Source: Naegleria gruberi
Lineage: Eukaryota
Assembly: GCA_000004985.1 (NCBI GenBank)
Contig: GG738894.1
Length of the DNA: 64,000 nt
Direction: 5' to 3' (one strand)
Program-made: the position numbers and the translations under genes
In this document: positions 1 through 64,000 of the stretch, piece by piece
Position numbering within the stretch: position 1 is the stretch's first letter
How the letters are laid out: each line of letters begins with the position of its first letter
Notes under the pieces: generated by a model
The model's input: only the letters and a program-made list of their open reading frames with translations
The model's database searches: none
What the model was told of the DNA's origin: nothing

Positions 1-817
1 ATTTGGTTATTTTCTAAATGTAAACATTTCAAAGATGTTATTCTATATATGTGTTCCAACCCAATTCCACTAATATTAGTATTATTCAATCCAAGAAATG
101 TCAAAGTTCTCATATTAGAAATGCATTCAGCATGTAAATTACCAATCTTGTTGAGCTCCAAATTAAGATGACTTAGTGATCCAAATTCTAATAACAGATT
201 GATGTCTTTCAGTTCTAATTCACAATTCACTAGCTCCAATAATTTCAAATGCTTCAATCTAGTCAAGTTCTTCAACTCTCCATTGTAATAATTCTTATCT
301 AACTGTAATTCTTTTAAACTCTGAATTTGTGAAATATAGGAAAATACTTTTGGCTCCAAAACACAATGATCAATTTCCAATCTCTTTAAACCCTTCAATT
401 TGGATACATAATATGAATTATCATCCGAAAGTAAACTCTTTTTCAATTTTAAAACTTGTAAATTTTCAAAATAGGGAAAACATTCCATCACCCCCAAACC
501 AATCTCACAGAATTCTGCTCTTTCCATTCCAAAAAACAATCCATCGTCACAAAAATTCCAAAAATCTTCATTGGTTTGTAATTCCAATCCAAGTTTTCGT
601 CCTACATTGAAAGAGAAGGGACATTCCCTTATAATTTGCTGCCACTTCTTACAAACTAGTCGGAAATAGGAAATCAATTCAATTCCTTCTATGAAAGGAA
701 AGATGTTATCTCGTAATATGTCATCAGGCAGTCCGTAAAATTGTGATTGTATGGAAGAATGGAAGCACAAACACGAGTAGCTGGTAGTATCCTGATGTGT
801 TGTTGACATTTTTTTGT
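1..817 (-). CDS. F-box/LRR protein, partial (3' end runs off window start)
   Basis: Manual reverse-complement translation from ATG at complement(815..817): MSTTHQDTTSYS...LPDDILRDNIFPFIEGIELISYFRLVCKKWQQII (F-box-like), followed by L-rich repeats (LKRLEIDHCVL, LKELQLDKN, LKHLKLLELVNCELEL...). The frame stays open to position 1. The ORF track missed it because it has no stop inside the window. Confidence 0.55.
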
Positions 818-1036
818 AAAGTTCATCCTATAATGACGTACCAGACACATGGTTTTAAACGTTGAACTAATTTACAATTTTACATGACTTGGCTCAAGTA
901 ATGGACTTTAATTGCTTGAAGAGATGCAATATATCTCTGACAAGATTTAAACAATTTGTTCACATAGTCTTAATTATTAGGATTCAGAATCGAATAGATG
1001 ATAAGTAATATCACAACGTTTCTCAACATTTTAGTG

Positions 1037-2313
1037 TTATATACTTGATATGTCAGGGAATTTCTCACGTATTTCCAACATGAATTTGTTATCCCTTCTT
1101 AGCTTTTCTCCAATAAATGTATCAAGGTTTACATGGTGATTGTGTGAAGGATCTTTGTATGATAATCCTATTCCCAACATTACAATTTCCTTATCATTTT
1201 TGTACATGTTTGGAAGGCTGTATACAACTCCATTCTTTAAGCATCGAATGACCAGATCTCTATCTTCCAATAAATTATGTGGTAAATAATTCAGAATATT
1301 ATTATTGATATCGAGAGAAAGATATTGTTCTGTGATTTCTCTTGTTTTAAACATATTGTTCATAAAGCAATAAGATATTCCATTTCTTTGAAATACTGCC
1401 TTGGCAATATCCGTATCTGTAATCAAATGATCTGGGATGAAGCTAAAGATGTCATATGATACATAGTTTGTCTTTTGAATCAATAAGAGGAGAAATTCTT
1501 TGGTTAGAATTGATTTGTGTACGCAACCTAAATCTGAACATCTTTTGCCTATACAAATTTGAACTATCTCTGTGTCCATTCTAAAATTATTGGGAAATAT
1601 AAAAAGTGGAGCATTATTGTGTACCAATTTCAGAACATTTTCTCTCTTTTCTCTAATTGGTTCTGGAAACTCACGATAGGAGAATATATTTGCCTTCACA
1701 GATTCCAGGAAGAAGTTTTCATCGTTTTGCAATCTATCACTAATTAGCTCAACATTCTTGGGGTTCTTTTTGATAGCTGCCATAGCAATTTCCTTGTCAT
1801 CCAAAAACTGTTGAGGTATTTCTCTAGCAATAAATCTCAAAGAAAATGATTGAGTCATGACCATTAGCTTGACAATTTCTCTGTCATTATAAAATTGTTT
1901 CGGTACTGAAATATCATACTTGCAACAAAGTGTCCTCAACACAAATGCTCTATCCTGTTGAAACTCCTCAGGTAAATGAGAATAGAGTGGATATGATTTC
2001 AGAGCAGCAAGACAAATATTCCTATTCCTCTTCAACACTTCATTGCAATGAAAGTAAAACAGACCATATTGGGAAACTAATTTCAAAGCAACTCGATAAC
2101 AATCTCTCAATTGTTGAGGAATTTGATTAAAAACTTTTACAGTCCTAATTAAATGTGCAATCTTTCCAATCACGTATTCATTTCCTACCAAATCATCGGG
2201 AATTTTCTCATAATCCCTAAACTTTCTTCTCCCTTTTGATTCTTTTAAATATTGATCAATACGATTCCAAAGTTTGATGATCCGATCCGATTCTGTTTTA
2301 AAATTATTTTTTA
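1037..2313 (-). CDS. DUF4116-like tandem-repeat protein (repeats of the type F..DREIVL.AV..N...L.Y)
   Basis: 384-aa ORF (track 1037..2191) carries repeated ~35-aa units: DKEIAMAAIKKNPKNVELISDRLQNDENFFLESV, NDREIVKLMV, QQDRAFVLRTL. The frame is open upstream to 2313 but has no in-frame ATG before residue ~95. The true start is probably a tiny first exon; a candidate is ATG|GTACAA...aaaacag|AATCGG around 2316-2410. Confidence 0.5.
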
Positions 2314-2620
2314 ATAAATTGAAATAATTAATATTGCAATCTTCTCCATGATGATGAAATCATGCAGAATAATCATTTGTACCATTTTTTTAAATTGTAA
2401 ATAATTTCTCAATAATGTCAATAAGAAAGTGTTGAACATTATTCCGAATCTTCCTTTTCACTTACAAATAAAGAATTTTACAGGAGTTTAATATGAGGTA
2501 GGACTTGGATATTAAGGTTTGTTCCTTCAAGGTTGAATTTTTGAAAAAAATAAAACAAAGAGAGGAATTTTTCACTCCAGAATTTTGCACAAAATTCAGC
2601 ATCATCGGGAATATAATAGG

Positions 2621-3732
2621 ATGGAAAGGAGAGTTGGAATATTGATGATATTCATCATCGGAATGGTTATTTGTATAATGATGAATGTTTCGGTGAATGG
2701 TCAACGTTTGTCGAGTGATTTTGGACATTTGGTAAACTCTCGGACACTGGTTAGACGAATTAATGAAAATCCAAAATCACCATTCAAGGCAAAACTGTAT
2801 GAAAGATTTGATTCTATTGCCAAGTTGATTAATTTATCGAGGAGAAATGGTGGCAGAAAATTTTCTATGAAAACTGTTCAATCAAGAAAGTTTAAACTTT
2901 CGAAAGGATTGGCAATTCCACCTGAATATGATTTGAGAAAGAATTGGTATCAATGTGTTGGTGATATTCAAAATGAAGGTCAATGTGGTGCTGTTTGGGC
3001 AATGGTAAGTTTTTTCCAATTATTTCAATTCTAATGTGAAATATTTCAATAATAATCTGCTCTATTTTCTAATTTAAACCATTAGGCTCCAAGTGCTACT
3101 GTTTCTGATAGAATGTGCATTCAATCTAATGCTAAATTCCAAGAAAGATTGTCCTCTCAATATATTTTGGAATGTGATACTAGAGATTTTGGATGTAATG
3201 GTGGATATATGAATACTGAATTTGAATTTGAATTGAATAGGGGTGTTCCAACTGAGAAATGTGTGCCTTACATTGCCTTCAATATGACATTACAACCTTG
3301 CCCAACTAGCTGTTTCAATTCTACTCAACCAATGGTTTTATACAAGACAAAATCAGTGCAAAATGTGACTGGAGAGTTGGACATGCAGCAAGCCATTTTG
3401 CAAGGAGGAAGTATCATGACTGAAATGGACGTTTATCAAGATTTTATATATTATTCCAGTGGAGTGTATGAACATGATCCATCTTTCACTCAACCAATAG
3501 CGAAAACAGTTGCAAGAATTGTTGGTTGGGGAAGTTTGAATGGAGTTAATTATTGGATTGTAGCCAATGTTTGGGGGAAAACTTGGGGTTTGGATGGCTA
3601 CGTTTTGGTTCGTGTAAGTTATTTAGTGGCTTAATATTTCAATATAATCACTTGAATATTTATGTATTACTATAGAGAGGTACTAATGAGAGTAACATAG
3701 AAAAGGACGCATATGCTTTCCAAGTTTACTAA
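2621..3732 (+). CDS. Cathepsin B-like papain-family (C1) homolog, secreted, predicted catalytically inactive. Exons 2621..3004, 3086..3613, 3676..3732.
   Basis: Signal peptide MERRVGILMIFIIGMVICIMMNVSVNG. The segment IQNEGQCGAVWAM|APSATVSDRMCIQSN aligns without gaps to cathepsin B [28 protein letters not shown]. Further cathepsin B blocks: GCNGGY; IVGWGSLNGVNYWIVANVWGKTWGLDGYVLVR|RG (compare ILGWG..[23 protein letters not shown]). Intron 1 is 3005..3085 (GTAAGT..TTAG, 81 nt) and intron 2 is 3614..3675 (GTAAGT..TATAG, 62 nt); both keep the frame. Confidence 0.8.
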
Positions 3733-3983
3733 TCATTAAGTAAATAAAAAATCTATTTTGTAATATTCTTCTAGTTGAACTGTGACACTCATTATAATAA
3801 ATGATGAACATACCTAAATAGATGTTGTTTGCCAAGAACATTAATTTCTCACCAATCAACACTAAAGCAGAATAGAACTAAATTTGTCATGTTTTATTCT
3901 CAATAAAACAATTAAAAACATTACATTCCTATTCAAAAATTATGTAATTGACTTTCCAATTCTACGAGAATCCCTTGGTTAAA

Positions 3984-5576
3984 TCACTCAAACACATTAG
4001 AAGGGTTAGTTTTCAACTCGTGCCAAAGCTTGTACTCGTCAGTGTAAATGAATCTGGAGAACGAATCAACTAGGTTCGTATATAAATCTCTCTTAATTTC
4101 ATGTAATAAATGCTTGCTGGTATCAAGATTAATGGTACCACTCTTTCTTTCAGTATCTACCAATTTCTTTGTTTTTCCTCTAATGTTAATTTCTTCTGAG
4201 CAACCATCATCAAGGAATTTATCATAGACCATGTTAATCACCTTGCTTCTTCTTTTTCCTGACATGTCAATAAAATTCTTTTCCATATCCAAAAGCTCTT
4301 GCCAACAATTCAAATTCTCGACTGAAAACTCTGCAACACAAAAGTCTTTGAATAATTGAAATCCCATAGCATCTCGTAAAAGTAGCTCCAACTCGTTTGT
4401 CATTATTGAAGGAGCAGAGGCTGAACGTTCCAAATTCTTTCTATCAGATGGTGTTTTACCATGATCTGAAGAGGGAATTTCCACATGACTATGAGATTGA
4501 GTCTTAATGACTGTTCTAGTCTTTGAAAATGATTTGTTGAGAATGTTGGCAATCTTTTTCTTTTCATCCAATTCAGCAGCAATAGTTGTATCAGTATCTG
4601 TATCAGCTCCTGCTCTTGTTGCTGAAGATGAAGAGTCTGAAGTTGCTGCACTCGTAATTGAATGAACTCTAGGTCTGTGTTGTGGAAGTTGTGTTGATGA
4701 TGAAGGAGAAAGATCCACAATTGGTGTATTCACATTTTGCATTGAAATAAACTCCTCACTATCGGTAACTCTTCTTCCAAATTCCTCTTCCCCTTTCATT
4801 TCTGCCTCATCGATAGTATTTCTTCTGTGAAGCATAAAGAAGGCCTTGAGCACATTCTTCTTCTTTAAGAGAGAAAGCTTGGGCGTTGAAAGTGATCGTC
4901 TGTAGCCTGAATTTTCTTGTAACCTAGCAATTTGTTGTTGAGTGGAAGGAGGAAGGGATTGTCTGGACTTGAGATTGGATGATTCGTTAGTAGTTGAGAT
5001 TGTGGTAGTATTATTTATAGTGGTGGTATGAATGGTAGTGTTGTTGTTGGTAGTGGAGGCTCTAGATTGTGTTGGGTTTGAAATTTGCATGACTGTGTTA
5101 ATGTTGGTTGGAATATCTGAAATATGAATACTAGTACTGAGCGCAGTCCTAGAGTTTCTAACACTCGTCGTTGTGCTGGTCAGTGAGGTCATGTCACTAT
5201 CAACATGGTGCAATGGAAAAACGTTGAAAGATGTATTCATGGATGAGGAGAGGAGTACGGGAGAAGATGGTGTTTGTTGTTGATTGTTATTTGAACAATG
5301 TGATGAAGAGGCAGCTCCAATTCCAACAAGAGCATGCGATGCAGCAAACACTACATCACTTGGAGGTTGTTGCTCTTGATTATTAGGTGTAGAGATGGCA
5401 TTATTCGAAACTTGATGATGAACATTAAAACTGGATACAGTGGTCAGAGGTGATTGATTTCTCGTTGTTGCTGTTATTGTTGGTATTGATGATGAATTCT
5501 TAGAGGAGGATGAAATGTGCCTCTCACTCCTCCTAAATGAGAAGCGTTGTTTAGAATGAGAATTTGTATTGCCCAT
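3984..5576 (-). CDS. N-myristoylated Ser/Thr/Asn-rich regulator of G-protein signaling (RGS-domain) protein
   Basis: Starts MGNTNSHSK, matching the MGxxxS N-myristoylation consensus. A long S/T/N/Q low-complexity region follows. The C-terminal RGS domain reads LLRDAMGFQLFKDFCVAEFSVENLNCWQELLDMEKNF...KVINMVYDKFL. Single 530-aa ORF. Confidence 0.75.
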   Translation of the reverse strand: MGNTNSHSKQRFSFRRSERHISSSSKNSSSIPTITATTRNQSPLTTVSSFNVHHQVSNNAISTPNNQEQQPPSDVVFAASHALVGIGAASSSHCSNNNQQQTPSSPVLLSSSMNTSFNVFPLHHVDSDMTSLTSTTTSVRNSRTALSTSIHISDIPTNINTVMQISNPTQSRASTTNNNTTIHTTTINNTTTISTTNESSNLKSRQSLPPSTQQQIARLQENSGYRRSLSTPKLSLLKKKNVLKAFFMLHRRNTIDEAEMKGEEEFGRRVTDSEEFISMQNVNTPIVDLSPSSSTQLPQHRPRVHSITSAATSDSSSSATRAGADTDTDTTIAAELDEKKKIANILNKSFSKTRTVIKTQSHSHVEIPSSDHGKTPSDRKNLERSASAPSIMTNELELLLRDAMGFQLFKDFCVAEFSVENLNCWQELLDMEKNFIDMSGKRRSKVINMVYDKFLDDGCSEEINIRGKTKKLVDTERKSGTINLDTSKHLLHEIKRDLYTNLVDSFSRFIYTDEYKLWHELKTNPSNVFE

Positions 5577-6353
5577 TGATTCAACTTCTTATATTGTTGA
5601 TGATGATGTTACAATTACTGTAGTTACACTTTAACTTGCCCAACAATCAGACAAGAAGCCTTTTTATCTAATGATGATGCTATATTGCTCAATAATGATG
5701 ATGAAACACACAACACCCTTGATGGTGGATGTATAATATTCTCGAATCTAAAAGGCAACAACACAATGGAGTGTGTTGCGATTCTCAAGAGATGAGGAAA
5801 AAACAACGTGAAAAACCGTTGGATTTGTGTTCGTGCTGCGAAATGGCCTACAACACTCAAAAAATGAAGGCCGATGAAGTGTTGAGTTTTTTTTCTCTTT
5901 CTGCTCTCTTCATTGCTTCGGCTACTGAAGATGAGTTTGGTGAGTGAATTTGAACAGGCAGGAACAATGACAAGGAAGATTGAGGGCTTAAGGTATTGGT
6001 ACCATACTCCAAAATTGTTAAGCGTACAGAAAAGAAATTGTATACGAAAGCTTCCTGAATGAGAATATTGGGTAGGTGTTAAAGCTGTAAGCACGATTAT
6101 TATTCGAATTTTAAACTGTTATTTGCAGTTTGTCTGAAATGTGGAAAGTAAATAATTGGTCAGTGTATTGAGAGATGTGAAAAACAATATTGGCGCCAAA
6201 TCTGTACAACTATTGATTAGTGACGGGTAATTTTGGTTTTAGATGTGCTTTGTATTTTTTAGGATCTACTGAAGGAGGCGGATTATCCTTTTTGTGGGTT
6301 GTATTTGAAAAAGTCCATTGATTTTTCCATTACCTCAACCACCTTCAAAAATC

Positions 6354-9300
6354 TCAAAAACTTGGAAATTCTCTTTCCTTTGAAAGAGGAAAACAATAAG
6401 ACAAGTCCAGAAAATAATTATTCAATGGACACTCTAATAAAATAGTTTTTGAGACTTTTTCATTTCGAGATTGCTTGATACGGATAGTAAATCTTGGGCT
6501 TACAATATGTGGCATTTTCTCTTCTTGATTATTGAATAATTTGAAGCAATTCAAATTGAAAAGGCAACATGTATACACAAATGGACTTCTAATGAGTGAC
6601 TTAAATCTTTCTTCAAGATTAAACTCATTGTCGTCCTCTTCTATGTATTGATTGTAGGTATGGAAGAGCCAGTATGCTGCCTTGTGGTTGAGCTTATCCA
6701 AACTGTCTCCATCATGTTTGATAAAGACTTTCTCCCAGTTTATCTTATCTTCTTCAAGGCAATCTTTAATGCTTTCGAATAATTTCTGTTTGTGTGCTGA
6801 GAATTTATCAGAAAGGACAATCTCATCATTTTTTCTGGTTGACCAATAGAGTCTCCATTGTGAATACGCTTCCTTAAATTCATCTTTCCATCTTTGCCAC
6901 TCTGAGGAGTATATTTCAGATGGGTTTTCAAAAACAGTGTCAAGTTGCTTTGTATCTGAAAAAACCATCCTATTGAATATATTTCTAATTAGGTCAAACA
7001 TTCTTGCTTCGAATGTATCAAGTTCTATATGAGATTGGTCAGTAATCTTCAATTTGCAAAGTTCCATCCACTTTGGAGAATCCTTTTTTGGAATTTCATA
7101 CAACTGTTTAGCATTAAAAGCTGATCCCTTAATAGTATCAATGCTGTCGTGATACATTTTGGACAATTTAAGTTTGATATCTATTCCAACCTTGGAAGAA
7201 TCTTCTCTCCAACACATTGTTTTAAGATAAACTTCTGAAATTTTTGATGATTGTTCCATCATTTCCAATACAGTTTTTCTTACATCTTCCATGCTTAGTG
7301 AATTTTTAACAGTTTTGGTCACCTTATTGGTGGCAGCTCCATCGTTATAATTCAATTTTGGTTTGAGATTTTGATCAAATAACTTGACAATTTCTGGATC
7401 GAAAATAATCTCATACAAGTCGCCATCCAAATCACCTCCTGCCATGTAGCATAATGGTTCTGGGACTTTCTTATAATTTGGATTGTGTCCAAAGACAATG
7501 ACATCTCTTCTTGATTGGAGGAATTCTGTTGGGGGATGCTTGACCAACTTTAAGCATTGGATATCACCTTCATAGGCAAGAGGATTTCTATAGACAAGAA
7601 CCTTGTCAATTTTAGCATAATCTAAACTTCGAATCAACTTGGAGCATGGGATGTGAACTTCATCATGTTTCAAAGTCGAACTTTCATCATAAACACCCAT
7701 ACCACTTAAAAACCCAGGATGTTTACATTTCATACTGAGCTTGTCACTAACCATGGATTCAAACTTGCTTTCAATATTGTCTTTTACAACGGAGGAAATA
7801 AAATAATTATCCAATGAATGTTCAGCCATTATTAAATCTCTAGCAATAGATTCTTGCGAAGTTTCTCCTGATTGAGAGAGGAGCACGTTGCATAAATATT
7901 CTGGATTATCCTTATTCTCAACAATTTCCATTAATTGAGTTTCGTAAAAATTTTTGAACAATTTTTCCATTTCTTCTTCATTCGTAGTCATTTGCAGTAA
8001 GCAAGACATGATATTTCTATTAATATTGCCACCATGAACACGAGCAACATTCAATATATCAATCTTATTGTAAATTGAATAATTTCCTTCAAATTTCACC
8101 ATTGAATTTCTCAAAATGACTTTGGTATTGGATGGCAATTTGTGCTTTTTAAGTAATTCTGCCCACATTGATTTGTTAACCTTTTGAATGACTCCTTTGG
8201 CTCCCAAAATTCTTACCTGCATGGCACTGATGTTCTTGAAATTCTTTTCGAATAGTCTACCTTGTTTCGTATCTGATTCAAATAACTTGTCCATAAAGAA
8301 ATATGGAACAGAGTAGGTATTTTCCAGGACTTGTTCGAAGAAATCTTCAACAGCCATACCAGCACCATCAGTCACTGCAATATCATCTGAAATAATTTGG
8401 ATATCATCTTGTTTCCATTCCACAATACTTGGAGTACTAGTTCCCATACTCAATCCAACTCTACTAGCAACCTTTCTAGGTCCATGCTCCTCAGCTTTTT
8501 CAAAGGTACCCAACATTTGCTTCAATATTTCCAAATTCAACAATGTTGAGTTGTAAAAGATACAGGAATCACCTTTCAAACCAGAATTTGAAGTACCTAA
8601 CAAACAATACTTATGACCTTCATGAACAATACCATAGGAGAGACAATATTCCTTCTTGCATTCTGAGAGTGCTTTCAGATCCTCTTTGGATGTAAAATCA
8701 AATTTTACAACCATTAAACATTTTCCCAAATTCAAACTCATTAAAATTCTTGCTAATCTTGAGAATGAATTCAAGATTGAGTAACGATTGGTTCCATCAC
8801 CAATAATCGCATACTTTCCATTGTTTCCCTCCATTTTCTTCCATCTGTTTTTCACATGACAAACTAGTGGATAGAATTCACCAAAGAATTGTTCGTATCC
8901 ACCAGCAACATTTGAATTGAAAAGTGATTGAAAAAGAGTTTGATTAGCTTGTGATTCAAACAGTTCCAATTCTCTGGCAAAGTATCTGTATCTCTTCATC
9001 AAGTATTCCAATGGATTCTTTGCTAAATCCATGGTGCTATCACACATATAGGAAATCTTTGCACTCAACTCTGAATATTGAACATTATCTATCTTGACAA
9101 CAATCTTCCAAACATTCTTTCCAAAACCAAGAACATTCCAATCTTCCCAGCCGGTGATTGTTTGCAAATCTTCATCTCTCATTGGCAATACAATAATCAA
9201 TTTACCATTAACCNNNNNNNNNNNNNNNNNNNNNNNNNNNNNNNNNNNNNNNNNNNNNNNNNNGTTGATTGCATTAACCAATGTCTTTTGATCTCTCATT

Positions 9301-9467
9301 CCTCTCTCATGGACCAATAAAACTTGTTGAACAGTTGATGAATCACAGTTTTCCAATTTCAAATAAGTACGAATCTTTCGGAACAGAATATCCTTGATCT
9401 TCTCTGTAGCTCCAATCTTGATAGATGGAGGACCAGAAATTGTTGTGGATGGGGAAGTGTCCATCAT
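6354..9467 (-). CDS. Cellular RNA-dependent RNA polymerase (RDR/RdRP family, RNAi type); contains a 50-N assembly gap
   Basis: 1098-aa ORF with the eukaryotic RdRP catalytic signature ...PLCYMAGGDLDGDLYEIIFDPEIVKLFD (DLDGD). Probable start is MMDTSPSTT at complement(9467). The track ORF extends to 9650, but that stretch is hydrophobic junk before the first ATG. Gap at 9214-9263. Confidence 0.8.
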   Translation of the reverse strand: MMDTSPSTTISGPPSIKIGATEKIKDILFRKIRTYLKLENCDSSTVQQVLLVHERGMRDQKTLVNAINXXXXXXXXXXXXXXXXXVNGKLIIVLPMRDEDLQTITGWEDWNVLGFGKNVWKIVVKIDNVQYSELSAKISYMCDSTMDLAKNPLEYLMKRYRYFARELELFESQANQTLFQSLFNSNVAGGYEQFFGEFYPLVCHVKNRWKKMEGNNGKYAIIGDGTNRYSILNSFSRLARILMSLNLGKCLMVVKFDFTSKEDLKALSECKKEYCLSYGIVHEGHKYCLLGTSNSGLKGDSCIFYNSTLLNLEILKQMLGTFEKAEEHGPRKVASRVGLSMGTSTPSIVEWKQDDIQIISDDIAVTDGAGMAVEDFFEQVLENTYSVPYFFMDKLFESDTKQGRLFEKNFKNISAMQVRILGAKGVIQKVNKSMWAELLKKHKLPSNTKVILRNSMVKFEGNYSIYNKIDILNVARVHGGNINRNIMSCLLQMTTNEEEMEKLFKNFYETQLMEIVENKDNPEYLCNVLLSQSGETSQESIARDLIMAEHSLDNYFISSVVKDNIESKFESMVSDKLSMKCKHPGFLSGMGVYDESSTLKHDEVHIPCSKLIRSLDYAKIDKVLVYRNPLAYEGDIQCLKLVKHPPTEFLQSRRDVIVFGHNPNYKKVPEPLCYMAGGDLDGDLYEIIFDPEIVKLFDQNLKPKLNYNDGAATNKVTKTVKNSLSMEDVRKTVLEMMEQSSKISEVYLKTMCWREDSSKVGIDIKLKLSKMYHDSIDTIKGSAFNAKQLYEIPKKDSPKWMELCKLKITDQSHIELDTFEARMFDLIRNIFNRMVFSDTKQLDTVFENPSEIYSSEWQRWKDEFKEAYSQWRLYWSTRKNDEIVLSDKFSAHKQKLFESIKDCLEEDKINWEKVFIKHDGDSLDKLNHKAAYWLFHTYNQYIEEDDNEFNLEERFKSLIRSPFVYTCCLFNLNCFKLFNNQEEKMPHIVSPRFTIRIKQSRNEKVSKTILLECPLNNYFLDLSYCFPLSKEREFPSF
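9214..9263. other. Assembly gap (50 N)
   Basis: Run of N inside the RdRP CDS. Confidence 0.99.
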
Positions 9468-10039
9468 GGAAAGGGTGAGTGGGTGGTTATTGTTGATCAT
9501 CACAAATATTATAATTTGTCTGGTTGAGTAGTTGTTGTTGATTTGTTTTTTTTGATTTTGAAAATTGTGTGATGTGGAGAATTCCCAATTAAAAACCCAA
9601 ATTTTTGTTTTCCAGATCAAAAGAACGAGAATATTTGTTTCTCTCAACAAATCTCAAAAGAGGCAATGAGAACAAAACCATTTTACAGTACCAATTACAT
9701 TCAGTAGAATATTTGGATAATCACAATTGATCTCAACAAGGGATATTCATCTAATAATCGGTAGTGTTAGCCCAATTTGTTCCCCATTGATTGGCGAGTG
9801 TTTTCTTCTCCACATACTTTTTATCATCAATTGATTAACCCCCTCTTTGTATTGTTCCTCCTCTTCGGAAGAATGATATCAACATGTATTACTCTAGAGA
9901 ATCATATTAAGTGTTATTGTGATTTCTTAAGGGATTTTTTTTTCTTCTAAACAACATACCTCATCCTTTTGGATGAAGAATATGAGTAGGCTTTTGTCTA
10001 TTAGGTGACAATTATCAACGGTGTTTTATAGTTCCATAT

Positions 10040-11040
10040 CCAAACACCTTATTTTCTTAGTGATGTTAATTGTTTCATTTCACTTATATATTTGGCTCCT
10101 TCATCACCAATTCGATTGTTATATATTTGAAGTGATGTCAATCGTTTCATTTCACTTATGAATTTGGCTCCTTCATCACCAATTTCATTGCCACCAATAT
10201 TAAGCGATGTTAATTGTTTCATTTCACTTATATATTTGGCTCCTTCTCCACTAATTAAATTGTTAGATATACAGAGTGATGTCAATTGTTTCAGTTCACT
10301 AATAGACCTAGCTCCTTCATCACCAATTAGATTGTTATATGTATGAAGTGATGTCAATCGTTTCATTTCACTTATGAATTTGGCTCCTTCTACACCAATT
10401 CGATTGCTATAGTATTAAGTGATGTTAATTGTTTCATTTCACTTATCAATTTAGCTCCTTCATCACCAATTCATTGCCACCAATATTAAGCGATGTTAAT
10501 TGTTTCATTTCACTTATATATTTGGCTCCTTCATCACCAATTCGATTGTTATATATTTGAAGTGATGTCAATCGTTTCATTCCACTAATTAATTTAGCTC
10601 CTTCATCACCAATTTCATTGACACCAATATTAAGTGATGTTAATTGTTTCATTCCACTAATTAATTTGGCTCCTTCATCACCAATTCGATTGTTATATAT
10701 ATGAAGTGATGTCAATCGTTTCATTCCACTAATTAATTTAGCTCCTTCATCACCAATTTGATTGCCACCAATATCAAGTGATGTTAATTGTTTCATTTCA
10801 CTTATATATTTGGCTCCTTCATCACCAATTCGATTGTTATATGTATGAAGTGATGTTAATTGTTTCATTTCACTTATCAATTTAGCTCCTTTTATACCAA
10901 TTCGATTGCCACCAATATTAAGCGATGTTAATTGTTTCATTTCATTTATATATTTGGCTCCTACATCACCAATTCGATTGTTATATATATTAAGTGATGT
11001 TAATTGTTTCATTTCACTTATGAATTCTGCTCTTTCAAAA
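10040..11040. repeat. Tandem array of about 14 near-identical 72-bp units (144-bp higher-order unit) encoding 24-aa leucine-rich repeats
   Basis: Two unit types alternate: ...caccaattcgattgttatatatttgaagtgatgtcaatcgtttcat... and ...caccaatttcattgccaccaatattaagcgatgttaattgtttcat.... Several copies are identical over more than 70 bp (e.g. 10061-10135 vs 10510-10585). They encode LTSL(H/Q)IYNNRIGDEGAKYISEMKQ alternating with LTSLNIGGN(E/R)IGDEGAKLISGMK(R/Q). Confidence 0.8.
10049..10366 (-). pseudogene. Out-of-frame continuation of the LRR array; likely the disrupted 3' portion of the 10446..11393 gene, or an assembly error in the repeat
   Basis: The 105-aa ORF consists only of LRR units. It is separated from the upstream LRR ORF by frameshifts and stops at 10367-10480. 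Confidence 0.4.
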
Positions 11041-11393
11041 GAGTCAAGCAACCAACTAGAAAATTTAACATTAACAATACTATTCATAAATTGACTTTTC
11101 ATGAATAATTCAACTCGTTTCTCTGTAAATTTCTTTTTAAATTTAATAACAAGTTTTGAACGTTCCCTGATCACATTAAAGAATTGTTTTGAAATTAAAG
11201 TACAATTATTTAAAATAAACCACGAATCATCAAGCATTGAAATTATTTCAAAACAAACATCATATGAAAATATTTCTTTTTCGAGTTTCACAAACTTTGC
11301 TTTCTCTTCCATATTATTATTATTGTTAGTGAATATTTCCTCCGAATTAATGAATTGATGATTTTCAAAATCTTGTCTGTTTCGTTTGCTCAT
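10446..11393 (-). CDS. F-box-like / leucine-rich-repeat protein (BspA/RNI-like 24-aa LRRs); 3' end disrupted by frameshift
   Basis: ATG at complement(11393): MSKRNRQDFENHQF. The N-terminal F-box-like segment is YDVCFEIISMLDDSWFILNNCTLISKQFFNVIRE, followed by about 8 LRR units. The ORF ends in a non-repeat tail (GGNELVMKELN) caused by a 1-bp deletion at about 10470 (caccaattcattgccacc vs caccaatttcattgccacc elsewhere). Confidence 0.6.
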   Translation of the reverse strand: MSKRNRQDFENHQFINSEEIFTNNNNNMEEKAKFVKLEKEIFSYDVCFEIISMLDDSWFILNNCTLISKQFFNVIRERSKLVIKFKKKFTEKRVELFMKSQFMNSIVNVKFSSWLLDSFERAEFISEMKQLTSLNIYNNRIGDVGAKYINEMKQLTSLNIGGNRIGIKGAKLISEMKQLTSLHTYNNRIGDEGAKYISEMKQLTSLDIGGNQIGDEGAKLISGMKRLTSLHIYNNRIGDEGAKLISGMKQLTSLNIGVNEIGDEGAKLISGMKRLTSLQIYNNRIGDEGAKYISEMKQLTSLNIGGNELVMKELN

Positions 11394-11594
11394 TTTTTTT
11401 TAATTAAAACTAATTTGGTGTCAATCCAAAATCAATAATCTTAATAATTCCTCTAATTTTCATGCGAATTTAAATTCACACTCCAAAAATTTGAACCTTA
11501 TAACTTGGCACAGTTTTCATTTTTTTTAATTCATCAAACCTCTTCATCATTTCATGTTTTTAACGTGCTTTTACGGAAAAAAGTATTAATAAAA

Positions 11595-12932
11595 ATGACA
11601 AAACGATCCATTGAAGAAAATTGCTCATCTTCAAAGAAGATAAAGATTCAAGATCATGTAAATCACATTTCGGAAGATGTTTGGAGTCAAACCATTTTCC
11701 CATTTCTTGATGGCAATGAATTATTTAAATCAATAAGATTAGTTTCGTTTCTGTGGAATAATCTTGTTTTGGCCACTCGATGTAATATTCAAGTTTATTT
11801 TCCAGGTTTCACAATGGAGGAAGTAGAACGAACTGTTGTCCAATTAAAAGAATGGGAATTTTCTGATAGAGAAACCTATGAGGTAACAAGTTTTAAATAT
11901 TCGAATGATAAAGAGCATTGTAAACGAGTGAGAGAATTTATTCAAAGTGGAGAGGAAGGTAAATTCAAAAATGTTACTGGAATTACTTTCAAGAGTAAAA
12001 TTCATCCATGCTTCTTTGAAAAGATTTTCAGTTTGGATTGGCAACATTTGAAAACTCTCAATTTGAGTAATAATACTCTCAATGCTGAGGGAGCAAAGTT
12101 TTTAGCAAATGGAAATATGAATCTAACACAATTGAATTTGTCAAATAATTCCATTGGTAATGAAGGTATTGGCTATTTATCAAAGAGTTCAATTGTTAAA
12201 GGGCTAACTTTATTGAATGTATTGTGTAATAATATTGATAATGAAGGAGCACAATATTTACAAGGTGATAATTTTAAAAATCTAACCCAATTGAATTTTC
12301 AAACTTTATCATCTAGAGGAAATCGTTATCTTGCCATGACTGCTCACTTTTGTGGAGTTACACCATTCACTATTCATCCTTTTGATAATACTGATGATTT
12401 GAAGGAGTATCTCTTTAACTATTACATTAAGTATTGGAATCAATATGCAGGTGAAGTATTGGGTCTCTCTAAAAATGATGACAAACAGGTACTGAAAGAA
12501 AAGATTTATCCATTACCTTTTGAAAGAATTGCTGGGTTGGCAGTTGGTGAAGTTGGTGGAATGGTTTATAATGAATGTGAAACAGAGGCTGTTGTTGGAA
12601 TAGTTTATGGTCAGGAGATTAATGAAGAGAATTTGGCCAAAACTAACGAATCAACACCATTTGTTATTGTTGAAAAGCTTGATGGTTATTCCCATGAATG
12701 TACTTATTGTATTGGAAAGTCTAAGCTTGAAGAAAGATTGGCAAAAGAAGAATACGAAGAAGATGAACTTGAAGAACTTGAAGGAGATTCCAAAACATTC
12801 AAACAAATAGCAAGTTTGCTTCAATCAGGTATTGATAATGATGATGGAAGAGACATTTTTCTGGCTTTTTTCATTGGTGAAATTGTTGATGGTACATTTG
12901 TAGAGCTAAAGAAAAAACAATTAAATTATTGA
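11595..12932 (+). CDS. F-box-like / RNI-type LRR protein
   Basis: ATG at 11595 (MTKRSIEENCSS). F-box-like segment: EDVWSQTIFPFLDGNELFKSIRLVSFLWNNLVLATR. RNI-like LRRs: LKTLNLSNNTLNAEGAKFLANGNMNLTQLNLSNNSIGNEGIGYLS...LTLLNVLCNNIDNEGAQYLQ. Acidic C-terminus. Confidence 0.6.
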   Translation: MTKRSIEENCSSSKKIKIQDHVNHISEDVWSQTIFPFLDGNELFKSIRLVSFLWNNLVLATRCNIQVYFPGFTMEEVERTVVQLKEWEFSDRETYEVTSFKYSNDKEHCKRVREFIQSGEEGKFKNVTGITFKSKIHPCFFEKIFSLDWQHLKTLNLSNNTLNAEGAKFLANGNMNLTQLNLSNNSIGNEGIGYLSKSSIVKGLTLLNVLCNNIDNEGAQYLQGDNFKNLTQLNFQTLSSRGNRYLAMTAHFCGVTPFTIHPFDNTDDLKEYLFNYYIKYWNQYAGEVLGLSKNDDKQVLKEKIYPLPFERIAGLAVGEVGGMVYNECETEAVVGIVYGQEINEENLAKTNESTPFVIVEKLDGYSHECTYCIGKSKLEERLAKEEYEEDELEELEGDSKTFKQIASLLQSGIDNDDGRDIFLAFFIGEIVDGTFVELKKKQLNY

Positions 12933-13052
12933 TACGAATATAATCCTGATAAATATCACTCTACTTAGTGGTGATGGTAAACTCCTGATTAAGGCTCAAT
13001 TCCTTAAAGAAACCTTGCCGCCAAAATTTTAATAAATTTTAAATTCAAAAAA

Positions 13053-14102
13053 ATGAAACAATCAAAAAATGAAGAAGAACACACCGAGAAGATTCATATC
13101 GGAATGTTGGAAGAACAATTTAATAAATGTAATTTAAAGGTTTTTAAAGAAAGTCCCATGGTTGATGATACTATTGAAGGATGGCTTGATATTGTAAGAA
13201 AACAAAATAAGTGGTTGTATAATATAGAGTCAGGTGAGAGTGAATATCATACAGTTTCACATCTTTTAGAACGATTTTATCCAAAGAAATTTCAAAAGGA
13301 ATTTGAAGCAATTTGTAAATTTGTGGCAGATGAAAATAATTTAATATGTATAACTGAATTGTTTGAACTTGATATTTGGCTCCAAAACTCTGCTCCATAT
13401 TTCTTTAAATGTATAACAATGAAATATAGTGATTATCGTAAAATAGCCAATTTAGTTGAATTTAAGGACTGGGTAAGAGCTGCAGATGAATTGAGGGAAT
13501 ATGTCAATTATTTTCAAGAAAATTCCAATAACATTAATAATAGAGAGGATTTCTTCAAGTACAGATTAAATTGGTTAATATCATTAACAGATACAGGTAA
13601 TAACGTATATTTTGATTATTGTGTTGAACTTGGCGATAATATCAAAATTAATACTGATATTTGTATAGACAATGGTGATTCAAGGATTTATATCGTGTTT
13701 GCAAATTCCAATATGGATGATGCATTTAATTGTGAAGAATTTCACAAAACAATAATGTTGACAATACTAACACCAATATTATTAAGACAACAAGTGCTTT
13801 CATTTATTTGCTGCAAAACGTTTGCATATTATTTTAATTTTTATTCGGATGGTTCTTTTATAATGGGTAAAATAGATTTGACAAATGTGAATGGAATGTT
13901 TGAAATATTTAGTGAAATATCATGTTCTTGTAATCGTGGTCAGTGTATGATATCATTTAATCTTGTCAAGAAACGATTGGAACAAAAAGAGACTAACAAC
14001 ATTAAAGGAATTGAAAAATCACACAAAACTAGTAAACTAAACAATATTAATAATCAATCAAAAAGAAAAATATTAGGAGATATGTCTAATTGCATTAAAT
14101 AA
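13053..14102 (+). CDS. Hypothetical protein (349 aa)
   Basis: Single long ORF starting at an ATG with A-rich upstream context. I recognise no motif. Confidence 0.45.
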   Translation: MKQSKNEEEHTEKIHIGMLEEQFNKCNLKVFKESPMVDDTIEGWLDIVRKQNKWLYNIESGESEYHTVSHLLERFYPKKFQKEFEAICKFVADENNLICITELFELDIWLQNSAPYFFKCITMKYSDYRKIANLVEFKDWVRAADELREYVNYFQENSNNINNREDFFKYRLNWLISLTDTGNNVYFDYCVELGDNIKINTDICIDNGDSRIYIVFANSNMDDAFNCEEFHKTIMLTILTPILLRQQVLSFICCKTFAYYFNFYSDGSFIMGKIDLTNVNGMFEIFSEISCSCNRGQCMISFNLVKKRLEQKETNNIKGIEKSHKTSKLNNINNQSKRKILGDMSNCIK

Positions 14103-14255
14103 GAATTAATTCAATCTTAAAAGATCTTTCATATGAGAGGAGTTTCGATTGGAATCGATTGATTTGATGGAATGGTGTTGGAACATGCCAAATTGTGTGG
14201 AGGATCATCAATAAAAATCCATTTTCAATGAATTCCAGTTATTTAAATTTGAGGT

Positions 14256-16570
14256 TTATTGGGTTTCTTCTTCTTCGCCTGAACTGGCATCCTCTTCTCC
14301 TTGAGCATCTCCTGAGGCATTTTCTTCAGTACCCTTTTTCTTTTTTCGTTTTCTGACTCTCTTCTTCTTTTTCTTTTCAATAACCATGTCATAATTTGGA
14401 GGTGGTGGAGCATTCTTATTAGGTAAAGGATCAGTCTTACCAGAAAAGATATTCACAACAACTGTCTTAACATTGGCATTTGAGGCTGGTTGTGGAGAGA
14501 AATTACTTCCTGAAGTTGGTCCATGTGGAACATCAGATGTTTTTCCTCTCAAATGAGGAGGAACATAGGCAGAAACCTTTTGAGCGGATGCAGGTTGAGA
14601 TTGGAATTGAGAAGGCTTAGTATTTGAGGTAGATGAAGCTCCATTAACAACACCTTGATTAAGAGCTCTTGGGGAAGGTGGACGATTCTTGTATCTATTT
14701 GAAGAAACAGGTCTAATAATTGCATGATATAAAAAGTCATCTTGCAAAGTAAGGTTGTACATTAATTGGCCATTATACTTGTAAATTTGGAATTTGTTAG
14801 CAACACGCAACTTTGGGAAGTGAGTTCCAACAATAAATAATCTAGAGTCTGGAGACCAATGAGCAAAGGTTGGTTCAGAAGCTTGATTAATACCCATTAA
14901 ACGTTTTCTTTCTCTATCAAAGAAGAGGAGGGTACCAGTGAAACCACCAAAACCAGCCAAAACTAAAAATCTACCATGAGGGGAGTAGAAAATCTTGTTA
15001 ACTTTCCAATTGGATGTATTTTCTTGTTGTTGTAAAAATTCAAAGATTGGTTGAGATTGTGCGTCAAACAAAGTTGCTCTCATGTTTGGTCCAGAATAAC
15101 CATAAATGGCAACAAACTCATTACCTCTTGGAGACCATTGTAAATCGTGAACAGGTCCTTCTTCTGTTAATTGAATATCCTTAGAAAGATTTCCATTTGA
15201 TCTAACATAATAAAGCTTATTTTCACCATAGTAACTCTTGTCGCTTTGATCAGTATTTGTTGTGGTATAGACAAGTAACGCAGTACCAACCTTATTCCAA
15301 CGCATTTCAACAGAATCTACATCATGTGAAAAATGTTTGGTGGCAGTTGGACGCTTAACATTTGGTAATTTGTACAATCTAACACTGTTTTGTTCAGTTG
15401 ACTTGTTGGTGTTATAAGTATAAATAGCAAAAGTACTCTTTGGAGAAAGGGCAAATGCGTGAACCTTTCTTTGGATAACAATATCACTTCTTGGTTGGAA
15501 ACTAATTTTCTTTTCAGGTGTTTCTTCAACATTATAGAAAATGACACTTTCTTCAGATGGATCAAAATAAGCCATTAAAGTTTCATCTTCATTCCATTGA
15601 ATAACAGGCCATAATCCATTTTCTGTTGGTTTGTGAGAAAACTTCATAAGTAAATGATCCTTTTCATTAAGTTCAATAAGAGTAGAGTTTGGTAAATTCA
15701 AAGATGGAACACCACTTTCTGTTATAGTAGTATCTTGCTTTAACTTCCAAATTCTCAAGTTAAACTTTAAAAGATTTTCATCTTGCTCGCTGCTTGGTTC
15801 TCCATTCCACTTTCCCAATGTAATTAAATAACTATTACAAGGTGAAAAGTGCACTTTTGTGATGGCAACTTCTCTTGGTTGAGTAAGAATATATTTCATT
15901 TCTCCAGTAAATGTGTCCGAAATAAAGAGTCTTGAAATTTTCTTATCATTTGGAGAGAAAGGATCAATCTTATCAAGATAGGCCAAGTATGCTCCATCAT
16001 CTGAGTAAATTAAAAAGTCAGATGATTGTGTGCTAATTGGCTTTTCAGAAGGAATAAGTTCAATCTTATCAGCTGTTGATGTTGATTGTTGTTGGTCTTG
16101 ATAACGCACAGAATAGCTACAAATACCCTTGGATTTTGTATTTACTATAAAATTATAATAATAATATTAATAAAACTATTGTATCATACAAAATACTTAC
16201 CAACTAATTGAATTTCTGGTTCGTCAACAATAACACCCAGGTTTTCCATTTGCTTATATCCTTCAGCATCTTCGTCAAAAGCTGCTTGTTGAGAAGTTGT
16301 ATTTTGAGATACAGCTTCTTTTGGTGGAGTTTGTTGAATTGGCTTTTTAGGTTGATTAGTGTTATTATTATTATTGGAGGAGACAGGTGTTGTATTACTA
16401 TTCTTCTTTGGCTGTTGTTGTCCTTGTTGAGGAGGTTTGGTATTTTGTGAAGGAGGAGCACGACCACTATTATTACTGCTGGCCGATTGTTGTTGATTTC
16501 GGCTCTGATTCCTATTATTATTGTTGTTACCCCCAGAAGCTGGCATGGAGCGGAATTGGTTTTGACTCAT
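14256..16570 (-). CDS. eIF2A: Eukaryotic translation initiation factor 2A (eIF2A) with N-terminal Q/N-rich extension. Exons complement(16201..16570) and complement(14256..16144).
   Basis: Blocks matching human eIF2A: VRLYKLPNV (VRLYQYPNF); WNKVGTALLVYTTTNTDQSDKSYYGENKLYY (WNKKATAVLVIASTDVDKTGASYYGEQTLHY); IFYSPHGRFLVLAGFGGFTG (AYYSPHGHILVLAGFGNLRG); FPKLRVANKFQIYKYNG (APRLRVNNGYKIWHYTG). K-rich acidic C-terminus. The 56-nt intron 16145..16200 (GTAAGT...TATAG) joins exon 1 (MSQNQFRSMPASGGNNNNNRNQ...EIQLVG) in frame to ...VNTKSKGICSYSVRYQDQQ. Confidence 0.85.
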
Positions 16571-16947
16571 TTTTTCACAACAATATTTTGTTCATCATCT
16601 ATGTGCTGCTTGTTTTCTGCTTACGCTGCCATTACCTTCTCTCTCTTCATCAGCACAAAGAATCCAACTCGACAAACATTACAAAAGAAAGTTTTTTGAA
16701 TATTCGTAAGGCAAAGAGAGAATCTTTTCAAGATAACATTATTTTACATTGTTGGGCAATTTTGAATTGGTTCATTTAAATGTTGTTTGTTAATTATTAG
16801 TATTTTTCTCATGTATTAGCTGCATGATAAGAAGATTATCATATATTCGGGTAGTTTTCATAAAAAGATTAAAATTAATTTGGTCTCTGAAGTTTGCTGC
16901 AAGCTACAATTTTGGCGCCTTTTTCATAACAGTCAAATTAAAAAGAA

Positions 16948-18483
16948 ATGAAAAACAACGGACGGCAGCCTCTATCACTCTCAAATACGAGTGGTGGTGG
17001 AGGTGGGTTGAGATCCGCCTCATCCTCAATAGTGATGAATAATAGTGGTCGTCCTTCATCAGCACCTTATGGTAGAACACCAACATCAGCCACTAGTAGA
17101 AATTCCTTCCTCAATTCTTTTGACAGAAACTCAACTTTGAATAGTAGCAGTCATCAACAACAGGCAACGAGGAATGGAACACCTAATTCCATCGTTACAA
17201 ATCCCAATTCAAATATAAATCTTAATAATTTGGAGAGTATGAGCGAGAGTGATGCCATTATTACATTATTGACAAGTTTTCTTGCCGAAGGAGAACGTTA
17301 CATGAAAACAAGAGAATGGGATAAAGCAATTGTTTCTTTTACAAAAGCTTTGGAGGATGAACCAATGAACAAGTATGCTTATATTTGCAGATCGAAATGT
17401 TTTACTAATATTGGAGAATTTGATAAAGCAATTGAGGATGCGGAAAAGGCTTTGGAAATTGATCCAAAATATCATCGAGCATTTCTAGCAAAGGCAGAGT
17501 GTTTATATTCATCAGGAAAATTTGAGTATGCTCTTGTATATTATTATAAGGGATATGACCTTCGAAAGGATATTGAGGATTTTAAGAAGGGTATTAGAAA
17601 AGCCAAAATTGCAATTAATGAATCTATTGAACAGGATGAAATTGACAGAGCATACAAGAAGGGATCGGATTCATTGAATTCATCTCGGTTGGGAAGTTTG
17701 AGCTCATCAAGACCAGGTTCAGCATCTAGTACTTTTTCTTCAAGACCAGGTTCTGCCACGTCAAGGCTCTATCAGACTCAGACGAGAAAAGTTGTCACTC
17801 CTAGGGATGTTCATTCGGGTTATACATTACCTGCCAAAAATCAGCTCAATAAGAATAGACCTTCATCAGCTGGCAGTACTCTTTCAAGGACAGTTCAACG
17901 TCCCGCTTCTGCAGGATCTTCAAGGCAACAATATAATCCATCATTCACACCCAAACCCCCCATTCCTAGACCAATGTCAGCCTCAACAACTAGACCATCA
18001 AGTGCAAGAACCACCTATTCTGGCACCAGTAGACCAATGTCAGCAACAAGGCCAAAGAGTGCCAATGTAAATAGAAAAGAAAGATTTCTCCTTGGAGAAT
18101 TTACCAAAGATGAGGATTATCTCAATAATCTTTTGAACGATCAATGTAAGTAATTGGTTTAAGCAGTATTCCTAATCATTGTTAAAGCATTGAGGAAATC
18201 AATAACTGGTGACGCTACAAAAGGTCACACTGAAATTGTTAATATTGTACAAGATACTTTGGATTATTTGGATAAACGAAAAGAATTTTGGCGACATTCA
18301 ATTACAACAGGTTCGACCACTTCTGCTATTCACGTAACACCAACACCACAAATAGTCAACGTTTTTAATCCCTTTAGAAGAGATATGTTTCAGTCGACAG
18401 TCACTAGGCCTAAATCTGCTTCGCTTTCAAATATGTCAATCTCCTCAATGTCACCTTCTAAGAAATATGAATTATTCATATAA
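16948..18483 (+). CDS. TPR-repeat protein with Ser-rich flanks. Exons 16948..18145 and 18188..18483.
   Basis: Three TPRs: ERYMKTREWDKAIVSFTKALEDEPMNKYAYICRSKCFTNIGEFDKAIEDAEKALEIDPKYHRAFLAKAECLYSSGKFEYALVYYYKGYDL. Proposed 42-nt intron 18146..18187 (GTAAGT...TTAAAG) joins ...LLNDQ to SLRKSITGDATKGH... in frame. Confidence 0.55.
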
Positions 18484-18593
18484 ATTTGAATCTAAATTAT
18501 TTATTAAGTTATTGATTTGTAATCTTAATAACAAGGTAATCAGCTAACAGGCTTTTAACCTCACTAAAATTAATAATTCGAAAAAGCAAATTT

Positions 18594-20158
18594 TTATTCA
18601 TGGAATAATAGAGTAACATCACACAATTCGTGTCGTTTGATTGAGGGAATTTGCAAACTCAAATATTTTTCCTCTTCATTTCGATCTTCCAACATTTGTA
18701 TGGTTTTCAAATCCTCGTGTACTGTTTCGTCATTGCTAAAATTCTTCTTCAATAATTCCAAACAGAAACGTTTATATAACAGCAGATTAGCTTTATCCAA
18801 AATCTCAGCACTGTTTTTAATATTACTAGATAATTGATCATAGCTTTCTACAGGGAAGTTCTGCTCAATTTCTTCATAAATAACAAGAGTAAGATGGTTG
18901 ATATAGATAAAAGGTTCCTTTGCTATTAAAATTGATGGCAGTGGACCGAATTTGAAGGCCTCTAATAGAGACAATAAATAATAATACAAAGCAAAGAGAA
19001 GAGTTTTTCCATTTGAACCATCCATTCCACAATTTTGATAATCAATAATTCTATTCATCAGAGTTCTTAGAAAAAAGTTTTTACGTATCAATAGTGAGTG
19101 ATTGTAGTTTGAGGATGCTGTTGATTTACCAAGGTTTGTTAAAATAGCTCCAAGTCGAGAATAGAACTCGTCCACTCCAAAATGAAATTCCAATTCTGCA
19201 ACTGATAATGCATGATTTGTTTGCAATTTAACAAACTCTATTCCATTACTAATACTAGATACTAGAGCATCATCATTTAGAATAGATTTAAAATATTTGA
19301 TTTTTGAAAATTGTAGAAATTGCTTGATGGATTGCATGTCACAATTGGTTTGTTGTGAGATAGTTTTTACAAAATCTCTATCCGACATATTTACATAATC
19401 TTTAGTTGCTCTATCACCAAATGTCTCTACATAATTATCAATCATGGTAATCAAAGACTCTGATTTTTGAGAGGAGGAATTCAATTCTTGAATAATTTTA
19501 GATAACAAGCATTCAAAAATCCACTCCTGATAATTTGGATTTATAAATCCATTATTTCTCTCAATTATTTCATCCAACAGTGTCTTACAATACTGAAATG
19601 AAATATTTGATTGTTCATCCTCCCACAAGTAATAATAAATTTTCCCCAACATTCCATAAACATCGATCATATTCCTCTTTACAACATCTATTAATTTATC
19701 ATCCTGAATTAAATCAATGCATTTCAAGATATTTTCATAGTATTCAATACATCCTTCCAACATTCTGGCATCTTCCAAAGTAAACGCAAAATAATTATTG
19801 GTTCTTCCTCGTACTCTCTTTTCGAGAGCAACATCCATACGCAATTTAACTAAATGATTAAATCTAATGATATTATAGGCTTGATTTTCCAATACTTCAG
19901 GTTCAGTTAGACCCTGTTCCCGTTCTATATATATAATTCCAATCACAACATCATTTTATTATATTATTAAATATTAATTTAAATATTAAATAAAAATTAC
20001 AAACCTTCGTAAGATATGAAGGATTCATGTTGATTAAATAGAAATTTGATTGTTTTGGATGCATCACCATTGGCAAAAGATACCCGATCGACTAAATCTG
20101 GCCAATCATAATTATTCAAATCTTGTTCAAAATTCATATCAAACTCTGAGGGATCCAT
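18594..20158 (-). CDS. Hypothetical protein (about 495 aa). Exons complement(20005..20158) and complement(18594..19924).
   Basis: ATG at complement(20158): MDPSEFDMNFEQDLNNYDWPDLVDRV...FISYE. An 80-nt intron 19925..20004 (GTTTGT...TATAG, non-consensus donor but the only in-frame GT-AG solution) joins to EREQGLTEPEVLENQ.... No motif recognised. Confidence 0.5.
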
Positions 20159-20229
20159 GATGAGGCGAGTTGTGGTATTTTTTTTGTAATGTTAAAGATG
20201 GTCAACTGATAATGATTATAATAATTGTT

Positions 20230-22110
20230 TTATTGCAATTCACAATCTTCGAACACTTCACAATACTGTTTAGCAATTTCCATAGTATTTTCAATTGGAA
20301 CAAAGTGAACATTAGGATAGGATGGAGCTACGAATTGCTCAATTAGACTTGTACATTCTGTAGCGTATTCAAAGACTTCCAAGCTTGGTGGGAGAACAAG
20401 TTCTGTAAGAATATTTGAGGAAGACTGATCTGTGGAAAAGTCAAAGTGCCAAGCTAATTTTTTGAGATTTGTAAAATTTGCAATGGATCGAAGAATAGAA
20501 ATGTCATTGTAAACATATGATCCAGTTCTAATTGTGAGCTCCTTCAAGTTTGGACTCTCGCTTGTGAGAACTTGAATCACTTCATCTCTCAAAGCGTTTT
20601 GTGCAATATTTAAACAGTCTACTTGTTTAAAGAAGGAAAGACCATTCGAATTAAATGTCATGTACTCATAAATGCTACCAGCCGGTGTTGCCATGTAACA
20701 ATCAATTTTCTTGGCTGGTTTCTCAAGGAAATATTGGTAAGCTGAGGCACCAAGTGCTTTCTCAACAAGGTCCATAACATGTACCCTGTATTGGGTTGGC
20801 ATAAAGAGTTTTCCCTTAAGAGTAGTGGTGTTTACCTTCTTTAAATGCATATCTACATTATTGAATATACTATACAGTGATATTTTGAAAACTTCCTCAT
20901 TGGCAATACTTCTCATTGCAATTTCTCTCCAATACTTTCCAGTCCTTGATAGTAAAACTCTGTTATGAACTGGTAAGAATGAGAATATTAATTCTGTACA
21001 ATTATCATCCAATAGACGATAAATAAAACATGATACAATATTTGTGTTAGGATTCATTCGTTGGGCCTTTTTGAGATTTTCTGATTTTTCCTTTTCCATT
21101 CCTTTTCTCCCATAAGCATAGGCCAACATCTTGTAGACTTCATCGGTTTCGTTCAATGTTTGAGCATGTAAAAAGTCTTGCAGTGCCAAATCAACTTCAT
21201 GACTGTAGAAATAGGAAAGACCTCTATTGAAAATGTAATGGTAAATGTTTGAGTTGCTTTCACCCATTTCAATAGCCTTTGAGTAATATTTGATAGAGTC
21301 ATGGTAATACGTGGAGAAATAATAAGAAATACCAGCTCTATAATACAATTCTTCAAGAGAAATCATCGAAGAGTGTTGTTGGTTTGAAGTTGGTTCAATA
21401 TTTTCCTCTTGTTGATGAGAATTCATTCCCAATTTACCCAAGAGTTTTTTGTGAGCTGACTTGAAATAGGTCTTTGTTTGTTCGTGAATTTCAGTCAAAT
21501 TCTCAATAACCTTCTCTGATCGATGTTTCATTTCATGTTGAATTTCGAATATTTTCTTTTCCAATAAAATTGATTTTTCATCTTGATCTTCTTTGAATTC
21601 AATAGCACTTTTGAATGCATGAGCTGATTCCAAATAATCACCAAGCATGTACAGAATGAAACCTTCGAAATATTGAACTACATAAGTTTCCTTCAAAGTA
21701 TAGTCCAAATAAATAGCAAGTTTGATGTCTTGCAATGCCTTTTCAAACTTATTCGAAGAAATTCTTACTACTGATCTCTGCAAATACAAGATGGCATCTT
21801 CGGTTGAAATGATGCTCTGATTTGATTGATCTTCTTTTTCCTGCACCATTCCTTCACTAATCTTCATCTTTCCCATCAATGATTTCTCAGCCTTGTATTG
21901 CTTTCTGTACAAAATTCTTTCCTTCAATTCTTCTTTAAATTGTTTTCTTTTGGTTCTGATACCTTCATCGAGGTTTTTATTATGTTGTCGGATTCGACGC
22001 TTCATATCTATGGCTTTGTAGTGCATTCTATCCAACGAACTTGCTGCCATCAAAATTGGAAAGAAGAGAATTGCAAAAGGACCAGTCGGAATTGGAACTG
22101 AGCCACACAT
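20230..22110 (-). CDS. Membrane-anchored TPR / F-box / LRR-like protein
   Basis: ATG at complement(22110). N-terminal hydrophobic anchor MCGSVPIPTGPFAILFFPILMAASSL. TPR-like helices follow (YLQRSVVRISSNKFEKALQDIKLAIYLDY...; ELYYRAGISYYFSTYYHDSIKYYSKAIEM). The F-box reads LIFSFLPVHNRVLLSRTGKYWREIAMRSI. The tail is leucine-rich. Confidence 0.55.
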   Translation of the reverse strand: MCGSVPIPTGPFAILFFPILMAASSLDRMHYKAIDMKRRIRQHNKNLDEGIRTKRKQFKEELKERILYRKQYKAEKSLMGKMKISEGMVQEKEDQSNQSIISTEDAILYLQRSVVRISSNKFEKALQDIKLAIYLDYTLKETYVVQYFEGFILYMLGDYLESAHAFKSAIEFKEDQDEKSILLEKKIFEIQHEMKHRSEKVIENLTEIHEQTKTYFKSAHKKLLGKLGMNSHQQEENIEPTSNQQHSSMISLEELYYRAGISYYFSTYYHDSIKYYSKAIEMGESNSNIYHYIFNRGLSYFYSHEVDLALQDFLHAQTLNETDEVYKMLAYAYGRKGMEKEKSENLKKAQRMNPNTNIVSCFIYRLLDDNCTELIFSFLPVHNRVLLSRTGKYWREIAMRSIANEEVFKISLYSIFNNVDMHLKKVNTTTLKGKLFMPTQYRVHVMDLVEKALGASAYQYFLEKPAKKIDCYMATPAGSIYEYMTFNSNGLSFFKQVDCLNIAQNALRDEVIQVLTSESPNLKELTIRTGSYVYNDISILRSIANFTNLKKLAWHFDFSTDQSSSNILTELVLPPSLEVFEYATECTSLIEQFVAPSYPNVHFVPIENTMEIAKQYCEVFEDCELQ

Positions 22111-22358
22111 TTTTTTTCAGTTGTTGATGAACTTTAAACTTCAAGTATTATTATTAATAATTGTTGTAGATTTCATCATCATGATTTGGATAACGTTGAT
22201 GAGAGTGTCCTTTATTTTTTTGGCGCTCAAAGAAATCGTTACACATTCGTGAAAAAATTAATAAAAAAAATAAGAACAAAACCTCTTCTGGTTCGAGCCT
22301 CTGAGTGTTTGGAACAAGTTTTGTCTTCACATATTTTTGTTCCGTAATAATCATCATC

Positions 22359-24260
22359 ATGATGTCCAATAACAATAGTATTTGCAATGGATGTTCCTCC
22401 ACAACCACTACCACGATCAATAATAATTCACGTTTCCTCTCTCCAACAGCCTCCTCTGCAGCCAGAAGAAGAGAAACCCTGCTGAGTACTCCAAAGAAAG
22501 CTCCACTCAATTCAGCACCATCATCATCATCAGTTACTCATCCATCATGTAATGTAGCCATGGATGAGAAACAATCTTCATCAAAGAAGAATCATCTCAT
22601 TCATACCCCACCTCCAAATCATCACCATCATCAACATTCAATTATCAAACATACAAATTCTGTACCATCGAAGAGAGGAACACTATTGTACGATCCAAAG
22701 AATGCTCCATCAACAGTCTCTAAATCAAGTTCTAAAACTACACATCAATTAAAACCACAACCATTGCCTCCTACATTTGCCTCACCTCCAAAGAGGAATA
22801 CAACAGTTAATTTCCACTCACCTCGATCAAAAGCTCCAATTCTCAGAACACCTAAATCTCCACCAAATAATTATATTCCTGAAAATCAGAGAGAGGCTTG
22901 GTCTAATTTACAAACTTTGGGTGTGATGAGTCCATATTCTAAGAGCTTATTTAGTCCATCATGTCCAGAAACTCCATTCTACAAGAAACAAGGTAGATTT
23001 GGTAATATTATTCTTCAAACATCACTTTCTAAAATGACAAAGGGAATTATGCTTGATAATGAGGAATATTTGACAGTTGGCTGTTATACACAATGTAATA
23101 TTAGAGTTAATCACAAATGTCTTCTCAAGTTTGATCCTGATTATGATGAAGAAGGTTATCCATGTATATTTTTATGTGTTTATGAAGGAGCAAGTTTAAT
23201 CAAGCTTAATGGAGAAATTCTGGAAGGATTAATTGAGGATGATATGGATGGAATTTTGTTAAAACACGACGATGAGGTTAGAATTATAGACAAGTTGTTT
23301 TACTATGAGAATTTGAATCAATACGAAAGAGAAAAGATGAAACTGGTTAGAGAAGTTGTTTCACAATTGCCATTATTTGATGCTGAGAAGGAAAATCAAC
23401 CAAATCGTATCAATTCTACACCAAAAAAGGAGAATGTTGATGCTAAAACTGAATTATTCAGCCCTCCTCCAACAGGTTTTCCAACCTATGTTGATACCCC
23501 TAAGAGAAAACAGTCAATCACCACTAAGAGAACTTCAAACGTTTCTGCTTATGGATTCCAAATGAATGCTACTTCTTTGGGATCATTTTCAGTTGCCACT
23601 GATTCATCCCTTATCTATGATTGCAATAATGAGAATATGACCTCCACAGGTAGAAAGTCTGTATCATTTGGAGAGTCTGAAGTTGTTGTTTACAAACCTT
23701 CACACGAGCCAAGAAGAGTTTCAGCCAGATTACAAATTGATGACGATCTTTCCACATCTATGAATGATGATTCTACTATTTCTTTTGGATGTGATAATTC
23801 AATGCACGTTGATGATGTAACCATTACACAAAGTAATTTGACAAGTTTAAGTAACCTTTGCCAAATTATTTGCCTCCAAGAAGACCAACAATGTACAGTG
23901 CAACCTGTAATTGATACTGGAAAGCCACCAGTTCTTGATTGTGATGATATAGATTTATTAATCGATGATACTTTTAGCCAACCAAATGTTGAAACTAACA
24001 ATGTTGAGCCAGTTTCCTCAATGGCTATGGATGAGTCACCGGAGCTTTCCCCAAATAAGGAACCAATTATAGATGAAGATTCTGTTGATGCTATTCCAAC
24101 ACCATCAAGCTCTCATTCATCAAAAGCATCCAATTCAAGTTGTAAGAAGAGGACACCACATGTTTATACCTCTTCTGATTCCGAGTCTGATATGTCTAGT
24201 TGTAAGAAGTCTGTTCTTTCTGAGGAAGATGAACGTTTTCTCAACGAAAGATTTGATTAG
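22359..24260 (+). CDS. Ser/Thr/Asn-rich hypothetical protein (about 633 aa)
   Basis: First in-frame ATG at 22359 (MMSNNNSICNG...). The track ORF starts upstream at a GTG. Composition is low-complexity S/T/P-rich. A basic NLS-like tail is encoded in the +1 frame immediately downstream (24266..24441). Confidence 0.5.
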   Translation: MMSNNNSICNGCSSTTTTTINNNSRFLSPTASSAARRRETLLSTPKKAPLNSAPSSSSVTHPSCNVAMDEKQSSSKKNHLIHTPPPNHHHHQHSIIKHTNSVPSKRGTLLYDPKNAPSTVSKSSSKTTHQLKPQPLPPTFASPPKRNTTVNFHSPRSKAPILRTPKSPPNNYIPENQREAWSNLQTLGVMSPYSKSLFSPSCPETPFYKKQGRFGNIILQTSLSKMTKGIMLDNEEYLTVGCYTQCNIRVNHKCLLKFDPDYDEEGYPCIFLCVYEGASLIKLNGEILEGLIEDDMDGILLKHDDEVRIIDKLFYYENLNQYEREKMKLVREVVSQLPLFDAEKENQPNRINSTPKKENVDAKTELFSPPPTGFPTYVDTPKRKQSITTKRTSNVSAYGFQMNATSLGSFSVATDSSLIYDCNNENMTSTGRKSVSFGESEVVVYKPSHEPRRVSARLQIDDDLSTSMNDDSTISFGCDNSMHVDDVTITQSNLTSLSNLCQIICLQEDQQCTVQPVIDTGKPPVLDCDDIDLLIDDTFSQPNVETNNVEPVSSMAMDESPELSPNKEPIIDEDSVDAIPTPSSSHSSKASNSSCKKRTPHVYTSSDSESDMSSCKKSVLSEEDERFLNERFD

Positions 24261-24452
24261 CAGCAATCCAAAGAGATTAAGAGAGGATGAATTAGAAGAA
24301 ATGAATGCACCAAAAAAACGAAAGGAAAGCGTGAGGAGAATTCTTGATTTTAGCAACAATAATGAAACGGTTGAGGAAATTGAGGTTGTTGAGAAACGAA
24401 CTCGTGTTCCAAGAAGAAGACCAAAGCCAACTCAAAAATAAAACCTTTCGTT

Positions 24453-24722
24453 TTGGGTTGTCTGTTTCTGGCCGACTTACTTTCTAATATTCCTCCACAC
24501 CAACCTACTCAAACTAACCCACAACAACCCACCATTCAGCCCACCATGTTTGAAATGCATTTCACACAACAAATTCCAACCACACTTCCATGGAAAGTGC
24601 AATTAACACATGATCCAACTTACAAAGAGGCAACCTTCGGTTATCCCATAACAAACTGTGGGAAGATCTTTCTAATATTATCAGTGATGAATACAAGATG
24701 GTATTTACTAATAGTGTACTAA
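24453..24722 (+). pseudogene. Truncated duplicate of the 5' coding end of the gene at 26330..27301
   Basis: LSNIPPHQPTQTNPQQPTIQPTMFEMH...FGYPITNCG parallels LFPPHETNQTNSQQSTTIQPTMIEMH...FGYPITNYG of the downstream gene. DNA similarity is clear (cctccacac.aa.ctactcaaactaac.cacaacaa; ggttatcccataacaaact.tgg), with the middle part deleted. Confidence 0.4.
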
Positions 24723-24884
24723 TATTGTAATCTATGACAAATTTTAAGCCACTTTTAGTCTATCCTATCTTGTTTACAATAGATTTAACACTTGTGATCC
24801 GTTGTAATCCTTCTTATCACTGACTGTTTTGCAATATTTAAACGAATCAAAAAGACTGATTTTCTTATTCACACAAAAACAAAA

Positions 24885-25859
24885 ATGTCATTGGAAGGTC
24901 TTCTCTATCCTGATAACGGTCATCGTACAGATCGTCTTAACACACTCATTAACGATACATCCTTGTTTTACAATGAGTCCTCTAGATATTTTGAAGAAAT
25001 CCAACAAAAGGTAACTAAAGCCAGTACCCTTATTCAAGGTTTGTATGCAAAATTGAGTCTTCCACCACCACCAATGTCATCAATTCAACTTACTGTTCAG
25101 ACAGGTGGTGTAGGAGAAGATACCAAATTTGCAATGAAAGGTGTTGCCAGTTTGATCACAGCCATTGGAGTAGGTAAATTTGTAAGTGCCCAACTCGAGA
25201 GAGCAGCTATCAGCTACTTGGTAGCCACAGGCAGAATTGGTATTGCAGCATTCGCTCAAGTTGTTGGTTTACCAACTTGGATGAGGGTTGTATGTTTCAC
25301 AGGTGCTGGTGGTGCCTCTATTGTTCTTTCTCTCGTATTGACTGCTGTCATTGATAGTATTGATGGTGCTGTTTGTAGAAGCAACTTGAGAAACTCAATT
25401 AACATTCAAGTACCTGCTCGTGCCTCAATTTACAAGGCCAACAGATTGAATGCTAAATTGTTCGAGGATCTATCCAACTATGTTGCTGTACTCAAATCAA
25501 TGAAACAAAATGGTTGTACAGAGGAACAATTAGAGAATGCACAAAATAACTTTGCACAACGTGTCAAAAAACATGCCAAACAGCTTGACAATGATGATCA
25601 AGGCACAATCAATAACTTGAAAATCCTCGATCAAGATCGTGCTAGTTGGACAAACGAAGACCCAACTGTTGCAGTACCAATTGTCGTTTATCAGGACACT
25701 TCAAACACCAACATGCAAGCTGTTCAAAATGTTGGTGATGATGTTGTTCCAATAGTTGTTGCTGATAATGCTGCTGAAAAGAAGGATCATGCCAAGATTA
25801 AGAAAATATTGCTCTCACTTGGTTATACTGCTGACCAATTAGAAAAAAAAGAAAAGTAA
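24885..25859 (+). CDS. Hypothetical protein (324 aa) with hydrophobic Gly/Ala-rich central segment
   Basis: ATG at 24885 (aaaaATGtca). Hydrophobic stretch GVASLITAIGVGKFVSAQLERAAISYLVATGRIGIAAFAQVVGLPTWMRVVCFTGAGGASIVLSLVLTAVI. Confidence 0.45.
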   Translation: MSLEGLLYPDNGHRTDRLNTLINDTSLFYNESSRYFEEIQQKVTKASTLIQGLYAKLSLPPPPMSSIQLTVQTGGVGEDTKFAMKGVASLITAIGVGKFVSAQLERAAISYLVATGRIGIAAFAQVVGLPTWMRVVCFTGAGGASIVLSLVLTAVIDSIDGAVCRSNLRNSINIQVPARASIYKANRLNAKLFEDLSNYVAVLKSMKQNGCTEEQLENAQNNFAQRVKKHAKQLDNDDQGTINNLKILDQDRASWTNEDPTVAVPIVVYQDTSNTNMQAVQNVGDDVVPIVVADNAAEKKDHAKIKKILLSLGYTADQLEKKEK

Positions 25860-26329
25860 CAAGGAAGTGAGACTGATTTATATGAAATTTTCCAGTTTCG
25901 TGTTGAATATACTTTTTGTTCACATTAATATCACAATAAATATTTATATTATATTATATATTGCATAAGTTGCATTGTTCCTTCTTTTGAGAAATTAAAT
26001 AATGCAAATACTTTATCATAAAAGTAACATTGTTCAATGTCTGTATAGTATTGAACGATGCTATTCAACACCGTCAAGCTCGTTCCTCTTATTCTAACTT
26101 TCTAATAGAACTTTATTAGATGAATATCCTTCCTGAAAACTAAATATGAAATTCTCCATTTATACATATTTGGAAATATATTGGTATTCGAACTGCATTC
26201 CAAATTCATGAATGGAAGGCAAAAAGTTTTTTCTGACATTTCTAGAAAGTGAGTTTGCAAGGCTGTAACACTAAAACCAAGCTTTAAAGTTTTTGCTATT
26301 TGACAGGATAATTTTCAACGACAAACAAA

Positions 26330-27301
26330 ATGAATCCACAACAACCATTATCTTTGTTTCCTCCACACGAAACTAATCAAACTAACTCACAACAATCAAC
26401 CACTATTCAGCCCACTATGATTGAAATGCATGCATCCACATACGAAACTCAAATCATTTCACAACCAATTCATCCAACTACACTTCCATGTCAAGTACAA
26501 TCCAAACCAATCAATCCTAAAACACATGATCCAACTCAATTACAAAGTGGCAACCAATTTGGTTATCCCATAACAAACTATGGAGTACCTTTAGAATATT
26601 ATCAACAAAATCCACCTCCATTGGCTGGCCAATTTGAAAGATTATTCCAACCAATTCCAGATCAGAAAGGCATTCAAATAACTCAATCTGATGAAGGTCA
26701 AACATTTCTCATTACTGCAATGGTTTGCTGTTGTCCATGTGCAACAGGTTACGTTTTTTGTTCTTCATGTTGTTGTAAAGGAGGAACTCATTCCATTGGA
26801 CATACATCATCACCAAGTTGTGATACCTGTGATCGTTGCTGTGATTGCAGTGGTGCTTGTGATACTGCAGCATCATTTATAGTTCTGATCATTATGGCAA
26901 TTATTGCAATTTTAATCTTGACAGCATTAGTGTCAATTCCAATAATTTTACTTGCTTTACCATTTTATTTGTTGTGGAAACTTTACACATTGAAATCTGT
27001 CAAAATTCTTCTCAATGAAGAACGAAGAGAAATTATTGTAACGACAAGAGGAAAATATTTCAAAAAGGATGAAATTCTATCTGAAACAATCATTCCATTT
27101 CATAATATTTTGGAAATTTCTGTTGTGGAATTGGATAAAAAGCATTTCATTGTTGCCAAATGTAAAGGAGATACCAAGATTAACTTTACTCAATTTATTA
27201 CTGACATTTCAGAAAAGGAACTTCAAAAGGGAGTTCAATTCTTAAAGAACTATTTCTCATTGCACGGTGTTGCTGCATTTCAAACAGCAGAGCTTCCATA
27301 A
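26330..27301 (+). CDS. Cys-rich transmembrane protein (hypothetical)
   Basis: Q/T/P-rich N-terminus, then the Cys cluster CCCPCATGYVFCSSCCCKGG...CDTCDRCCDCSGACD, followed by a TM helix FIVLIIMAIIAILILTALVSIPIILLALPFYLLW. Confidence 0.5.
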   Translation: MNPQQPLSLFPPHETNQTNSQQSTTIQPTMIEMHASTYETQIISQPIHPTTLPCQVQSKPINPKTHDPTQLQSGNQFGYPITNYGVPLEYYQQNPPPLAGQFERLFQPIPDQKGIQITQSDEGQTFLITAMVCCCPCATGYVFCSSCCCKGGTHSIGHTSSPSCDTCDRCCDCSGACDTAASFIVLIIMAIIAILILTALVSIPIILLALPFYLLWKLYTLKSVKILLNEERREIIVTTRGKYFKKDEILSETIIPFHNILEISVVELDKKHFIVAKCKGDTKINFTQFITDISEKELQKGVQFLKNYFSLHGVAAFQTAELP

Positions 27302-27497
27302 TAAAATTGTTATTTATGAAAAACAAAGTCACAACTCTGGTCAACCACGAGCAAGGATTATTGTGGATGTTTGGCAACTGAACTAAAGTTCACTTTGAAT
27401 TGCATTCTCACTGTTATCGAAATATATCTAGTCCAAATAATACTTTAAACATTATTAACTAATTTTTGCCTTTGATTATTGATATCTCAGAGATTCA

Positions 27498-29369
27498 CTA
27501 AACGTGGCATCCAAAGTATTGACACTCCATTCTATAATCAAATAAATCTTGGGAAAAAACAAGATAAAATCCATTCGATTTGATTGCTTCCTTTTGAATT
27601 TCCTTGTCGTTTTGGAATTCTTCATCTACTTTTTTCAAAACTGTACCATTTAATCCAACAGCAAGCTTTACGCACTCTATTGAATCCATCATACTTTGTG
27701 GTAAAAGTGAATATTTGAATCCTTTTTTAAGGAGCTTCATTAGAAACTCCTCGTCATCATAATAGTCAGATTCTATAATGAAGGATATATCACTATAATT
27801 GTTGGGATTGAAAAATTCGAGGACAAAATCTCTATCATCCGTAAACATTTCAGGTAGCAAGCCAATATCTAGCTCTGCATTTTTCTTTGCTTGTATTATA
27901 AAGTCTCTATCCGTTTTAAGAAGATCATCTGCATAACGTATCATACTTCCATCAGATTTCAGTGCTGCCATTACAACTTCCTTATCAGATTTGAAAGTGT
28001 CTGCCAATTTGATAATTTTGCCAGTGATTGCCAAGCATTTGAATAGGAATTCTCTATCATCCATCAATAATCTAATAGGGATATATCGGTAGATAGATGT
28101 ATTAAATTTCAATGCTTCTAAAATAAAGTCTTTATCGTTTCTCAACCGACTTGTCACAAATTGGAAAGCATTATCTGTTATTGTTATGCATTTTAACATG
28201 TAATCAGAATTGTCTCTGAGCTCCTCACAATCATAAAACTTGTCATGGAGATAGTTTCTTCCTGATACATGCTCATTTTGTAGAATTTGTTGTACGGCTT
28301 CAATCATGAACTCTCTATCATTCAACAATTTAGGAGAAATATATTGTATTAAATCAATGTCAAAAAGTAGAGACTTGATAGCTAACTCCTTATCATCGTT
28401 AATATTATTCAATTGATTCTTCATTTTTTCTTTCATTTCATTAAGGATTTCATGTCTTGTTAATGTACCATTCCTGTAAAGCTTAATAGATGTCGGATTA
28501 AATGCAACAATATCCATAATGAAATTCTTGTCAGTACGTAACTCCTCAGGTACCAAGACCATAGCAAACGGTGTTAGCTTGGCCAATTCGAGGATAAACT
28601 GTCGATCTGATTTCAATTTGCTTCCCACACAAACACATGCCTCAATAGTAAACTTGAATTTCTTGAATAGATTAATCATAAATTTGTAATCATTCCTTAA
28701 ACGTTCAGAAACCCTCATAAAGTCCACCACTCTCACTGTGCCATCACTTGTAATATTCTGAAGAACATGCTCTTCATCATCCAATAATTCTTCCTCAGAG
28801 AAACAAATCCTATTCATAAAATCTGGTAATTCAAATCCATCCACTTCACACGAGCAGTCCTCATCCTGGTTACGGGTACATGTTAACATATTCGATACAG
28901 TTTCCATACTTTTGGCTAGAATGAGCAAACTAGGTTGTTTCGATTCATCTGATAATTTAATAATCCTGTCCATTATTTCAAATAAGAACATTGGCTTTCT
29001 AAGAATTGGATGCAAATTATTGAATAAATCCTCACTCAATTTCAACTTTCCCGAATTCAATGTATGAATAATAAATTCAGCATCCTTACAAAATTCAATC
29101 GGAATGTACTTTAAAGGATTTTTCATACATTCATATCGATATTCAAACCACTTAATTTTCCCCTTTGTTTGCATTTGAAATTTGTTATAAAGTAATTGTT
29201 GATAATCAACAACATGACAATGATCAGCATCATCACATCTTGTATAAAAATCATTCAATAATAATATTACATTCTCGGAACGATCATCATGATTTACGTG
29301 TTCGGAATTAAAATTGGCAATTTTACTTGCTGGAAAATCAAAGGATTTGTGATCGGCTTTTCTTTTCAT
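27498..29369 (-). CDS. DUF4116-like tandem-repeat protein (623 aa)
   Basis: Repeats: DKNFIMDIVAFNPTSIKLY, DREFMIEAVQQILQNEHV, DKDFILEALKFNTSIYRYIP, DKEVVMAALKSDGSMIRYADDLLKTDRDFIIQAKKN, DKEIQKEAIKSNGFYLVF. Confidence 0.6.
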   Translation of the reverse strand: MKRKADHKSFDFPASKIANFNSEHVNHDDRSENVILLLNDFYTRCDDADHCHVVDYQQLLYNKFQMQTKGKIKWFEYRYECMKNPLKYIPIEFCKDAEFIIHTLNSGKLKLSEDLFNNLHPILRKPMFLFEIMDRIIKLSDESKQPSLLILAKSMETVSNMLTCTRNQDEDCSCEVDGFELPDFMNRICFSEEELLDDEEHVLQNITSDGTVRVVDFMRVSERLRNDYKFMINLFKKFKFTIEACVCVGSKLKSDRQFILELAKLTPFAMVLVPEELRTDKNFIMDIVAFNPTSIKLYRNGTLTRHEILNEMKEKMKNQLNNINDDKELAIKSLLFDIDLIQYISPKLLNDREFMIEAVQQILQNEHVSGRNYLHDKFYDCEELRDNSDYMLKCITITDNAFQFVTSRLRNDKDFILEALKFNTSIYRYIPIRLLMDDREFLFKCLAITGKIIKLADTFKSDKEVVMAALKSDGSMIRYADDLLKTDRDFIIQAKKNAELDIGLLPEMFTDDRDFVLEFFNPNNYSDISFIIESDYYDDEEFLMKLLKKGFKYSLLPQSMMDSIECVKLAVGLNGTVLKKVDEEFQNDKEIQKEAIKSNGFYLVFSQDLFDYRMECQYFGCHV

Positions 29370-29549
29370 TTTTTTTAATATTAAATGACAGTGTCAATCC
29401 ATTTTCGATAATTGAAATTAATCTGTAATCATTCAAAGACTTGAATATTTGAGAAGATGAATGGTGAAATTGTGAATTTGTGAAACGCTTTTGATGATTT
29501 GGAACAAAGAGTGGATGCATCCATAGTTTAATTTCCACTAACTTAAAAA

Positions 29550-31869
29550 ATGGAACAACTTCAACTAACAATACAAAAGAAGGTAAAATATTATTTAACC
29601 ATTGCAGACAAGAACCTCCACAAACAAATATCGCAAATGGTAGAAAACGGAGGAGGGATTATTGTTGATGATATAGATGCTAACACGATTATAGTTACTG
29701 ACGAAAAGGAAAAAAATTTATTTGATCCGACTCAGCATATGCTAATACAAATGTAAGTTTTAATTGCCAAATTGTTCATCTTTAAGTAATAAGCGTAAGA
29801 GAGAAGAGGATGATTTTGTCTCCAACCAATCTGAGAGGNNNNNNNNNNNNNNNNNNNNNNNNNNNNNNNNNNNNNNNNNNNNNNNNNNAAAGTATTCGAA
29901 TTATGTTTCCACCACCATGGCTAAAGAGGATAGTAAAAACTTAAGTACAGCAACGGTTATGTTTATTGGAGATTGTCCAGGTGTAGGGAAGTCTAGATTT
30001 GCATATGAATTACCTGGTTTTTTGAAACATAAATTCAATTCACCACTGAGATATCATTTTGTTAATTTGGCAATTTGGTTCAATTCAGGTTATAATCCAA
30101 CTATTGAAGAAGCAAAAGACAACCTAATTATATCAACTGCAGCAAGAATGATTTTTAGTTACATTACACATGTCAGATCACATAGTTACAATGGAAAAAT
30201 TATGGACGAGTTAACAAGTTTGGCTTTTTATAGGGAAATTTATAATGATTTGCAAAGAAGTGTTTATCCTAATGATCAAACACTTGTAAATGTAATTTCA
30301 TGGATCATTAGAAGGGAATCTAATTTTACTGATTTGCCTGTTTGGATACATTTAACCATTGATGAATATAACCAAGCATTTCAGTACATAACTGATATTT
30401 CTATAATTGACAATTGGTGTATTGCTATTTCAAACATTCATCAAACTGTTAAATTTAGCCGTGATCTGTTTACTAATTTACTCACAGGTACCCATGTTCA
30501 CACCATGATGAATCTCAAATCTGTAGAGTCTGGAGGAGAAGCATTTCTCTCCAGAATTACAATTTCTAAATTCAACAAGGAAGAAAATTACCTTCTTTAC
30601 AAACAAATGAAAATGCCCTACGAAATTAAGTTGTTAAATGCATATCTAACAATGGGAGGACATGCAAGATTATGTGTAGAATTTATCAAAGAATATAGAA
30701 ACACTAAAAGTATTTCAGCTACCCTAAAGGAGCTTCAAAATGTTGTTGGTAATAGGAAACAAGATAGATTTCAACTGAATTTAAATAGAGATGAAATTGA
30801 ATTTTTCTTATCTCTCTGTTTCACAGGTATTACCATTTCAAAGGACTATGTTTTTAACTCCACACCAATTTTACAATATCAGAAGAGTAATATTGTACTT
30901 ATGAAACAAATTTCAACTGACCAAATTTTAATAGAGATACCTCTTTTAATAATATCGGTAATGTTAGAGAAATTATCATCATCATCATTTCTAAACAAAC
31001 TGGGTAACTCTTTTGAACATTGGGAAACATTCAATGATAATTTTGATAATTTTGAGACATTTAATCAACAACTATTAGAGACAAAGCTAAATTGTTTCCA
31101 AAAGCTAAAAGCATTGAATGTTATTAATGAACCTATTACAATCAAAGATTTATTTACAATAGATGTTGATTTTCATGATTATATAATTCAATTAGATAAC
31201 TCCACTTATTCTTCTGTAACACTAGACAAACAGTATCCAATTACCAATGGTATAACTTTAAGTCCTAATATTATTTACAAAAATGGCAAGTCAGCTCCTT
31301 TCGCTGATTTATTTTCATATTTGAAAGTATGTAAACCAGACAAGAGCCAAACCGAATTATTTTGCTATCTACAAGTCAAACATACAAAAAAACAAGCTCA
31401 CATAGGTTTTAAAGATGATATAGAACCTGAATTAAAAAAACTAGAAAATCAAAAAGAAAAGTTATCCAGTGCTCCTATTTTCATGCTTTTTATTAGTAAC
31501 AGACCTCATCTACAAAAACAACCATTGACAAATAATTATACTCAAAAATATAGTGTAATATACTTAGATAATGGAAAGCGTTACTTTAGCCCTTTTTCTG
31601 ATTTATTGAACTGCAATATAGGTATTGAGTTACCAATTAAGGAGTTATCTGTTGATAATTTGAAATATATTTTGGGCAGAAGTTGTACAAAAAGAAAAAG
31701 TTTTCATTTCCGAACATTAGTAAGCGCTATTGGGACAGCTAATGAGAATGAAATAGCTACTATACTTGTACAATTCTGTGATGAAGAAATGCTCAGTAGT
31801 ATGCTGAGTTTCGTGAAAGAAAAAGAAATAATCAAGGAAGCATTGGCTCTACTGGTACAATCGAATTGA
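29550..31869 (+). CDS. BRCT-like N-terminal domain fused to a P-loop NTPase. Exons 29550..29752 and 29787..31869; 50-N gap at 29839-29888.
   Basis: Exon 1: MEQLQLTIQKKVKYYLTIADKNLHKQISQMVENGGGIIVDDIDANTIIVTDEK (BRCT-like pattern). A 34-nt intron 29753..29786 (GTAAGT...TTTAAG) joins in frame to a basic linker INKRKREEDD. Walker A: VMFIGDCPGVGKSRF. Walker B about 130 aa downstream: LPVWIHLTIDEYNQ. Confidence 0.55.
29839..29888. other. Assembly gap (50 N)
   Basis: Run of N. Confidence 0.99.
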
Positions 31870-32521
31870 GATGCCGAATTCATCTCCATGTGATATTGAT
31901 TAGTTCCTTGTACATATTCAGATCTCACAATGAATATAATTTTGTAAGGTTGGCAAAAGGTGATTGAGATCTTTGGGATATTACAAAAAAAGGTGAATTA
32001 ATGGCTACTTCTTGTAATGGTTGTTTTTCAATTGGAAAAATTCTGAATGTCGTAGAATTGATTCATTCAACAGTAAGCTCTTGGAACAATATCAAGTGAT
32101 GATTTCACACTAGCCGTCATTCAATCACTCCTAGGACAGACCTATGAAAAATTGGAAAAAAAAACAATTCACTTGGCAACCTTAATCAATCATTGATTTC
32201 CACAAAATCCAATTTGACCTGGAATGTTCAATGTGTTTGTAATATATTGTTATCCATTTACTCAATATTCTAATTTTCTCCAATTTAGAATCTGAAAAGA
32301 TATAAAAGTACCAACTAAACCTTCATTCTGTTTTATGATAAAATTACAACAAATTGACTGACGGACTAATGCTGAATTATCTTGAAAAATACCACCATTT
32401 GAGAATCATCCATCTATGCGTGCTAAATGTCCCTAAAAATACAATGAGGATCATCTGCCAATTTAAAGCGGACTAAACTATTTGTCTCAACACTCAACCA
32501 AATACAAAAAAAATATTAGAA

Positions 32522-33406
32522 ATGCTATCACAACAAACTAAACACTTTGCTAAGAGATCCTCTAGTGCCATCTTAGCCTATCAACAATTACTCAACAATT
32601 CCTTTAAACTTTCCCATACAGCTCAAACAGTTTCCAATAAATGGGATCATCAACCTTCGGATAAACCAATGTTTACAAAGGACATGGTTCTAGATCATTA
32701 CAAGGCACACATTCCTCTTGCCCAAACTAAATTCCGTGGCTATGGAACAGATGGAATCCACACAAATGTTGAAGAATTAGAAAAATTCGAAGTCAAACGA
32801 TCATACAAACCAGTTGACTTGACTGATAAGACAGCTCTTGCAATTATGAAGTTTTTGAGAGTTTTCGTCCATGGATTCTTTGGAAATCGTTACATTCACC
32901 ATGCAGTTGTCTTGGAAACAGTCGCAGCAGTTCCTGGTATCGTTGCAGGTGGCTGGAGACATTTCAGTTCATTGAGATTGATGAGAAGAGATCATGGACA
33001 TATTGGAGAATTAATGGAAGAAGCTGAGAATGAAAGAATGCACTTGTTAACATGGATGGAAATGACAAAACCAACCTTCCTGGAAAGATTACTGGTTGTG
33101 GGAGCTCAAGTTGCCTTTACTTCATTTTACACTGGTGCCTATTTTGTAAATCCAAGATTTTGTCATCGTTTGGTTGGATATTTGGAAGAGGAAGCAGTGG
33201 GTGCCTATACTGAATTTTTGAATGCTATTGATAATGGAGACATTCCAAATTGTAAAGCTCCAGAAATTGCATTGAAATATTGGAATTTGAAACCAGATGC
33301 AACAATGAGAGATGTTGTATTGGTAATTAGAGGTGATGAATGTATGCACAGAGATTACAATCATGACATGTCTGATAAACATAGAGCAGGAGTTGAAGGT
33401 CAATAA
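32522..33406 (+). CDS. AOX: Mitochondrial alternative oxidase (AOX, di-iron ubiquinol oxidase)
   Basis: Basic/Ser-rich presequence MLSQQTKHFAKRSSSAIL. Di-iron carboxylate motifs are present: AVVLETVAAVPG (LET), ENERMHLLTW (E..H), LEEEAVGAY, RGDECMHRDYNH (E..H). Single 294-aa ORF. Confidence 0.9.
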   Translation: MLSQQTKHFAKRSSSAILAYQQLLNNSFKLSHTAQTVSNKWDHQPSDKPMFTKDMVLDHYKAHIPLAQTKFRGYGTDGIHTNVEELEKFEVKRSYKPVDLTDKTALAIMKFLRVFVHGFFGNRYIHHAVVLETVAAVPGIVAGGWRHFSSLRLMRRDHGHIGELMEEAENERMHLLTWMEMTKPTFLERLLVVGAQVAFTSFYTGAYFVNPRFCHRLVGYLEEEAVGAYTEFLNAIDNGDIPNCKAPEIALKYWNLKPDATMRDVVLVIRGDECMHRDYNHDMSDKHRAGVEGQ

Positions 33407-33431
33407 ATAAACTCAACCATTCCATTATTCC

Positions 33432-35348
33432 TCATTTCCAAAATCTTTTAATAATAAACTCCATAATTTCTCTATCAAAATAAAACTTCTCTGGTAAACG
33501 TGATAAATCTAATGAATTCTTAATTGCTACCATTACTATTTCTCTACAATATTTTAATTGTTTTGCGTACTGAAGTGCATTACCATTTTGTTGAACTGCC
33601 TCCATTACAATAGAGAAAGTATTAAGCAATTTCTTGTTAGCATGGACGAGTGCCATACCATTTTCTTTTACTGCTTCTTGAACTATTTCTCTATCTTTTC
33701 TTAAACTGTGTGAAACAAACGCCAAAGTACTACCATTCAATTTGACAGCTAATAGTGCTATTTCTCTATCATTTTTTAGCAAATTCTTCGACGCATATCT
33801 AAGAGATTCCGGAGAATTTTTGATTGCAGCACTTACCACTTCTCTATTATTTTTCACCTCTTCGGATGCATATTGAAGGGCAAGTCCATTTTGGTTGACT
33901 GCTTTCATTACAATATCAAAATCGTTTCTCAATTCTTCACTGGCGAATCTAAGTGCACATCCGTCTTTACTGATAGCAGGTATAATTACTTCTCTATCAT
34001 TTTGCAATATTTTTGATATGATTTTCAGTGCATTGCTATTTTGTTGAACAGCAATCATTGCAATTTCCTTATCATTTTTGAAGAACTCATTAAGTGCAAT
34101 ACCACAATTTTTCACAGCTAAAATTGCAAATTCTCGATCTTTCTGTAATTCATTTGATACATAGATAAAAGCTGCTCCATTCTTCGTTACAGTTTCTCTT
34201 ACAATATCTCTATTGTTTTTCAATTCATCAGATGCATATTGAATGGCATAACTATTTTGTCTGACAGCTGCCATTACAACGTTGTAATCATTTTTCAATT
34301 TATCTGAAGCATACTGGAGTGCATATCCATCTTGCATGACAGCTGTTAGAACTATTTCTTTGTCATTTTTTAATTGCTCTGAACAGTGAGTTAGCATAGA
34401 TCCACTCCTCTTAACTGCTTCTAAAATTATTTCTCTATCGTTTTTCAATGCTATATAACCTAACATATTTGGATTATTCTGAATGGATTTCATAACTATT
34501 TCTCTATCATTTTTAAATTCATGGGAAAACGGAATGTTTTTACAATACGGAATTGAGAAAAGAATTAGTTCTCTATCATTTTGTAATTCTTTAGATGCAA
34601 ACCGCAATGTAATAGGAAAGGTCATCATTGCTTGTTTAACAATTTCTCTGTCGTTTTTAAAATCAGAATTAAGGGATATGATTTCTGAGCCATTATTCAT
34701 AACTACTTGCATGGCCATTTCTCTATCATTTTCAAATTGTGGAAAGTCATGTAATTTCATTCCATATGTTTTTATAATATTCAGAACAATGGCTCTATTT
34801 TGTTTCATTCTTATAGGTATTGAATGAATATCAAGTAGACGTTTATCAATGCTCTTCATGACAAATAATTCATTACTCCATAACTTTAATGCTTTCAATA
34901 TTAGACGAATAGGACGATATTCAATTTTTAATAAATTCAAAACAGTTTCAAATACATAAAATCCATCACGTTTTAGATCAATTCCAGAATGGAGAAAATC
35001 AATATCATCCTCATCATCCGAATGTTCATATTCCTCTTCCTCCTCCTCCTCATTATCATCACTATCATCCTCATTATCATCCATTCTACTAATATTCCGA
35101 ATCTTGTACCATCTTTTCATAAACTCTAAAAGATATGGTGCAAATATCGTTTCGAATTTATCTTTAACGTCTGCAATTTTCTTCATTAATAATTTGGATT
35201 CAAATGACAAATCCAAGTAAACTTGCACCTGTTCTGATGATTGGAGGAATTTACCTTTCTTAATGTGATTGGACATGAGGAAGTGATCATTTAGATGATT
35301 TCTCTTCATTTTTTTTAATATTGTAAAGATGTTTAATAAACATTTCAT
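33432..35348 (-). CDS. DUF4116-like tandem-repeat protein (about 15 repeats) with acidic D/E-rich N-terminal region
   Basis: Repeats: NDREIVMKSIQNNPNMLGYIALKNDREIILEAVKRSGSMLTHCSEQLKNDKEIVLTAVMQDGYALQYASDKLKNDYNVVMAAVRQNSYAIQYASDELKNNRDIVRETVTKNGAAFIYVSNELQKDREFAILAV.... Start is ATG at complement(35348) (MKCLLNIF) or at complement(35308) (MKRNHL). The track ORF to 35501 has no upstream ATG. Confidence 0.6.
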   Translation of the reverse strand: MKCLLNIFTILKKMKRNHLNDHFLMSNHIKKGKFLQSSEQVQVYLDLSFESKLLMKKIADVKDKFETIFAPYLLEFMKRWYKIRNISRMDDNEDDSDDNEEEEEEEYEHSDDEDDIDFLHSGIDLKRDGFYVFETVLNLLKIEYRPIRLILKALKLWSNELFVMKSIDKRLLDIHSIPIRMKQNRAIVLNIIKTYGMKLHDFPQFENDREMAMQVVMNNGSEIISLNSDFKNDREIVKQAMMTFPITLRFASKELQNDRELILFSIPYCKNIPFSHEFKNDREIVMKSIQNNPNMLGYIALKNDREIILEAVKRSGSMLTHCSEQLKNDKEIVLTAVMQDGYALQYASDKLKNDYNVVMAAVRQNSYAIQYASDELKNNRDIVRETVTKNGAAFIYVSNELQKDREFAILAVKNCGIALNEFFKNDKEIAMIAVQQNSNALKIISKILQNDREVIIPAISKDGCALRFASEELRNDFDIVMKAVNQNGLALQYASEEVKNNREVVSAAIKNSPESLRYASKNLLKNDREIALLAVKLNGSTLAFVSHSLRKDREIVQEAVKENGMALVHANKKLLNTFSIVMEAVQQNGNALQYAKQLKYCREIVMVAIKNSLDLSRLPEKFYFDREIMEFIIKRFWK

Positions 35349-35358
35349 ATTATAAAAA

Positions 35359-35832
35359 ATGCCTCCACGTAAAAGCACCCGATCTTCAGCATCATCGTCT
35401 TCATCTTCTACGGGGAACACTACCAAGAAACAAACCAAACTTATTCCGCCACCACAACCTCCATCATCAATGTTTTTACCACCTCCACAACCGAGACTCA
35501 TTCATCATCAAAATAATTCATCTCTTGGACCAACTCCATCACCTGTTCCGACACGTGGAGATCCATTATTAGCTTTGGCTGGTATTGCTGATAATGAACT
35601 GAGTGATTTAATGTATGAAGAAGTCACTGAAATGATTCTACAAAAAACAAAAGGAAAATCAAATGTGGAACAAGCAGCCTTTATGAGACAATTATTGGAA
35701 GGAACAGATTTTAAAAAAGATTTTGAGAGAAGGATGGAACGCAAATTTCCAGTGTTGGATAATATTTTGAATGGAAAAATTAAATTAGAAAAGAAGCAAG
35801 ACTTGGTGGAAATGGAAATTATTGATGATTAA
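35359..35832 (+). CDS. Small Ser/Pro-rich hypothetical protein (157 aa)
   Basis: ATG at 35359 (aaaaaATGcct). S/P-rich N-terminal half, charged helical C-terminal half. Confidence 0.4.
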   Translation: MPPRKSTRSSASSSSSSTGNTTKKQTKLIPPPQPPSSMFLPPPQPRLIHHQNNSSLGPTPSPVPTRGDPLLALAGIADNELSDLMYEEVTEMILQKTKGKSNVEQAAFMRQLLEGTDFKKDFERRMERKFPVLDNILNGKIKLEKKQDLVEMEIIDD

Positions 35833-35848
35833 TTATTTTCAAATTTGT

Positions 35849-37342
35849 TTAACTAATTCTACCGAAATATTTATGTTGTAAAAATTTGATAAGCTTTTTT
35901 GTTTCCATTCTCAGGAAGGAAAGCTTAACAACAAGAGAATCTCTATGTGTTGGACTATATTCTATAGCAAGTAGAACTTCAGTAGCTATACCTGGCTCTT
36001 TTGCATAGGGGTGATACTGAGAGAATAATTCATGCCTCACTGGGGATAGTAGAAAATAGGCTGATGCGTCCCTGTTAATTTCTTTGGTTTGTTCATAGAT
36101 TTGGAGTGCTCTCTTCCAATTTTCAATCACATAATAAATTTCAGCACATTCACACATTATTTCAACTTTGGCAGAGGTACAGGCAATTAATTGAATACAC
36201 TTTTCAAAATCTTTCAGGGCACTTTCGTGTCGGAGGAGATGGGTATAAACATCACCTCTATTTCTATGAATGAGAACATAGTTTGGAAATAAATTAGCTC
36301 CAGAAGTAAGAGTTTTCAGTGCACCACTTGGATCATTGAATGATTGAACTCTTCCCAAATTATTGTACAGAATAGCCATTTCACTATCAAAAAAGAGTCC
36401 TTCATATTTGTGATTCAATCCACACGAGTAGAAACTAATAGATTTCTGAACTCTTTCCTCTCCTCTCTCCAAGTATAAATTTCCACACCAAACCAGAGGT
36501 ACGAAAATACTTTCCCTACAAACTCTATAACACTTTAAGCATTGTTTGAAATGATGAATTGCACTCTGTGAATCATAATTTGAATACAATTCCAATCCTT
36601 TCAAAGCATGAAACCAAAACTCGTTCATGGTTGTATTTGAACAATGATGGAAAGCAAATCGTATTGTTCTTGCTATGGAAATTCTATCATTCTTTGACCA
36701 AAAGAATACACATTTCCTAAAGTAAGCATAACAATAGGTTGGCATTAATCTAATTGCTCTATCAATATTCGATATTGCTTCCTTATCATTTCTTGTATTG
36801 ATAGAATTATCAAACAATTGAATATAATACAAATATTCGGGATTTTTGATTATTGCATAAACTGTTTGATATTTAAATTCGGAATTTCTCTCAATCATTG
36901 TTTGTGTTGGTTGCAAATATTCCTTCTCCTCACAATCATTTATACTTTGAATCAGGTCTTCAATATCCTTTTCCAATGTATTATTATTATTACTTCTTCC
37001 CAAATATTGTTCTTGCTGATGATTATCATAAGTTATTGTACAAACATCATCTCCTAATATTTCCTGTAATTCATCGGGTGACTCTCTCAACAATTCTCTA
37101 ACAATCACATTGGATCTTGGCTGTATTGATAACTTGTATCGATAATTATTATTATCATCAACTGCATCGTGGTGATCAAGTTTTTCACGACAAGCTAAAA
37201 AACATGAAACTGAAAATTCCTTCAATTTTGAATGAATACCAGGTATTGTGTCGACATCATCTTGTTCTGTTTGTTGAAGTGATGCACTAGGCAGTTGTTT
37301 TACTTGAGAATCTTTTTTTCTGAGTTGTTCCATTTTTTGCAT
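35849..37342 (-). CDS. TPR-like repeat hypothetical protein (497 aa)
   Basis: ATG at complement(37342): MQKMEQLRKK. TPR-like helices include AILYNNLGRVQSFNDPSGALKTLTSGANLFPNYVLIHRNRGDVYTHLLRHESALKDFEKCIQL. Confidence 0.5.
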   Translation of the reverse strand: MQKMEQLRKKDSQVKQLPSASLQQTEQDDVDTIPGIHSKLKEFSVSCFLACREKLDHHDAVDDNNNYRYKLSIQPRSNVIVRELLRESPDELQEILGDDVCTITYDNHQQEQYLGRSNNNNTLEKDIEDLIQSINDCEEKEYLQPTQTMIERNSEFKYQTVYAIIKNPEYLYYIQLFDNSINTRNDKEAISNIDRAIRLMPTYCYAYFRKCVFFWSKNDRISIARTIRFAFHHCSNTTMNEFWFHALKGLELYSNYDSQSAIHHFKQCLKCYRVCRESIFVPLVWCGNLYLERGEERVQKSISFYSCGLNHKYEGLFFDSEMAILYNNLGRVQSFNDPSGALKTLTSGANLFPNYVLIHRNRGDVYTHLLRHESALKDFEKCIQLIACTSAKVEIMCECAEIYYVIENWKRALQIYEQTKEINRDASAYFLLSPVRHELFSQYHPYAKEPGIATEVLLAIEYSPTHRDSLVVKLSFLRMETKKLIKFLQHKYFGRIS

Positions 37343-37478
37343 TTTAAATATAATATTATTAAACTTTTGTTAAAAATCTTAATGCAACAATTTCAAAATT
37401 TTAAAGGCAATTATCCTATTACTGATTGCCAAAAAATCTTGTGGATTCAACCAATATCAGTACAAGTTTATTGGAATG

Positions 37479-40124
37479 TTACAAAAAGTATGAAATAAGG
37501 CAGAAAAGGAGGTAGAGAACAAAGCCAATGAATATAAGAGAGACTCCCCAGAAAGCTTCGGTCACTGGAAGGAGAGTTCTCTTGTTGAGAACAGATTCTA
37601 TTTGTTTCTTGTACTCAACACTTAATTTAAGATGATCTTCATTTTCTGAGATGAGCATCTTTTGGAAAAGGAATGGTCTACCTGTTGAAATAGCTTGCAG
37701 CTTAACAGGCATAACACCAGTAACCATTCCAGATGGTCCATTACTGGTGATGTTTGAAGATGAAGCACCACCAAATCCATCCTCTGATCCAGAGTCTGAT
37801 GCAGAATCATCCTCATCCTCATCACTATATGCTAATTCATCGTCACTGTATGCCCTTTCATCTTCCTCAAAAAATCCTGGGGAAGAAGATCTATTTCGAG
37901 AAATATTTCTTGCTTGTTGTTGGTATTGCATTTGTGGTGGAGGTGAGTATACATTTGATTGTGGCATGTAGACATTTGACATCATTTGCATCATTGGTTG
38001 TTGTTGTTGAAGTTGCTGCTTAGCTTGAGGTCTAATAGAATTAGAAATATTGTATCCTCCTAGGGAATGTGCAGATGATGCTTCAGTGGAAATCAATGAT
38101 TTGACTGTTGGTGTAGTGTCAAATGAGTTGACTTCCTTCATGGATCCTTCAAATTCACCATAATTATAATTATCTGGTAAGTTGACGACATAGTATGATT
38201 TGTTTGTTGGAATGTTGAATTTTGGAAGGACAACTTCAAGTCTTCCAGAATCCTTCATCAACTCTGATACTGGAACAGTATAGAAGAGTTCAACTGAGAA
38301 AATCATATCACTTGTTCCGCGTTTGAGTGGCACAAGAATATTGCCTTCCTTATCAATTGCAGGTCTAACAATTTCTGATTTGACACTGGTACTGAAGAGA
38401 CTATACTTCACTCCTGGTGGTACGAGTTGAACTCTAGCATAGTTTTGACTTGAATTCTTTACCTTCATAGCAACATAGTAGAATAAGAAACCACTGTCAC
38501 TATATGTAACAGTGAATACAGCCTCTTGAATAACAGCAACCAAAACAGCCACTTCGTCGTGTTTCTTAATCTCTAAGAATAAATCATTTCCAACAGATTG
38601 TAAAAACTTGTAACCAAAAAGTAAGGAATCGCATGCCTTGGAAGTAATTTTTTGTGGTAATTCTGTTGGGGCAAGTTTGGTGAAACCAACATATTTCAAT
38701 TCATTGATTTCAACATTTTGAACTGCCTCAATTCCAACGAAACCCTTATCTCTATTTACATTCATACAACTAAATGTTGGAAGGTGAGTCTTACAACTTT
38801 CACTTGTATCTCTTTCTGCCAATAATCTCAATTGATAACTTCCTTCAACACCTGTATCCAAAGTAACCTTCAAGAAGAAATCACCATAATTTGCAGCTGT
38901 TTGCAAGAAGGAAGAATTGGTGTTATCAGAGTGGACAGAGTTGAGTAATTGAATTGAATAGTTACTTTCACTTTGGTTATCATTTACAGCTTGTCTTGGG
39001 GCATTACTTTGAGCGGTGTTAGATTTCAATTTTTTAACTTCCCAATTCTTAATGTTTCTTCCTTCAACTTTAAGAATTCTGATTGGACAAGCATCCTTAT
39101 CGTTAAACTTGTCTTGTGGGGAAGTCTTGAATTGGAATAATACAAATAGGGTATTTACAGATCCATTTACAATAGTATAATCCATATCGACTGAAGATGA
39201 GATTAAACCATTTCCAATACTATGAAGAACATGTTGATCAACACTGACATTTAGTTGCTTTTCTTCTTTCTTTTCTTCCTTCTTCTCGACTTTTTCATTT
39301 ACCTTTTGAGCTTTCAAGATTTCTTGAATAACCTTCTCCGATCTTGTCCAATACAGAGAAAGTTTATGAGTAGGAGGGAACAAGCAATCTGTCAAGATGG
39401 TTCTCTTCTTTCTGTTTGATTCTTCAAATTTAGTCTTGAAACCTGAGGATGGCTCAACGTGAATGTCATAATAATCACCATCAATTTCAAAACGTCTCAA
39501 ATGATTTCTTGGAGTTGTGAATGGGAAATTAATTTCCAAGGATTTCTTTTGATCAGTTTGATATGGTACACACAAATTCAAAGTAACATGATAACGGCCC
39601 TTTTCATTGGTGTGTAAACAGTATGAGTTATCAAATACACCAATAAAACCAACATTATTTTCAAGAGCAACTTCTTCCTCTTGATCTCTCTCGAAATAAG
39701 TAGAAATATTTCCATTGGTTGTGTCAACTGGTTTGACATTCTTTTCCTTTTGAACTGAATAATCTAAAACAGTAAACTTTTCATTTACATTAAATAACTT
39801 GAACTTGGCATATTTGTCAACTAAAACCATAACACATAATTTACATTTCAAAGTGACTTTATCCTTCTCAGTCTTTCCTTCAATATCCATTTCTTGGAGC
39901 ATATGTTTAAAAGGAGGTTCCTTTGCTTGACTAGTACTAATATCATCAAGTACATTAGAATAAGTATCATAGGCAGACAATAAAGTCAAGAATTGATTCA
40001 ATGGCACCTCGACTTGATCTTTCTCATCAAATTTTGGTGGTTCTTGTTTCATGGATTTTTCATCCTGATCAGCCACGATCATGGACGGAATTTCATCATT
40101 AGATGACGATGATGATGATGACAT
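37479..40124 (-). CDS. Large hypothetical type-I/C-terminally anchored membrane protein (881 aa)
   Basis: ATG at complement(40124): MSSSSSSSNDE. Acidic S/D-rich juxtamembrane region and single C-terminal TM VSLIFIGFVLYLLFCLISYFL. No recognised catalytic motif. Confidence 0.5.
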   Translation of the reverse strand: MSSSSSSSNDEIPSMIVADQDEKSMKQEPPKFDEKDQVEVPLNQFLTLLSAYDTYSNVLDDISTSQAKEPPFKHMLQEMDIEGKTEKDKVTLKCKLCVMVLVDKYAKFKLFNVNEKFTVLDYSVQKEKNVKPVDTTNGNISTYFERDQEEEVALENNVGFIGVFDNSYCLHTNEKGRYHVTLNLCVPYQTDQKKSLEINFPFTTPRNHLRRFEIDGDYYDIHVEPSSGFKTKFEESNRKKRTILTDCLFPPTHKLSLYWTRSEKVIQEILKAQKVNEKVEKKEEKKEEKQLNVSVDQHVLHSIGNGLISSSVDMDYTIVNGSVNTLFVLFQFKTSPQDKFNDKDACPIRILKVEGRNIKNWEVKKLKSNTAQSNAPRQAVNDNQSESNYSIQLLNSVHSDNTNSSFLQTAANYGDFFLKVTLDTGVEGSYQLRLLAERDTSESCKTHLPTFSCMNVNRDKGFVGIEAVQNVEINELKYVGFTKLAPTELPQKITSKACDSLLFGYKFLQSVGNDLFLEIKKHDEVAVLVAVIQEAVFTVTYSDSGFLFYYVAMKVKNSSQNYARVQLVPPGVKYSLFSTSVKSEIVRPAIDKEGNILVPLKRGTSDMIFSVELFYTVPVSELMKDSGRLEVVLPKFNIPTNKSYYVVNLPDNYNYGEFEGSMKEVNSFDTTPTVKSLISTEASSAHSLGGYNISNSIRPQAKQQLQQQQPMMQMMSNVYMPQSNVYSPPPQMQYQQQARNISRNRSSSPGFFEEDERAYSDDELAYSDEDEDDSASDSGSEDGFGGASSSNITSNGPSGMVTGVMPVKLQAISTGRPFLFQKMLISENEDHLKLSVEYKKQIESVLNKRTLLPVTEAFWGVSLIFIGFVLYLLFCLISYFL

Positions 40125-40473
40125 TTACAAAGAGTGTTATTATTATTGTGTGATGCTGGTTGATCAATAAGTTATCTTCGTCTCCTAACACCTGTGTGAT
40201 GGTACAAGATTAGACGATTTTTTTTTGTGTTGTTTTCAAAAAGAGTTCATCCCATGTGCCGAGTTCACCTGCTTCTTATTTTTGCTGCACACAAATTTGT
40301 TATCTCAAGGTTCACCACATTAAATTATATTGAATTAATATTTTGTAATATATTAAACAAAATAATAATGATAGGGTTTACAACTTGTTTGGGAAATCTA
40401 TTCTTGCAATATTCCTATCAATTTATTGAATTAATTGATGATTTTGTATTGTTAATGCAAGTATTGCGAATGA

Positions 40474-42011
40474 GTGATTGATCATTTACGATTATTTCCG
40501 AATAATGATAGCAAGATTCCAAAAAGATGGAAAGGACACCGAGTGTTGATCATGTTTTTAGCAAAATATAAATCATTGGGATGTTATTATTCGAAATTGG
40601 AGGATTATGGAAGTTTGGTGAATGATCCAGAAATAATGATGTGTATTATTGCAAGTTCTGGATTTGAAATGTGTCCAGAATTTGAAAAATATGTCAATGA
40701 TAGGGATTTCATGTTAGGTGTTTGTAAAGTGAATGGATATGCCATTAGATATGCAAGTAAGGAGTTGATCAAAAGATAAGGAACTTGCATTGGTTTCTAT
40801 TCGTTACAGTAATCGAGCATTCTCTTGTTGTGATGAATTATTGAGGAGAGCGATGCTTCTGTGTTGATTGCAGCTGCAGAACATGAATCATTTTCAGTGA
40901 GTGGTGAGCTATCAATAGAGAAGGAATATGTTTTAAAATTAATGGAAAATCATCCAAGTATTTTCTATAAACTCTCCAAACCTTTACAACAGGATCCTCA
41001 AATATTGGAATTGGCAGTTTCTAAAAAGTGTCGAGTATTGCAATATGCACCAGATTCGTTTAGGAAGGATAGAGAGTTTGTTTTGAAATGTGTTCGAAAC
41101 TTTAGAATTGAAAATTTGCTGATAGGAAATTCTTTAACTATGTCGAAATTGTTTATGAATCACTAAAGAACAGAACAATGGAAGATGTAGAGCAGTCTAA
41201 TCTCAAAGGTATCAAAAGGACAAACGAATTCTGTTAGAATACCTAAAATATTTGTTCTTATTGAATGGGGACGATATGCCTGACCTTAGTGATGTTTTAG
41301 AAATTATTAAGAAAGATAGGGAATTATCAGGGTGGGCTATTTTGATTTATCCTCAATATTTTCTCAAATCGATGCCATCCTGGTTGACGAAGAGTTCGTG
41401 TTGGAGGCGTTGAAGAGGAACCACAGATTAAGATCTATTAGAAAACTTCCTCGAGAGTTCATACAGAATGAAAAGGTCATGATCGAAGCAGTCAGGAATG
41501 GATTTATCTATTCTACAGTTGAGGAACCTCTTCGATCCAAGAGAAGTTTCGTTCTAGAATGTGCCAAAAATTCTAATATTTTCTATAATGAATTGAATCC
41601 ATCTCTCACAATTGATAAGGAAAATTATAGTGGAATTAGTGAAGAAGAATAGAGCTCGTCTTGAAGACCTTCAAGTTTCATTCCATTCAGACAGAGATGT
41701 CTTATTTGGAGCTATATTGAATATTAGCCAAGAGAATGCAATTCATTATAATTCAGATATTAGAGTTTATTGAGGAATGTGTAAAGACCTATCCAGAATT
41801 TGAGATTTCTGGCTATTTAATACTTGTTCAACAGCAAATACTGAAAGATCATTCTAGATTTTTGAGATTATTCGTGATTAATCCGAAAATTATTACTGTA
41901 TTATCTCCTGATAGAGAATTACTACAACTAGCCCTCCATAGCTATCCAGATTATAAGGCCAGAGTATTTGATCAACCTAAAACAGCATGCCTATCCTACT
42001 ATGTCTTTTAA
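40474..42011 (+). pseudogene. Fragmented DUF4116-like repeat locus (four ORF pieces; frame interrupted by stops/frameshift)
   Basis: Pieces at 40474..40779, 40861..41166, 41332..41652 (same frame, separated by stops) and 41736..42011 (other frame) all carry family motifs: DRDFMLGVCKVNGYAIRYASKEL; DREFVLKCV; EEFVLEALKRN...EKVMIEAVRNG...RSFVLECAKNS. I could not find a clean GT-AG solution joining them. Confidence 0.4.
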
Positions 42012-42082
42012 AATTTTTGGAGGAAAATTCCATTAGGGCAAGTTCACTCCTCTTGAGGAATTTATTGAAAATATATATCAAA

Positions 42083-42412
42083 TCACAAAACTAAAACAGT
42101 ACAAATTGTAGTGAGAGTAACCAAAAAGAGTACACCAACATTATTAAGAGATGTATCATTGGATAGTTCCTTCTTTGCCTTACATGCACCATTCAAACAA
42201 TAAGCGTCAGAAGCACATGTAACCACATTACAGCTTGCTCCACATGTGAAATTAGTTCTACAAATACATGAACCATTAGAACAATACATTTCAGGTAGGC
42301 ACATAATATCTGCACACTTTGGATCATCAGTTACTAATTGGGAACCATGTGCAAATGTGAGAGTGAGGGCCAGGCAGTAGAAGGCCATAAGGACAGTAAG
42401 GAAGGATTTCAT
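42083..42412 (-). CDS. Small secreted Cys-rich protein with hydrophobic C-terminus (possible GPI-anchor signal)
   Basis: ATG at complement(42412): MKSFLTVLMAFYCLALTLTFAHG (signal peptide). 14 Cys in about 70 residues (CADIMCLPEMYCSNGSCICRTNFTCGASCNVVTCASDAYCLNGAC). Hydrophobic tail VGVLFLVTLTTICTVLVL. Confidence 0.5.
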   Translation of the reverse strand: MKSFLTVLMAFYCLALTLTFAHGSQLVTDDPKCADIMCLPEMYCSNGSCICRTNFTCGASCNVVTCASDAYCLNGACKAKKELSNDTSLNNVGVLFLVTLTTICTVLVL

Positions 42413-42614
42413 TTTGTTTTTTTGGAAGTTGGTTCCAAGTAGTGCACAGCGAGTCAAACCACAAGAAATACGACGGGGGAACTCAATGAGTTTCGCAGCT
42501 GTTTCCTTAATAAAAAATCAAATAAATCCAACAACATCCTTATTTGTTCTACTTGCGAAGTGGGAATTTTTCCAACATGTGACATTTCTAATCATACATA
42601 TTCAAGACATTTGA

Positions 42615-43612
42615 TTATCTATAAGAAACAGCTTTATTATTATCATAGATATCACACAAGAAAGAGTCATCACCCAATCTACAGAAGAATTTCTTCAAAT
42701 CCATAACAAGCAAATCCTCTGTTTCATCATGAAAGCATCCACCATTTAAAGTTGTTGCATTTTCAGTAGCCTTCTGATGCGAATGTAAAGCTTCTGAATC
42801 AATATTATGATATTCCCATGGGGCAAGCCCGAATTTCTCAAATAATTCAATTAGATGGAAACAAATGATATGAACATAATCGGCAATACCATTAGCAGAC
42901 TCGCCTACATTCTTGTACATTGATTTGTGGAAAATCTCTAGAATAATTTTGGAAGAATATAATCATTAGCCTTATAAGTGTTCCAAACGTCTCTATCATC
43001 ATAGCACAACTTCCATACATCTTGAAAATTCCTCCATAATCGCTTTATATTATCATCTAATTTCGGCCTTTCAGCAATTTGTTGTTCTTGTTGCATTTGA
43101 GCAATACATTGAGATATTCTGGATAATGAACTTATTCTATTCCTCTCCTCAAAATATTTCTGCATAATTGGGAACCATACATCAAATGTGACAACGATTT
43201 TGTCTGTCATTTTGAATAGTAGTTGATTAAATTCAACTATTGTTGATCCAACTCCATTATTCCGTGCTTGATTTTGTGGGTTGGTTTCTTTAACCTTAAT
43301 ACCATTATTTGTCCAAACAATGTTATCATAATACAGTAACAAATCTGATCTGATATATGGTTTCATCAATTGCTTATTGAGGAATCTGTCGTCAATAGAT
43401 CCTGTGTTGAATAATGCTGCAAAATATCTCATATCATCTTCGTTCGAACCTATAGTTAATGCTAACATTGTATACATGATTCTATTCAATCCGTGAGCAA
43501 TACAAATACCAGTATTTTTCAAACTATACCCAATACAGTTCTTCCAATGATCATCCGTTCTTTTCCACTGCCAAATCTTCAAATCTTGGAATTTAAAATA
43601 AAACTTTCTCAT
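42615..43612 (-). CDS. Hypothetical protein, 5'-truncated by gap and containing a +1 frameshift near 42925-42940 (two ORF pieces)
   Basis: ORFs 42938..43612 and 42615..42920 read as one polypeptide if a 1-nt shift is allowed at ccaaaattattc (...YILPKLF* vs ...KIILEIFHKSMYKNVGESANG...). The upstream end enters the 591-N gap. Confidence 0.4.
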
Positions 43613-43644
43613 TTTCCATGAATAAAAACAAAATGGGCAAGTCG

Positions 43645-44235
43645 NNNNNNNNNNNNNNNNNNNNNNNNNNNNNNNNNNNNNNNNNNNNNNNNNNNNNNNN
43701 NNNNNNNNNNNNNNNNNNNNNNNNNNNNNNNNNNNNNNNNNNNNNNNNNNNNNNNNNNNNNNNNNNNNNNNNNNNNNNNNNNNNNNNNNNNNNNNNNNNN
43801 NNNNNNNNNNNNNNNNNNNNNNNNNNNNNNNNNNNNNNNNNNNNNNNNNNNNNNNNNNNNNNNNNNNNNNNNNNNNNNNNNNNNNNNNNNNNNNNNNNNN
43901 NNNNNNNNNNNNNNNNNNNNNNNNNNNNNNNNNNNNNNNNNNNNNNNNNNNNNNNNNNNNNNNNNNNNNNNNNNNNNNNNNNNNNNNNNNNNNNNNNNNN
44001 NNNNNNNNNNNNNNNNNNNNNNNNNNNNNNNNNNNNNNNNNNNNNNNNNNNNNNNNNNNNNNNNNNNNNNNNNNNNNNNNNNNNNNNNNNNNNNNNNNNN
44101 NNNNNNNNNNNNNNNNNNNNNNNNNNNNNNNNNNNNNNNNNNNNNNNNNNNNNNNNNNNNNNNNNNNNNNNNNNNNNNNNNNNNNNNNNNNNNNNNNNNN
44201 NNNNNNNNNNNNNNNNNNNNNNNNNNNNNNNNNNN
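43645..44235. other. Assembly gap (591 N)
   Basis: Run of N. Confidence 0.99.
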
Positions 44236-44467
44236 CATCATTAATATAATAGTAATAATAGTAATTTTATGTGGAAGTTTATCATTATGGAATTTGATAG
44301 TAATTTTGATATTGGAAAAATTCAAGTTGGTGAATCATCAGAACACACCATTATTTTTTACCATCATTTTTACAATAGTATTTGTGGATTTTAATTTGAG
44401 AATAGTGGCTAATATCTTCCAATGTACTATCAGAAATTCAAATGTGGCTCGATATTTGGACAAATAC

Positions 44468-44854
44468 TTAGTGAAACAACAAGATAATGAATAAACAGGT
44501 AGAAATGGATTGTTGTCCATCTATCATGTTGTTTTTATTGTTTAAATAATATATTGAAGGAAGAAGAAGCCTTAGGAGGCAAATAAACTCCTTTTTTTTG
44601 GTGTTGAATTTCTTTCTAACTACTGGTGATATTGGAATAGAAACCACACCAACATGCATACCAAACTCAATACTTGTAAACACTCTTTCTTCTTGCAATT
44701 TACGCAAGATACTTTTTATGCTATGGTTCCACTTCTCAGCAATACCATTAGCCTGGGGTCTTCCTGACGGGACATATTTCCATGAACATCCAGTAGCTTT
44801 AACAAAATCATCAATAATTTTGCTTTTGAACTCACCACCATTATCCGTGAGCAA
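44468..44854 (-). mobile_element. Remnant of a DDE (rve-type) integrase core, from an LTR-retrotransposon or other integrase-bearing element; 5'-truncated
   Basis: LTDNGGEFKSKIIDDFVKATGCSWKYVPSGRPQANGIAEKWNHSIKSIL matches the distal half of the retroviral-type integrase catalytic core (second D in DNGxEF; catalytic E in ANGxxE). An upstream in-frame stop at about 44862 and the neighbouring gene end at 44930 show it is a fragment. Confidence 0.6.
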
Positions 44855-44929
44855 ACTTCTCTAAAACCGATTCAGCACGATTCTTGATTGTGAAACGTTG
44901 GATATCCATTTTAAGGAATCATCAATTAT

Positions 44930-46045
44930 TTAAGGAGCACTGCTTGTTGGTGGTGGGATATTTGTGAATAAATGAATTGAACTAACTAAGAGGGAGGTAA
45001 ACCACATGGCTGAATCAATATTGGTTCGATATTTGGAGCTCACTTCAATGTAGTAGGATCCCTCAAATAAAAGTTGCTGTATGAGTACACGTTCGACTTC
45101 TTGTCGTGTGACAGAGTTGGAATCTCTCAAATCTGATTTTAATCCAATAACGACAACTTCTGCATACTTTTTTCTGTTATCTCTGTAAGCTAATAATCCC
45201 TGAATGATAGAATCAAATGATGACCTATTTGTAATATCAAAAGTAATGAATATAGCACTCAGAGGATCAAATAATTGAGGACAATAGTAAAATATCTTAT
45301 CATTCCATTCCCAAATTTGACTCTTCACACGAAACATTTCACCAAAATTCAAAAACTTTGTTTTGAAAGAATGTTCCTCATATGGAGGATTATCACTAAA
45401 GGGCACTTCAGAGAATGAATTCAAGAAATTAGTTTTTCCAGTTTTTTGTTTTCCCAAAATCAAAGCCTTATGTGTAAAGAGATTCTTCTCATACTTTGGG
45501 TTCTTCTTCTTACTTATTCTTATTGATTGAACTGTTGGATCATTACATTCAAGGCCCAATATCTCACTTCTTTGATACTTGGCTTGAGAAATCAACGTGA
45601 AAGGAATATTAAATTTTGAAAAGTACAATTTCAATAACTGAGAATATTCCAAATAATCTCTACTATCCAATTTGAAAATTCCCTTCTCACTAGCATCATG
45701 TTTCCGCATCACTTGTTGAGCCAAATTAAATACAAAATTTCTCATCATGTAACGAAGACAATTTCTTCCCAGCCTCTTTCCGAACAAATCATCAAAAGAA
45801 TTAACCTGTTCATTCGCATCATCATGAATACAATCATAAAGCCAACACTCCTTCATGTGATGAGAAATTAACGGCCAAGCAAAAGTGTTCCTCCACTCCG
45901 AACAAACAAATCCAATGGAAAGTACAATTTCAATCATATCTAGGAATGAAAAACATTCCTTGATTATTTCCAATGGTAATTCACGATAGAGAGGAGAGAG
46001 AAAATTTGCTTTCGTGGATTCGGAACCTGTGCCATCATCCTCCAT
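44930..46045 (-). CDS. F-box protein fused to a Rab/Ras-like small GTPase domain with degenerate G3/G4 motifs (predicted pseudo-GTPase)
   Basis: ATG at complement(46045). F-box: LPLEIIKECFSFLDMIEIVLSIGFVCSEWRNTFAWPL. GTPase fold: KALILGKQKTGKTNF (G1, GxxxxGKT); KSQIWEWNDKIFYY in place of IWDTAGQE (DxxGQ lost); SAIFITFDITNRSSF (switch II region conserved); VVVIGLKSDL in place of GNKxDL; EVSSKY (G5 SAK-like). Confidence 0.65.
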   Translation of the reverse strand: MEDDGTGSESTKANFLSPLYRELPLEIIKECFSFLDMIEIVLSIGFVCSEWRNTFAWPLISHHMKECWLYDCIHDDANEQVNSFDDLFGKRLGRNCLRYMMRNFVFNLAQQVMRKHDASEKGIFKLDSRDYLEYSQLLKLYFSKFNIPFTLISQAKYQRSEILGLECNDPTVQSIRISKKKNPKYEKNLFTHKALILGKQKTGKTNFLNSFSEVPFSDNPPYEEHSFKTKFLNFGEMFRVKSQIWEWNDKIFYYCPQLFDPLSAIFITFDITNRSSFDSIIQGLLAYRDNRKKYAEVVVIGLKSDLRDSNSVTRQEVERVLIQQLLFEGSYYIEVSSKYRTNIDSAMWFTSLLVSSIHLFTNIPPPTSSAP

Positions 46046-46157
46046 TAGTTATTTTTTTTAATTTAATAAAATCAAAATTTGTTTTTTAATATTGTTAAAT
46101 TTATTTTAAATTAAATTCCAAATATTTATTTAGTATTTATTTAGTATTTATATTGTT

Positions 46158-49100
46158 TTAATGGTTGAGATTGGATTGTTTCAAAAGATCATTCTTTGAT
46201 TTGAGAATAGAGTCAAAGGATGAATATTCTGAGGTGAGAACTAATCTTGAATAGGTATCTTGTAAATTCATAACTACTTCATTCTTTAGAGTGTCGATAC
46301 ATTCATTGATTCTTGTATTGAGTGGTGATTTGCTTTTTTCATTGGAAAGTTCAACATCTTTCGAATCGAATTCTTTGACTATTGAAACCAAGTTGTTTCT
46401 TAAATGTGATGGAATGTTCACTTCATTCACACTTCCAACTTTGATATAGTTATCAAATAATTTGGAAAAGAATGAATTTAGCTCTTTGATTCTTCCATTT
46501 TGTAAAACATTTTCATTTTGTTTCAGAAAAGAGAAGAGGTGAATATTTTCTAATGAAAATTCCTTCTTACAAAACCATTCCATCAATGAATAGCCCTCCT
46601 TATTGTCCATAAATGAAACCAATTCAGAAAATTCTTCATTGGAATCTTTTGATTTTCTTATTTTGGAAATAAGCAACACTAATAAGGAATAACCTCCAAA
46701 CACAAAACAATAACTTGCTAAATATAAAATTTCAAACGCCATTGAAATAGAATCATTAGCAATAACTCTCTTTGGTGATGAAATTCCTGATAATCCAATA
46801 ATTTGATTACAAGCAAGGAAAATAAAACAAAAAACAAATAAAATCATTTCAACTCTAAAGTAAAGTGGTGAATCAACTCTTGAATACCAATTTGTGATGT
46901 GATTTGCTGGTAATTTGATAAAATTTGTCTTTTTCTTCTTATCCATATTTGTAATATTTGCAATAATTTCTTCCTTTTTGAGAAGAAACGATATTGTATA
47001 ATCCATAATAATTAACCCAATAATTACCAAACAAATTGATAGAATGATACAAGTAAATGAAATGGATACTATATAGGTATACTCTGTGCCAGTAATTACT
47101 TTCGTTCTCACTAAAATACACCACAAAGTCCAATACATTATGTTTACAATGAAACTGGAACCTAAAATCAATAACATTGATTTTGTGGAGAGGAAATGTT
47201 TCACAATCAAGAGCAATTTCTCACCTTCCTTACTATTTGACTTGGAGAAGACGGCCAATTTGTGATAGAAATATTTCAATAACTCAAATCTTGAAATTTG
47301 ATACAAATATGAAATAAAAGCCATTATCGTGATTGAATTTACAATAATTGTAATGATATTTGACAAGATATTGACTGCTAAATCACCATATTCCCATGAA
47401 ACTGTACTCGATTGTGAGCTATTTACTTCAACTTGTCCTGAAAGCAAAACACTCTTCTGAACAATCAATAACAATGCAGTTTGAATTAAAAGTGCAGTAA
47501 TTCCAATAAATGGAGTGACGAATCGACTCTTCACTGGTTGATAATTTCTGAAAACAATCAACAAGGTCAATAAAACACAGGAAATGATGAAGAAAATACT
47601 TCCATATACGATTTGAGTGACATAGACACTTTCCAACTCTTTTGCCTGTGCTGAGCTTGATCTTGTTGTGTTATATTCAACAAATGCAGAGAATAAGGTG
47701 GTGTGGTTGCATTGACATTGTACAATAGTTGAGCTTTCTGAAACAAGTTCACATCCATTGGATTCCCATGATTCTGTTGTTTCATTCCAATATTTACATG
47801 AAATGGAATAGTTTAAACTTGTATTCAAAGTAGCTGTAATTGACAATGAGAGGGTGAATGGTTTAGTCAAGTCTTTGATTTCTAATTGAGATCCTTCTTT
47901 GAAAATTGAAAATTCTGCAAATGATGAAAGGGAATTTGCCATTGAATAATTGTCTGGTCTGATATTTTTGGAATATTTGATTAAAGACATGCCTAATTGT
48001 TTCGAATAACCATTATAAGTATTCAACACGTTATCAACATCAACCTTAACATCTTGTAAATCAAAACTTCCAGAAAGAGTTTTTTCACTTTTGATAAAGT
48101 TTGATGTAACAATTTCCACATTATTAGAACGGAATAGCCTGTTAGAAATGGAATTCTTATTCGAATCAGAAAGGATAACTGGTGGCTCACCAATAATTGC
48201 CATTATTGAAACATGATTATAAATAGTGGACACATTGTAGTTTCCAGTGTTGAATAGATTAGTAGCTGTCGTAAGAATGTTTGATAAATCAGTTGAGGAA
48301 ACAACTTTTTCCTTGACAAAACCAAATGAATTGTACTGATTCTTATACGAATCTGTTAAATTGGCACAGAATGACTCAAATTTGAGCGCAACTTCTAAAC
48401 TTGCCTCCAAATTTGATTGAGCAATCTTTTTAAGTGTGTCAATTGTAGAAGATGGATTTTGAAGTGGAATTTCCAAAGACTTGACAATTTCTATTGCAAG
48501 AGAACTATCTGAAACTGTTTCAGTAAATACAGAATCGTAAGGAGCAATCATAGCAAGGATGGAATCTGATTTTAATCTTTCCAATAAATAGAGCTTGGAA
48601 TCAGGATAGGGATACATTGAAATATCTCCATTTACAACTTGATGGTATTCGAAACCTTGGGAGTCCTTCATGAACACAAGCATTGTAATGTTAGTAGTAA
48701 AGTAAGGAAGATAAATAGAATCAATAAGCCCAACATTATCATAATATTGAGTGACTCTAACGTTGGTCTTTTCTTTGTATTGGAAACCAAGTGCATAATT
48801 GAATGGATACATCTTCGAATTGGCTGCTATCCAAGGATAAACACTAAATCTAACAAGAGTTTTGAGCGAGTAAACTAAAGATGAATTTGTGCCAATAATT
48901 GAGAAAGTATTTCCACTTGGTAAAGGACCTGAATAAATTGGAATTGTCTCCTCTAAGCTAAATGAATTATTATTTCCCCTAAAACTTGAGCTAGTAAGTA
49001 CAAACTTGAAAGTTAAAGAATCATCATAAGTAGAAAATGATCCAGAAAATGATATTATTGGGTTAAATTTGATGGTATTGTTTCCATCAAACTCAACAGT

Positions 49101-50765
49101 GGTGATCCCACTACTTTCTAATAATGTAGAATTTCCACTCAACTTCAAGCTGTAACTAACTGTGAATGAACAATTTGTTTGGCAATCTATCACCTTGGAA
49201 CTATTGAAAATATTCTCAGCTCCCAAAACAAGACTATTCAAACTATGGTCCTTGTTCTTGATGAAATAAGAAGGGAACCCATATTTGGTAATACCTGGTT
49301 CTTGGATAGTGACTGTGAAATATAGAGTATTAGAAACTCTTGCTGGATATTGAGAGTGAGTTTTGAAACCTTGAACCGAAAACAAATAAGCTGTTCTCAC
49401 CTTCATCAAATCTTTGAAATATGTCAAGTTGAATAATGGTTGACTTGAAGAGCTAGGACAATCAATGCAAACCCAATTCACAGTAAAAGTTTGGAATTCA
49501 GAGGTGATTAAGGATTGATTATTCATATCAAAGGCATCAAGCTGTAAAATCAGATTATCGCCCTTCTCCACTTGAAAACTATTTGAGGGTAATGAGATTA
49601 GAATAGGATTAGTGTTGATAGAACAGTTGTTGCCATAGAAACCGCTGTTACAAGTACAGTTATCAGGTAGATTACATTGCCCATTGCCTGAGCAAACACT
49701 TGTCGAATTAAAGAGAACTCCATTACAGAAATAGTCTTGACAAGCTTTGCCGTAGAACCCTGTCTTACAATTACACGAATCTGGGCCAGAACAATTTCCA
49801 TTTCCAGAACAGACATTGGTACCATTACTATTAATACCAAAGCACTTGTAATATTGACAATTATTTCCATAATATCCCTCGGAACATGTGCAATTGTTTA
49901 AGGAAGAACAGTTTCCTCTTGCTAAGCATACTTGAGAATTATTATACGAAAGTCCAGAACAAGTATGAATACTACAATCATAGCCAAGAAAACCTTGCGA
50001 GCATGTGCAATTGTTTGGAGAAGAACAATTACCATTGCCTGAACAAACCATTGAATCATTCTTCAACTTGCCAAAACAATTAACAAAACTTTCACATTCA
50101 TTTCCATACCATCCATCATTACAAACACAATTATTATACGAAACACATTTACCATGATAGCTACAAGCATCAGTGGCATTCTTCTTGTAACAAATTGGTT
50201 GATCACAATTGTTTCCATTGTACATTACTGGACCAGTTTTACCAGCAGGGAAAATATCCTGTCTCCAACAAACTAATCCATAAGAATCATAAATAATCAA
50301 ATTCTTATCCGTGGTCATGATAAATCTGAAAGGCCCAACACCACCACTACATGATGACAAAATGGTTGAGTAGACATTTGTTGGATTATGAAGAGTAAAC
50401 GCTCCAGTATTATTATTCAATCTCATATTGTAAGAACCAGATCCCTGCCACGTGTTAGATGCCCAATCAGCAGCACCATTCAATTGGTAGGTTACCAAGT
50501 TACCATCAGTTTGAAGAACAACAAATTCATCGCTCTGTGGATTGTATATTGCCACACCATTTTGAATAGTTCCATTGATGGACGAGTGCATATAGTTTCC
50601 AGACGAAAGATCGAGACATTCACAAGAATTTTGACCTTTACAGATACCATTACCTCCACAAACTTGTAAATCGGTTGGGTGTTTGCCAAAACATGTAAAC
50701 GCTGTTGAGTAATCTACTCCAAGATGGAGCACAATTAATAACAACACAACAAGGTAAAATTTCAT
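46158..50765 (-). CDS. Adhesion-GPCR-like receptor: signal peptide, bulb-type (GNA-like) lectin domain, 6 EGF-like repeats, large ectodomain, GPS-like motif, 7 TM helices, C-terminal RGS domain
   Basis: ATG at complement(50765): MKFYLVVLLLIVLHLGV. B-lectin motif QxDxNxVxY in VVLQTDGNLVTYQLNG (second, degenerate: TTDKNLIIY). EGF-like repeats: CSGNGNCSSPNNCTCSQGFLGYDC, CLARGNCSSLNNCTCSEGYYGNNC, CSGNGNCSGPDSCNCKTGFYGKAC, CSGNGQCNLPDNCTCNSGFYGNNC and others. GPS-like motif CELVSESSTIVQCQCNHTTLFSAF (about 47681..47716) lies just before TM1 (IFFIISCVLLTLLIVF). Seven hydrophobic helices follow. RGS domain: FMDNKEGYSLMEWFCKKEFSLENIHLFSFLKQN (about 46300..46600). Confidence 0.75.
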   Translation of the reverse strand: MKFYLVVLLLIVLHLGVDYSTAFTCFGKHPTDLQVCGGNGICKGQNSCECLDLSSGNYMHSSINGTIQNGVAIYNPQSDEFVVLQTDGNLVTYQLNGAADWASNTWQGSGSYNMRLNNNTGAFTLHNPTNVYSTILSSCSGGVGPFRFIMTTDKNLIIYDSYGLVCWRQDIFPAGKTGPVMYNGNNCDQPICYKKNATDACSYHGKCVSYNNCVCNDGWYGNECESFVNCFGKLKNDSMVCSGNGNCSSPNNCTCSQGFLGYDCSIHTCSGLSYNNSQVCLARGNCSSLNNCTCSEGYYGNNCQYYKCFGINSNGTNVCSGNGNCSGPDSCNCKTGFYGKACQDYFCNGVLFNSTSVCSGNGQCNLPDNCTCNSGFYGNNCSINTNPILISLPSNSFQVEKGDNLILQLDAFDMNNQSLITSEFQTFTVNWVCIDCPSSSSQPLFNLTYFKDLMKVRTAYLFSVQGFKTHSQYPARVSNTLYFTVTIQEPGITKYGFPSYFIKNKDHSLNSLVLGAENIFNSSKVIDCQTNCSFTVSYSLKLSGNSTLLESSGITTVEFDGNNTIKFNPIISFSGSFSTYDDSLTFKFVLTSSSFRGNNNSFSLEETIPIYSGPLPSGNTFSIIGTNSSLVYSLKTLVRFSVYPWIAANSKMYPFNYALGFQYKEKTNVRVTQYYDNVGLIDSIYLPYFTTNITMLVFMKDSQGFEYHQVVNGDISMYPYPDSKLYLLERLKSDSILAMIAPYDSVFTETVSDSSLAIEIVKSLEIPLQNPSSTIDTLKKIAQSNLEASLEVALKFESFCANLTDSYKNQYNSFGFVKEKVVSSTDLSNILTTATNLFNTGNYNVSTIYNHVSIMAIIGEPPVILSDSNKNSISNRLFRSNNVEIVTSNFIKSEKTLSGSFDLQDVKVDVDNVLNTYNGYSKQLGMSLIKYSKNIRPDNYSMANSLSSFAEFSIFKEGSQLEIKDLTKPFTLSLSITATLNTSLNYSISCKYWNETTESWESNGCELVSESSTIVQCQCNHTTLFSAFVEYNTTRSSSAQAKELESVYVTQIVYGSIFFIISCVLLTLLIVFRNYQPVKSRFVTPFIGITALLIQTALLLIVQKSVLLSGQVEVNSSQSSTVSWEYGDLAVNILSNIITIIVNSITIMAFISYLYQISRFELLKYFYHKLAVFSKSNSKEGEKLLLIVKHFLSTKSMLLILGSSFIVNIMYWTLWCILVRTKVITGTEYTYIVSISFTCIILSICLVIIGLIIMDYTISFLLKKEEIIANITNMDKKKKTNFIKLPANHITNWYSRVDSPLYFRVEMILFVFCFIFLACNQIIGLSGISSPKRVIANDSISMAFEILYLASYCFVFGGYSLLVLLISKIRKSKDSNEEFSELVSFMDNKEGYSLMEWFCKKEFSLENIHLFSFLKQNENVLQNGRIKELNSFFSKLFDNYIKVGSVNEVNIPSHLRNNLVSIVKEFDSKDVELSNEKSKSPLNTRINECIDTLKNEVVMNLQDTYSRLVLTSEYSSFDSILKSKNDLLKQSNLNH

Positions 50766-51008
50766 ATTTTTTTTTGATACTGACAACCTGTCAAACAGAG
50801 CCAACTGTATGAGAGGTTACGCCATTGTATTATTATTCATTTGTATTAAATGACCTTTTTTGAGTTTAACTTACTTAAAAATCAATTTACACCAAGTGTC
50901 ATTCAATATGTAATTGGTTGAATACTTGTTTTAAATATCAAACAAAGCTGTTTGGATGAAGCATTTGTAATGTGGAAAGGAAGAAAATCATTATAACATA
51001 GAAACGAA

Positions 51009-52926
51009 TTAATCATCATACATATCAGAATATCTGTATCCAATTTCACTGTTTCCTTTCCATAGAGTGCAACACTGATTCCACAAATTAGTACAATCAA
51101 GTACAGGGAATAATCTATGTTGATAACAGCAAACATATTGGAATGCAGTACCTATCCAGTTAGGAAGGCCTATTCTTTTAGTCTCATGCATGATATCTGA
51201 TTCAGGGTTAGATCTGTAACAGCAACAACTAGTGGCACACCAACATGCAAGAATACCACATCCATTACAACAACCACAAGCCCTACTAAAGCAACAATGT
51301 TTTGTATAGTTCTTATCTAAAAATCCACACCTAGTAATCTGCTGCATTTTGTAATCCATTTCTTCTTTTAAATTTTCGATAAGGATTGTTGGAAAAGTTG
51401 GAAATATGATTTTGTGATGAGAGACCTTAGCTGATTCTCTCTTAAAGTATATACTCTCAAAGTTGATAGATATTGAGTTGTCAATTTGAGAGGAAGCAAA
51501 TATGTTATTCTTAATTTCAATTCCATGTTTGTTAAAGAGAGCTTGTCTGATAGAATCAGATAAATTTAGTTTTGAGTAGTATATATGTTTGTAGAATTGT
51601 TTTAAAAATTCCAATCGTTGCTTATCATTCATTGTTTCAACAGATGCCAACGTTAGAAATTGAGGAAGAATAGTTCCATTAACCTTAGTATCTGTGAGAA
51701 GTTGCGTATTGGGAGGGAATTTCACTCTACCACTAATTAATCTATCTCTGTAATTTTTGATAATGTTTTCTCTGACAATCATAAAATTTCTTTGCTCAGC
51801 TGGCGTTAATGATTTAATATGTCTGAGATTTTCCTTTTCAAATATTTCTTTCAAATCTATCATAGAAGATTCCATTCGTGGTATGATTTTGTACCTAAAT
51901 AACAAGTACAAGAGTATTTTACATATATATAAAGATTGACCACTTTCAAAGTTGGTTTCCATACTAAATATTTTTCGGTAGTCATGTGTGATGGATCCAT
52001 GCTTGAATTCAATTTCATCTCTCTTAATATTCCTCATATATCTTGGGCGAAACACCTTATTCGAAATAAACAGAGAACTTTCTCTGCACAAGCGAGAGTG
52101 GAAGCCAATTGGGTATGCAGTCGCAAAGTGAATGTGTAAAATCATTCTTCCATATAATCTAAATGGATTCACTCTCTTATTCACAAGAAAATGTTTACTA
52201 CACCAATGAGTGTATAAATCATGGAGTGTGACATGTTTCTTCAGAATATCTTGTTCATTCTCGTTATTTCCAAATAGATGATATAATTTACATTGTTTTC
52301 CATTTTTTGGAACGTTTGATTTAGAAAGAATATCGCTCACATTTACTGCCTTAGTTTTATCTACAATATCCTCCAACGTGTCCAATAATAGAGAGCTGTT
52401 AGCCCCTGACAATTCAACTTCAACCTCAAACTCACTATCAGATAATTGATTCATACTCTTTCCAAATATCTTTCTCATTGCCTTCATAAATGGAGGCAAA
52501 ATCTCTTCAGGTTTCACATCCATGTCCACCATACTATTCACTCTCAATCGGTTCGGAATGAATATCTGAAAGTACAATCGAGGTAAATAAACATTTCCAA
52601 TTCGTTTCAATAAATTTTCATTTCTAATAGTTTCCTTCCCTGATGTGTTAATATTATTTAATCCAACGTCAGAATTCTCTAATTTCCCATCCATCTCCTG
52701 ATCATGCTGATAACAGTAACAACAACCATCAAATAAATTATAATAATATTTGCACGTATATTTCAAGGCTTGCAATTCGTAGGCACCTCTATTCGGACAG
52801 TAGGAAAGAATTGTCTCGATGGAATCATGATCCAAATTAATTAATTGTGATTCAGCCGTGATAGGATCGGTTGCAATATTTGTACCCTCTTCTCCAATGA
52901 TTATTGGATGATGTTGGGCCAACATT
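51009..52926 (-). CDS. Hypothetical protein (about 639 aa) with Cys-rich C-terminus
   Basis: First ATG at complement(52926): MLAQHHPIII. The track ORF begins 9 nt upstream at a non-ATG codon. The C-terminal Cys cluster CCFSRACGCCNGCGILACWCATSCCCY suggests palmitoylation or metal binding. No catalytic motif recognised. Confidence 0.45.
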
Positions 52927-53115
52927 TTGGTCGGCAATCAATGAGCTAATTTTTTACATGATATTTTAATTTCGCATCCAGAACAATGCAACAAATTTGA
53001 TAGCAAAACTGAAGGAAGTGTTAGGTGCATGTGTAAACGTCGAAATGTTTAGTGAATGGAGAACATAGTACCAATTTCACCCTTGCATCTTTTGAGAAAG
53101 TACCTTAATCTTAGT

Positions 53116-53204
53116 GTTTAATTAGCTCAGTAGGGAGAGCACGGGACTACGGCCCATTAAAAGTTGATATCCCGGGGCCATAGGTTCGATTCCTATATTA
53201 AACG
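53116..53204 (+). tRNA. tRNA, intron-containing; anticodon most likely ACG (Arg)
   Basis: Cloverleaf found by hand. Acceptor GTTTAAT/ATTAAAC (7 bp, all A/T). D-arm GCTC-AGTAGGGA-GAGC with A-box TAGCTCAGTAGG. Anticodon stem CGGGA/TCCCG. Loop CT-ACG-G, then a 16-nt insert (CCCATTAAAAGTTGAT) at the canonical 37/38 position. Variable loop GGGCC. T-arm ATAGG-TTCGATT-CCTAT with B-box GGTTCGATTCC. Discriminator G, then T4 (53206-53209). Confidence 0.65.
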
Positions 53205-53529
53205 TTTTAGAGACAGTATCATTAATGAATACTTTGAGTTTTCTGAAATTTTTAAATCCAATGTGCTTTAATCCAGTTTACCGATTCTACAGAATAATAA
53301 TAATTTCTCGTACTACATGAATGTAATAGAAATATCTGCAATGTTCGAAATATTATGATTCCAATTGAAAAAGTTCAACTCACACAATAGATCTATTTAT
53401 TAAAAGCTATTTGGCTTACTGAAAGTAACCAATCCTCCAAATCTTCTAAGCTTTTTTCAAACAGCTTCAAATTATTCTCGAAGGATTCTTCAAGAATCAA
53501 GAATAAAACAACGCGACGAATAGAAAAAA

Positions 53530-54843
53530 ATGACTCAAAAGAAAACTACACAACAACCAGCAGCAAAGAAAGGAGGAAAAAAGGGTGGAGATGATGATAT
53601 GGCCTTCCTGATGGAAATGCAAAAGCAAAACGAAAAGGTTATCGAAAAACAAAAGAAAGCCGAAGAAAAGAAGAAGAATGCTACACCAGCAGCATCAGAT
53701 TCTACTCCGCAAGCTAACGTTAAGAAGACTTATCCAAGCGAACAAACAAAACCAGAACCAACAGTGCCAATTAAATACTTGTTCAAAGACAACAAATATC
53801 CACAAGGTGAAATTATGGAATATGCTCAAGATTTTAACAAATTTAGAACATCATCAAAGGAACATCAACAAAAGGACGAAATGTTTGACCACGTCGTTCA
53901 AGAAGCTAGACAAGCTGCTGAAGTACACAGAACTGCTAGACAATGGTTCCAAGGATATGTTAAACCAGGTATGAGAGTTATTGATGCTGCTGAAGCATTG
54001 GAAAATAAGGCCAGAGAATTAATTGAAGCTAACGGTATTAATGCTGGTATTGCTTTCCCATTGGGTTGTTCAATGAATAATTGTGCTGCTCACTATACTC
54101 CAAATGGTGGAGATGAAACAATTATTACTGCTAATGATATTATCAAATTCGATCTCGGATTACATATTAATGGACGTATTATTGATTGTGCTTGGACTAT
54201 GTATTGGGATGATAAATTCAAGCCATTGGCTATGGCTGCAAAGGAAGCTACAAACATGGGTATTAAAACTGCTGGTATTGATGTCAGAATGAGTGATATT
54301 GGTGCTTCTATTCAAGAAGTTATGGAATCCTATGAAGTGGAATTAAACGGAAAGACTTACCCAGTTAAATGTGTTGCCAACTTGAATGGTCACTCAATTG
54401 AAAGATATAAGATCCATGCTGGTAAGACTGTACCAATTGTAAAGAATAATGATAACACAAAGATGGAAGAAAATGAATTTTATGCTATTGAAACTTTCGG
54501 TTCAACTGGTAGAGGTCATGTTGATCATGAAGGTGTCTGTTCACACTACATGAGAGATTTTGATAAAAAGATTCCATCAGGAGATTTAAAGACACAAAAA
54601 GCTCGTGACTTACTCAAGACTATTGAAACTAACTTTAGTACACTTGCTTTCTGTAGAAGATATTTGGATAGACTCGGAGAAGATAAATACATGGTAGCTC
54701 TCAAGAGTTTAGTCAATGCAGGTGTTGTCAATGAATATCCACCATTGTGTGACGTTAAGGGATCTTACACTTCTCAATATGAACACACCATTGTTCTCAG
54801 ACCAACATGCAAAGAAGTCATCAGTAGAGGAACTGATTATTAA
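53530..54843 (+). CDS. MAP2: Methionine aminopeptidase 2 (MetAP2, peptidase M24A)
   Basis: Lys-rich N-terminus (KKGGKKGGDDD...KKAEEKKKN). Catalytic domain blocks: AEVHRTARQWFQGYVKPGMRVIDAAEALENKAREL; GIAFPLGCSMNNCAAHYTPNGGD; DIIKFDLGLHINGRIIDCAWT; FGSTGRGHVDHEG...HYM; NEYPPLCDVKGSYTSQYEHTIVLRPTCKEVISRG. Confidence 0.9.
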   Translation: MTQKKTTQQPAAKKGGKKGGDDDMAFLMEMQKQNEKVIEKQKKAEEKKKNATPAASDSTPQANVKKTYPSEQTKPEPTVPIKYLFKDNKYPQGEIMEYAQDFNKFRTSSKEHQQKDEMFDHVVQEARQAAEVHRTARQWFQGYVKPGMRVIDAAEALENKARELIEANGINAGIAFPLGCSMNNCAAHYTPNGGDETIITANDIIKFDLGLHINGRIIDCAWTMYWDDKFKPLAMAAKEATNMGIKTAGIDVRMSDIGASIQEVMESYEVELNGKTYPVKCVANLNGHSIERYKIHAGKTVPIVKNNDNTKMEENEFYAIETFGSTGRGHVDHEGVCSHYMRDFDKKIPSGDLKTQKARDLLKTIETNFSTLAFCRRYLDRLGEDKYMVALKSLVNAGVVNEYPPLCDVKGSYTSQYEHTIVLRPTCKEVISRGTDY

Positions 54844-55043
54844 TTCATTCACCTAATATCATAAACTATTTTATTTATTTTACTATTTTCATCATTTAGT
54901 AGAATATATATTAATGAACTTGAATTAATATTCAAAGCCAATATCTAAGTAATCAATTCAATCAAAACTGAACACGTTTTCTTCAATCAATTAATATTCT
55001 ATTTCAAGAACCAATTAATTTCTTACTTCTAAATATTAAAAAA

Positions 55044-55535
55044 ATGCAACAACAGCTTGATCAGCTCATCAACACTTGCACACCAAAGGATTTAACTTGG
55101 AAGAGCCCTGCTCTGTTCTTATCTCTTTTTTTATTCTCCAAATACTATCCATCATCAACAAAACAACATCCCTACACTACTCAAGATGTTGTAAAAGTTC
55201 CATTCCAAAATACTACAGTTTCCTATCAGAAGTTTATTACCACTTCCGAGGATGTCAGAATTATCAGATTTAAAGTTGATTCGGAACTTTCTTTAACTGA
55301 TGATCAAATATTCCAAGTATTATCATTGGAAATTCATCCATCGGAGAGATCTTTATACACGCTTAGTAAGCAATGGGGAAGAACTATTGTTGTTCAGAGG
55401 GAAATTCATCTTTCTAAACCAGTTTCTCCTTTAAAGAGATGTTTGAAAGTGGCAAGATTCGTTTTAGGAACTTTGGGTGTGCTCTATTCAGGTGTTTATG
55501 CTAAACAATTGATTGATTCAAGAAGAAACAATTAA
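55044..55535 (+). CDS. Small hypothetical protein with C-terminal TM segment (tail-anchored-like)
   Basis: 163-aa ORF. C-terminal hydrophobic helix VARFVLGTLGVLYSGVYAKQLI followed by basic RRNN. Confidence 0.4.
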   Translation: MQQQLDQLINTCTPKDLTWKSPALFLSLFLFSKYYPSSTKQHPYTTQDVVKVPFQNTTVSYQKFITTSEDVRIIRFKVDSELSLTDDQIFQVLSLEIHPSERSLYTLSKQWGRTIVVQREIHLSKPVSPLKRCLKVARFVLGTLGVLYSGVYAKQLIDSRRNN

Positions 55536-55638
55536 ATTGCAATTTTAATCGACATAAATCTCAATAAATTATAATCAATTTGTTAATAAATATTTGAATT
55601 CAATCTATTTGATATTAAATATTTAAATAATTCAACAA

Positions 55639-56616
55639 ATGATTGAAAAATCAAAATTTAAAAAAATGCTTTCACGTATTGGAAGAATTTCGCTCGGGGG
55701 AGCCTTTTCATCATGGAAGGTTAATAATTATCAACATCATGGAAAGATTTTGCGAAAGAATTTAATGATGAATAATTCTTCAATAATATTAAATAAGAAA
55801 CAATTTTCTACATGTTTAATTCCGAGAGTTAATGATTTGTCTAAATTTGAAACAGATATTCACAACTTCTTTTTAAAGAGGAATCAAATTATGGAGAATG
55901 AAAACTTGAAGCAACATTATGAAAGTGTTGTCTTGTCATTATTGGATTGTCCAACAGATATTAAATATAACAAATCTACATATTTTGTAGCTGGGTTTAT
56001 TATGGAATGCATTCAAATTTTGAATTTGGAAAAGGATCGTCAATATTTGCTATTGAAAGCTATTGATATTTTGAATGCTGGAAAATATACTACTGAAATG
56101 GAAATTAGTCAAAAGAATGCTCTCCTAGTGCAAATTGCTACCACATTACATGATGTAGATATGATGAAGAAGGCATTTGATAATTATTTCAAATTTATCA
56201 AGACACAATTAGTTGAATATAAAAAGACAAAGAAACCAATTCAAATAGCTTTGGATGATTTGGCTGTTGGTTTCAGTTGTGCTCCTCATGTTGGAGCCTA
56301 TGCTGAGATGGCTTTATTGGGAGATTTAATTGTTGATGTGTTTAATGCACCACATGTTTTGGAATTTTTCAATGATCAAGCTAATTCTGAACAACAAACT
56401 GATTATTCTGCAATTTACAAATTATTGAAAGCTTATCCAGTACCTAACGAACCAATTCAATCATTTGATATTTGTAAATTTAAACCAACTAGTTGTGTCT
56501 TCAAAATGCAATCCATGGTCTGTTCAATCAATTCCGATAAGGAAGAATCAATACCGAATGATTTTGATCCAATTCCATTAGATTCAGACCAATTATTGGA
56601 AATTCACCAATGGTAA
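55639..56616 (+). CDS. Hypothetical protein, N-terminus resembling a mitochondrial presequence; possible additional 3' exon at 56688..57071
   Basis: MIEKSKFKKMLSRIGRISLGGAFSSWKVNNYQHHGKILRK is basic, hydroxylated and non-acidic. The ORF ends at TAA overlapping a GTAAGT (56613-56618). A downstream acidic ORF (56688..57071) follows a ..TTGTCAG acceptor, but I could not make the frames join cleanly. Confidence 0.45.
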   Translation: MIEKSKFKKMLSRIGRISLGGAFSSWKVNNYQHHGKILRKNLMMNNSSIILNKKQFSTCLIPRVNDLSKFETDIHNFFLKRNQIMENENLKQHYESVVLSLLDCPTDIKYNKSTYFVAGFIMECIQILNLEKDRQYLLLKAIDILNAGKYTTEMEISQKNALLVQIATTLHDVDMMKKAFDNYFKFIKTQLVEYKKTKKPIQIALDDLAVGFSCAPHVGAYAEMALLGDLIVDVFNAPHVLEFFNDQANSEQQTDYSAIYKLLKAYPVPNEPIQSFDICKFKPTSCVFKMQSMVCSINSDKEESIPNDFDPIPLDSDQLLEIHQW

Positions 56617-57377
56617 GTTTTATTAAGGACATTTGAACCAACTCTCTACTTAGGGGTAACGTTGTTTTATGGTTCCATCACATTGTCTTGTCAGGTATCA
56701 TTGGAGACAATAAGATTTTCCTCTATGGTTATGCAGATATTGAAGGAATGGATGAAAAGAATAATGGATCTCCAACTACCAACAGTCTTCTCTCTCAAAT
56801 CAGTCAAGCCATAACTGATGAAGAAATGAAAACTAAAATTACCAAACTGTTGGAAGAAGGCAAAGAAACAGATGCTGAAACAGTTGAAAATTGCACACTC
56901 GAATCTCAATTCCAACTCGAATCAATAGATGATGATACTAATTCAGATACTGACATTACCCATTGGAAAGGCATTCACAAAAAGACCATCACTGAAAAAC
57001 GTACCAGTGGAGATGTTATTAGAATTATAACAACATATAGTGTTGATTTATCAATGGTTGAATTGAAATAAATTCATTCCTCTACAACATCTTAATATCC
57101 ATCTAATAGTATCCTCAATCAACTTAATAGATAACATTATCCAATTAATGAATGATAGCAGTCAAACATCAACAATTAATATCCATGCTCTTCATTTGGC
57201 AACAAAGACTTTTCATCTAAAAGCAAAGAGACAACAAAAAGTCGTCAATCGCATTTTAGCTTCACTGCAGACATCAAGTCGTCATCAGTTACATTTTCTC
57301 AACTGTCACTGAAAACATTTCACTCACATCAATAATCAAAAATCACAAACAAAAAAAAATACATCAACAACACACAA

Positions 57378-57839
57378 ATGCCAAAACTCACACAAGAACA
57401 ATTATCTGATGCTGAAGATGCCTTCAGATTATTCGACAAGGATAGTGACGGAAAGATCCCAATTGAGGAATTAGGTAAATTGATTAGAGTTTGTGGTAAA
57501 AATCCATCCAACAAGGATGTTGAAAAATGTTCTCAAGAAATTGATCCATCCAAGTTGGGATATTTCACATTCTCCCAATTGACTTCAATCTTGGAATCTA
57601 AAACATTTGTTGCTGACAATGAACAAAGAGTTAGAGAATGTTTCAAAATTTTCGATAGAGATGGAACTGGTTATGCTCCATTGACTGAAATTCGTTATGC
57701 TTTGGTCAATTTGGGAACTGGTTCTGATAACTTATCAAGTGAACAAGCTGATGAAATTTTCAAGAGTGCTGAAACTGATGATTCTGGTAATCTTAATTAT
57801 TCAATGTTTGTTAACTTTTTAATGCCATCTAAATTTTAA
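57378..57839 (+). CDS. EF-hand Ca2+-binding protein, myosin essential light chain/calmodulin-like (153 aa)
   Basis: EF-hand loops DKDSDGKIPIEE and DRDGTGYAPLTE. Overall length and layout (MPKLTQEQLSDAEDAFRLFD...) match myosin light chains. Confidence 0.8.
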   Translation: MPKLTQEQLSDAEDAFRLFDKDSDGKIPIEELGKLIRVCGKNPSNKDVEKCSQEIDPSKLGYFTFSQLTSILESKTFVADNEQRVRECFKIFDRDGTGYAPLTEIRYALVNLGTGSDNLSSEQADEIFKSAETDDSGNLNYSMFVNFLMPSKF

Positions 57840-58747
57840 ACAATATTGAGACTTGTATAAAACAAGTGCAATAAAAAACAACAATATGAATTTGTACAAT
57901 AGTTTTTTGATTATTTGTATTTGTATTTATGTTTATGTGTTTGTGTAGTGTGTTTTGTGAAAATATATATTAGCAAGACGGTGGAAAATAGAATATTAAA
58001 TATTTATGAAATGATGATAATATTGATGAATTATTGTAGTGGAAAGCCACTGATCGGAATTGTCCTGTACAGATAAATAATATGTATTCTGGTTATTTCG
58101 CACAGCTATTTATTGGGAAGAAATTGTACTCTCATTGTCATGACCTCTAGGATGACAGAATAGAAAACAAAAAGATGTGTAAAAATGAAAGAATTCAGTA
58201 TTTTGTTACCTCTAAAAACATTAACGCTCTGATCATTACAATGAAGGAAAGCAATGACCTCTATTCGAAAGAAGGTGGCCAACTACCTTCCTAAACAATG
58301 AACAAATTTTACAAAGTTTAAAATTTCCCAATATCATAAATCACTAGGTGAAACTACTTACTTGAGTTCAAACATTCAAGCTTCTTACAGTTGAATAAGT
58401 AGTTGGTAGATCAGATTTGAACATCTTTTCAAAGATTTTTAGGCGCATTGCTGATGGCATTTGTCTATCAATGTTTTAACAAAATTAAAAGCTTCACCGT
58501 ACAATTCATCAACCCAATTAGTTCAACTCTTTGGCAAGTTTCTTAAATTCTATGAATGCAATCAACACCTTTCAAATAACATAGACAGAATTGCCCATTC
58601 TATTAATACAACGAATTACACAATCACGATTAAACCATAAGCATGCAAACGCTTCTATTTTAGATTTGTGAAATCACGTTTCGTCTCTTTCTCATTCCCT
58701 TTTAAACTAATTAGAAACCTTGATTACAAGTCAAATATTAAAAAAAA

Positions 58748-60322
58748 ATGGGACAGTTTTCATCCAGTATTGCACCTCCACCAAGCAGAATATGTAGCAC
58801 ACCATCGGTAATTGACATTAAAAAACTTCTCCAAAAACCTCTCCACAAATTAACAAATCTCGAACTAGTTGTTTTGTGTAAACATTACAAATTCGAAAGT
58901 GAGAAAGTAAAACAAGCTCTGGAGAAGAATGCCAAATTTAATGGAGCAGATTATGATAAACTTTGTAAAATGAAAACAAAGGAAGAGATTGAAGTGGAGA
59001 AGGAAAGATTGATCGATGTTGTGAATAAGTATGTAAATGATGAAGGAGAATCCAAGTTCTTTGTTTATCAAGTTGTGATTGCAAAGTTTGAGGATGAGAG
59101 AAAGTTATTCTTCATGAAAGAAGACAAAAGTGTTTCATCAAATAGCGAATCTGAAAGTGAAGTGGATTCCAATAATCCAACCACTACAAGTACTTTCCTA
59201 AAGTTATGTAATAATAGTACTAGGCCATATGTTAACTCTGAATCTTCTGGTGTAGAGAATGAAAATCAAGAATATGATGTTCAAATTCCAATAGAAAGCT
59301 GGAGATTATCACAAGCCGAATTTAAAGGAGTTGAGCTAGCCAAGAAAAAGATTAGAGCATACCTTAAAGAATTCAACACTACACCAGAGAAGCTTGGATA
59401 TAGTGAAAGTTTAGATTTGGAAGCTCAAAGATATGTCTGTGAAGACAGATTCATGCATTTTCACTTTGTTCGTCCTACAATGAAGAAAAATTCAAGAATT
59501 GTTTCCAATATTCCAGCAGTTGTGAGCGTCAAGTTGTTGGTTTCATCTTTAAGAAAACACGAATTAACCAAGAAGGCAATGGCTACATTCGCAGACATTC
59601 TTAATGTAAATAATTATGGAGTTGTTCACACAGGAATCTTAATTGGAGAATGGAAAATTGAATGGTATGATAATTCATTGGTGAGAGTTGAGTGCGATTC
59701 TGACCAGAAACTTGATGCTAATAATACCATTGCAGCCATTGATATTGGAGAAATTGCTGGAGCTGACAATGTCAAGAAGGCATTCGAATTGATTACAAAA
59801 ATTTCATGCAATTACAATGCAACCAAGAATTATTCATTATTAGGGGCTAATTGCCAACATTTCGTTTCAGATTTATTAGAGGCATTGAATTTGACACTTC
59901 CAGTGAGTGAATCTTTCAAAATTTATTTTGACAAATTGAAAAGAGGAGAAACTGACAGAACTTTCTTTGTGAATGAAAATTTGGCAACATTATTTAAAAC
60001 ATGCAACATTACAAACCCTTATATTGGTTTGAAGAACATTACATTCGAGAATAGAAAATCGTTGGATGAATTTTGTCATTTTCTTGAACATATCAAATAT
60101 TTTGACATTGAGGCAGGTCAAAGTGATTTTTGGCTTTTGAAGGCATTTGATAGGTCATTTGTTTTGGTTGGGGAGGATGAAATTTGTCTTACTTTTGATT
60201 CTACAGGAGTCAAAGAGAATGGATTCTTCACAACTAATGGAGGAAGAGATCAAGATTCCATCACTCATATTAAGTACAGTGTTAAAGATGTTGATTTCAG
60301 TGATTGTGTATTAAAGAGGTAA
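58748..60322 (+). CDS. N-myristoylated hypothetical protein (524 aa)
   Basis: MGQFSSS (MGxxxS). Conserved N-terminal module KPLHKLTNLELVVLCKHYKFESEKV is shared with the truncated paralog at 60684. Confidence 0.55.
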   Translation: MGQFSSSIAPPPSRICSTPSVIDIKKLLQKPLHKLTNLELVVLCKHYKFESEKVKQALEKNAKFNGADYDKLCKMKTKEEIEVEKERLIDVVNKYVNDEGESKFFVYQVVIAKFEDERKLFFMKEDKSVSSNSESESEVDSNNPTTTSTFLKLCNNSTRPYVNSESSGVENENQEYDVQIPIESWRLSQAEFKGVELAKKKIRAYLKEFNTTPEKLGYSESLDLEAQRYVCEDRFMHFHFVRPTMKKNSRIVSNIPAVVSVKLLVSSLRKHELTKKAMATFADILNVNNYGVVHTGILIGEWKIEWYDNSLVRVECDSDQKLDANNTIAAIDIGEIAGADNVKKAFELITKISCNYNATKNYSLLGANCQHFVSDLLEALNLTLPVSESFKIYFDKLKRGETDRTFFVNENLATLFKTCNITNPYIGLKNITFENRKSLDEFCHFLEHIKYFDIEAGQSDFWLLKAFDRSFVLVGEDEICLTFDSTGVKENGFFTTNGGRDQDSITHIKYSVKDVDFSDCVLKR

Positions 60323-60454
60323 TAAATGATTGTTAGTGCCACTCTTTCAACAATTGCTCAATTACTTTGGTGATAAAAGAATAATTGAGCAATTGTTGTT
60401 AAGAATTTGTTATAGATAATAATATTTATAATTCAGATATTAAGGTGAATGAAT

Positions 60455-60571
60455 GGCTACGGCCATATCACGATGAATGCACCTCATCCCAACGATTTGA
60501 GAAGTTAAGCATCGTCGAGCCACATCAGTACTGAGGTTGGAGACAACTTGGGAACCTGTGGTGCTGTAGTC
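60455..60571 (+). rRNA. 5S ribosomal RNA gene
   Basis: GGCTACGGCCATATCACGATGAATGCACCTCATCCCAACGATTTGAGAAGTTAAGCATCGTCGAGCCACATCAGTACTGAGGTTGGAGACAACTTGGGAACCTGTGGTGCTGTAGTC aligns along its whole length to eukaryotic 5S: GyCTACGGCCATAyCAC...GAAGyTAAGC...AGTACT.GG.TGGGAGAC...TGGGAA...GGTGCTGTAG. Helix I ends are complementary. Followed by TTTTT (60572-60576). Confidence 0.85.
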
Positions 60572-60576
60572 TTTTT
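60572..60576 (+). terminator. Pol III T-run terminator of 5S gene
   Basis: TTTTT immediately after the 5S 3' end. Confidence 0.6.
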
Positions 60577-60683
60577 ATTCCATTTTCCTTGACCGTGGTT
60601 TCATTAGAATGCTCAAAAGGTCCGATCACGTTTAACGTGAAAAAGACAGCAGATGATCAAAATACATGATACAATCTAAAAAA

Positions 60684-60895
60684 ATGGGCAACACGTCAAG
60701 TATTATTAGATTCTCTGAAGAAATCAGTCCACCCAGTGATGAGATTGAAGAGGCAGAGGCAAAACCTCTTCGAGAATGTAGCAATAGGGACTTGTTTTGT
60801 TTATGTATTCATTACAATTTCAAGAACGATACTGTCATAAATGCTGTAACAATGAACAATGATTTTTATGGAAAGTTATTCGAAAGGTTGGTANN
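60684..60895 (+). CDS. 5' end of a paralog of the 58748 gene (N-myristoylated), truncated at the assembly gap/retroelement
   Basis: MGNTSSIIRFSEE...KPLRECSNRDLFCLCIHYNFKNDTVINAVTMNNDFYGKL aligns ungapped to KPLHKLTNLELVVLCKHYKFESEKVKQALEKNAKFNGADYDKL of the upstream gene (16/43 identical, same spacing of L, C, HY, F). Confidence 0.45.
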
Positions 60896-61503
60896 NNNNN
60901 NNNNNNNNNNNNNNNNNNNNNNNNNNNNNNNNNNNNNNNNNNNNNNNNNNNNNNNNNNNNNNNNNNNNNNNNNNNNNNNNNNNNNNNNNNNNNNNNNNNN
61001 NNNNNNNNNNNNNNNNNNNNNNNNNNNNNNNNNNNNNNNNNNNNNNNNNNNNNNNNNNNNNNNNNNNNNNNNNNNNNNNNNNNNNNNNNNNNNNNNNNNN
61101 NNNNNNNNNNNNNNNNNNNNNNNNNNNNNNNNNNNNNNNNNNNNNNNNNNNNNNNNNNNNNNNNNNNNNNNNNNNNNNNNNNNNNNNNNNNNNNNNNNNN
61201 NNNNNNNNNNNNNNNNNNNNNNNNNNNNNNNNNNNNNNNNNNNNNNNNNNNNNNNNNNNNNNNNNNNNNNNNNNNNNNNNNNNNNNNNNNNNNNNNNNNN
61301 NNNNNNNNNNNNNNNNNNNNNNNNNNNNNNNNNNNNNNNNNNNNNNNNNNNNNNNNNNNNNNNNNNNNNNNNNNNNNNNNNNNNNNNNNNNNNNNNNNNN
61401 NNNNNNNNNNNNNNNNNNNNNNNNNNNNNNNNNNNNNNNNNNNNNNNNNNNNNNNNNNNNNNNNNNNNNNNNNNNNNNNNNNNNNNNNNNNNNNNNNNNN
61501 NNN
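60896..61503. other. Assembly gap (608 N)
   Basis: Run of N. Confidence 0.99.
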
Positions 61504-63611
61504 TTACGAAAAGTAAATGGAGGAATAGATTCGAAACATTCAAAAATGGAAACTTTGCAAAAAGTTTCAAAGTTCATTCGGCAAGATTTTTGGGCAACCA
61601 AAATAGATTTAAAGAAAGGTTATTTTCAAATTCCAATCAAAGAAGAAGATCAGAAGCTATTAGGCTTCTCATTTCAAGGAAAGAAATACAAGTTCCAATG
61701 TCTTCCATTTGGCTTAAACTCGGCACCAAGGTACTTCACAAAAATCATGAAAGAATTAATGAAGAAATGGAGAGAGAAAGGGCTGATCGTATTCATATAC
61801 ATCGACGACATTTTAATTTTGGGATCCAATATAGTAGAAACAAAGACAGCAACAGAACAAGTGTTAAAAGATTTAGAATTCTTGGGTTGGCTGGTTCAGT
61901 TAGAAAAATCCCAACTAATCCCCTCACAACAAGTATGCTTTTTAGGGATAGATTTCAATTTGGAAAAAGGAACAATGCTGATTCCTCACGAAAAGAAAGA
62001 AGTTGCACTCAACTTTATTCAAGATTTTCTCCAAGCTGGAAAATTTCGAAAATTCGTTCGAATCAAACTGGTAGCTCAATTTATAGGAAAACTGGAATTC
62101 GCCTCATTAGCAGAACAATACATAATGCCTCTGTTAGACAGATTACGAAAGCAAATGAATCAAAGGGTTTCAGTAGTAGGATGGTCAGGTTTTATGCTCA
62201 TCAACAGAGGCCCCATGAAGGACCTAATGAGATTAAAGTCCATCATTTCAAACTCAAAAGGTTCTCTCCTAGATCTAAATCAACCTTTCCCAATTATAGT
62301 CAATTCAGATGCTTCTCCTCAAGGATATGGCGTCCACTCCTCAAACACTGTTATCATAGGAAGATTTCACACCAACGATCATATCAATTCGAAAGAAATG
62401 ATGGCAATTCTTCAATTCTTCATAGAAGCAAAATCACAAAAGCTCTTCCCAAGAGGAGCCTATTTCGAGATAAGGGGGGACAATTCAACTGCCCTCTCAT
62501 ACATAAGAAAAGGATATGGAACTTTCGAACACCTCGCTCAAATAGCAAGAAAAATTTGGAAAATTCTAATAGAATGTGGCTGGAGAATTGCAAAAGTAAT
62601 TTACATTCCCTCAGAGAAAAATTCAATCGCAGACAAATTAAGCCGTTTAAGCGATTGGAAATCATCACCAGAATTGATAAGTATGGTAGAAAAAGAATTC
62701 GGAAACCACACCATAGACAGATTTGCAACATCAGAGTCAGCAACAACGATCCAATTCAACTCTTGGTTAGAAAACGATGCGTTTCAAGAACTTTGGGAAC
62801 AAAATTCAATCAATTATTGTGTTCCTCCAATAGGTCTAATCCCACAAGCTCTATTTCACTTGATCCGATCAAAGGCCATAGGAACATTCGTAGTTCCTTA
62901 TTGGCCAACAGCTTACTGGTTCCCGATCTTGCTAAAGATATCTTTAGAACAGAGAAGTGTTCCGCTCCAATGGCTTATAACAGAGCATTACAACGAACTG
63001 CACAAACTATCAGACAATCTTTCGTTCATGGCAGTCAAAGTGAATGGAATGCTCTACTTTCAATGAGATGTCAGGCTTTGTCTACTGCTCTTGCAGAATC
63101 CACGGTCAAAAAGTATTCCTCAACTTATTCAGAATTTTCTTATTTCTGTCTACTCCATAATTTAGACAAATCAGATTTTAGAGCCCCGGAATTATTCGCT
63201 TGCTATCTTGCAGTTCACAAAAAGCTCTACAGATTGAATAATTTGAAACCTACGTTGGATTTCTATTCAAATTTGGAAGGATGGTCCGTAAATTATTCTA
63301 ATCAATTCTCTAGAATCAAACAAGGTTTGAATAAGTTTTATTCACGAGCCGATATTGTTAAACGTAAGAGAAGTGGAATCTCTGCTCTCAATGTCAAGCA
63401 ATTCATTGATAGGATCTCTATTAAAGACTCTTATCTTCACATGTTGTCTTGTGCCATACTTTCCGTTGGCATTAGATTATTGGCAAGACCTGGTCAACTG
63501 GCTAATTTATCATGGTCTTGTGTTAAACTTGATACTCCTTTTATCGGTTGGGTTACTTTTGATCTTTCTGGTCACAAAACAGACCAATATCTGACAGATG
63601 AAGATGGCTAG
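61504..63611 (+). mobile_element. DIRS-like (tyrosine-recombinase) retrotransposon, 5' end in gap, 3'-truncated: RT-RNaseH-(MT-like) ORF 61504..63066 plus overlapping ORF ending in the YR N-terminal region (about 63058..63611)
   Basis: RT motifs: LPFGLNSAPRYFTKIM; KGLIVFIYIDDILILG (YXDD). RNase H: IVNSDASPQGYGV ... SIADKLSR. Downstream DIRS-type domain: NYCVPPIGLIPQ...VVPYWPTAYWF. A second frame stays open across the whole RT region and ends with a YR-like box I (CAILSVGIRLLARPGQLANLSWSCV) before stopping at 63611. Long overlapping ORFs are the DIRS1-type arrangement. No integrase or protease motifs. Confidence 0.7.
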
Positions 63612-63705
63612 TTGCGAGGAACGATGCAACGTTAGTATTTCGACAAATTGTAAACAATAAAATTGAGTTGATAAATAATTTTTATGCTCAAAAAAATTAA
63701 GAAAC

Positions 63706-64000
63706 ATGGTAAACACACCAAGCAAAATCATTGCTGACACCCCTGGCAAAACAGTGACTGCTATTAGAAAAATTATTTCTGCTAGTAAGTCAGCTGACAG
63801 CGTTTCAACTTACAAGTCTGGATATATCCCAGCAATTGATGAAGGTAGTTCAGTGTCATCACAGACTAAACCTTTAGATAATAATCAAAGTGGTTCTGGA
63901 AATGACCCAGTTTCATCACAAACTAAACCCTTGGATAACAACCAAGGTGGTTCTGAAAAGAACCTAGATGCTATTCTTCACGCCATCACTTCATTGGGTG
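63706..64000 (+). CDS. Hypothetical repeat-containing protein, partial (runs off window end)
   Basis: ATG at 63706 (MVNTPSKIIADTPGK...) with duplicated SSQTKPLDNNQ(S/G)GS units. Open to the window end. Confidence 0.4.
   Translation, partial: MVNTPSKIIADTPGKTVTAIRKIISASKSADSVSTYKSGYIPAIDEGSSVSSQTKPLDNNQSGSGNDPVSSQTKPLDNNQGGSEKNLDAILHAITSLG

Follow-up and report, generated by a model that had tools for sequence, protein, structure and literature searches.

We estimate, at a probability of about one half, that the Naegleria gruberi protein XP_002672998.1 would be an adaptor of an SCF ubiquitin ligase in which a Rab-derived pseudoGTPase domain acts as a constitutive, nucleotide-independent binding module. 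The gene lies in the window, by which we mean the whole 64,000-nucleotide stretch of contig GG738894.1 that was analysed, and its product consists of an F-box, a conserved helical linker, a spacer and a G domain whose switch regions are degenerate (Table 1). Both the architecture and this exact gene were already catalogued in 2021, in the supplement to a published study (PMC8296547), and it is the broken-switch detail alone that is new.

Table 1. Features of the XP_002672998.1 gene and protein, with positions in the window.
Feature	Residues	Position	Strand	Remarks
Complete intronless coding sequence		44930..46045	-	371 aa plus stop; identical to XP_002672998.1 (D2VST8)
F-box	22-58 (core LPLEIIKECFSFLDMIEIVLSIGFVCSEWRN, 23-53)	45872..45982	-	Pfam PF00646
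Family-specific helical linker	80-146	45608..45808	-	GRNCLRYMMRNFVFNLAQQV (93-112) and LKLYFSKF (138-145)
Poorly conserved spacer, probably disordered	147-188	45482..45607	-	Low pLDDT, low identity
Rab-derived G domain	189-361	44963..45479	-	Pfam Ras, PDB sequence matches, AlphaFold2 and Foldseek
G1 / P-loop, GKQKTGKT	198-205	45431..45454	-	Intact, fits GxxxxGK[ST]
Degenerate switch I / G2, PPYEEHSF	220-227	45365..45388	-	Conserved Thr and RabF1 gone
Degenerate G3 / switch II, WEWNDKI	245-251	45293..45313	-	DxxGQ lost
G4, LKSD	302-305	45131..45142	-	Asn replaced; base-contacting Lys and Asp retained
G5, SSK	336-338	45032..45040	-	Intact; most paralogs have TNT

Gene and domain architecture

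The open reading frame runs without interruption from ATG to TAA, and its 371-residue product matches NCBI XP_002672998.1 / EFC40254.1 and UniProt D2VST8, which carries the database title 'rab family member [Naegleria gruberi]', with 100% identity from end to end. An origin from bacteria or viruses and a mis-assembled chimera were considered and ruled out, since the contiguous ORF equals the RefSeq model and since a near-identical environmental allele (L001) was independently recovered on a metagenome contig. The two copies differ at six positions, four synonymous and two non-synonymous with none inside the G domain, and under neutral expectation at least four synonymous changes among six would occur with P = 0.016; this is suggestive of purifying constraint on the gene, although with n=6 differences the pair is underpowered for dN/dS. 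The pair formed with N. fowleri, at about 35% amino acid identity, is saturated for the same measure.

As the first-pass annotation had it, an F-box is followed by a small-GTPase domain, and both scored above the Pfam cut-offs, PF00646 over residues 22-58 (26.9 bits versus 20.5, E=4e-6) and PF00071 (Ras) over residues 193-347 (49 bits versus 21.6, E=7e-13). The HMM alignment, which had been named as the check that could reveal the lack of a GTPase fold, thus returned a GTPase. The same domain matched 216 solved small GTPases in the PDB at E<=1, the best being the second G domain of Entamoeba EhRabX3 (PDB 5c1s, E=1e-13), followed by Rab8A. Structure prediction with AlphaFold2 from the single sequence was unusable (pLDDT 35), and the model used here was instead obtained with an 11-sequence family alignment (pLDDT 69.9, pTM 0.73). 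It has three helices in the F-box region (pLDDT about 85), long helices in the linker (72-89), a spacer with values below 50 at residues 148-185, and a G domain of six strands and five helices that ends in the family helix MWFTSLLVSSIHLF. When the model was compared with the PDB by Foldseek the top matches were all Rabs, namely Rab12 (2il1, TM 0.81), Rab1b and Rab8a, with E about 1e-11 and TM values of 0.75-0.81 that are normalised to the target. We therefore regard the predicted Ras-superfamily fold downstream of the F-box and linker as confirmed.

The Rab character of the domain is nonetheless much reduced. The motifs RabF1 to RabF5 of Pereira-Leal and Seabra are represented only by KSQIW (F2-like) and ITFDIT (F5-like), while RabF1 (IGVDF) and, downstream of the G3 segment, RabF3 (RFRSIT) and RabF4 (YYRGA) are absent; the paralogs P0004, P0012 and P0050 have retained the full set. 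No C-terminal prenylation cysteine is present: among the 371 residues the last cysteine stands at 255, and the chain ends in ...IPPPTSSAP. To judge from these family motifs and from the C-terminal Cys, the protein is not a bona fide Rab.

The F-box is of a canonical kind. Its hallmark L-P-x-E ... V-C-x-x-W-R is kept throughout the family, with P24, V47, C48 and W51 invariant or almost so. The linker (aa 80-146), which gave no match to any Pfam family, is kept in all 11 full-length relatives with the consensus GRxxxRxLLR ... LKxYFxxF, in which Y141, F142 and F145 are invariant, and the spacer that follows varies across the family in both sequence and length.

The F-box Rab-like family

The fusion had previously been treated as an oddity, a view that we cannot uphold, since the protein is one member of a large Naegleria expansion. 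Naegleria-specific F-box Rab-like expansions are described in Supplementary Material 4 and Table S8 of Herman et al. 2021 (BMC Biol 19:142, PMC8296547), including a conserved extension at the N-terminus together with an F-box and a Rab-like domain that has diverged, and XP_002672998.1 fits this family (the RabX14 group) by its N-terminal F-box extension, its divergent Rab-like domain and its listing there. What the supplement says of the family does not touch on how far the G motifs are kept, on the linker motifs or on the pseudoGTPase status of the RabX14c orthogroup.

Relatives were recovered by an exhaustive phmmer search. A word-indexed protein search with XP_002672998.1 returned the protein itself only, the method being too insensitive for this family, and the same kind of search with an N-terminal family profile gave only P0003 and one Willaertia F-box protein. 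Family members are about 360-410 aa long, occur in Naegleria, Willaertia and environmental contigs, and share a layout of canonical F-box, conserved helical linker, variable spacer and Rab-derived G domain, the last with a C-terminal helix peculiar to the family and no cysteine for lipidation. Full-length relatives are found in N. gruberi (P0010, P0050, P0057), N. fowleri (P0002/P0151, P0004) and N. lovaniensis (P0013), and outside the genus in Willaertia magna (P0145) and environmental contigs; P0145 together with P0159, likewise from Willaertia magna, extends the published description of the family as 'lacking discernible close relatives outside Naegleria' (PMC8296547, supplement).

Among the G domains of the family, Pfam Ras scores range from 42 to 127 bits, with XP_002672998.1 (49) and its probable N. 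fowleri ortholog (45) among the lowest, and the G3 motif ranges from canonical WDTAGQE over intermediate WDQCGPE to the degenerate form found here. Several relatives have kept both DxxG and the switch-I Thr (WDTAGQE or WDQCGPE).

State of the nucleotide-binding motifs

The G motifs were read by alignment to H-Ras and Rab8A, in which GKQKTGKT matches the P-loop pattern and SSK falls at G5, both of them intact in this protein as had been claimed. The claim that DTAGQE has been lost from switch II likewise holds, since the aligned residues are (W)E-W-N-D-K, with Asp57 changed to Glu, Gly60 lost and Gln61 changed to Asn, and since the segment carries a two-residue deletion relative to Rabs, whereas paralogs have WDQCGPERFRSIT or WDTAGQERF. 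The losses furthermore go beyond those first noticed: the switch-I Thr position aligns with Tyr/Glu where paralogs have TIGVDF, and RabF1, RabF3, RabF4 and the C-terminal Cys are gone as well.

The reported loss of NKxD was on the other hand only partly borne out. The Asn is indeed replaced by Leu, but Lys and Asp are retained, and T or L occupies the Asn position in every aligned relative. Throughout the family G4 takes the form [TL]-[KRM]-x-D, D305 being invariant in one alignment (A1) and both Lys and Asp in another (A3), and Willaertia P0145 has LKSD alongside canonical WDTAGQERF and SSK. Comparing G3 and G4 among relatives, as the first-pass annotation had proposed, thus leaves the G3 loss standing but renders the G4 loss overstated.

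The probable N. fowleri ortholog

Table S8 of PMC8296547 pairs XP_002672998.1 with N. fowleri RabX14c in a 1:1 orthology, with the flag 'Rab ... F-box'. We infer that the recovered N. fowleri protein P0002/P0151 is RabX14c, on the single ground that it ranks far above every other non-self match. No synteny with the N. fowleri locus was found in the flanks examined, where Arf-like, filamin/C2, RabGAP-TBC and AdoHcyase genes occur, none of which is present in the window neighbourhood, and the orthology call depends on the published table and on the rank of the hit.

The two proteins are about 34-36% identical, and the N. fowleri gene is an intact ORF of 410 codons. Identity is highest in the F-box (54%), followed by 40% in the linker and 17% in the spacer, and within the G domain it amounts to 41% in the C-terminal half and to 28% in the P-loop/switch half, the lowest value of any folded part, although some stretches of the domain are strongly conserved (for instance VTRQEVERVLIQQLLFEGSYYIE versus VKREEVEKVLIQSKLFEGAYYIE). 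The Pfam Ras match of the ortholog covers only profile positions 69-145. Its G1 reads GKKKQGKR, in which Arg stands where the P-loop has its Mg-binding Ser/Thr, and its G5 reads SCH, and the intactness of these two motifs is hence a property of the N. gruberi protein but not of its probable ortholog.

Nucleotide state

With the G2 Thr, the Asp and Gly of DxxG and the catalytic Gln lost and switch II shortened, the domain would be unable to work as a GTP/GDP switch, and the description 'hydrolysis-dead or nucleotide-free' given in the earlier annotation is a fair inference from the G2 Thr, DxxG Asp/Gly and Gln losses. It should also be mentioned that motif loss alone does not prove inactivity, since active hydrolysis has been reported for EhRabX3, which likewise lacks G motifs (PMC8514894). 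PseudoGTPases have been divided into class i, which do not bind nucleotide, and class ii, which bind but do not hydrolyse it (PMC5593906 Table 2). The comparison with N. fowleri makes the nucleotide-free or nucleotide-independent option more likely than the nucleotide-binding one, and as the ortholog lacks both the P-loop Ser/Thr and G5, we judge the module to be nucleotide-independent rather than permanently GTP-loaded. In the proposed mechanism the G domain of the RabX14c orthogroup would thus be class i-like. The N. gruberi protein may still bind guanine nucleotide by way of G1 and G5 and of the Lys and Asp in G4, even if that of N. fowleri does not. The stricter notion that the whole orthogroup has a nucleotide-free pseudoGTPase serving as a constitutive SCF substrate receptor is put forward only tentatively.

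Clearly less probable than the nucleotide-independent adaptor is a pseudoGTPase of class ii, locked like Rnd in a nucleotide-bound state, for which GTP or GDP would be a structural cofactor of an SCF adaptor that is always 'on'. GKQKTGKT, Lys303/Asp305 and SSK are all present in the N. gruberi protein, the coexistence of [TL]KxD with canonical WDTAGQERF in P0145 and P0057 makes this G4 compatible with a normal G domain, and the Rnd proteins, with degraded switch II and permanent GTP binding, are an accepted precedent (PMC5593906 Table 2). It is nonetheless in poor agreement with the absence of Thr35 and Asp57 (H-Ras numbering), which are the Mg2+/gamma-phosphate ligands, and with a switch II that is two residues short, and furthermore the Arg in the P-loop and the SCH at G5 of the probable ortholog indicate that nucleotide binding is seemingly unselected in the orthogroup, in which, among the folded regions, the half with the P-loop and switches is conserved least. 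This reading, in which the domain can neither hydrolyse nor switch, was the option preferred by the first-pass annotation.

Proposed mechanism and function

In the mechanism that we favour, that of a nucleotide-independent adaptor, the F-box and helical linker would dock the protein onto Skp1 of the SCF (Skp1-Cul1-Rbx1) ubiquitin ligase, and the G domain would take the role played by WD40 or LRR domains in ordinary F-box proteins, that is to hold a partner for ubiquitylation. Skp1 and Cul1 are taken as given in Naegleria, as in eukaryotes in general; a literature search on Skp1 in Naegleria gave nothing usable. A part in substrate recognition, which had been assigned to the G domain from the outset, is plausible in view of the layout of the protein and of the facts that the GTPase domain of Rab40 serves as a substrate adaptor in a cullin-RING ligase, Rab40-CRL5 (PMC8129794, PMC10509765), and that pseudoGTPase domains are able to act as pure protein-binding modules (PMC12490416, PMC5593906). 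For the family as such a broadly similar notion, 'GTPase-dependent ubiquitination', has been proposed by those who catalogued it (PMC8296547, supplement), and in switch-competent relatives with WDTAGQE or WDQCGPE the binding of a partner could well be GTP-gated. Since XP_002672998.1 has no prenylation site, it would be a soluble adaptor and not a membrane-anchored Rab.

It is rather improbable that the F-box does not serve substrates at all, but instead mediates auto-ubiquitylation and turnover of the protein or places it in a non-SCF complex with Skp1, so that the real function would be that of the G domain. Non-SCF complexes of Skp1 with F-box proteins reportedly exist, such as that of yeast Rcy1, a Rab-effector F-box protein, and would be a precedent for the latter; for the former, the F-box of trypanosome TbFRP, a FYVE-F-box-GTPase, has been proposed to be coupled to rapid turnover or proteolysis (PMC3593210). 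An F-box followed by a conserved helical linker and a C-terminal globular domain is however the standard layout of a substrate receptor, and the conservation of the linker throughout the family points to a G domain kept at a set position relative to Skp1.

More improbable still is that the gene is a decaying, pseudogene-bound member of a birth-and-death family with a functionless G domain under relaxed selection. In favour of decay, some members of these Rab-like clades are described as carrying disruptive mutations, putative pseudogenes account for two of the five RabX14 paralogs of N. fowleri (PMC8296547, supplement), and the two Pfam Ras scores lie near the bottom of the family range. Against it, the two genes, recorded as 1:1 orthologs (PMC8296547 Table S8), are intact over their 371 and 410 codons, the F-box and linker and parts of the G domain are well conserved between them, the G fold is confidently modelled by AlphaFold2, and the L001 polymorphism is mostly synonymous.

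Significance

If the reading of a nucleotide-free substrate receptor is true, this would be the first pseudoGTPase domain through which a cullin-RING ligase binds its substrate, and the family, from WDTAGQE over WDQCGPE to the degenerate form, would make up a natural series in which a GTP-gated ubiquitin-ligase adaptor becomes ungated. The orthogroup of XP_002672998.1 appears to have given up the nucleotide switch and kept the F-box, which supports a role of the G domain as scaffold or receptor and offers a contrast to the switch-competent paralogs. GTPase-cullin docking fusions of the Rab40 and RhoBTB type couple membrane and cytoskeletal signalling to the local degradation of proteins, and the dozens of F-box GTPase fusions in Naegleria, a genus that includes a lethal human pathogen, suggest that such logic is used there on a large scale. 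The practical value is nonetheless modest, as gene and architecture are published, Naegleria lacks genetic tools and the function is conjectural.

Comparison with known systems

PseudoGTPase binding modules with degraded G motifs are an accepted class (PMC12490416, PMC5593906), and the second G domain of EhRabX3 resembles the present one in that W-G-F-Y-N-K replaces DxxGQE, a likeness that may be convergent. None of EhRabX3, p190RhoGAP pG1/pG2, CENP-M, AAGAB and Rnd is however fused to an F-box. Rab and F-box do occur in one polypeptide in Legionella, whose Rab-domain effectors carry an F-box or U-box (Gomez-Valero et al., bioRxiv 10.1101/350777), but these are bacterial, secreted and presumably built from captured eukaryotic domains, and they are likened here by architecture alone. 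Closer to Naegleria, TbFRP of the Euglenozoa (FYVE-F-box-Ras-like GTPase), also a discoban protein, likewise places its F-box ahead of a Rab-like G domain; its authors did not find a Naegleria ortholog (PMC3593210). We considered P0112 as a TbFRP candidate because of its C-terminal G domain and rejected it, as it is a kinase-Ras fusion.

RhoBTB resembles the family in that it joins an atypical small-GTPase domain to a cullin adaptor domain, but differs in the GTPase family (Rho-like), in the adaptor domain (BTB) and in the cullin (Cul3). The nucleotide behaviour of RhoBTB is atypical. RhoBTB occurs in Naegleria too (PMC8296547, supplement). The best-studied functional analogue of an F-box Rab-like fusion is Rab40. 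It keeps its G motifs and prenylation, has a SOCS box C-terminal to the G domain and recruits ElonginB/C-Cul5 rather than Skp1-Cul1, and its homology to the family is confined to the Rab domain. Like the proteins described here it nevertheless joins a Rab-type G domain to a cullin-RING docking motif, and in Rab40 it is the GTPase domain that selects the targets of ubiquitylation (PMC8129794, PMC10509765).

Gene identity and fold

The ORF encoding the F-box Rab-like protein is uninterrupted, coincides exactly with the coordinates of the first-pass annotation and lies in AT-rich eukaryotic DNA (GC ~0.3 in the window). Its product is 100% identical over the full length to XP_002672998.1 / EFC40254.1 / UniProt D2VST8, which the database names 'rab family member [Naegleria gruberi]' and which is encoded on a 499,907-bp contig. 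Since this RefSeq protein is identical and an allele differing at 6 of 1116 nucleotides is furthermore present on a metagenome contig (L001), we can conclude that the gene is not an assembly artefact. Four of the differences are synonymous and two non-synonymous, with none in the G domain, and this pattern (probability of at least 4 of 6 synonymous under neutrality ~0.016) points weakly to purifying selection.

The protein is an F-box protein by Pfam, and has a Ras-superfamily fold both by sequence and in the predicted structure. A sequence search among solved structures gave 216 small-GTPase matches, headed by the second G domain of Entamoeba EhRabX3 and then Rab8A. The AlphaFold2 model obtained with an 11-sequence family alignment (pLDDT 69.9, pTM 0.73; a single-sequence model of pLDDT only 35 was discarded) has helices in the F-box, long helices in the linker, a disordered spacer and the G domain, and in Foldseek against the PDB it retrieved Rabs almost exclusively, Rab12 (2il1, target-normalised TM 0.81) being followed by Rab1b and Rab8a (E ~1e-11). 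The GTPase fold claimed for this region is thus upheld, and the outcome by which the first-pass annotation would have been refuted, a region of another fold, did not arise.

Features of the query protein, its probable N. fowleri ortholog and the window
Feature	Coordinates	Strand	Details	Ortholog (410-codon model)
Query ORF	window 44930-46045	-	ATG to TAA, 371 aa	L002 8001-9233
F-box (PF00646)	aa 22-58		26.9 bits, cut-off 20.5	
Spacer (AlphaFold2)	aa 148-185		disordered	
G domain (AlphaFold2)	aa 189-361		six strands, five helices	
Ras family (PF00071)	aa 193-347		49 bits, cut-off 21.6	profile positions 69-145 only
G1	aa 198-205		GKQKTGKT, intact	GKKKQGKR, Arg at Mg-binding Ser/Thr position
G2	aa 220-227		PPYEEHSF, without switch-I Thr	
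G3	aa 245-251		W-E-(two-residue gap)-W-N-D-K; Asp57, Gly60, Gln61 all lost	F-T-G-M-N-E
G4	aa 302-305		LKSD, Asn replaced, Lys and Asp kept	TKCD
G5	aa 336-338		SSK, intact	SCH
DUF4116-repeat ORFs (three separate)	window 1037-2191, 27498-29369, 33432-35501	-	up to 12 copies, up to 520 bits	
Second RGS-domain protein	window 3984-5576	-	530 aa	
1098-aa ORF	window 6354-9650	-	cellular RNA-dependent RNA polymerase domain PF05183, 202 bits	
Gap	window 9214-9263		50 N, interrupts the 1098-aa ORF	
Alternative oxidase gene	window 32522-33406	+	PF01786, 263 bits	
Gap	window 43645-44235		591-base N run, just downstream of query gene	
Short ORF	window 44468-44854	-	next to the 591-base N run	
1548-aa ORF	window 46158-50804	-	immediate upstream neighbour of query gene	
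Gap	window 60894-61503		610 N, inside overlapping long ORFs at 60666-63611	

Concerning the neighbours, the 1548-aa ORF carries several repeats of EGF-like/teneurin type and a GPS (GPCR proteolysis site) motif, with an RGS domain at the C-terminus. Hydrophobic segments lie between GPS and RGS in the translation read by eye, and the product resembles an adhesion-GPCR-like receptor with a fused RGS domain of its own. The short ORF (LTDNGGEFKSK...PQANGIAEKWNHSIK) has weak, sub-threshold integrase core matches (rve_3, E=0.006; rve, E=0.04) and is possibly what remains of a retroelement or transposon.

State of the G motifs

The first-pass annotation had G1 and G5 intact and the DTAGQE and NKxD residues replaced, which alignment to H-Ras and Rab8A bears out, although further losses had been overlooked. 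That NKxD is lost was however overstated: the Asn is indeed replaced, but Lys and Asp are kept, and in every family member T or L occupies the Asn position, with the Asp invariant. Since the Willaertia magna member P0145 furthermore has LKSD together with a G1, G3 and G5 that are all fully canonical, LKSD is the normal state of the family and not a loss specific to this protein. In the same alignment RabF1, RabF3 and RabF4 are absent, and there is no prenylation signal, since the last cysteine is residue 255. As judged from these motifs, the protein fails as a genuine Rab on RabF motifs and prenylation and as a working switch on G2 and G3, and because the equivalents of Thr35, Asp57, Gly60 and Gln61 are lost and switch II is shortened, we infer that the G domain cannot be a GTP/GDP switch.

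Family members and the probable N. fowleri ortholog

When 1.84 billion representatives were searched exhaustively with phmmer, 1264 matches were obtained, of which only three had E<=1e-30: besides the query, these were N. fowleri FDP41_001754 (P0002, 36% identity) and P0003, an N-terminal fragment of environmental origin. The query can be aligned over its whole length with some ten more full-length proteins (360-410 aa), from N. gruberi (P0010, P0050, P0057), N. fowleri (P0004), N. lovaniensis (P0013), Willaertia magna (P0145) and environmental contigs. The layout common to all full-length members is an F-box, then a helical linker with GRxxxRxLLR and LKxYFxxF, a spacer that varies, the Rab-like domain and a C-terminal helix (WYxxLxxY) without terminal Cys. 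The G3 states form a gradient, from canonical in P0145 (WDTAGQERF) and P0057 (WDTVGQEKF), through WDQCGPERF in P0004, P0012 and P0050, where Pro replaces the catalytic Gln, to degenerate in the query and its ortholog as well as in P0007 and P0010; with Rabs and the canonical paralogs as reference, parsimony makes the query's losses at G2 and G3 derived. P0057 (XP_002672613.1) is annotated 'ran family small GTPase' and stands under Ran with F-box in Table S8 of Herman et al. (PMC8296547); its end-to-end alignment with the Rab-like family nevertheless takes in both the YFSHF motif of the linker and the WY helix at the C-terminus, and Ran and Rab labels among F-box GTPases may not mean separate origins.

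We equate P0002/P0151 with RabX14c, which is probable since it ranks far above every other non-self match, Table S8 being without an N. fowleri sequence. In the NCBI model FDP41_001754, of 365 aa and with one intron, the protein stops at ...SADFKR, without the family helix; an uninterrupted 410-codon ORF on N. fowleri contig VFQX01000027.1 (L002), identical to P0151, continues ...FVLWYGTLLTYCVYQF, restores the helix and fits the family, and is probably the right model, the deposited one probably being mis-spliced. The ortholog comparison proposed for G3 and G4 finds G3 degenerate here too, but G4 with Lys and Asp kept. Identity between query and ortholog is 54% in the F-box, 40% in the helical linker, 17% in the spacer, 28% in the P-loop/switch half of the G domain and 41% in its C-terminal half, so that conservation is seen at the docking end and at the back of the G domain but not in the nucleotide apparatus.

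Functional implications

The F-box/Rab-like architecture and the gene itself are already known. PMC8296547 lists XP_002672998.1 with an F-box flag and as the partner of N. fowleri RabX14c (Table S8), flags two of five RabX14 paralogs as putative pseudogenes, cautions in the supplement that sequence allows no specific functional prediction, and describes the Naegleria F-box Rab-like clades as without close relatives outside Naegleria; no discussion of the G-motif state of XP_002672998.1 was found there. The family is however also present in Willaertia magna (P0145, KAL9657252; P0159, KAL9643663), by which the published claim is extended. This family presence, the conserved linker motifs, the NKxD correction and the switch-dead state of the RabX14c orthogroup are incremental additions.

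The observation in the first-pass annotation is confirmed, and its interpretation is supported in part. Beyond domain composition, fold, motif states and family membership, which are demonstrated, F-box and linker would attach the protein to the Skp1 subunit of an SCF ligase. Of the two nucleotide states proposed in the first-pass annotation, the nucleotide-bound one seems to us less likely than a nucleotide-independent pseudoGTPase of class i-like type (in the classes of PMC5593906), because the ortholog is also without the G1 Ser/Thr and G5. The N. gruberi protein, in which G1, G5 and the Lys and Asp of G4 are intact, may nevertheless bind nucleotide. The F-box may alternatively serve turnover of the protein itself, as suggested for TbFRP (PMC3593210), or a Skp1 complex other than SCF. 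That the gene is decaying within a birth-and-death family agrees poorly with the polymorphism pattern, with the conservation of the F-box and with an ORF that is intact in both N. gruberi and N. fowleri.

In the SCF model the G domain would be the partner-binding module, by analogy with Rab40-CRL5 and RhoBTB-Cul3. RhoBTB with Cul3 is one case of a GTPase domain on a cullin ligase. Rab40 with CRL5 is the other analogue (PMC8129794, PMC10509765), and pseudoGTPases as binding modules likewise have precedent (PMC12490416). Two eukaryotic sequences from Logan and JGI, P0018 and P0127, carry an F-box and a canonical Rab domain (Ras 127 and 177 bits) and lie outside the family, their N-terminal region being different; the F-box is above the Pfam cut-off in P0018 only, P0127 having two F-box models below it (18.4 and 22.5 bits), and if both hold, the combination would have arisen more than once. 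Euglenozoan FRP is likewise a fusion of F-box and Rab domain but adds a FYVE domain, and its authors found no Naegleria ortholog (PMC3593210). Legionella effectors also have fusions of Rab domain and F-box.

What the first reader, a model, noticed from the sequence alone, without database searches (positions are those of the whole stretch)
46158..50765. Giant receptor combining lectin+EGF ectodomain, GPS motif, 7TM and a C-terminal RGS domain
One 1.5-kaa ORF strings together six elements. First, a signal peptide. Second, a GNA/bulb-type mannose-lectin motif (LQTDGNLVTY, exactly QxDxNxVxY). Third, six tenascin-type EGF repeats. Fourth, a GPS-like autoproteolysis motif (CQCNHTTLFSAF) directly before the first of seven TM helices. 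Fifth, the seven TM helices. Sixth, an RGS domain (EWFCKKEFSLENIHLF). A 7TM-RGS fusion means the receptor would carry its own GAP for G-alpha. Putting that behind an adhesion-GPCR-like GAIN/GPS ectodomain with a carbohydrate-binding head is an architecture I cannot place in any described receptor class.
Basis: partly seen in the sequence, partly recalled or inferred. Interest (0 to 1): 0.7.

Follow-up and report, generated by a model that had tools for sequence, protein, structure and literature searches.

The report
Naegleria lectin-EGF-GAIN 7TM-RGS receptor
This is a real, intact gene of the amoeba Naegleria gruberi for a giant surface receptor that carries its own G-protein "off switch". 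The gene is already in public databases, and the same receptor design was described in 2022 for its relative Naegleria fowleri, so it is an ordinary member of a known family.

Summary
Window 46158-50765 (minus strand) is one uninterrupted 1535-aa ORF. It encodes a signal peptide, a bulb-type lectin domain, EGF repeats (five complete, plus one apparently split by the lectin), a GPS motif inside a predicted GAIN fold, seven TM helices and a C-terminal RGS domain.

The novelty claim does not hold:
- The window is Naegleria gruberi, and the exact protein is public as XP_002672999.1 / D2VST9, an "uncharacterized protein".
- Bosch, Jeck & Siderovski (JBC 2022) described 28 "7TM RGS" proteins in N. 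fowleri. Several have GPS motifs, EGF repeats and lectin domains, and their RGS domains act as GAPs on Gα subunits, including self-activating ones.

Details found here:
- A REJ-like region lies before the GAIN domain, as in polycystin-1.
- The cleavage-site triad is H-T-T in 26 of 30 family motifs, not the usual H-L-T.
- The 7TM domain matches no known GPCR class by sequence, so this is not a class-B adhesion GPCR.

Most likely function: a ligand- or adhesion-regulated GAP for Gα. Interest is low.

The parts
46158..50765 (-). Complete intronless CDS, 1535 aa plus stop. Identical to N. gruberi XP_002672999.1 / EFC40255.1 / D2VST9 (NAEGRDRAFT_72058).
50700..50765 (-). Signal-peptide-like hydrophobic N-terminus (aa 1-22).
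   Evidence: Hydropathy. No dedicated signal-peptide predictor was run.
50616..50693 (-). N-terminal part of a split EGF-like unit (Cys25, 36, 42, 48, 50). The closing Cys187 lies after the lectin domain.
   Evidence: Cysteine pattern. The arrangement is conserved in homologues. The split reading is an inference.
50226..50603 (-). Bulb-type (GNA / B_lectin) lectin domain, aa ~55-180. One intact QxDxNxVxY motif (QTDGNLVTY, aa 85-93) and one degenerate motif (TTDKNLIIY, aa 151-159).
   Evidence: Family profile against PDB lectins, E = 4e-24. 4 of 8 family members hit Pfam B_lectin. The query alone is below threshold. Motifs.
49623..50192 (-). Five complete tenascin/teneurin-type EGF repeats (aa 192-381).
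   Evidence: Pfam EGF_2, EGF_Teneurin and EGF_TEN. Regular 6-Cys pattern.
48606..49613 (-). REJ-like region (aa ~385-720).
   Evidence: The query alone gives no Pfam hit. It aligns to the same region of paralogues at E = 1e-9 to 2e-16. That region hits Pfam REJ at 35-54 bits against a cut-off of 25. This is homology by transitivity.
48192..48596 (-). GAIN subdomain A, a helical bundle (aa ~724-858).
   Evidence: AF2 model, pLDDT ~71-89. Foldseek matches to GAIN domains.
47673..48179 (-). GAIN subdomain B, a beta-sandwich (aa ~863-1031) that includes the GPS motif (Pfam aa 989-1026).
   Evidence: Invariant in 20 aligned family members: C990, W1000, G1004, C1005, C1017, C1019, H1021, T1022, T1023, F1025.
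47697..47705 (-). Putative autoproteolysis site H1021-T1022 | T1023. It lies in the turn between the last two predicted beta-strands, followed by the Stachel-like strand TLFSAFVEY.
   Evidence: DSSP strands at aa 1014-1019 and 1024-1031. Triad counts are HTT in 26, HLT in 3 and HAT in 1 of 30 family GPS motifs. Cleavage itself was not tested.
46662..47630 (-). Seven-transmembrane domain (aa ~1046-1368) with a GPCR fold but no assignable GPCR class.
46206..46616 (-). RGS domain (aa ~1384-1520) with conserved Gα-contact motifs EFSLEN, EVNIPS and DTYSR.
   Evidence: Pfam RGS 26.8-30.1 bits. Alignment to RGS3, RGS16, RGS4 and RGS8. Foldseek TM 0.7-0.79 to RGS8, RGS16 and RGS4. Family invariants E1402, E1406, N1407, N1450, D1503, T1504, R1507.

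Best explanation
This gene is a member of the Naegleria "7TM RGS" receptor family. The protein is a type-I-oriented surface protein with a ~1020-aa glycosylated ectodomain. That ectodomain holds a mannose-type bulb lectin inserted into an EGF unit, five EGF repeats, a REJ-like region and a GAIN domain. A GPCR-fold seven-helix bundle and a cytoplasmic RGS domain follow.

The most likely mechanism is a receptor-regulated GTPase-activating protein (GAP), not a classical G-protein activator. At rest, the membrane-anchored RGS domain accelerates GTP hydrolysis on Gα subunits, some of which load GTP spontaneously in Naegleria, and so keeps them off. A glycan or adhesive ligand then engages the lectin/EGF head. 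This may be helped by GAIN autoproteolysis at H1021-T1022|T1023 and exposure of the following TLFSAF strand. The resulting change in the 7TM bundle or in receptor localisation alters the RGS domain's access to Gα, which changes the steady-state level of Gα-GTP.

What is shown: the domain composition, topology and predicted folds (computed here), and the GAP activity of related N. fowleri RGS domains (published). What is inferred: GAP activity of this protein, cleavage at the GPS, the ligand, and the direction of regulation.

My confidence that it belongs to this family is about 0.95. My confidence in the receptor-regulated GAP mechanism is about 0.5.
For: - Identity: the neighbouring MetAP2 ORF is 100% identical to an N. 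gruberi protein. The exact 1535-aa product is XP_002672999.1 on the same 499,907-bp scaffold.
- Family: full-length homologues exist in N. fowleri, N. gruberi, N. lovaniensis and Willaertia. The 7TM region is 37-48% identical (E to 7e-94) and the RGS region 30-38% identical (E to 8e-32).
- Topology: a signal peptide plus 7 TM segments puts the RGS domain in the cytoplasm. There are 31 N-x-S/T sequons in the ectodomain against 3 elsewhere.
- RGS: the Gα-contact motifs are invariant across 20 family members and align with RGS3, RGS16 and RGS4.
- Published function: N. fowleri has 28 7TM RGS proteins, several with GPS, EGF and lectin domains. Their RGS domains are GAPs for Gα2, 3, 5 and 7, of which Gα5 and Gα7 are self-activating, and they use the canonical interface (PMC9283941).
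- The 7TM family co-occurs with RGS even behind other ectodomains, such as α/β-hydrolase-7TM-RGS proteins.
Against: - There are no experimental data for this protein or for any full-length family member. Bosch et al. state that it is undetermined whether these proteins act as receptors and how extracellular cues alter GAP activity.
- The cleavage triad is H-T-T rather than the canonical H-L-S/T, so autoproteolysis is uncertain.
- The RGS Pfam score is only a few bits above the cut-off (26.8 against 23.9). Single-sequence PDB matches are marginal (E = 0.004).
- The lectin has one intact sugar-binding motif and fails Pfam on its own.
- A GPCR-fold bundle could equally act as a GEF.
Confidence: 0.6

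Rival explanations
1. It is a true G-protein-activating receptor, an adhesion-type GPCR. The GAIN tethered peptide activates the 7TM bundle as a GEF, and the cis-linked RGS domain only sharpens or terminates the signal it starts (kinetic scaffolding).
For: - The GAIN fold sits directly before TM1, with invariant His and Thr at the cleavage position and a Stachel-like strand T-x-F-x-x-[FL].
- Some Naegleria Gα subunits are not self-activating and presumably need a GEF, yet only one cAR-like candidate GPCR was found in N. fowleri.
Against: - The same 7TM family is found with RGS behind unrelated ectodomains. This pattern fits a dedicated 7TM-RGS module like plant AtRGS1, which acts as a GAP.
- No GEF activity has been shown for any 7TM-RGS protein (my knowledge).
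Confidence: 0.25
2. It is mainly an adhesion or recognition molecule for prey, substrate or cell contact. The GAIN domain is an uncleaved structural spacer, and the RGS domain is a scaffold without GAP activity.
For: - The ectodomain is very large and rich in lectin, EGF and REJ modules typical of adhesion proteins.
- The non-canonical H-T-T triad may not cleave.
- Some RGS domains are known to have lost GAP activity (statement in PMC3971589).
Against: - The canonical Gα-contact residues (EFSxEN, the EVN Asn, DxxxR) are invariant in the family.
- RGS domains of three related N. fowleri 7TM RGS proteins showed GAP activity on Gα subunits.
- The H, T, T and F positions of the GPS are invariant in 20 aligned members, which suggests more than a structural role.
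Confidence: 0.12
3. The fusion is an artefact. Either two adjacent genes (receptor and RGS) are read as one ORF, or the ORF is an unexpressed pseudogene.
For: No transcript data could be examined here.
Against: - It is a single uninterrupted 4.6-kb ORF. Only ~16 residues separate TM7 (ends ~1368) from the start of the RGS match (1384).
- The same 7TM-RGS continuity is seen in more than 15 homologues from four genera.
- All family-invariant residues are retained.
- The public gene model is identical.
- Most related N. fowleri signalling genes are reported as transcribed.
Confidence: 0.03

Closest known systems
Naegleria fowleri 7TM RGS proteins (Nf 7TM RGS2, 3 and 4; Bosch, Jeck & Siderovski 2022, PMC9283941)
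   Same: The overall architecture is the same: lectin / carbohydrate-binding domain, EGF repeats, GPS motif, 7TM and a C-terminal RGS. The best full-length database hit is an N. fowleri protein, P0001: 30% identity over 98% of the query overall, 40% over the 7TM region.
   Different: This is an N. gruberi paralogue with a shorter EGF array (1535 aa against 2000-2600 aa). No biochemistry exists for it. The REJ-like region, the GAIN fold and the H-T-T triad are not mentioned in that paper.
Arabidopsis AtRGS1 and other plant/protist 7TM-RGS proteins
   Same: Seven TM helices are followed by a cytoplasmic RGS domain. The proposed logic is also shared: a membrane receptor-GAP acting on self-activating Gα.
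   Different: AtRGS1 has essentially no ectodomain (my knowledge). Here there is a ~1020-aa lectin/EGF/REJ/GAIN ectodomain. Sequence relatedness of the two 7TM domains was not tested.
Adhesion GPCRs (class B2: latrophilin, BAI, CD97, CELSR, GPR56)
   Same: Both have a large modular adhesive ectodomain, a GAIN domain with a GPS motif ~25 residues before TM1, and a Stachel-like last beta-strand.
   Different: The 7TM domain is not 7tm_2. The cleavage triad is H-T-T. A C-terminal RGS domain is absent from metazoan adhesion GPCRs (my knowledge).
Polycystin-1 / PKDREJ / sea-urchin REJ proteins
   Same: A REJ-type region sits directly N-terminal to a GAIN/GPS module. A lectin-type domain in the ectodomain is also a feature of PC1, which has a C-type lectin (my knowledge).
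   Different: There is no PLAT domain, no 11-TM or TRP-like channel part, and the lectin is bulb-type rather than C-type. The REJ assignment for this protein is by transitive homology only.
Fungal class VI GPCRs (7TM with a cytoplasmic RGS, e.g. Aspergillus GprK)
   Same: A 7TM-RGS fusion (my knowledge; the distribution in chytrids, filastereans and ichthyosporeans is noted in PMC3971589).
   Different: No GAIN/GPS, EGF or lectin ectodomain. Homology of the 7TM domains was not tested.

Membership tests
Naegleria 7TM RGS family (Bosch et al. 2022) | Seven TM helices followed by a C-terminal RGS domain in one polypeptide | tested here: met
   Hydropathy gives 7 TM segments at aa 1049-1368. Pfam RGS at aa 1384-1495. 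The AF2 model shows 7 long helices followed by an RGS helical domain.
Naegleria 7TM RGS family (Bosch et al. 2022) | Sequence homology to N. fowleri members across the 7TM and RGS regions | tested here: met
   P0001 (N. fowleri): 7TM 40% identity, E = 4e-69; RGS 30% identity, E = 2e-27.
Naegleria 7TM RGS family (Bosch et al. 2022) | GAP activity of the RGS domain on Naegleria Gα | not testable with these tools
   Only conservation of the contact motifs could be shown. Published GAP data are for N. fowleri proteins.
GAIN domain | Helical subdomain A plus beta-sandwich subdomain B, ending in a GPS motif just before TM1 | tested here: met
   AF2 shows helices at aa 724-858 and strands at aa 863-1031. 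Foldseek matches BAI3 4dlo at E = 2.6e-9, and also BAI2, CD97, CELSR1, latrophilin, GPR126, GPR110 and GPR56. Pfam GPS 36-39 bits.
GAIN domain | Canonical autoproteolysis triad H-L/I/M | S/T | tested here: inconclusive
   His and the +1 Thr are present and invariant, but the -1 residue is Thr (H-T|T). Counts are HTT 26, HLT 3 and HAT 1 of 30 family motifs. Cleavage was not assayed.
Adhesion GPCR (class B2) | Secretin-like 7tm_2 transmembrane domain | tested here: not met
Plant AtRGS1-type 7TM-RGS | 7TM plus C-terminal RGS with a minimal extracellular N-terminus | tested here: not met
   The fusion is present, but the N-terminus is a ~1020-aa multidomain ectodomain. Homology to the AtRGS1 7TM domain was not tested because afdb50 was unavailable.
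Polycystin-1 / PKDREJ | REJ domain immediately N-terminal to GAIN/GPS | tested here: inconclusive
   The query region aa 385-740 gives no REJ hit alone. The homologous region of P0001, P0002, P0003, P0007, P0008 and P0022 hits REJ at 35-54 bits, cut-off 25. The query aligns to several of those regions (P0001, P0002, P0003, P0007, P0022) at E = 1e-9 to 2e-16.
Polycystin-1 / PKDREJ | PLAT domain after TM1 and an 11-TM / TRP-like channel region | tested here: not met
   Exactly 7 TM segments, no PLAT or PKD_channel hit.
Bulb-type (GNA) lectin, Pfam B_lectin | Sequence membership and QxDxNxVxY mannose-binding motifs | tested here: inconclusive
   The query alone is below threshold. The family profile hits 1dlp, garlic and snowdrop lectins and pyocin L1 at E = 4e-24 to 1e-12. 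Four of 8 members hit B_lectin. One intact motif is at aa 85-93, one is degenerate and one is lost. No structure model was made for this domain.
RGS domain (canonical, R4-like) | Pfam membership, RGS fold and Gα-contact residues | tested here: met
   PF00615 at 26.8-30.1 bits against 23.9. Foldseek matches RGS16, RGS8 and RGS4 at TM 0.7-0.79. EFSLEN, EVNIPS and DTYSR align to EFSEEN, EVNLDS and DSYPR of RGS3 and RGS16 and are invariant in the family.

The most novel reading that the evidence does not exclude
The GAIN domain is functional. It cleaves at the lineage-specific H-T|T site, and its tethered TLFSAF strand controls a 7TM bundle that is not class B and whose output is an intramolecular GAP. 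That would be adhesion-type or mechanical sensing wired to switch G proteins off (or to release them) in a discobid protist. It would also imply that the REJ-GAIN module was coupled to several unrelated membrane cores (the polycystin 11-TM, class-B 7TM and this 7TM-RGS core) very early in eukaryote evolution, or repeatedly.
Probability: 0.3. Interest if true: 0.55.

Novelty: already known. Interest (0 to 1): 0.2.

Why it matters
As a discovery it matters little. The gene model has been public under the N. gruberi genome project's locus tag (NAEGRDRAFT_72058), and the lectin/EGF/GPS/7TM/RGS design was published for N. fowleri in 2022.

As biology the family remains interesting. It joins the autoproteolytic GAIN module of adhesion GPCRs and polycystins to a receptor-GAP of the plant AtRGS1 type, in an organism with self-activating Gα subunits. 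No full-length member has been tested for cleavage, ligand or regulation.

N. gruberi is non-pathogenic and culturable. A compact member such as this one (1535 aa, one intact mannose-type motif) would therefore be a convenient test case. It could show whether a tethered-agonist mechanism can regulate a GAP rather than a GEF, and it could model possible drug targets in N. fowleri.

Tried and rejected
- Unannotated gene (my own hypothesis, rejected). After one search showed no hit above 53% identity, I thought the gene was missing from the N. gruberi protein set. The exact look-up refuted this. The protein is XP_002672999.1, hidden because its 90% cluster is represented by a 196-aa fragment.
- Second homologue search with aa 700-1535. 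It returned a single hit, because the scored candidate list (capped at 8000) held almost no true relatives, so it was uninformative.
- Exact-product contig look-ups found nothing, even for P0253, which one search shows is a public N. gruberi protein. They say nothing about annotation.
- Pfam on the query alone for B_lectin, REJ, 7tm_2 and Dicty_CAR was negative. The lectin and REJ regions were recovered only through homologues. The 7TM class was not recovered at all.
- The family 7TM profile against PDB sequences gave only noise, with a ryanodine receptor as best hit at E = 0.67.
- Foldseek against afdb50 was intended to compare the 7TM domain with AtRGS1, but the library was not available.
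- The Anantharaman et al. 2011 (Gene 475:63) paper on 7TM-RGS diversity could not be read.
- The polycystin-like reading was rejected as family membership: there is no PLAT domain and no 11-TM region.
- The adhesion-GPCR reading was rejected as family membership: there is no 7tm_2 domain.

Full report
**1. What is in the sequence**

The finding corresponds to a single ORF on the minus strand. ORF listing gives 46158..50804 from a TTG. The first ATG is at 50765 and yields 1535 aa beginning MKFYLVVLLLIVLHLGVDYSTA.

Kyte-Doolittle hydropathy shows an N-terminal signal-like segment. It also shows exactly seven hydrophobic segments, at about aa 1049-1072, 1083-1107, 1129-1153, 1196-1219, 1230-1260, 1303-1327 and 1343-1368. 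With a cleaved signal peptide, the first ~1020 residues are outside the cell and the C-terminal ~165 residues are cytoplasmic. In agreement, 31 of 34 N-x-S/T sequons lie before TM1.

**2. Domain tests**

*Pfam on the whole protein.* All of the following are above the curated cut-offs.

| Pfam family | Score | Cut-off | Position |
|---|---|---|---|
| EGF_2 | 62 bits, 6 stretches | 22.1 | aa ~190-390 |
| EGF_Teneurin | 47.5 bits | 24.3 | – |
| GPS (PF01825) | 36.1 bits | 22.5 | aa 989-1026 |
| RGS (PF00615) | 26.8 bits | 23.9 | aa 1384-1495 |

On sub-fragments the GPS score is 38.8 bits and the RGS score 30.1 bits. No B_lectin, REJ, 7tm_2 or Dicty_CAR match appears, even at E <= 10.

*Lectin.*
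- The query N-terminus (aa 55-190) is 53% identical to N. gruberi P0037, and 25-33% identical to the N-termini of P0002, P0003 (named "B-lectin domain-containing protein") and P0001.
- A profile of the query plus seven such homologues (A1) hits solved bulb-type lectins: Scilla lectin 1dlp (E = 4e-24), putidacin, pyocin L1, garlic lectin and snowdrop agglutinin.
- Four of the eight sequences hit Pfam B_lectin on their own. The query does not.
- The query keeps one exact QxDxNxVxY motif (QTDGNLVTY). A second is degenerate (TTDKNLIIY) and the third is lost.
- The cysteine pattern suggests that the lectin is inserted between Cys5 and Cys6 of an N-terminal EGF-like unit (C25, C36, C42, C48, C50 ... 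C187). Five regular EGF repeats follow at aa 192-381. The split reading is my inference.

*REJ-like region.*
- Residues ~385-720 have no Pfam hit of their own.
- They align to the corresponding region of paralogues at E = 2e-16 to 7e-9.
- That region in P0001, P0002, P0003, P0007, P0008 and P0022 hits Pfam REJ at 35-54 bits (cut-off 25), directly N-terminal to the GAIN region.
- The REJ-like assignment for this protein is therefore by transitive homology only.

*GAIN/GPS.*
- An AlphaFold2 model of aa 690-1535, built from a 20-sequence family alignment, has mean pLDDT 77.
- It shows a helical bundle (aa ~724-858), a beta-sandwich (aa ~863-1031), seven long helices and a C-terminal helical domain.
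- Foldseek against the PDB puts adhesion-GPCR GAIN domains on top: BAI3 4dlo (E = 2.6e-9), BAI2, inactive CD97 (651 aligned columns spanning GAIN and 7TM), CELSR1, latrophilin 1 and 3, GPR126, GPR110, GPR56 and GPR97.
- In the family alignment C990, W1000, G1004, C1005, C1017, C1019, H1021, T1022, T1023 and F1025 are invariant.
- The triad H1021-T1022-T1023 sits in the turn between the last two predicted strands, aa 1014-1019 and 1024-1031. That is where GAIN domains cleave.
- Across 30 GPS motifs in the retrieved family the triad is HTT in 26, HLT in 3 and HAT in 1. The catalytic His and the nucleophilic Thr are kept, but the usual Leu at -1 is replaced. Cleavage is plausible but unproven.

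*7TM domain.*
- A family profile of the 7TM region (A3) finds no GPCR among PDB sequences. The best hit is at E = 0.67 and is noise.
- None of 16 members hits any Pfam 7TM family.
- A 7TM-only AF2 model is confident, with pLDDT 82.9 and pTM 0.81.
- Foldseek returns only GPCRs, and weakly: Ste2, GIPR, the calcitonin receptor and GABA-B, all at E >= 0.02.
- It is therefore a genuine GPCR-fold bundle that cannot be assigned to a class.
- An exhaustive HMM search of 1.84 billion cluster representatives finds only 141 relatives, 89 of them at E <= 1e-30. Most are 1000-2600 aa long with the 7TM domain near the C-terminus.
- Among the weaker hits sampled, most still carry an RGS domain behind a different N-terminal domain, an alpha/beta hydrolase. 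The 7TM domain and the RGS domain therefore travel together.

*RGS.*
- Besides Pfam, the C-terminal domain of the model matches RGS16, RGS8, RGS4, RGS1 and RGS2 with target-normalised TM-scores of 0.64-0.79.
- EFSLEN, EVNIPS and DTYSR align with EFSEEN, EVNLDS/EVNID and DSYPR of RGS3 and RGS16.
- E1402, E1406, N1407, N1450, D1503, T1504 and R1507 are invariant in 20 family members.
- From my knowledge of RGS4-Giα1 (1agr), these correspond to the Gα switch-contacting residues, including the Asn128 equivalent.

**3. Origin and public status**

The adjacent methionine aminopeptidase 2 ORF (53530-54843) is 100% identical to an N. gruberi protein on a 499,907-bp scaffold.

An exact-sequence look-up shows that the 1535-aa product is itself public. 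It is EFC40255.1 / XP_002672999.1 / UniProt D2VST9, named "uncharacterized protein NAEGRDRAFT_72058", on the same scaffold and with the same gene model. It was invisible in the homology search because its 90% cluster is represented by a 196-aa fragment. My interim idea that the gene was unannotated is therefore wrong.

**4. Literature**

Bosch, Jeck & Siderovski (J Biol Chem 2022, PMC9283941) report the following for N. fowleri:
- It expresses 28 seven-transmembrane proteins with a C-terminal RGS domain.
- "A number" of them harbour GPS motifs reminiscent of adhesion GPCRs.
- Several, including Nf 7TM RGS2, 3 and 4, have EGF-like repeats and lectin domains.
- Their recombinant RGS domains are selective GAPs for Nf Gα2, 3, 5 and 7, of which Gα5 and Gα7 are self-activating. 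They act through the canonical interface, because the switch-I G-to-S mutation abolishes activity.
- The authors state that it is unknown whether these proteins are receptors and how cues alter GAP activity.
- They do not mention REJ, the GAIN fold or the N. gruberi members.

De Mendoza et al. 2014 (PMC3971589) note 229 RGS proteins in N. gruberi and 7TM-RGS architectures in many bikonts, chytrids, filastereans and ichthyosporeans. No held paper combines "Naegleria" with "GAIN domain".

**5. Interpretation**

The protein is an ordinary, compact member of the Naegleria 7TM-RGS family. The best-supported mechanism is a receptor-regulated GAP, by analogy with AtRGS1 and on the basis of the N. fowleri biochemistry. 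The anchored RGS domain restrains Gα-GTP. Engagement of the lectin/EGF head changes that restraint, possibly through GAIN cleavage and the TLFSAF strand.

The rival readings are:
- A GEF-type adhesion GPCR with a built-in terminator.
- A mainly adhesive protein with a scaffold RGS domain.
- An artefactual fusion. This last one is essentially excluded by the continuous ORF, the ~16-residue TM7-RGS linker and the same continuity in more than 15 homologues.

The protein works partly like an adhesion GPCR and partly like polycystin-1 in its ectodomain. It fails the membership test for both: it has no 7tm_2 domain, no PLAT domain and no 11-TM region.

**6. Verdict**

The finding is already known, and interest is low (0.2).

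The remaining open biology concerns the whole family rather than this window:
- Is the H-T|T GAIN site cleaved?
- Does a tethered peptide regulate a GAP?
- What is the lectin's ligand?
- How is this orphan 7TM domain related to other 7TM-RGS proteins?

Noticed in passing
window 3984-5576 (-): A second RGS protein in the window. It is 530 aa, with a strong Pfam RGS hit at aa 397-516 (49.6 bits), no TM segment, and an N-terminal MGNTNS that looks like a myristoylation signal. It is public as XP_002672986.1. This fits the very large RGS repertoire of N. gruberi (229 reported).
   Followed up: partly
window 44930-46045 (-): The gene 113 bp downstream of the receptor encodes an F-box domain (aa 22-58) fused to a Ras/Rab-like GTPase domain (aa 193-347). 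It is annotated publicly as "rab family member" (XP_002672998.1). F-box plus small GTPase is an unusual combination.
   Followed up: partly
window 43645-44235 and 44468-44854 (-): A 591-base run of N (assembly gap) lies 2 kb downstream of the receptor gene. Next to it, a 128-aa ORF has weak, sub-threshold matches to integrase core domains (rve_3 E = 0.012, rve E = 0.079). It may be a transposon remnant at the gap.
   Followed up: partly
window 6354-9650 (-): A 1098-aa ORF with a eukaryotic RNA-dependent RNA polymerase domain (Pfam RdRP, 202 bits). A 50-base N run at 9214-9263 lies inside it.
   Followed up: no
window 33432-35501 (-) and 1037-2191 (-): Two proteins made of DUF4116 repeats: 12 repeats (520 bits) and 4 repeats (137 bits).
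   Followed up: no
window 60666-63611 (+), N run 60894-61503: This is the lowest-GC stretch of the window (0.24 at 60001-62000). The overlapping long ORFs there run through a 610-base N gap, so they are artefacts of the gap and not genes as listed.
   Followed up: no
proteins P0208, P0210, P0211, P0216, P0220, P0226 (metagenome contigs, not in the window): Distant relatives of the same 7TM family. Most carry an N-terminal alpha/beta-hydrolase domain instead of lectin/EGF/GAIN, followed by the 7TM domain and, in most of them, an RGS domain (~740-860 aa). Some are auto-named "pimeloyl-ACP methyl ester carboxylesterase". I did not find a hydrolase-7TM-RGS architecture described in the papers I read.
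   Followed up: partly
protein cluster of the query (P0373 / P0374): The 1535-aa N. gruberi protein is filed in a 90%-identity cluster whose representative is a 196-aa fragment from an ENA/Logan assembly. Homology searches that show only representatives therefore miss it. This nearly led to a false conclusion that the gene is unannotated.
   Followed up: yes
window 51009-52937 (-): The upstream neighbour is a 642-aa ORF with no Pfam match at E <= 1. Its C-terminus is strikingly Cys-rich (CCFSRACGCCNGCGILACWCATSCCCY...). Function unknown.
   Followed up: no

What the first reader, a model, noticed from the sequence alone, without database searches (positions are those of the whole stretch)
60455..63650. 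DIRS-like YR retroelement with overlapping ORFs sitting immediately downstream of a 5S rRNA gene and abutting a truncated host-gene paralog
The sequence after the 608-N gap encodes RT (YIDD), RNase H and a DIRS-type downstream domain. A second frame stays open for more than 2 kb over the same DNA and ends in a tyrosine-recombinase-like box I region. The element then stops abruptly at about 63611, followed by an unrelated gene start at 63706. Upstream, within 100 bp of the 5S gene, lies the 5' end of a paralog of the neighbouring myristoylated-protein gene. Many retroelements target Pol III genes. This configuration is compatible with 5S-proximal insertion that disrupted a duplicated gene. The alternative is that the gap conceals an assembly join.
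Basis: partly seen in the sequence, partly recalled or inferred. Interest (0 to 1): 0.6.

Follow-up and report, generated by a model that had tools for sequence, protein, structure and literature searches.

The report
Two juxtaposed DIRS-like retrotransposon fragments
This is a broken copy of an already catalogued kind of jumping gene (a tyrosine-recombinase retrotransposon) in the amoeba Naegleria gruberi, cut off where a second element of the same kind begins; nothing found here supports a link to the nearby 5S rRNA gene, so the locus is ordinary.

Summary
The window is Naegleria gruberi. There is a true 5S rRNA gene at 60455-60572, a 610-N gap, and then a pol frame with RT (YIDD), RNase H and the inactive Dam-like 'MT' domain. 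A second frame has no stop in 520 codons, against 24.5±3.4 expected from synonymous shuffles and 42-101 in host genes. It ends in the N-terminal half of a tyrosine recombinase. This openness recurs in five related families. It is the 'long pol/YR ORF overlap' already described for DIRS1-like elements, which were catalogued in N. gruberi in 2011 (PMC3266345).

The 'unrelated gene' at 63706 is the gag-like ORF1, with its 5' leader, of a second DIRS-like element. That element's left end lies at about 63605-63611, directly against the recombinase of element 1, which is cut at residue ~180 of ~302. This matches the DIRS-into-DIRS insertion known from Dictyostelium.

The 5S link is unsupported. The element boundary lies 322-931 nt from the 5S gene, with a gene fragment in between. 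The one related copy with genomic flanks has no Pol III gene within 10 kb. I could not close the gap. Verdict: known kind, low interest.

The parts
60455..60572 (+). 5S rRNA gene (a host Pol III gene), followed by a T5 terminator run
   Evidence: Rfam RF00001, 96.4 bits, model positions 1-120; T run seen
60684..60893 (+). N-terminal 70 codons of a divergent paralog of the neighbouring gene NAEGRDRAFT_72064 (58748-60322). It starts MGNTSS (an upstream ATG lies at 60666) and runs into the gap
   Evidence: BLASTP 31% identity, E 3e-10; tblastn E 5e-6; no other homologue found by word search
60894..61503 (.). Scaffold gap of 610 N. It hides the end of the paralog fragment and the left part or left boundary of element 1
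   Evidence: L001 shows that a full copy has 1353 nt (ORF1 plus the pol N-terminus) upstream of the post-gap point
61504..63066 (+). Element 1 pol frame, residues 107-626 of 626. It holds RT (YIDD 61798-61809), RNase H (about 62302-62646) and the Dam-like inactive MT domain (about 62653-62910). Stop TGA at 63064-63066
   Evidence: RVT_1 E 1.3e-23 and Dam E 3e-4; 99.4% aa identity to L001 pol; PDB CaMV and Ty3 RT; motifs
61506..63062 (+). Element 1 ORF2 frame where it overlaps pol (+2 relative to pol). It is stop-free, basic and Ser/Arg-rich, with no Pfam match
   Evidence: 0 stops versus 24.5±3.4 expected; open in L001, L002, L003, L005 and largely in L004; composition; no extra synonymous-site conservation
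63063..63602 (+). Element 1 tyrosine recombinase, N-terminal ~180 of ~302 residues. It keeps catalytic Arg (63486-63488) and Lys (63576-63578); HxxR, Trp and the Tyr nucleophile are missing
   Evidence: tblastn with the YRs of L002, L003 and L004 ends at 63602; alignment A1; YR profile matches XerA and Cre
63603..63611 (+). Junction between element 1 and element 2. The TAG that closes the truncated YR frame (63609-63611) is the first part of the stretch shared with the second element's leader
63609..63705 (+). 5' leader of element 2 (TAGTTGCGAGGAACG...ATGCTCAAAAAAATT)
   Evidence: About 90% identical to the leader in metagenome contig L009, with identity collapsing upstream of 63605-63609. Similar to the L004 and L003 leaders (score 32 versus 17.8±2.7 in shuffles, 0 of 500)
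63706..64000 (+). Start of element 2 ORF1 (gag-like), which runs off the window. It contains a 57-nt tandem duplication at 63851-63964
   Evidence: 55% identity to the N-terminus of N. gruberi P0124, E 2e-22. P0124 matches L003 ORF1 at E 2e-29 and L001 ORF1 at E 1e-9. Gene model P0128 joins this ORF1 to a full YR

Best explanation
Positions 61504-64000 hold parts of two different DIRS-order (DIRS1/PAT-like) tyrosine-recombinase retrotransposons of Naegleria gruberi, in the same orientation.

Element 1 (61504 to about 63602) is a recent but dead copy.
- Its pol frame (RT, RNase H, inactive Dam-like domain) is intact from residue 107 onward.
- That frame is overlapped throughout by the long ORF2 frame typical of DIRS1-like elements.
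- The recombinase is cut after residue ~180, so it lacks the HxxR box, the Trp and the Tyr nucleophile.

Element 2 starts at about 63605-63611 with its 5' leader and gag-like ORF1 (ATG 63706).

The simplest history (inferred) is that element 2 integrated by recombinase-mediated recombination into the recombinase gene of element 1. Dictyostelium DIRS-1 often does this to other DIRS-1 copies. The rest of element 1 should then lie about 4-4.5 kb downstream, beyond the window.

The open second frame is kept by selection against stop codons, not by conservation of its peptide sequence.

No evidence links the 5S gene to the elements. With only one informative genomic comparison and no genome-wide survey, coincidence is the working reading rather than a demonstrated one. 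Whether the paralog fragment was disrupted by element 1 cannot be seen, because the boundary is inside the gap.
For: - Organism: exact match of the neighbouring protein to N. gruberi XP_002672923.1.
- Element 1 domains.
- Near-identical copy with fuller structure: contig L001 is 99.66% identical over 2067 nt and carries ORF1, pol and the YR start.
- YR truncation.
- Second frame: 0 stops versus 24.5±3.4 expected; host genes have 42-101 stops; the same openness is seen in four to five families with 45-64% pol identity.
- Literature: long pol/YR overlap with the catalytic YR in the non-overlapping 3' end, and N. gruberi listed with 7 copies in 6 families (PMC3266345).
- Element 2 ORF1: window ORF versus P0124, E 2e-22; P0124 versus L003 ORF1, E 2e-29. 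N. gruberi model NAEGRDRAFT_60086 joins this ORF1 family to a full recombinase on a 5.7-kb scaffold.
- Element 2 leader: shared with L009 from exactly 63609 onward, with an unrelated upstream flank in L009.
- DIRS-1 inserting into pre-existing DIRS-1: PMC7192593.
- No Pol III genes in eight related loci.
Against: - The sequence downstream of 64000 is not available, so the nested-insertion prediction (element 1's YR resuming after element 2) is untested. A deletion followed by an adjacent insertion, or recombination between elements, would give the same junction.
- The junction could be an assembly chimera between repeat copies. No independent contig spanning it was found.
- L001 comes from a metagenome run, so assigning it to N. 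gruberi is an inference.
- The 5S question rests on one informative genomic comparison (N. fowleri). N. gruberi's other copies could not be examined.
Confidence: 0.8

Rival explanations
1. One reading: the element targets Pol III genes and inserted next to the 5S gene, disrupting a duplicated host gene.
For: A real 5S gene lies 0.3-0.9 kb upstream. A gene fragment is interrupted between the two. Pol III targeting is known for other retroelement classes (Ty3, TRE5/TRE3, DGLT-A; established knowledge).
Against: The distance is large and not fixed, and a promoter plus 70 codons intervene. The boundary is unseen (gap). No 5S or tRNA gene lies within 10 kb of the N. fowleri relative or on seven related contigs. 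As far as I know, DIRS elements integrate by recombinase at short sequence identities and no link to Pol III factors has been reported; the integration model is quoted. At this gene density one adjacency is expected by chance.
Confidence: 0.05
2. Assembly artefact at the gap: the 5S/paralog contig and the element contig are joined wrongly or with a wrong gap size, so the paralog and element 1 are not truly adjacent.
For: Both contig ends lie in repeated sequence: a gene-family member and a transposon. A full copy needs at least 1353 nt upstream of the post-gap base, and the paralog would need about 1.3 kb more, but the gap is sized at 610. No public contig bridging the gap was found.
Against: Scaffold joins in this assembly presumably rest on paired clones (not checked here). 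A 5'-truncated element and a truncated pseudogene would fit in 610 nt.
Confidence: 0.2
3. The 63603-63611 junction arose from a 3' deletion of element 1 with element 2 inserted independently next to it, or from recombination between two elements. It is not an insertion of element 2 into element 1.
For: Only one side of element 2 is visible. No target-site duplication is expected for this class, so the junction itself cannot discriminate.
Against: The break coincides to within a few bases with the independently defined left terminus of element 2, as simple insertion predicts. DIRS-into-DIRS insertion has precedent.
Confidence: 0.25
4. The long open second frame is a compositional accident and not a selected feature.
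For: Its peptide has no Pfam match. Synonymous sites of pol are no more conserved in the overlap than in non-overlapping ORFs.
Against: 0 stops versus 24.5±3.4 under synonymous shuffling. The other alternative frame has 60 stops. Host genes have 42-101 stops. The openness recurs in families only 45-64% identical in pol.
Confidence: 0.02

Closest known systems
DIRS1-like retrotransposons (Dictyostelium DIRS-1; the N. gruberi families counted by Piednoel et al. 2011, PMC3266345)
   Same: Gag-like ORF1. Pol made of RT, RNase H and an inactive Dam-like MT domain. [quoted passage not shown] YIDD motif. A tendency to sit inside other copies. Already reported in this species.
   Different: Inverted terminal repeats and the internal complementary region cannot be checked on this copy. 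In the relatives the 5' leader recurs as a direct repeat after the YR (L004) or the contig closes into a circle (L005), which looks more like split direct repeats. Only the N. fowleri copy shows a weak 28-nt inverted repeat at its ends.
PAT-like elements (sister group of DIRS1-like, with split direct repeats)
   Same: MT domain present. The order is gag, pol, YR. There is direct repetition of the 5' region downstream of the YR in related contigs.
   Different: No phylogeny was made here. The direct repeat is seen in one metagenomic contig and could reflect tandem copies.
Pol III-gene-targeting retroelements (yeast Ty3/Ty1; Dictyostelium TRE5, TRE3, DGLT-A, Skipper-2)
   Same: A retroelement lies within about 1 kb of a Pol III gene.
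   Different: Those elements use integrase or endonuclease tethered to Pol III factors and land at tight, reproducible distances (established knowledge). Here the enzyme is a tyrosine recombinase, the distance is 0.3-0.9 kb with a gene fragment between, and no recurrence was seen.

Membership tests
DIRS order (tyrosine-recombinase retrotransposons) | Ty3/Gypsy-type reverse transcriptase with a YxDD motif | tested here: met
   RVT_1 E 1.3e-23; Ty3 RT 4ol8 E 1.2e-17; YIDD at 61798-61809
DIRS order (tyrosine-recombinase retrotransposons) | RNase H domain after the RT | tested here: met
   Motifs NSDAS, E of SKEMMA, RGDNST and IADKLSR. The match to CaMV RT/RNase H runs to pol residue 451. PF17917 is recorded on several relatives
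DIRS order (tyrosine-recombinase retrotransposons) | Tyrosine recombinase in place of a DDE integrase | tested here: met
   The window keeps the N-terminal half with Arg and Lys. Full homologues in L002-L005 carry HxxR, Trp and Tyr. Pfam Phage_integrase is recorded in L003 and L005. The profile matches XerA at 3e-5 and Cre at 1e-3
DIRS order (tyrosine-recombinase retrotransposons) | Gag-like ORF1 upstream of pol | tested here: inconclusive
   Hidden by the gap in the window copy. Present in the 99.66% identical contig L001
DIRS1-like superfamily | Dam-like (MT) domain after RNase H | tested here: met
   PF05869 E 3e-4, 20.8 bits, below Pfam's cutoff of 28.1. The same family is recorded on many relatives
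DIRS1-like superfamily | Long overlap of the YR ORF with pol, with the catalytic domain in the non-overlapping 3' end | tested here: met
   definition from PMC3266345
DIRS1-like superfamily | Inverted terminal repeats plus an internal complementary region | tested here: inconclusive
   Both ends of element 1 are missing. In relatives: L004 has a 246-nt direct repeat, L005 is a circular contig, there is a short inverted repeat just after the YR stop, and L008 has a 28-nt, 75% inverted repeat at its ends
PAT-like superfamily | Split direct repeats (A1 ... B1 A2 B2) | tested here: inconclusive
   In L004, A1 (61-306) equals A2 (4079-4324) at 97% identity, with the first 60 nt unrelated to the pre-A2 sequence. 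B2 is not visible
Ngaro / VIPER | No MT domain and usually no ORF overlap | tested here: not met
   Both the MT-like domain and the long overlap are present
Pol III-targeting retroelements | Insertion at a short, fixed distance from a tRNA or 5S gene | tested here: not met
   The boundary lies 322-931 nt from the 5S end, with a gene fragment in between
Pol III-targeting retroelements | The association recurs in most copies | not testable with these tools
The single relative with flanks (N. fowleri) has none within 10 kb

The most novel reading that the evidence does not exclude
In this group of Naegleria-type DIRS elements, gag (ORF1) and the recombinase ORF share one reading frame. They are separated by a single stop codon, which is UGA followed by C in all five families examined. 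The frame then stays stop-free for about 1.9 kb across pol, without conservation of its peptide. This would fit programmed stop-codon readthrough that makes a Gag-linker-recombinase fusion, with pol read from the +1 frame. The 'long ORF overlap' of DIRS1-like elements would then be a translational device rather than a second protein domain. The window shows only the open frame; the UGA-C site of this copy is hidden in the gap.
Probability: 0.25. Interest if true: 0.4.

Novelty: already known. Interest (0 to 1): 0.18.

Why it matters
It matters little for biology at large. DIRS1-like elements, their long pol/recombinase overlap, their habit of inserting into each other and their presence in N. 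gruberi are all published.

The practical value is in annotation:
- The ORF at 63706 and several N. gruberi 'predicted proteins' (NAEGRDRAFT_54067, _70190, _60086) are transposon ORF1s.
- One gene model splices gag onto the recombinase.

The conserved UGA-C stop, in frame with a 1.9-kb stop-free overlap, is a small testable lead on how these elements express their recombinase.

Tried and rejected
- Gap and junction closure by exact-protein look-ups all returned nothing. I tried the neighbouring gene, its near-identical partial copy, the truncated YR, P0123 and P0124. The query wrongly lacked the initiator Met, and I repeated it correctly.
- A word-based homologue search with the 70-residue paralog fragment found no candidate.
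- The near-identical partial protein EFC35395.1 covers only the N-terminal 362 residues of the neighbouring gene, so its 2.2-kb scaffold is unlikely to reach the gap.
- The first attempts to link the 63706 ORF to ORF1 through the short model P0123 were not significant (BLASTP E 0.17-1.2; hhalign E 0.15-0.49). The full-length P0124 from the exhaustive search settled it.
- The synonymous-site test for peptide-level constraint on the second frame was negative. Third-position identity at conserved residues is 0.41-0.52 in the overlap, 0.39-0.55 in the YR and 0.36-0.51 in ORF1.
- The end of contig L001 corresponds to window 63570. It does not coincide with the junction and says nothing about it.
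- The 981-aa 'ORF' 60666-63611 in the ORF list is an artefact of reading N as X across the gap.
- No other DIRS piece and no second 5S gene occur in the window.
Full report
**Source and setting.** The gene next to the finding (58748-60322) is an exact match to Naegleria gruberi XP_002672923.1 / NAEGRDRAFT_72064, on a 499,907-bp scaffold. G+C content is about 32% across the window. The window has four N runs. The one in question spans 60894-61503 and is 610 N.

**Checking the observation.**
- Rfam finds a full-length 5S rRNA gene at 60455-60572 on the + strand (96.4 bits). A T5 run follows it.
- An ORF starting MGNTSS at 60684 (an upstream ATG lies at 60666) runs into the gap after 70 codons. 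It is 31% identical to the N-terminus of the neighbouring gene (E 3e-10 pairwise; tblastn E 5e-6). It is therefore a divergent paralog fragment.
- Its truncation is inferred, not seen. No other homologue of the fragment was found.
- After the gap, frame 61504-63066 matches RVT_1 (E 1.3e-23) and, weakly, the Dam family (E 3e-4).
- That frame carries YIDD (61798-61809) and the RNase H motifs NSDAS, RGDNST and IADKLSR.
- It matches the solved CaMV RT/RNase H and Ty3 RT structures by sequence (E 6e-18 and 1e-17).
- The Dam-like domain is the 'MT' domain of DIRS1-type elements, which is thought to be inactive (PMC4738411).

**The second frame.**
- The frame offset by +2 from pol has no stop in the 520 codons visible after the gap.
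- Shuffling synonymous codons of the pol frame gives 24.5±3.4 stops (minimum 13 in 2000 shuffles).
- The other alternative frame has 60 stops.
- Nine host genes of the window have 42-101 stops in the equivalent frame.
- I fetched contigs for relatives found by protein search. In L001, L002, L003 and L005-L007 (pol identity 45-64% between families), the same frame is open from the stop of ORF1 to the end of the recombinase, 2.3-2.8 kb. L004 has three stops. The degenerate N. fowleri copy has 26.
- The openness is therefore selected and conserved.
- The peptide is not. Third-codon-position identity at conserved pol residues is no higher in the overlap (0.41-0.52) than in the non-overlapping recombinase (0.39-0.55) or in ORF1 (0.36-0.51). 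The overlap peptide is basic and Ser/Arg-rich and has no Pfam match.
- This is the 'long ORF overlap' that Piednoel et al. describe for half of the DIRS1-like elements, with the catalytic recombinase in the non-overlapping 3' end. The same paper lists N. gruberi with 7 copies in 6 families (PMC3266345).

**The recombinase is truncated.**
- The recombinase ATG (63063) overlaps the pol stop as ATGA.
- The 182 codons up to the TAG at 63609-63611 align with the first ~180 of ~302 residues of the recombinases of L002-L005 (34-51% identity by tblastn).
- The box I Arg (ARPGQL) and the Lys of GHKTD are present. The HxxR box, the Trp and the Tyr nucleophile are missing.
- A profile of these proteins matches XerA (3e-5) and Cre (1e-3), mainly through the part the window lacks.
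- The copy is therefore catalytically dead.
- It is recent. It differs at 7 of 2067 positions from contig L001, assembled from the metagenome run ERR1078381. L001 carries ORF1, a 626-residue pol and the start of the recombinase.

**What follows the break.** It is not.
- An exhaustive profile search with its 98 visible residues plus its one word-search hit found N. gruberi P0124 (341 aa).
- The window ORF aligns with P0124 from Met to Met (55% identity, E 2e-22).
- P0124 matches the gag-like ORF1 of L003 (33% identity over 192 residues, E 2e-29) and of L001 (E 1e-9).
- P0124 is NAEGRDRAFT_54067. Its 90% cluster includes NAEGRDRAFT_60086, a gene model on a 5.7-kb scaffold that splices this ORF1 directly onto a complete tyrosine recombinase.
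- The 97 nt before the ATG resemble the 5' leaders of L004 and L003, including an exact 15-mer placed 8-9 nt before the ORF1 start. The L004 score is 32 against 17.8±2.7 in shuffles, and the best host upstream control scores 25.
- A JGI metagenome contig (L009) has the same leader at about 90% identity from window 63609 (TAGTTGCGAGG…) through the ATG.
- Upstream of 63605-63609 the two sequences are unrelated, and the L009 flank is not DIRS-like.
- Two independent flanks therefore fix the left terminus of a second DIRS-like element at about 63605-63611. This is within a few bases of where element 1's recombinase homology ends (63602).

**Most likely history and mechanism.**
- Shown: two elements of different families abut head to tail, and element 1 is cut inside its recombinase gene exactly at the terminus of element 2.
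- Inferred: element 2 integrated into element 1.
- Elements of this order are thought to integrate a circular DNA through their recombinase at a short identical sequence, without target duplication. Dictyostelium DIRS-1 often lands in pre-existing DIRS-1 copies (PMC7192593).
- The prediction is that the rest of element 1 lies beyond element 2, outside the window.
- Deletion plus an adjacent insertion, recombination between elements, or an assembly chimera would give the same visible junction.

**The 5S hypothesis.**
- The left boundary of element 1 is somewhere in the gap, 322-931 nt from the end of the 5S gene. The promoter and 70 codons of the paralog fragment lie in between.
- None of eight related loci carries a 5S or tRNA gene. 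These include the N. fowleri genomic copy with 10 kb on each side. The seven metagenomic contigs are too short to say much.
- The window has two Pol III genes in 64 kb and the genome is reported to hold 7 copies. My rough estimate from these numbers is that one adjacency at about 1 kb is not surprising.
- The decisive genome-wide survey could not be run.

**The gap.**
- A full copy needs at least 1353 nt upstream of the post-gap base. The paralog would need about 1.3 kb more.
- A 610-nt gap cannot hold both. Either both are truncated, or the gap is undersized, or the join is wrong.
- Nothing available here decides between these.

**Classification and novelty.**
- Membership in the DIRS order is met on RT, RNase H and recombinase.
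- The MT-like domain and the long overlap point to the DIRS1/PAT clade and exclude Ngaro and VIPER.
- Whether the termini are inverted (DIRS1-like) or split direct repeats (PAT-like) is open. L004 repeats its 5' region directly after the recombinase (246 nt, 97%). L005 assembles as a 4097-nt circle. The N. fowleri copy has a weak 28-nt inverted repeat at its ends.
- The kind, its overlap, its nesting habit and its presence in this species are all published. The finding is a correct recognition of a known element, with an unsupported targeting story and one misread neighbour.
- The only mildly new lead concerns expression. In all five related families, ORF1 and the recombinase ORF share a frame and are separated by a single UGA followed by C, at the same pol-frame position. 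This suggests readthrough expression of the recombinase.

Noticed in passing
L001:1062-1064, L002:956-958, L003:1198-1200, L004:1275-1277, L005:1037-1039: In all five related families the ORF1 stop is TGA followed by C. It lies at the same pol-frame position (Asn/Asp-Asp just before IPLGGRL), and ORF1 is in frame with the recombinase ORF. UGA-C is, from my own knowledge, a leaky stop context in eukaryotes, so this may mark programmed readthrough.
   Followed up: partly
N. gruberi proteins P0123, P0124, P0128, P0129 (NAEGRDRAFT_54067, _60086, _70190): Several 'predicted proteins' of the N. gruberi annotation are ORF1s of this DIRS-like family. Model NAEGRDRAFT_60086 (631 aa) splices ORF1 in frame onto the recombinase, skipping pol as if it were an intron. 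This looks like a mis-annotation.
   Followed up: partly
L004:61-306 and 4079-4324; L005:1-30 and 4098-4127: Related contigs repeat the 5' leader and the ORF1 start directly after the recombinase (97% identical, with ATG changed to ATA in the second copy), or close into a 4097-nt circle. This suggests split direct repeats, tandem copies or circular forms rather than inverted terminal repeats.
   Followed up: partly
L002:3719-3759, L003:3960-3990, L004:4025-4050, L005:3848-3880: A nucleotide motif, TCTCGGGAC followed within a few bases by CCCATT(A/T)GT, is conserved at or just after the recombinase stop in families whose proteins are only 34-50% identical. In L003 and L004 an inverted repeat pairing with the leader follows it. 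It may be a cis-acting site such as the circle junction.
   Followed up: no
window 60348-60364 and 60382-60398: A perfect 17-nt inverted repeat with a 17-nt spacer lies 26 nt after the stop of NAEGRDRAFT_72064 and 57 nt before the 5S gene. It may be a 3'-end or terminator hairpin.
   Followed up: no
window 63851-63964: A 57-nt tandem duplication (82% identical) inside element 2's ORF1 repeats the peptide SSQTKPLDNNQ.GS. The N. gruberi homologue P0124 has a single copy.
   Followed up: no
window 58748-60322: A second N. gruberi entry (EFC35395.1, partial, on a 2.2-kb scaffold) is 360/362 identical to the N-terminal part of the neighbouring gene. It may be an allelic haplotype or a recent duplicate. 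The gene has a sub-threshold PPPDE peptidase match.
   Followed up: partly
window 53115-53205: tRNA-Val (anticodon TAC), 91 nt long, so it probably contains an intron. It is the only other Pol III gene in the window.
   Followed up: no
L008:8440-8467 and 12642-12669: The N. fowleri relative is bracketed by a 28-nt, 75% complementary inverted repeat 4.2 kb apart, just outside ORF1 and the recombinase frame. Its second frame has 26 stops, so it is a decayed copy.
   Followed up: no
L001 and L004 (both from run ERR1078381, project PRJEB11402): An environmental metagenome run yields a contig 99.66% identical to the N. gruberi NEG-M element and a second contig from a different DIRS-like family. N. 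gruberi or a very close relative was therefore probably in that sample.
   Followed up: no
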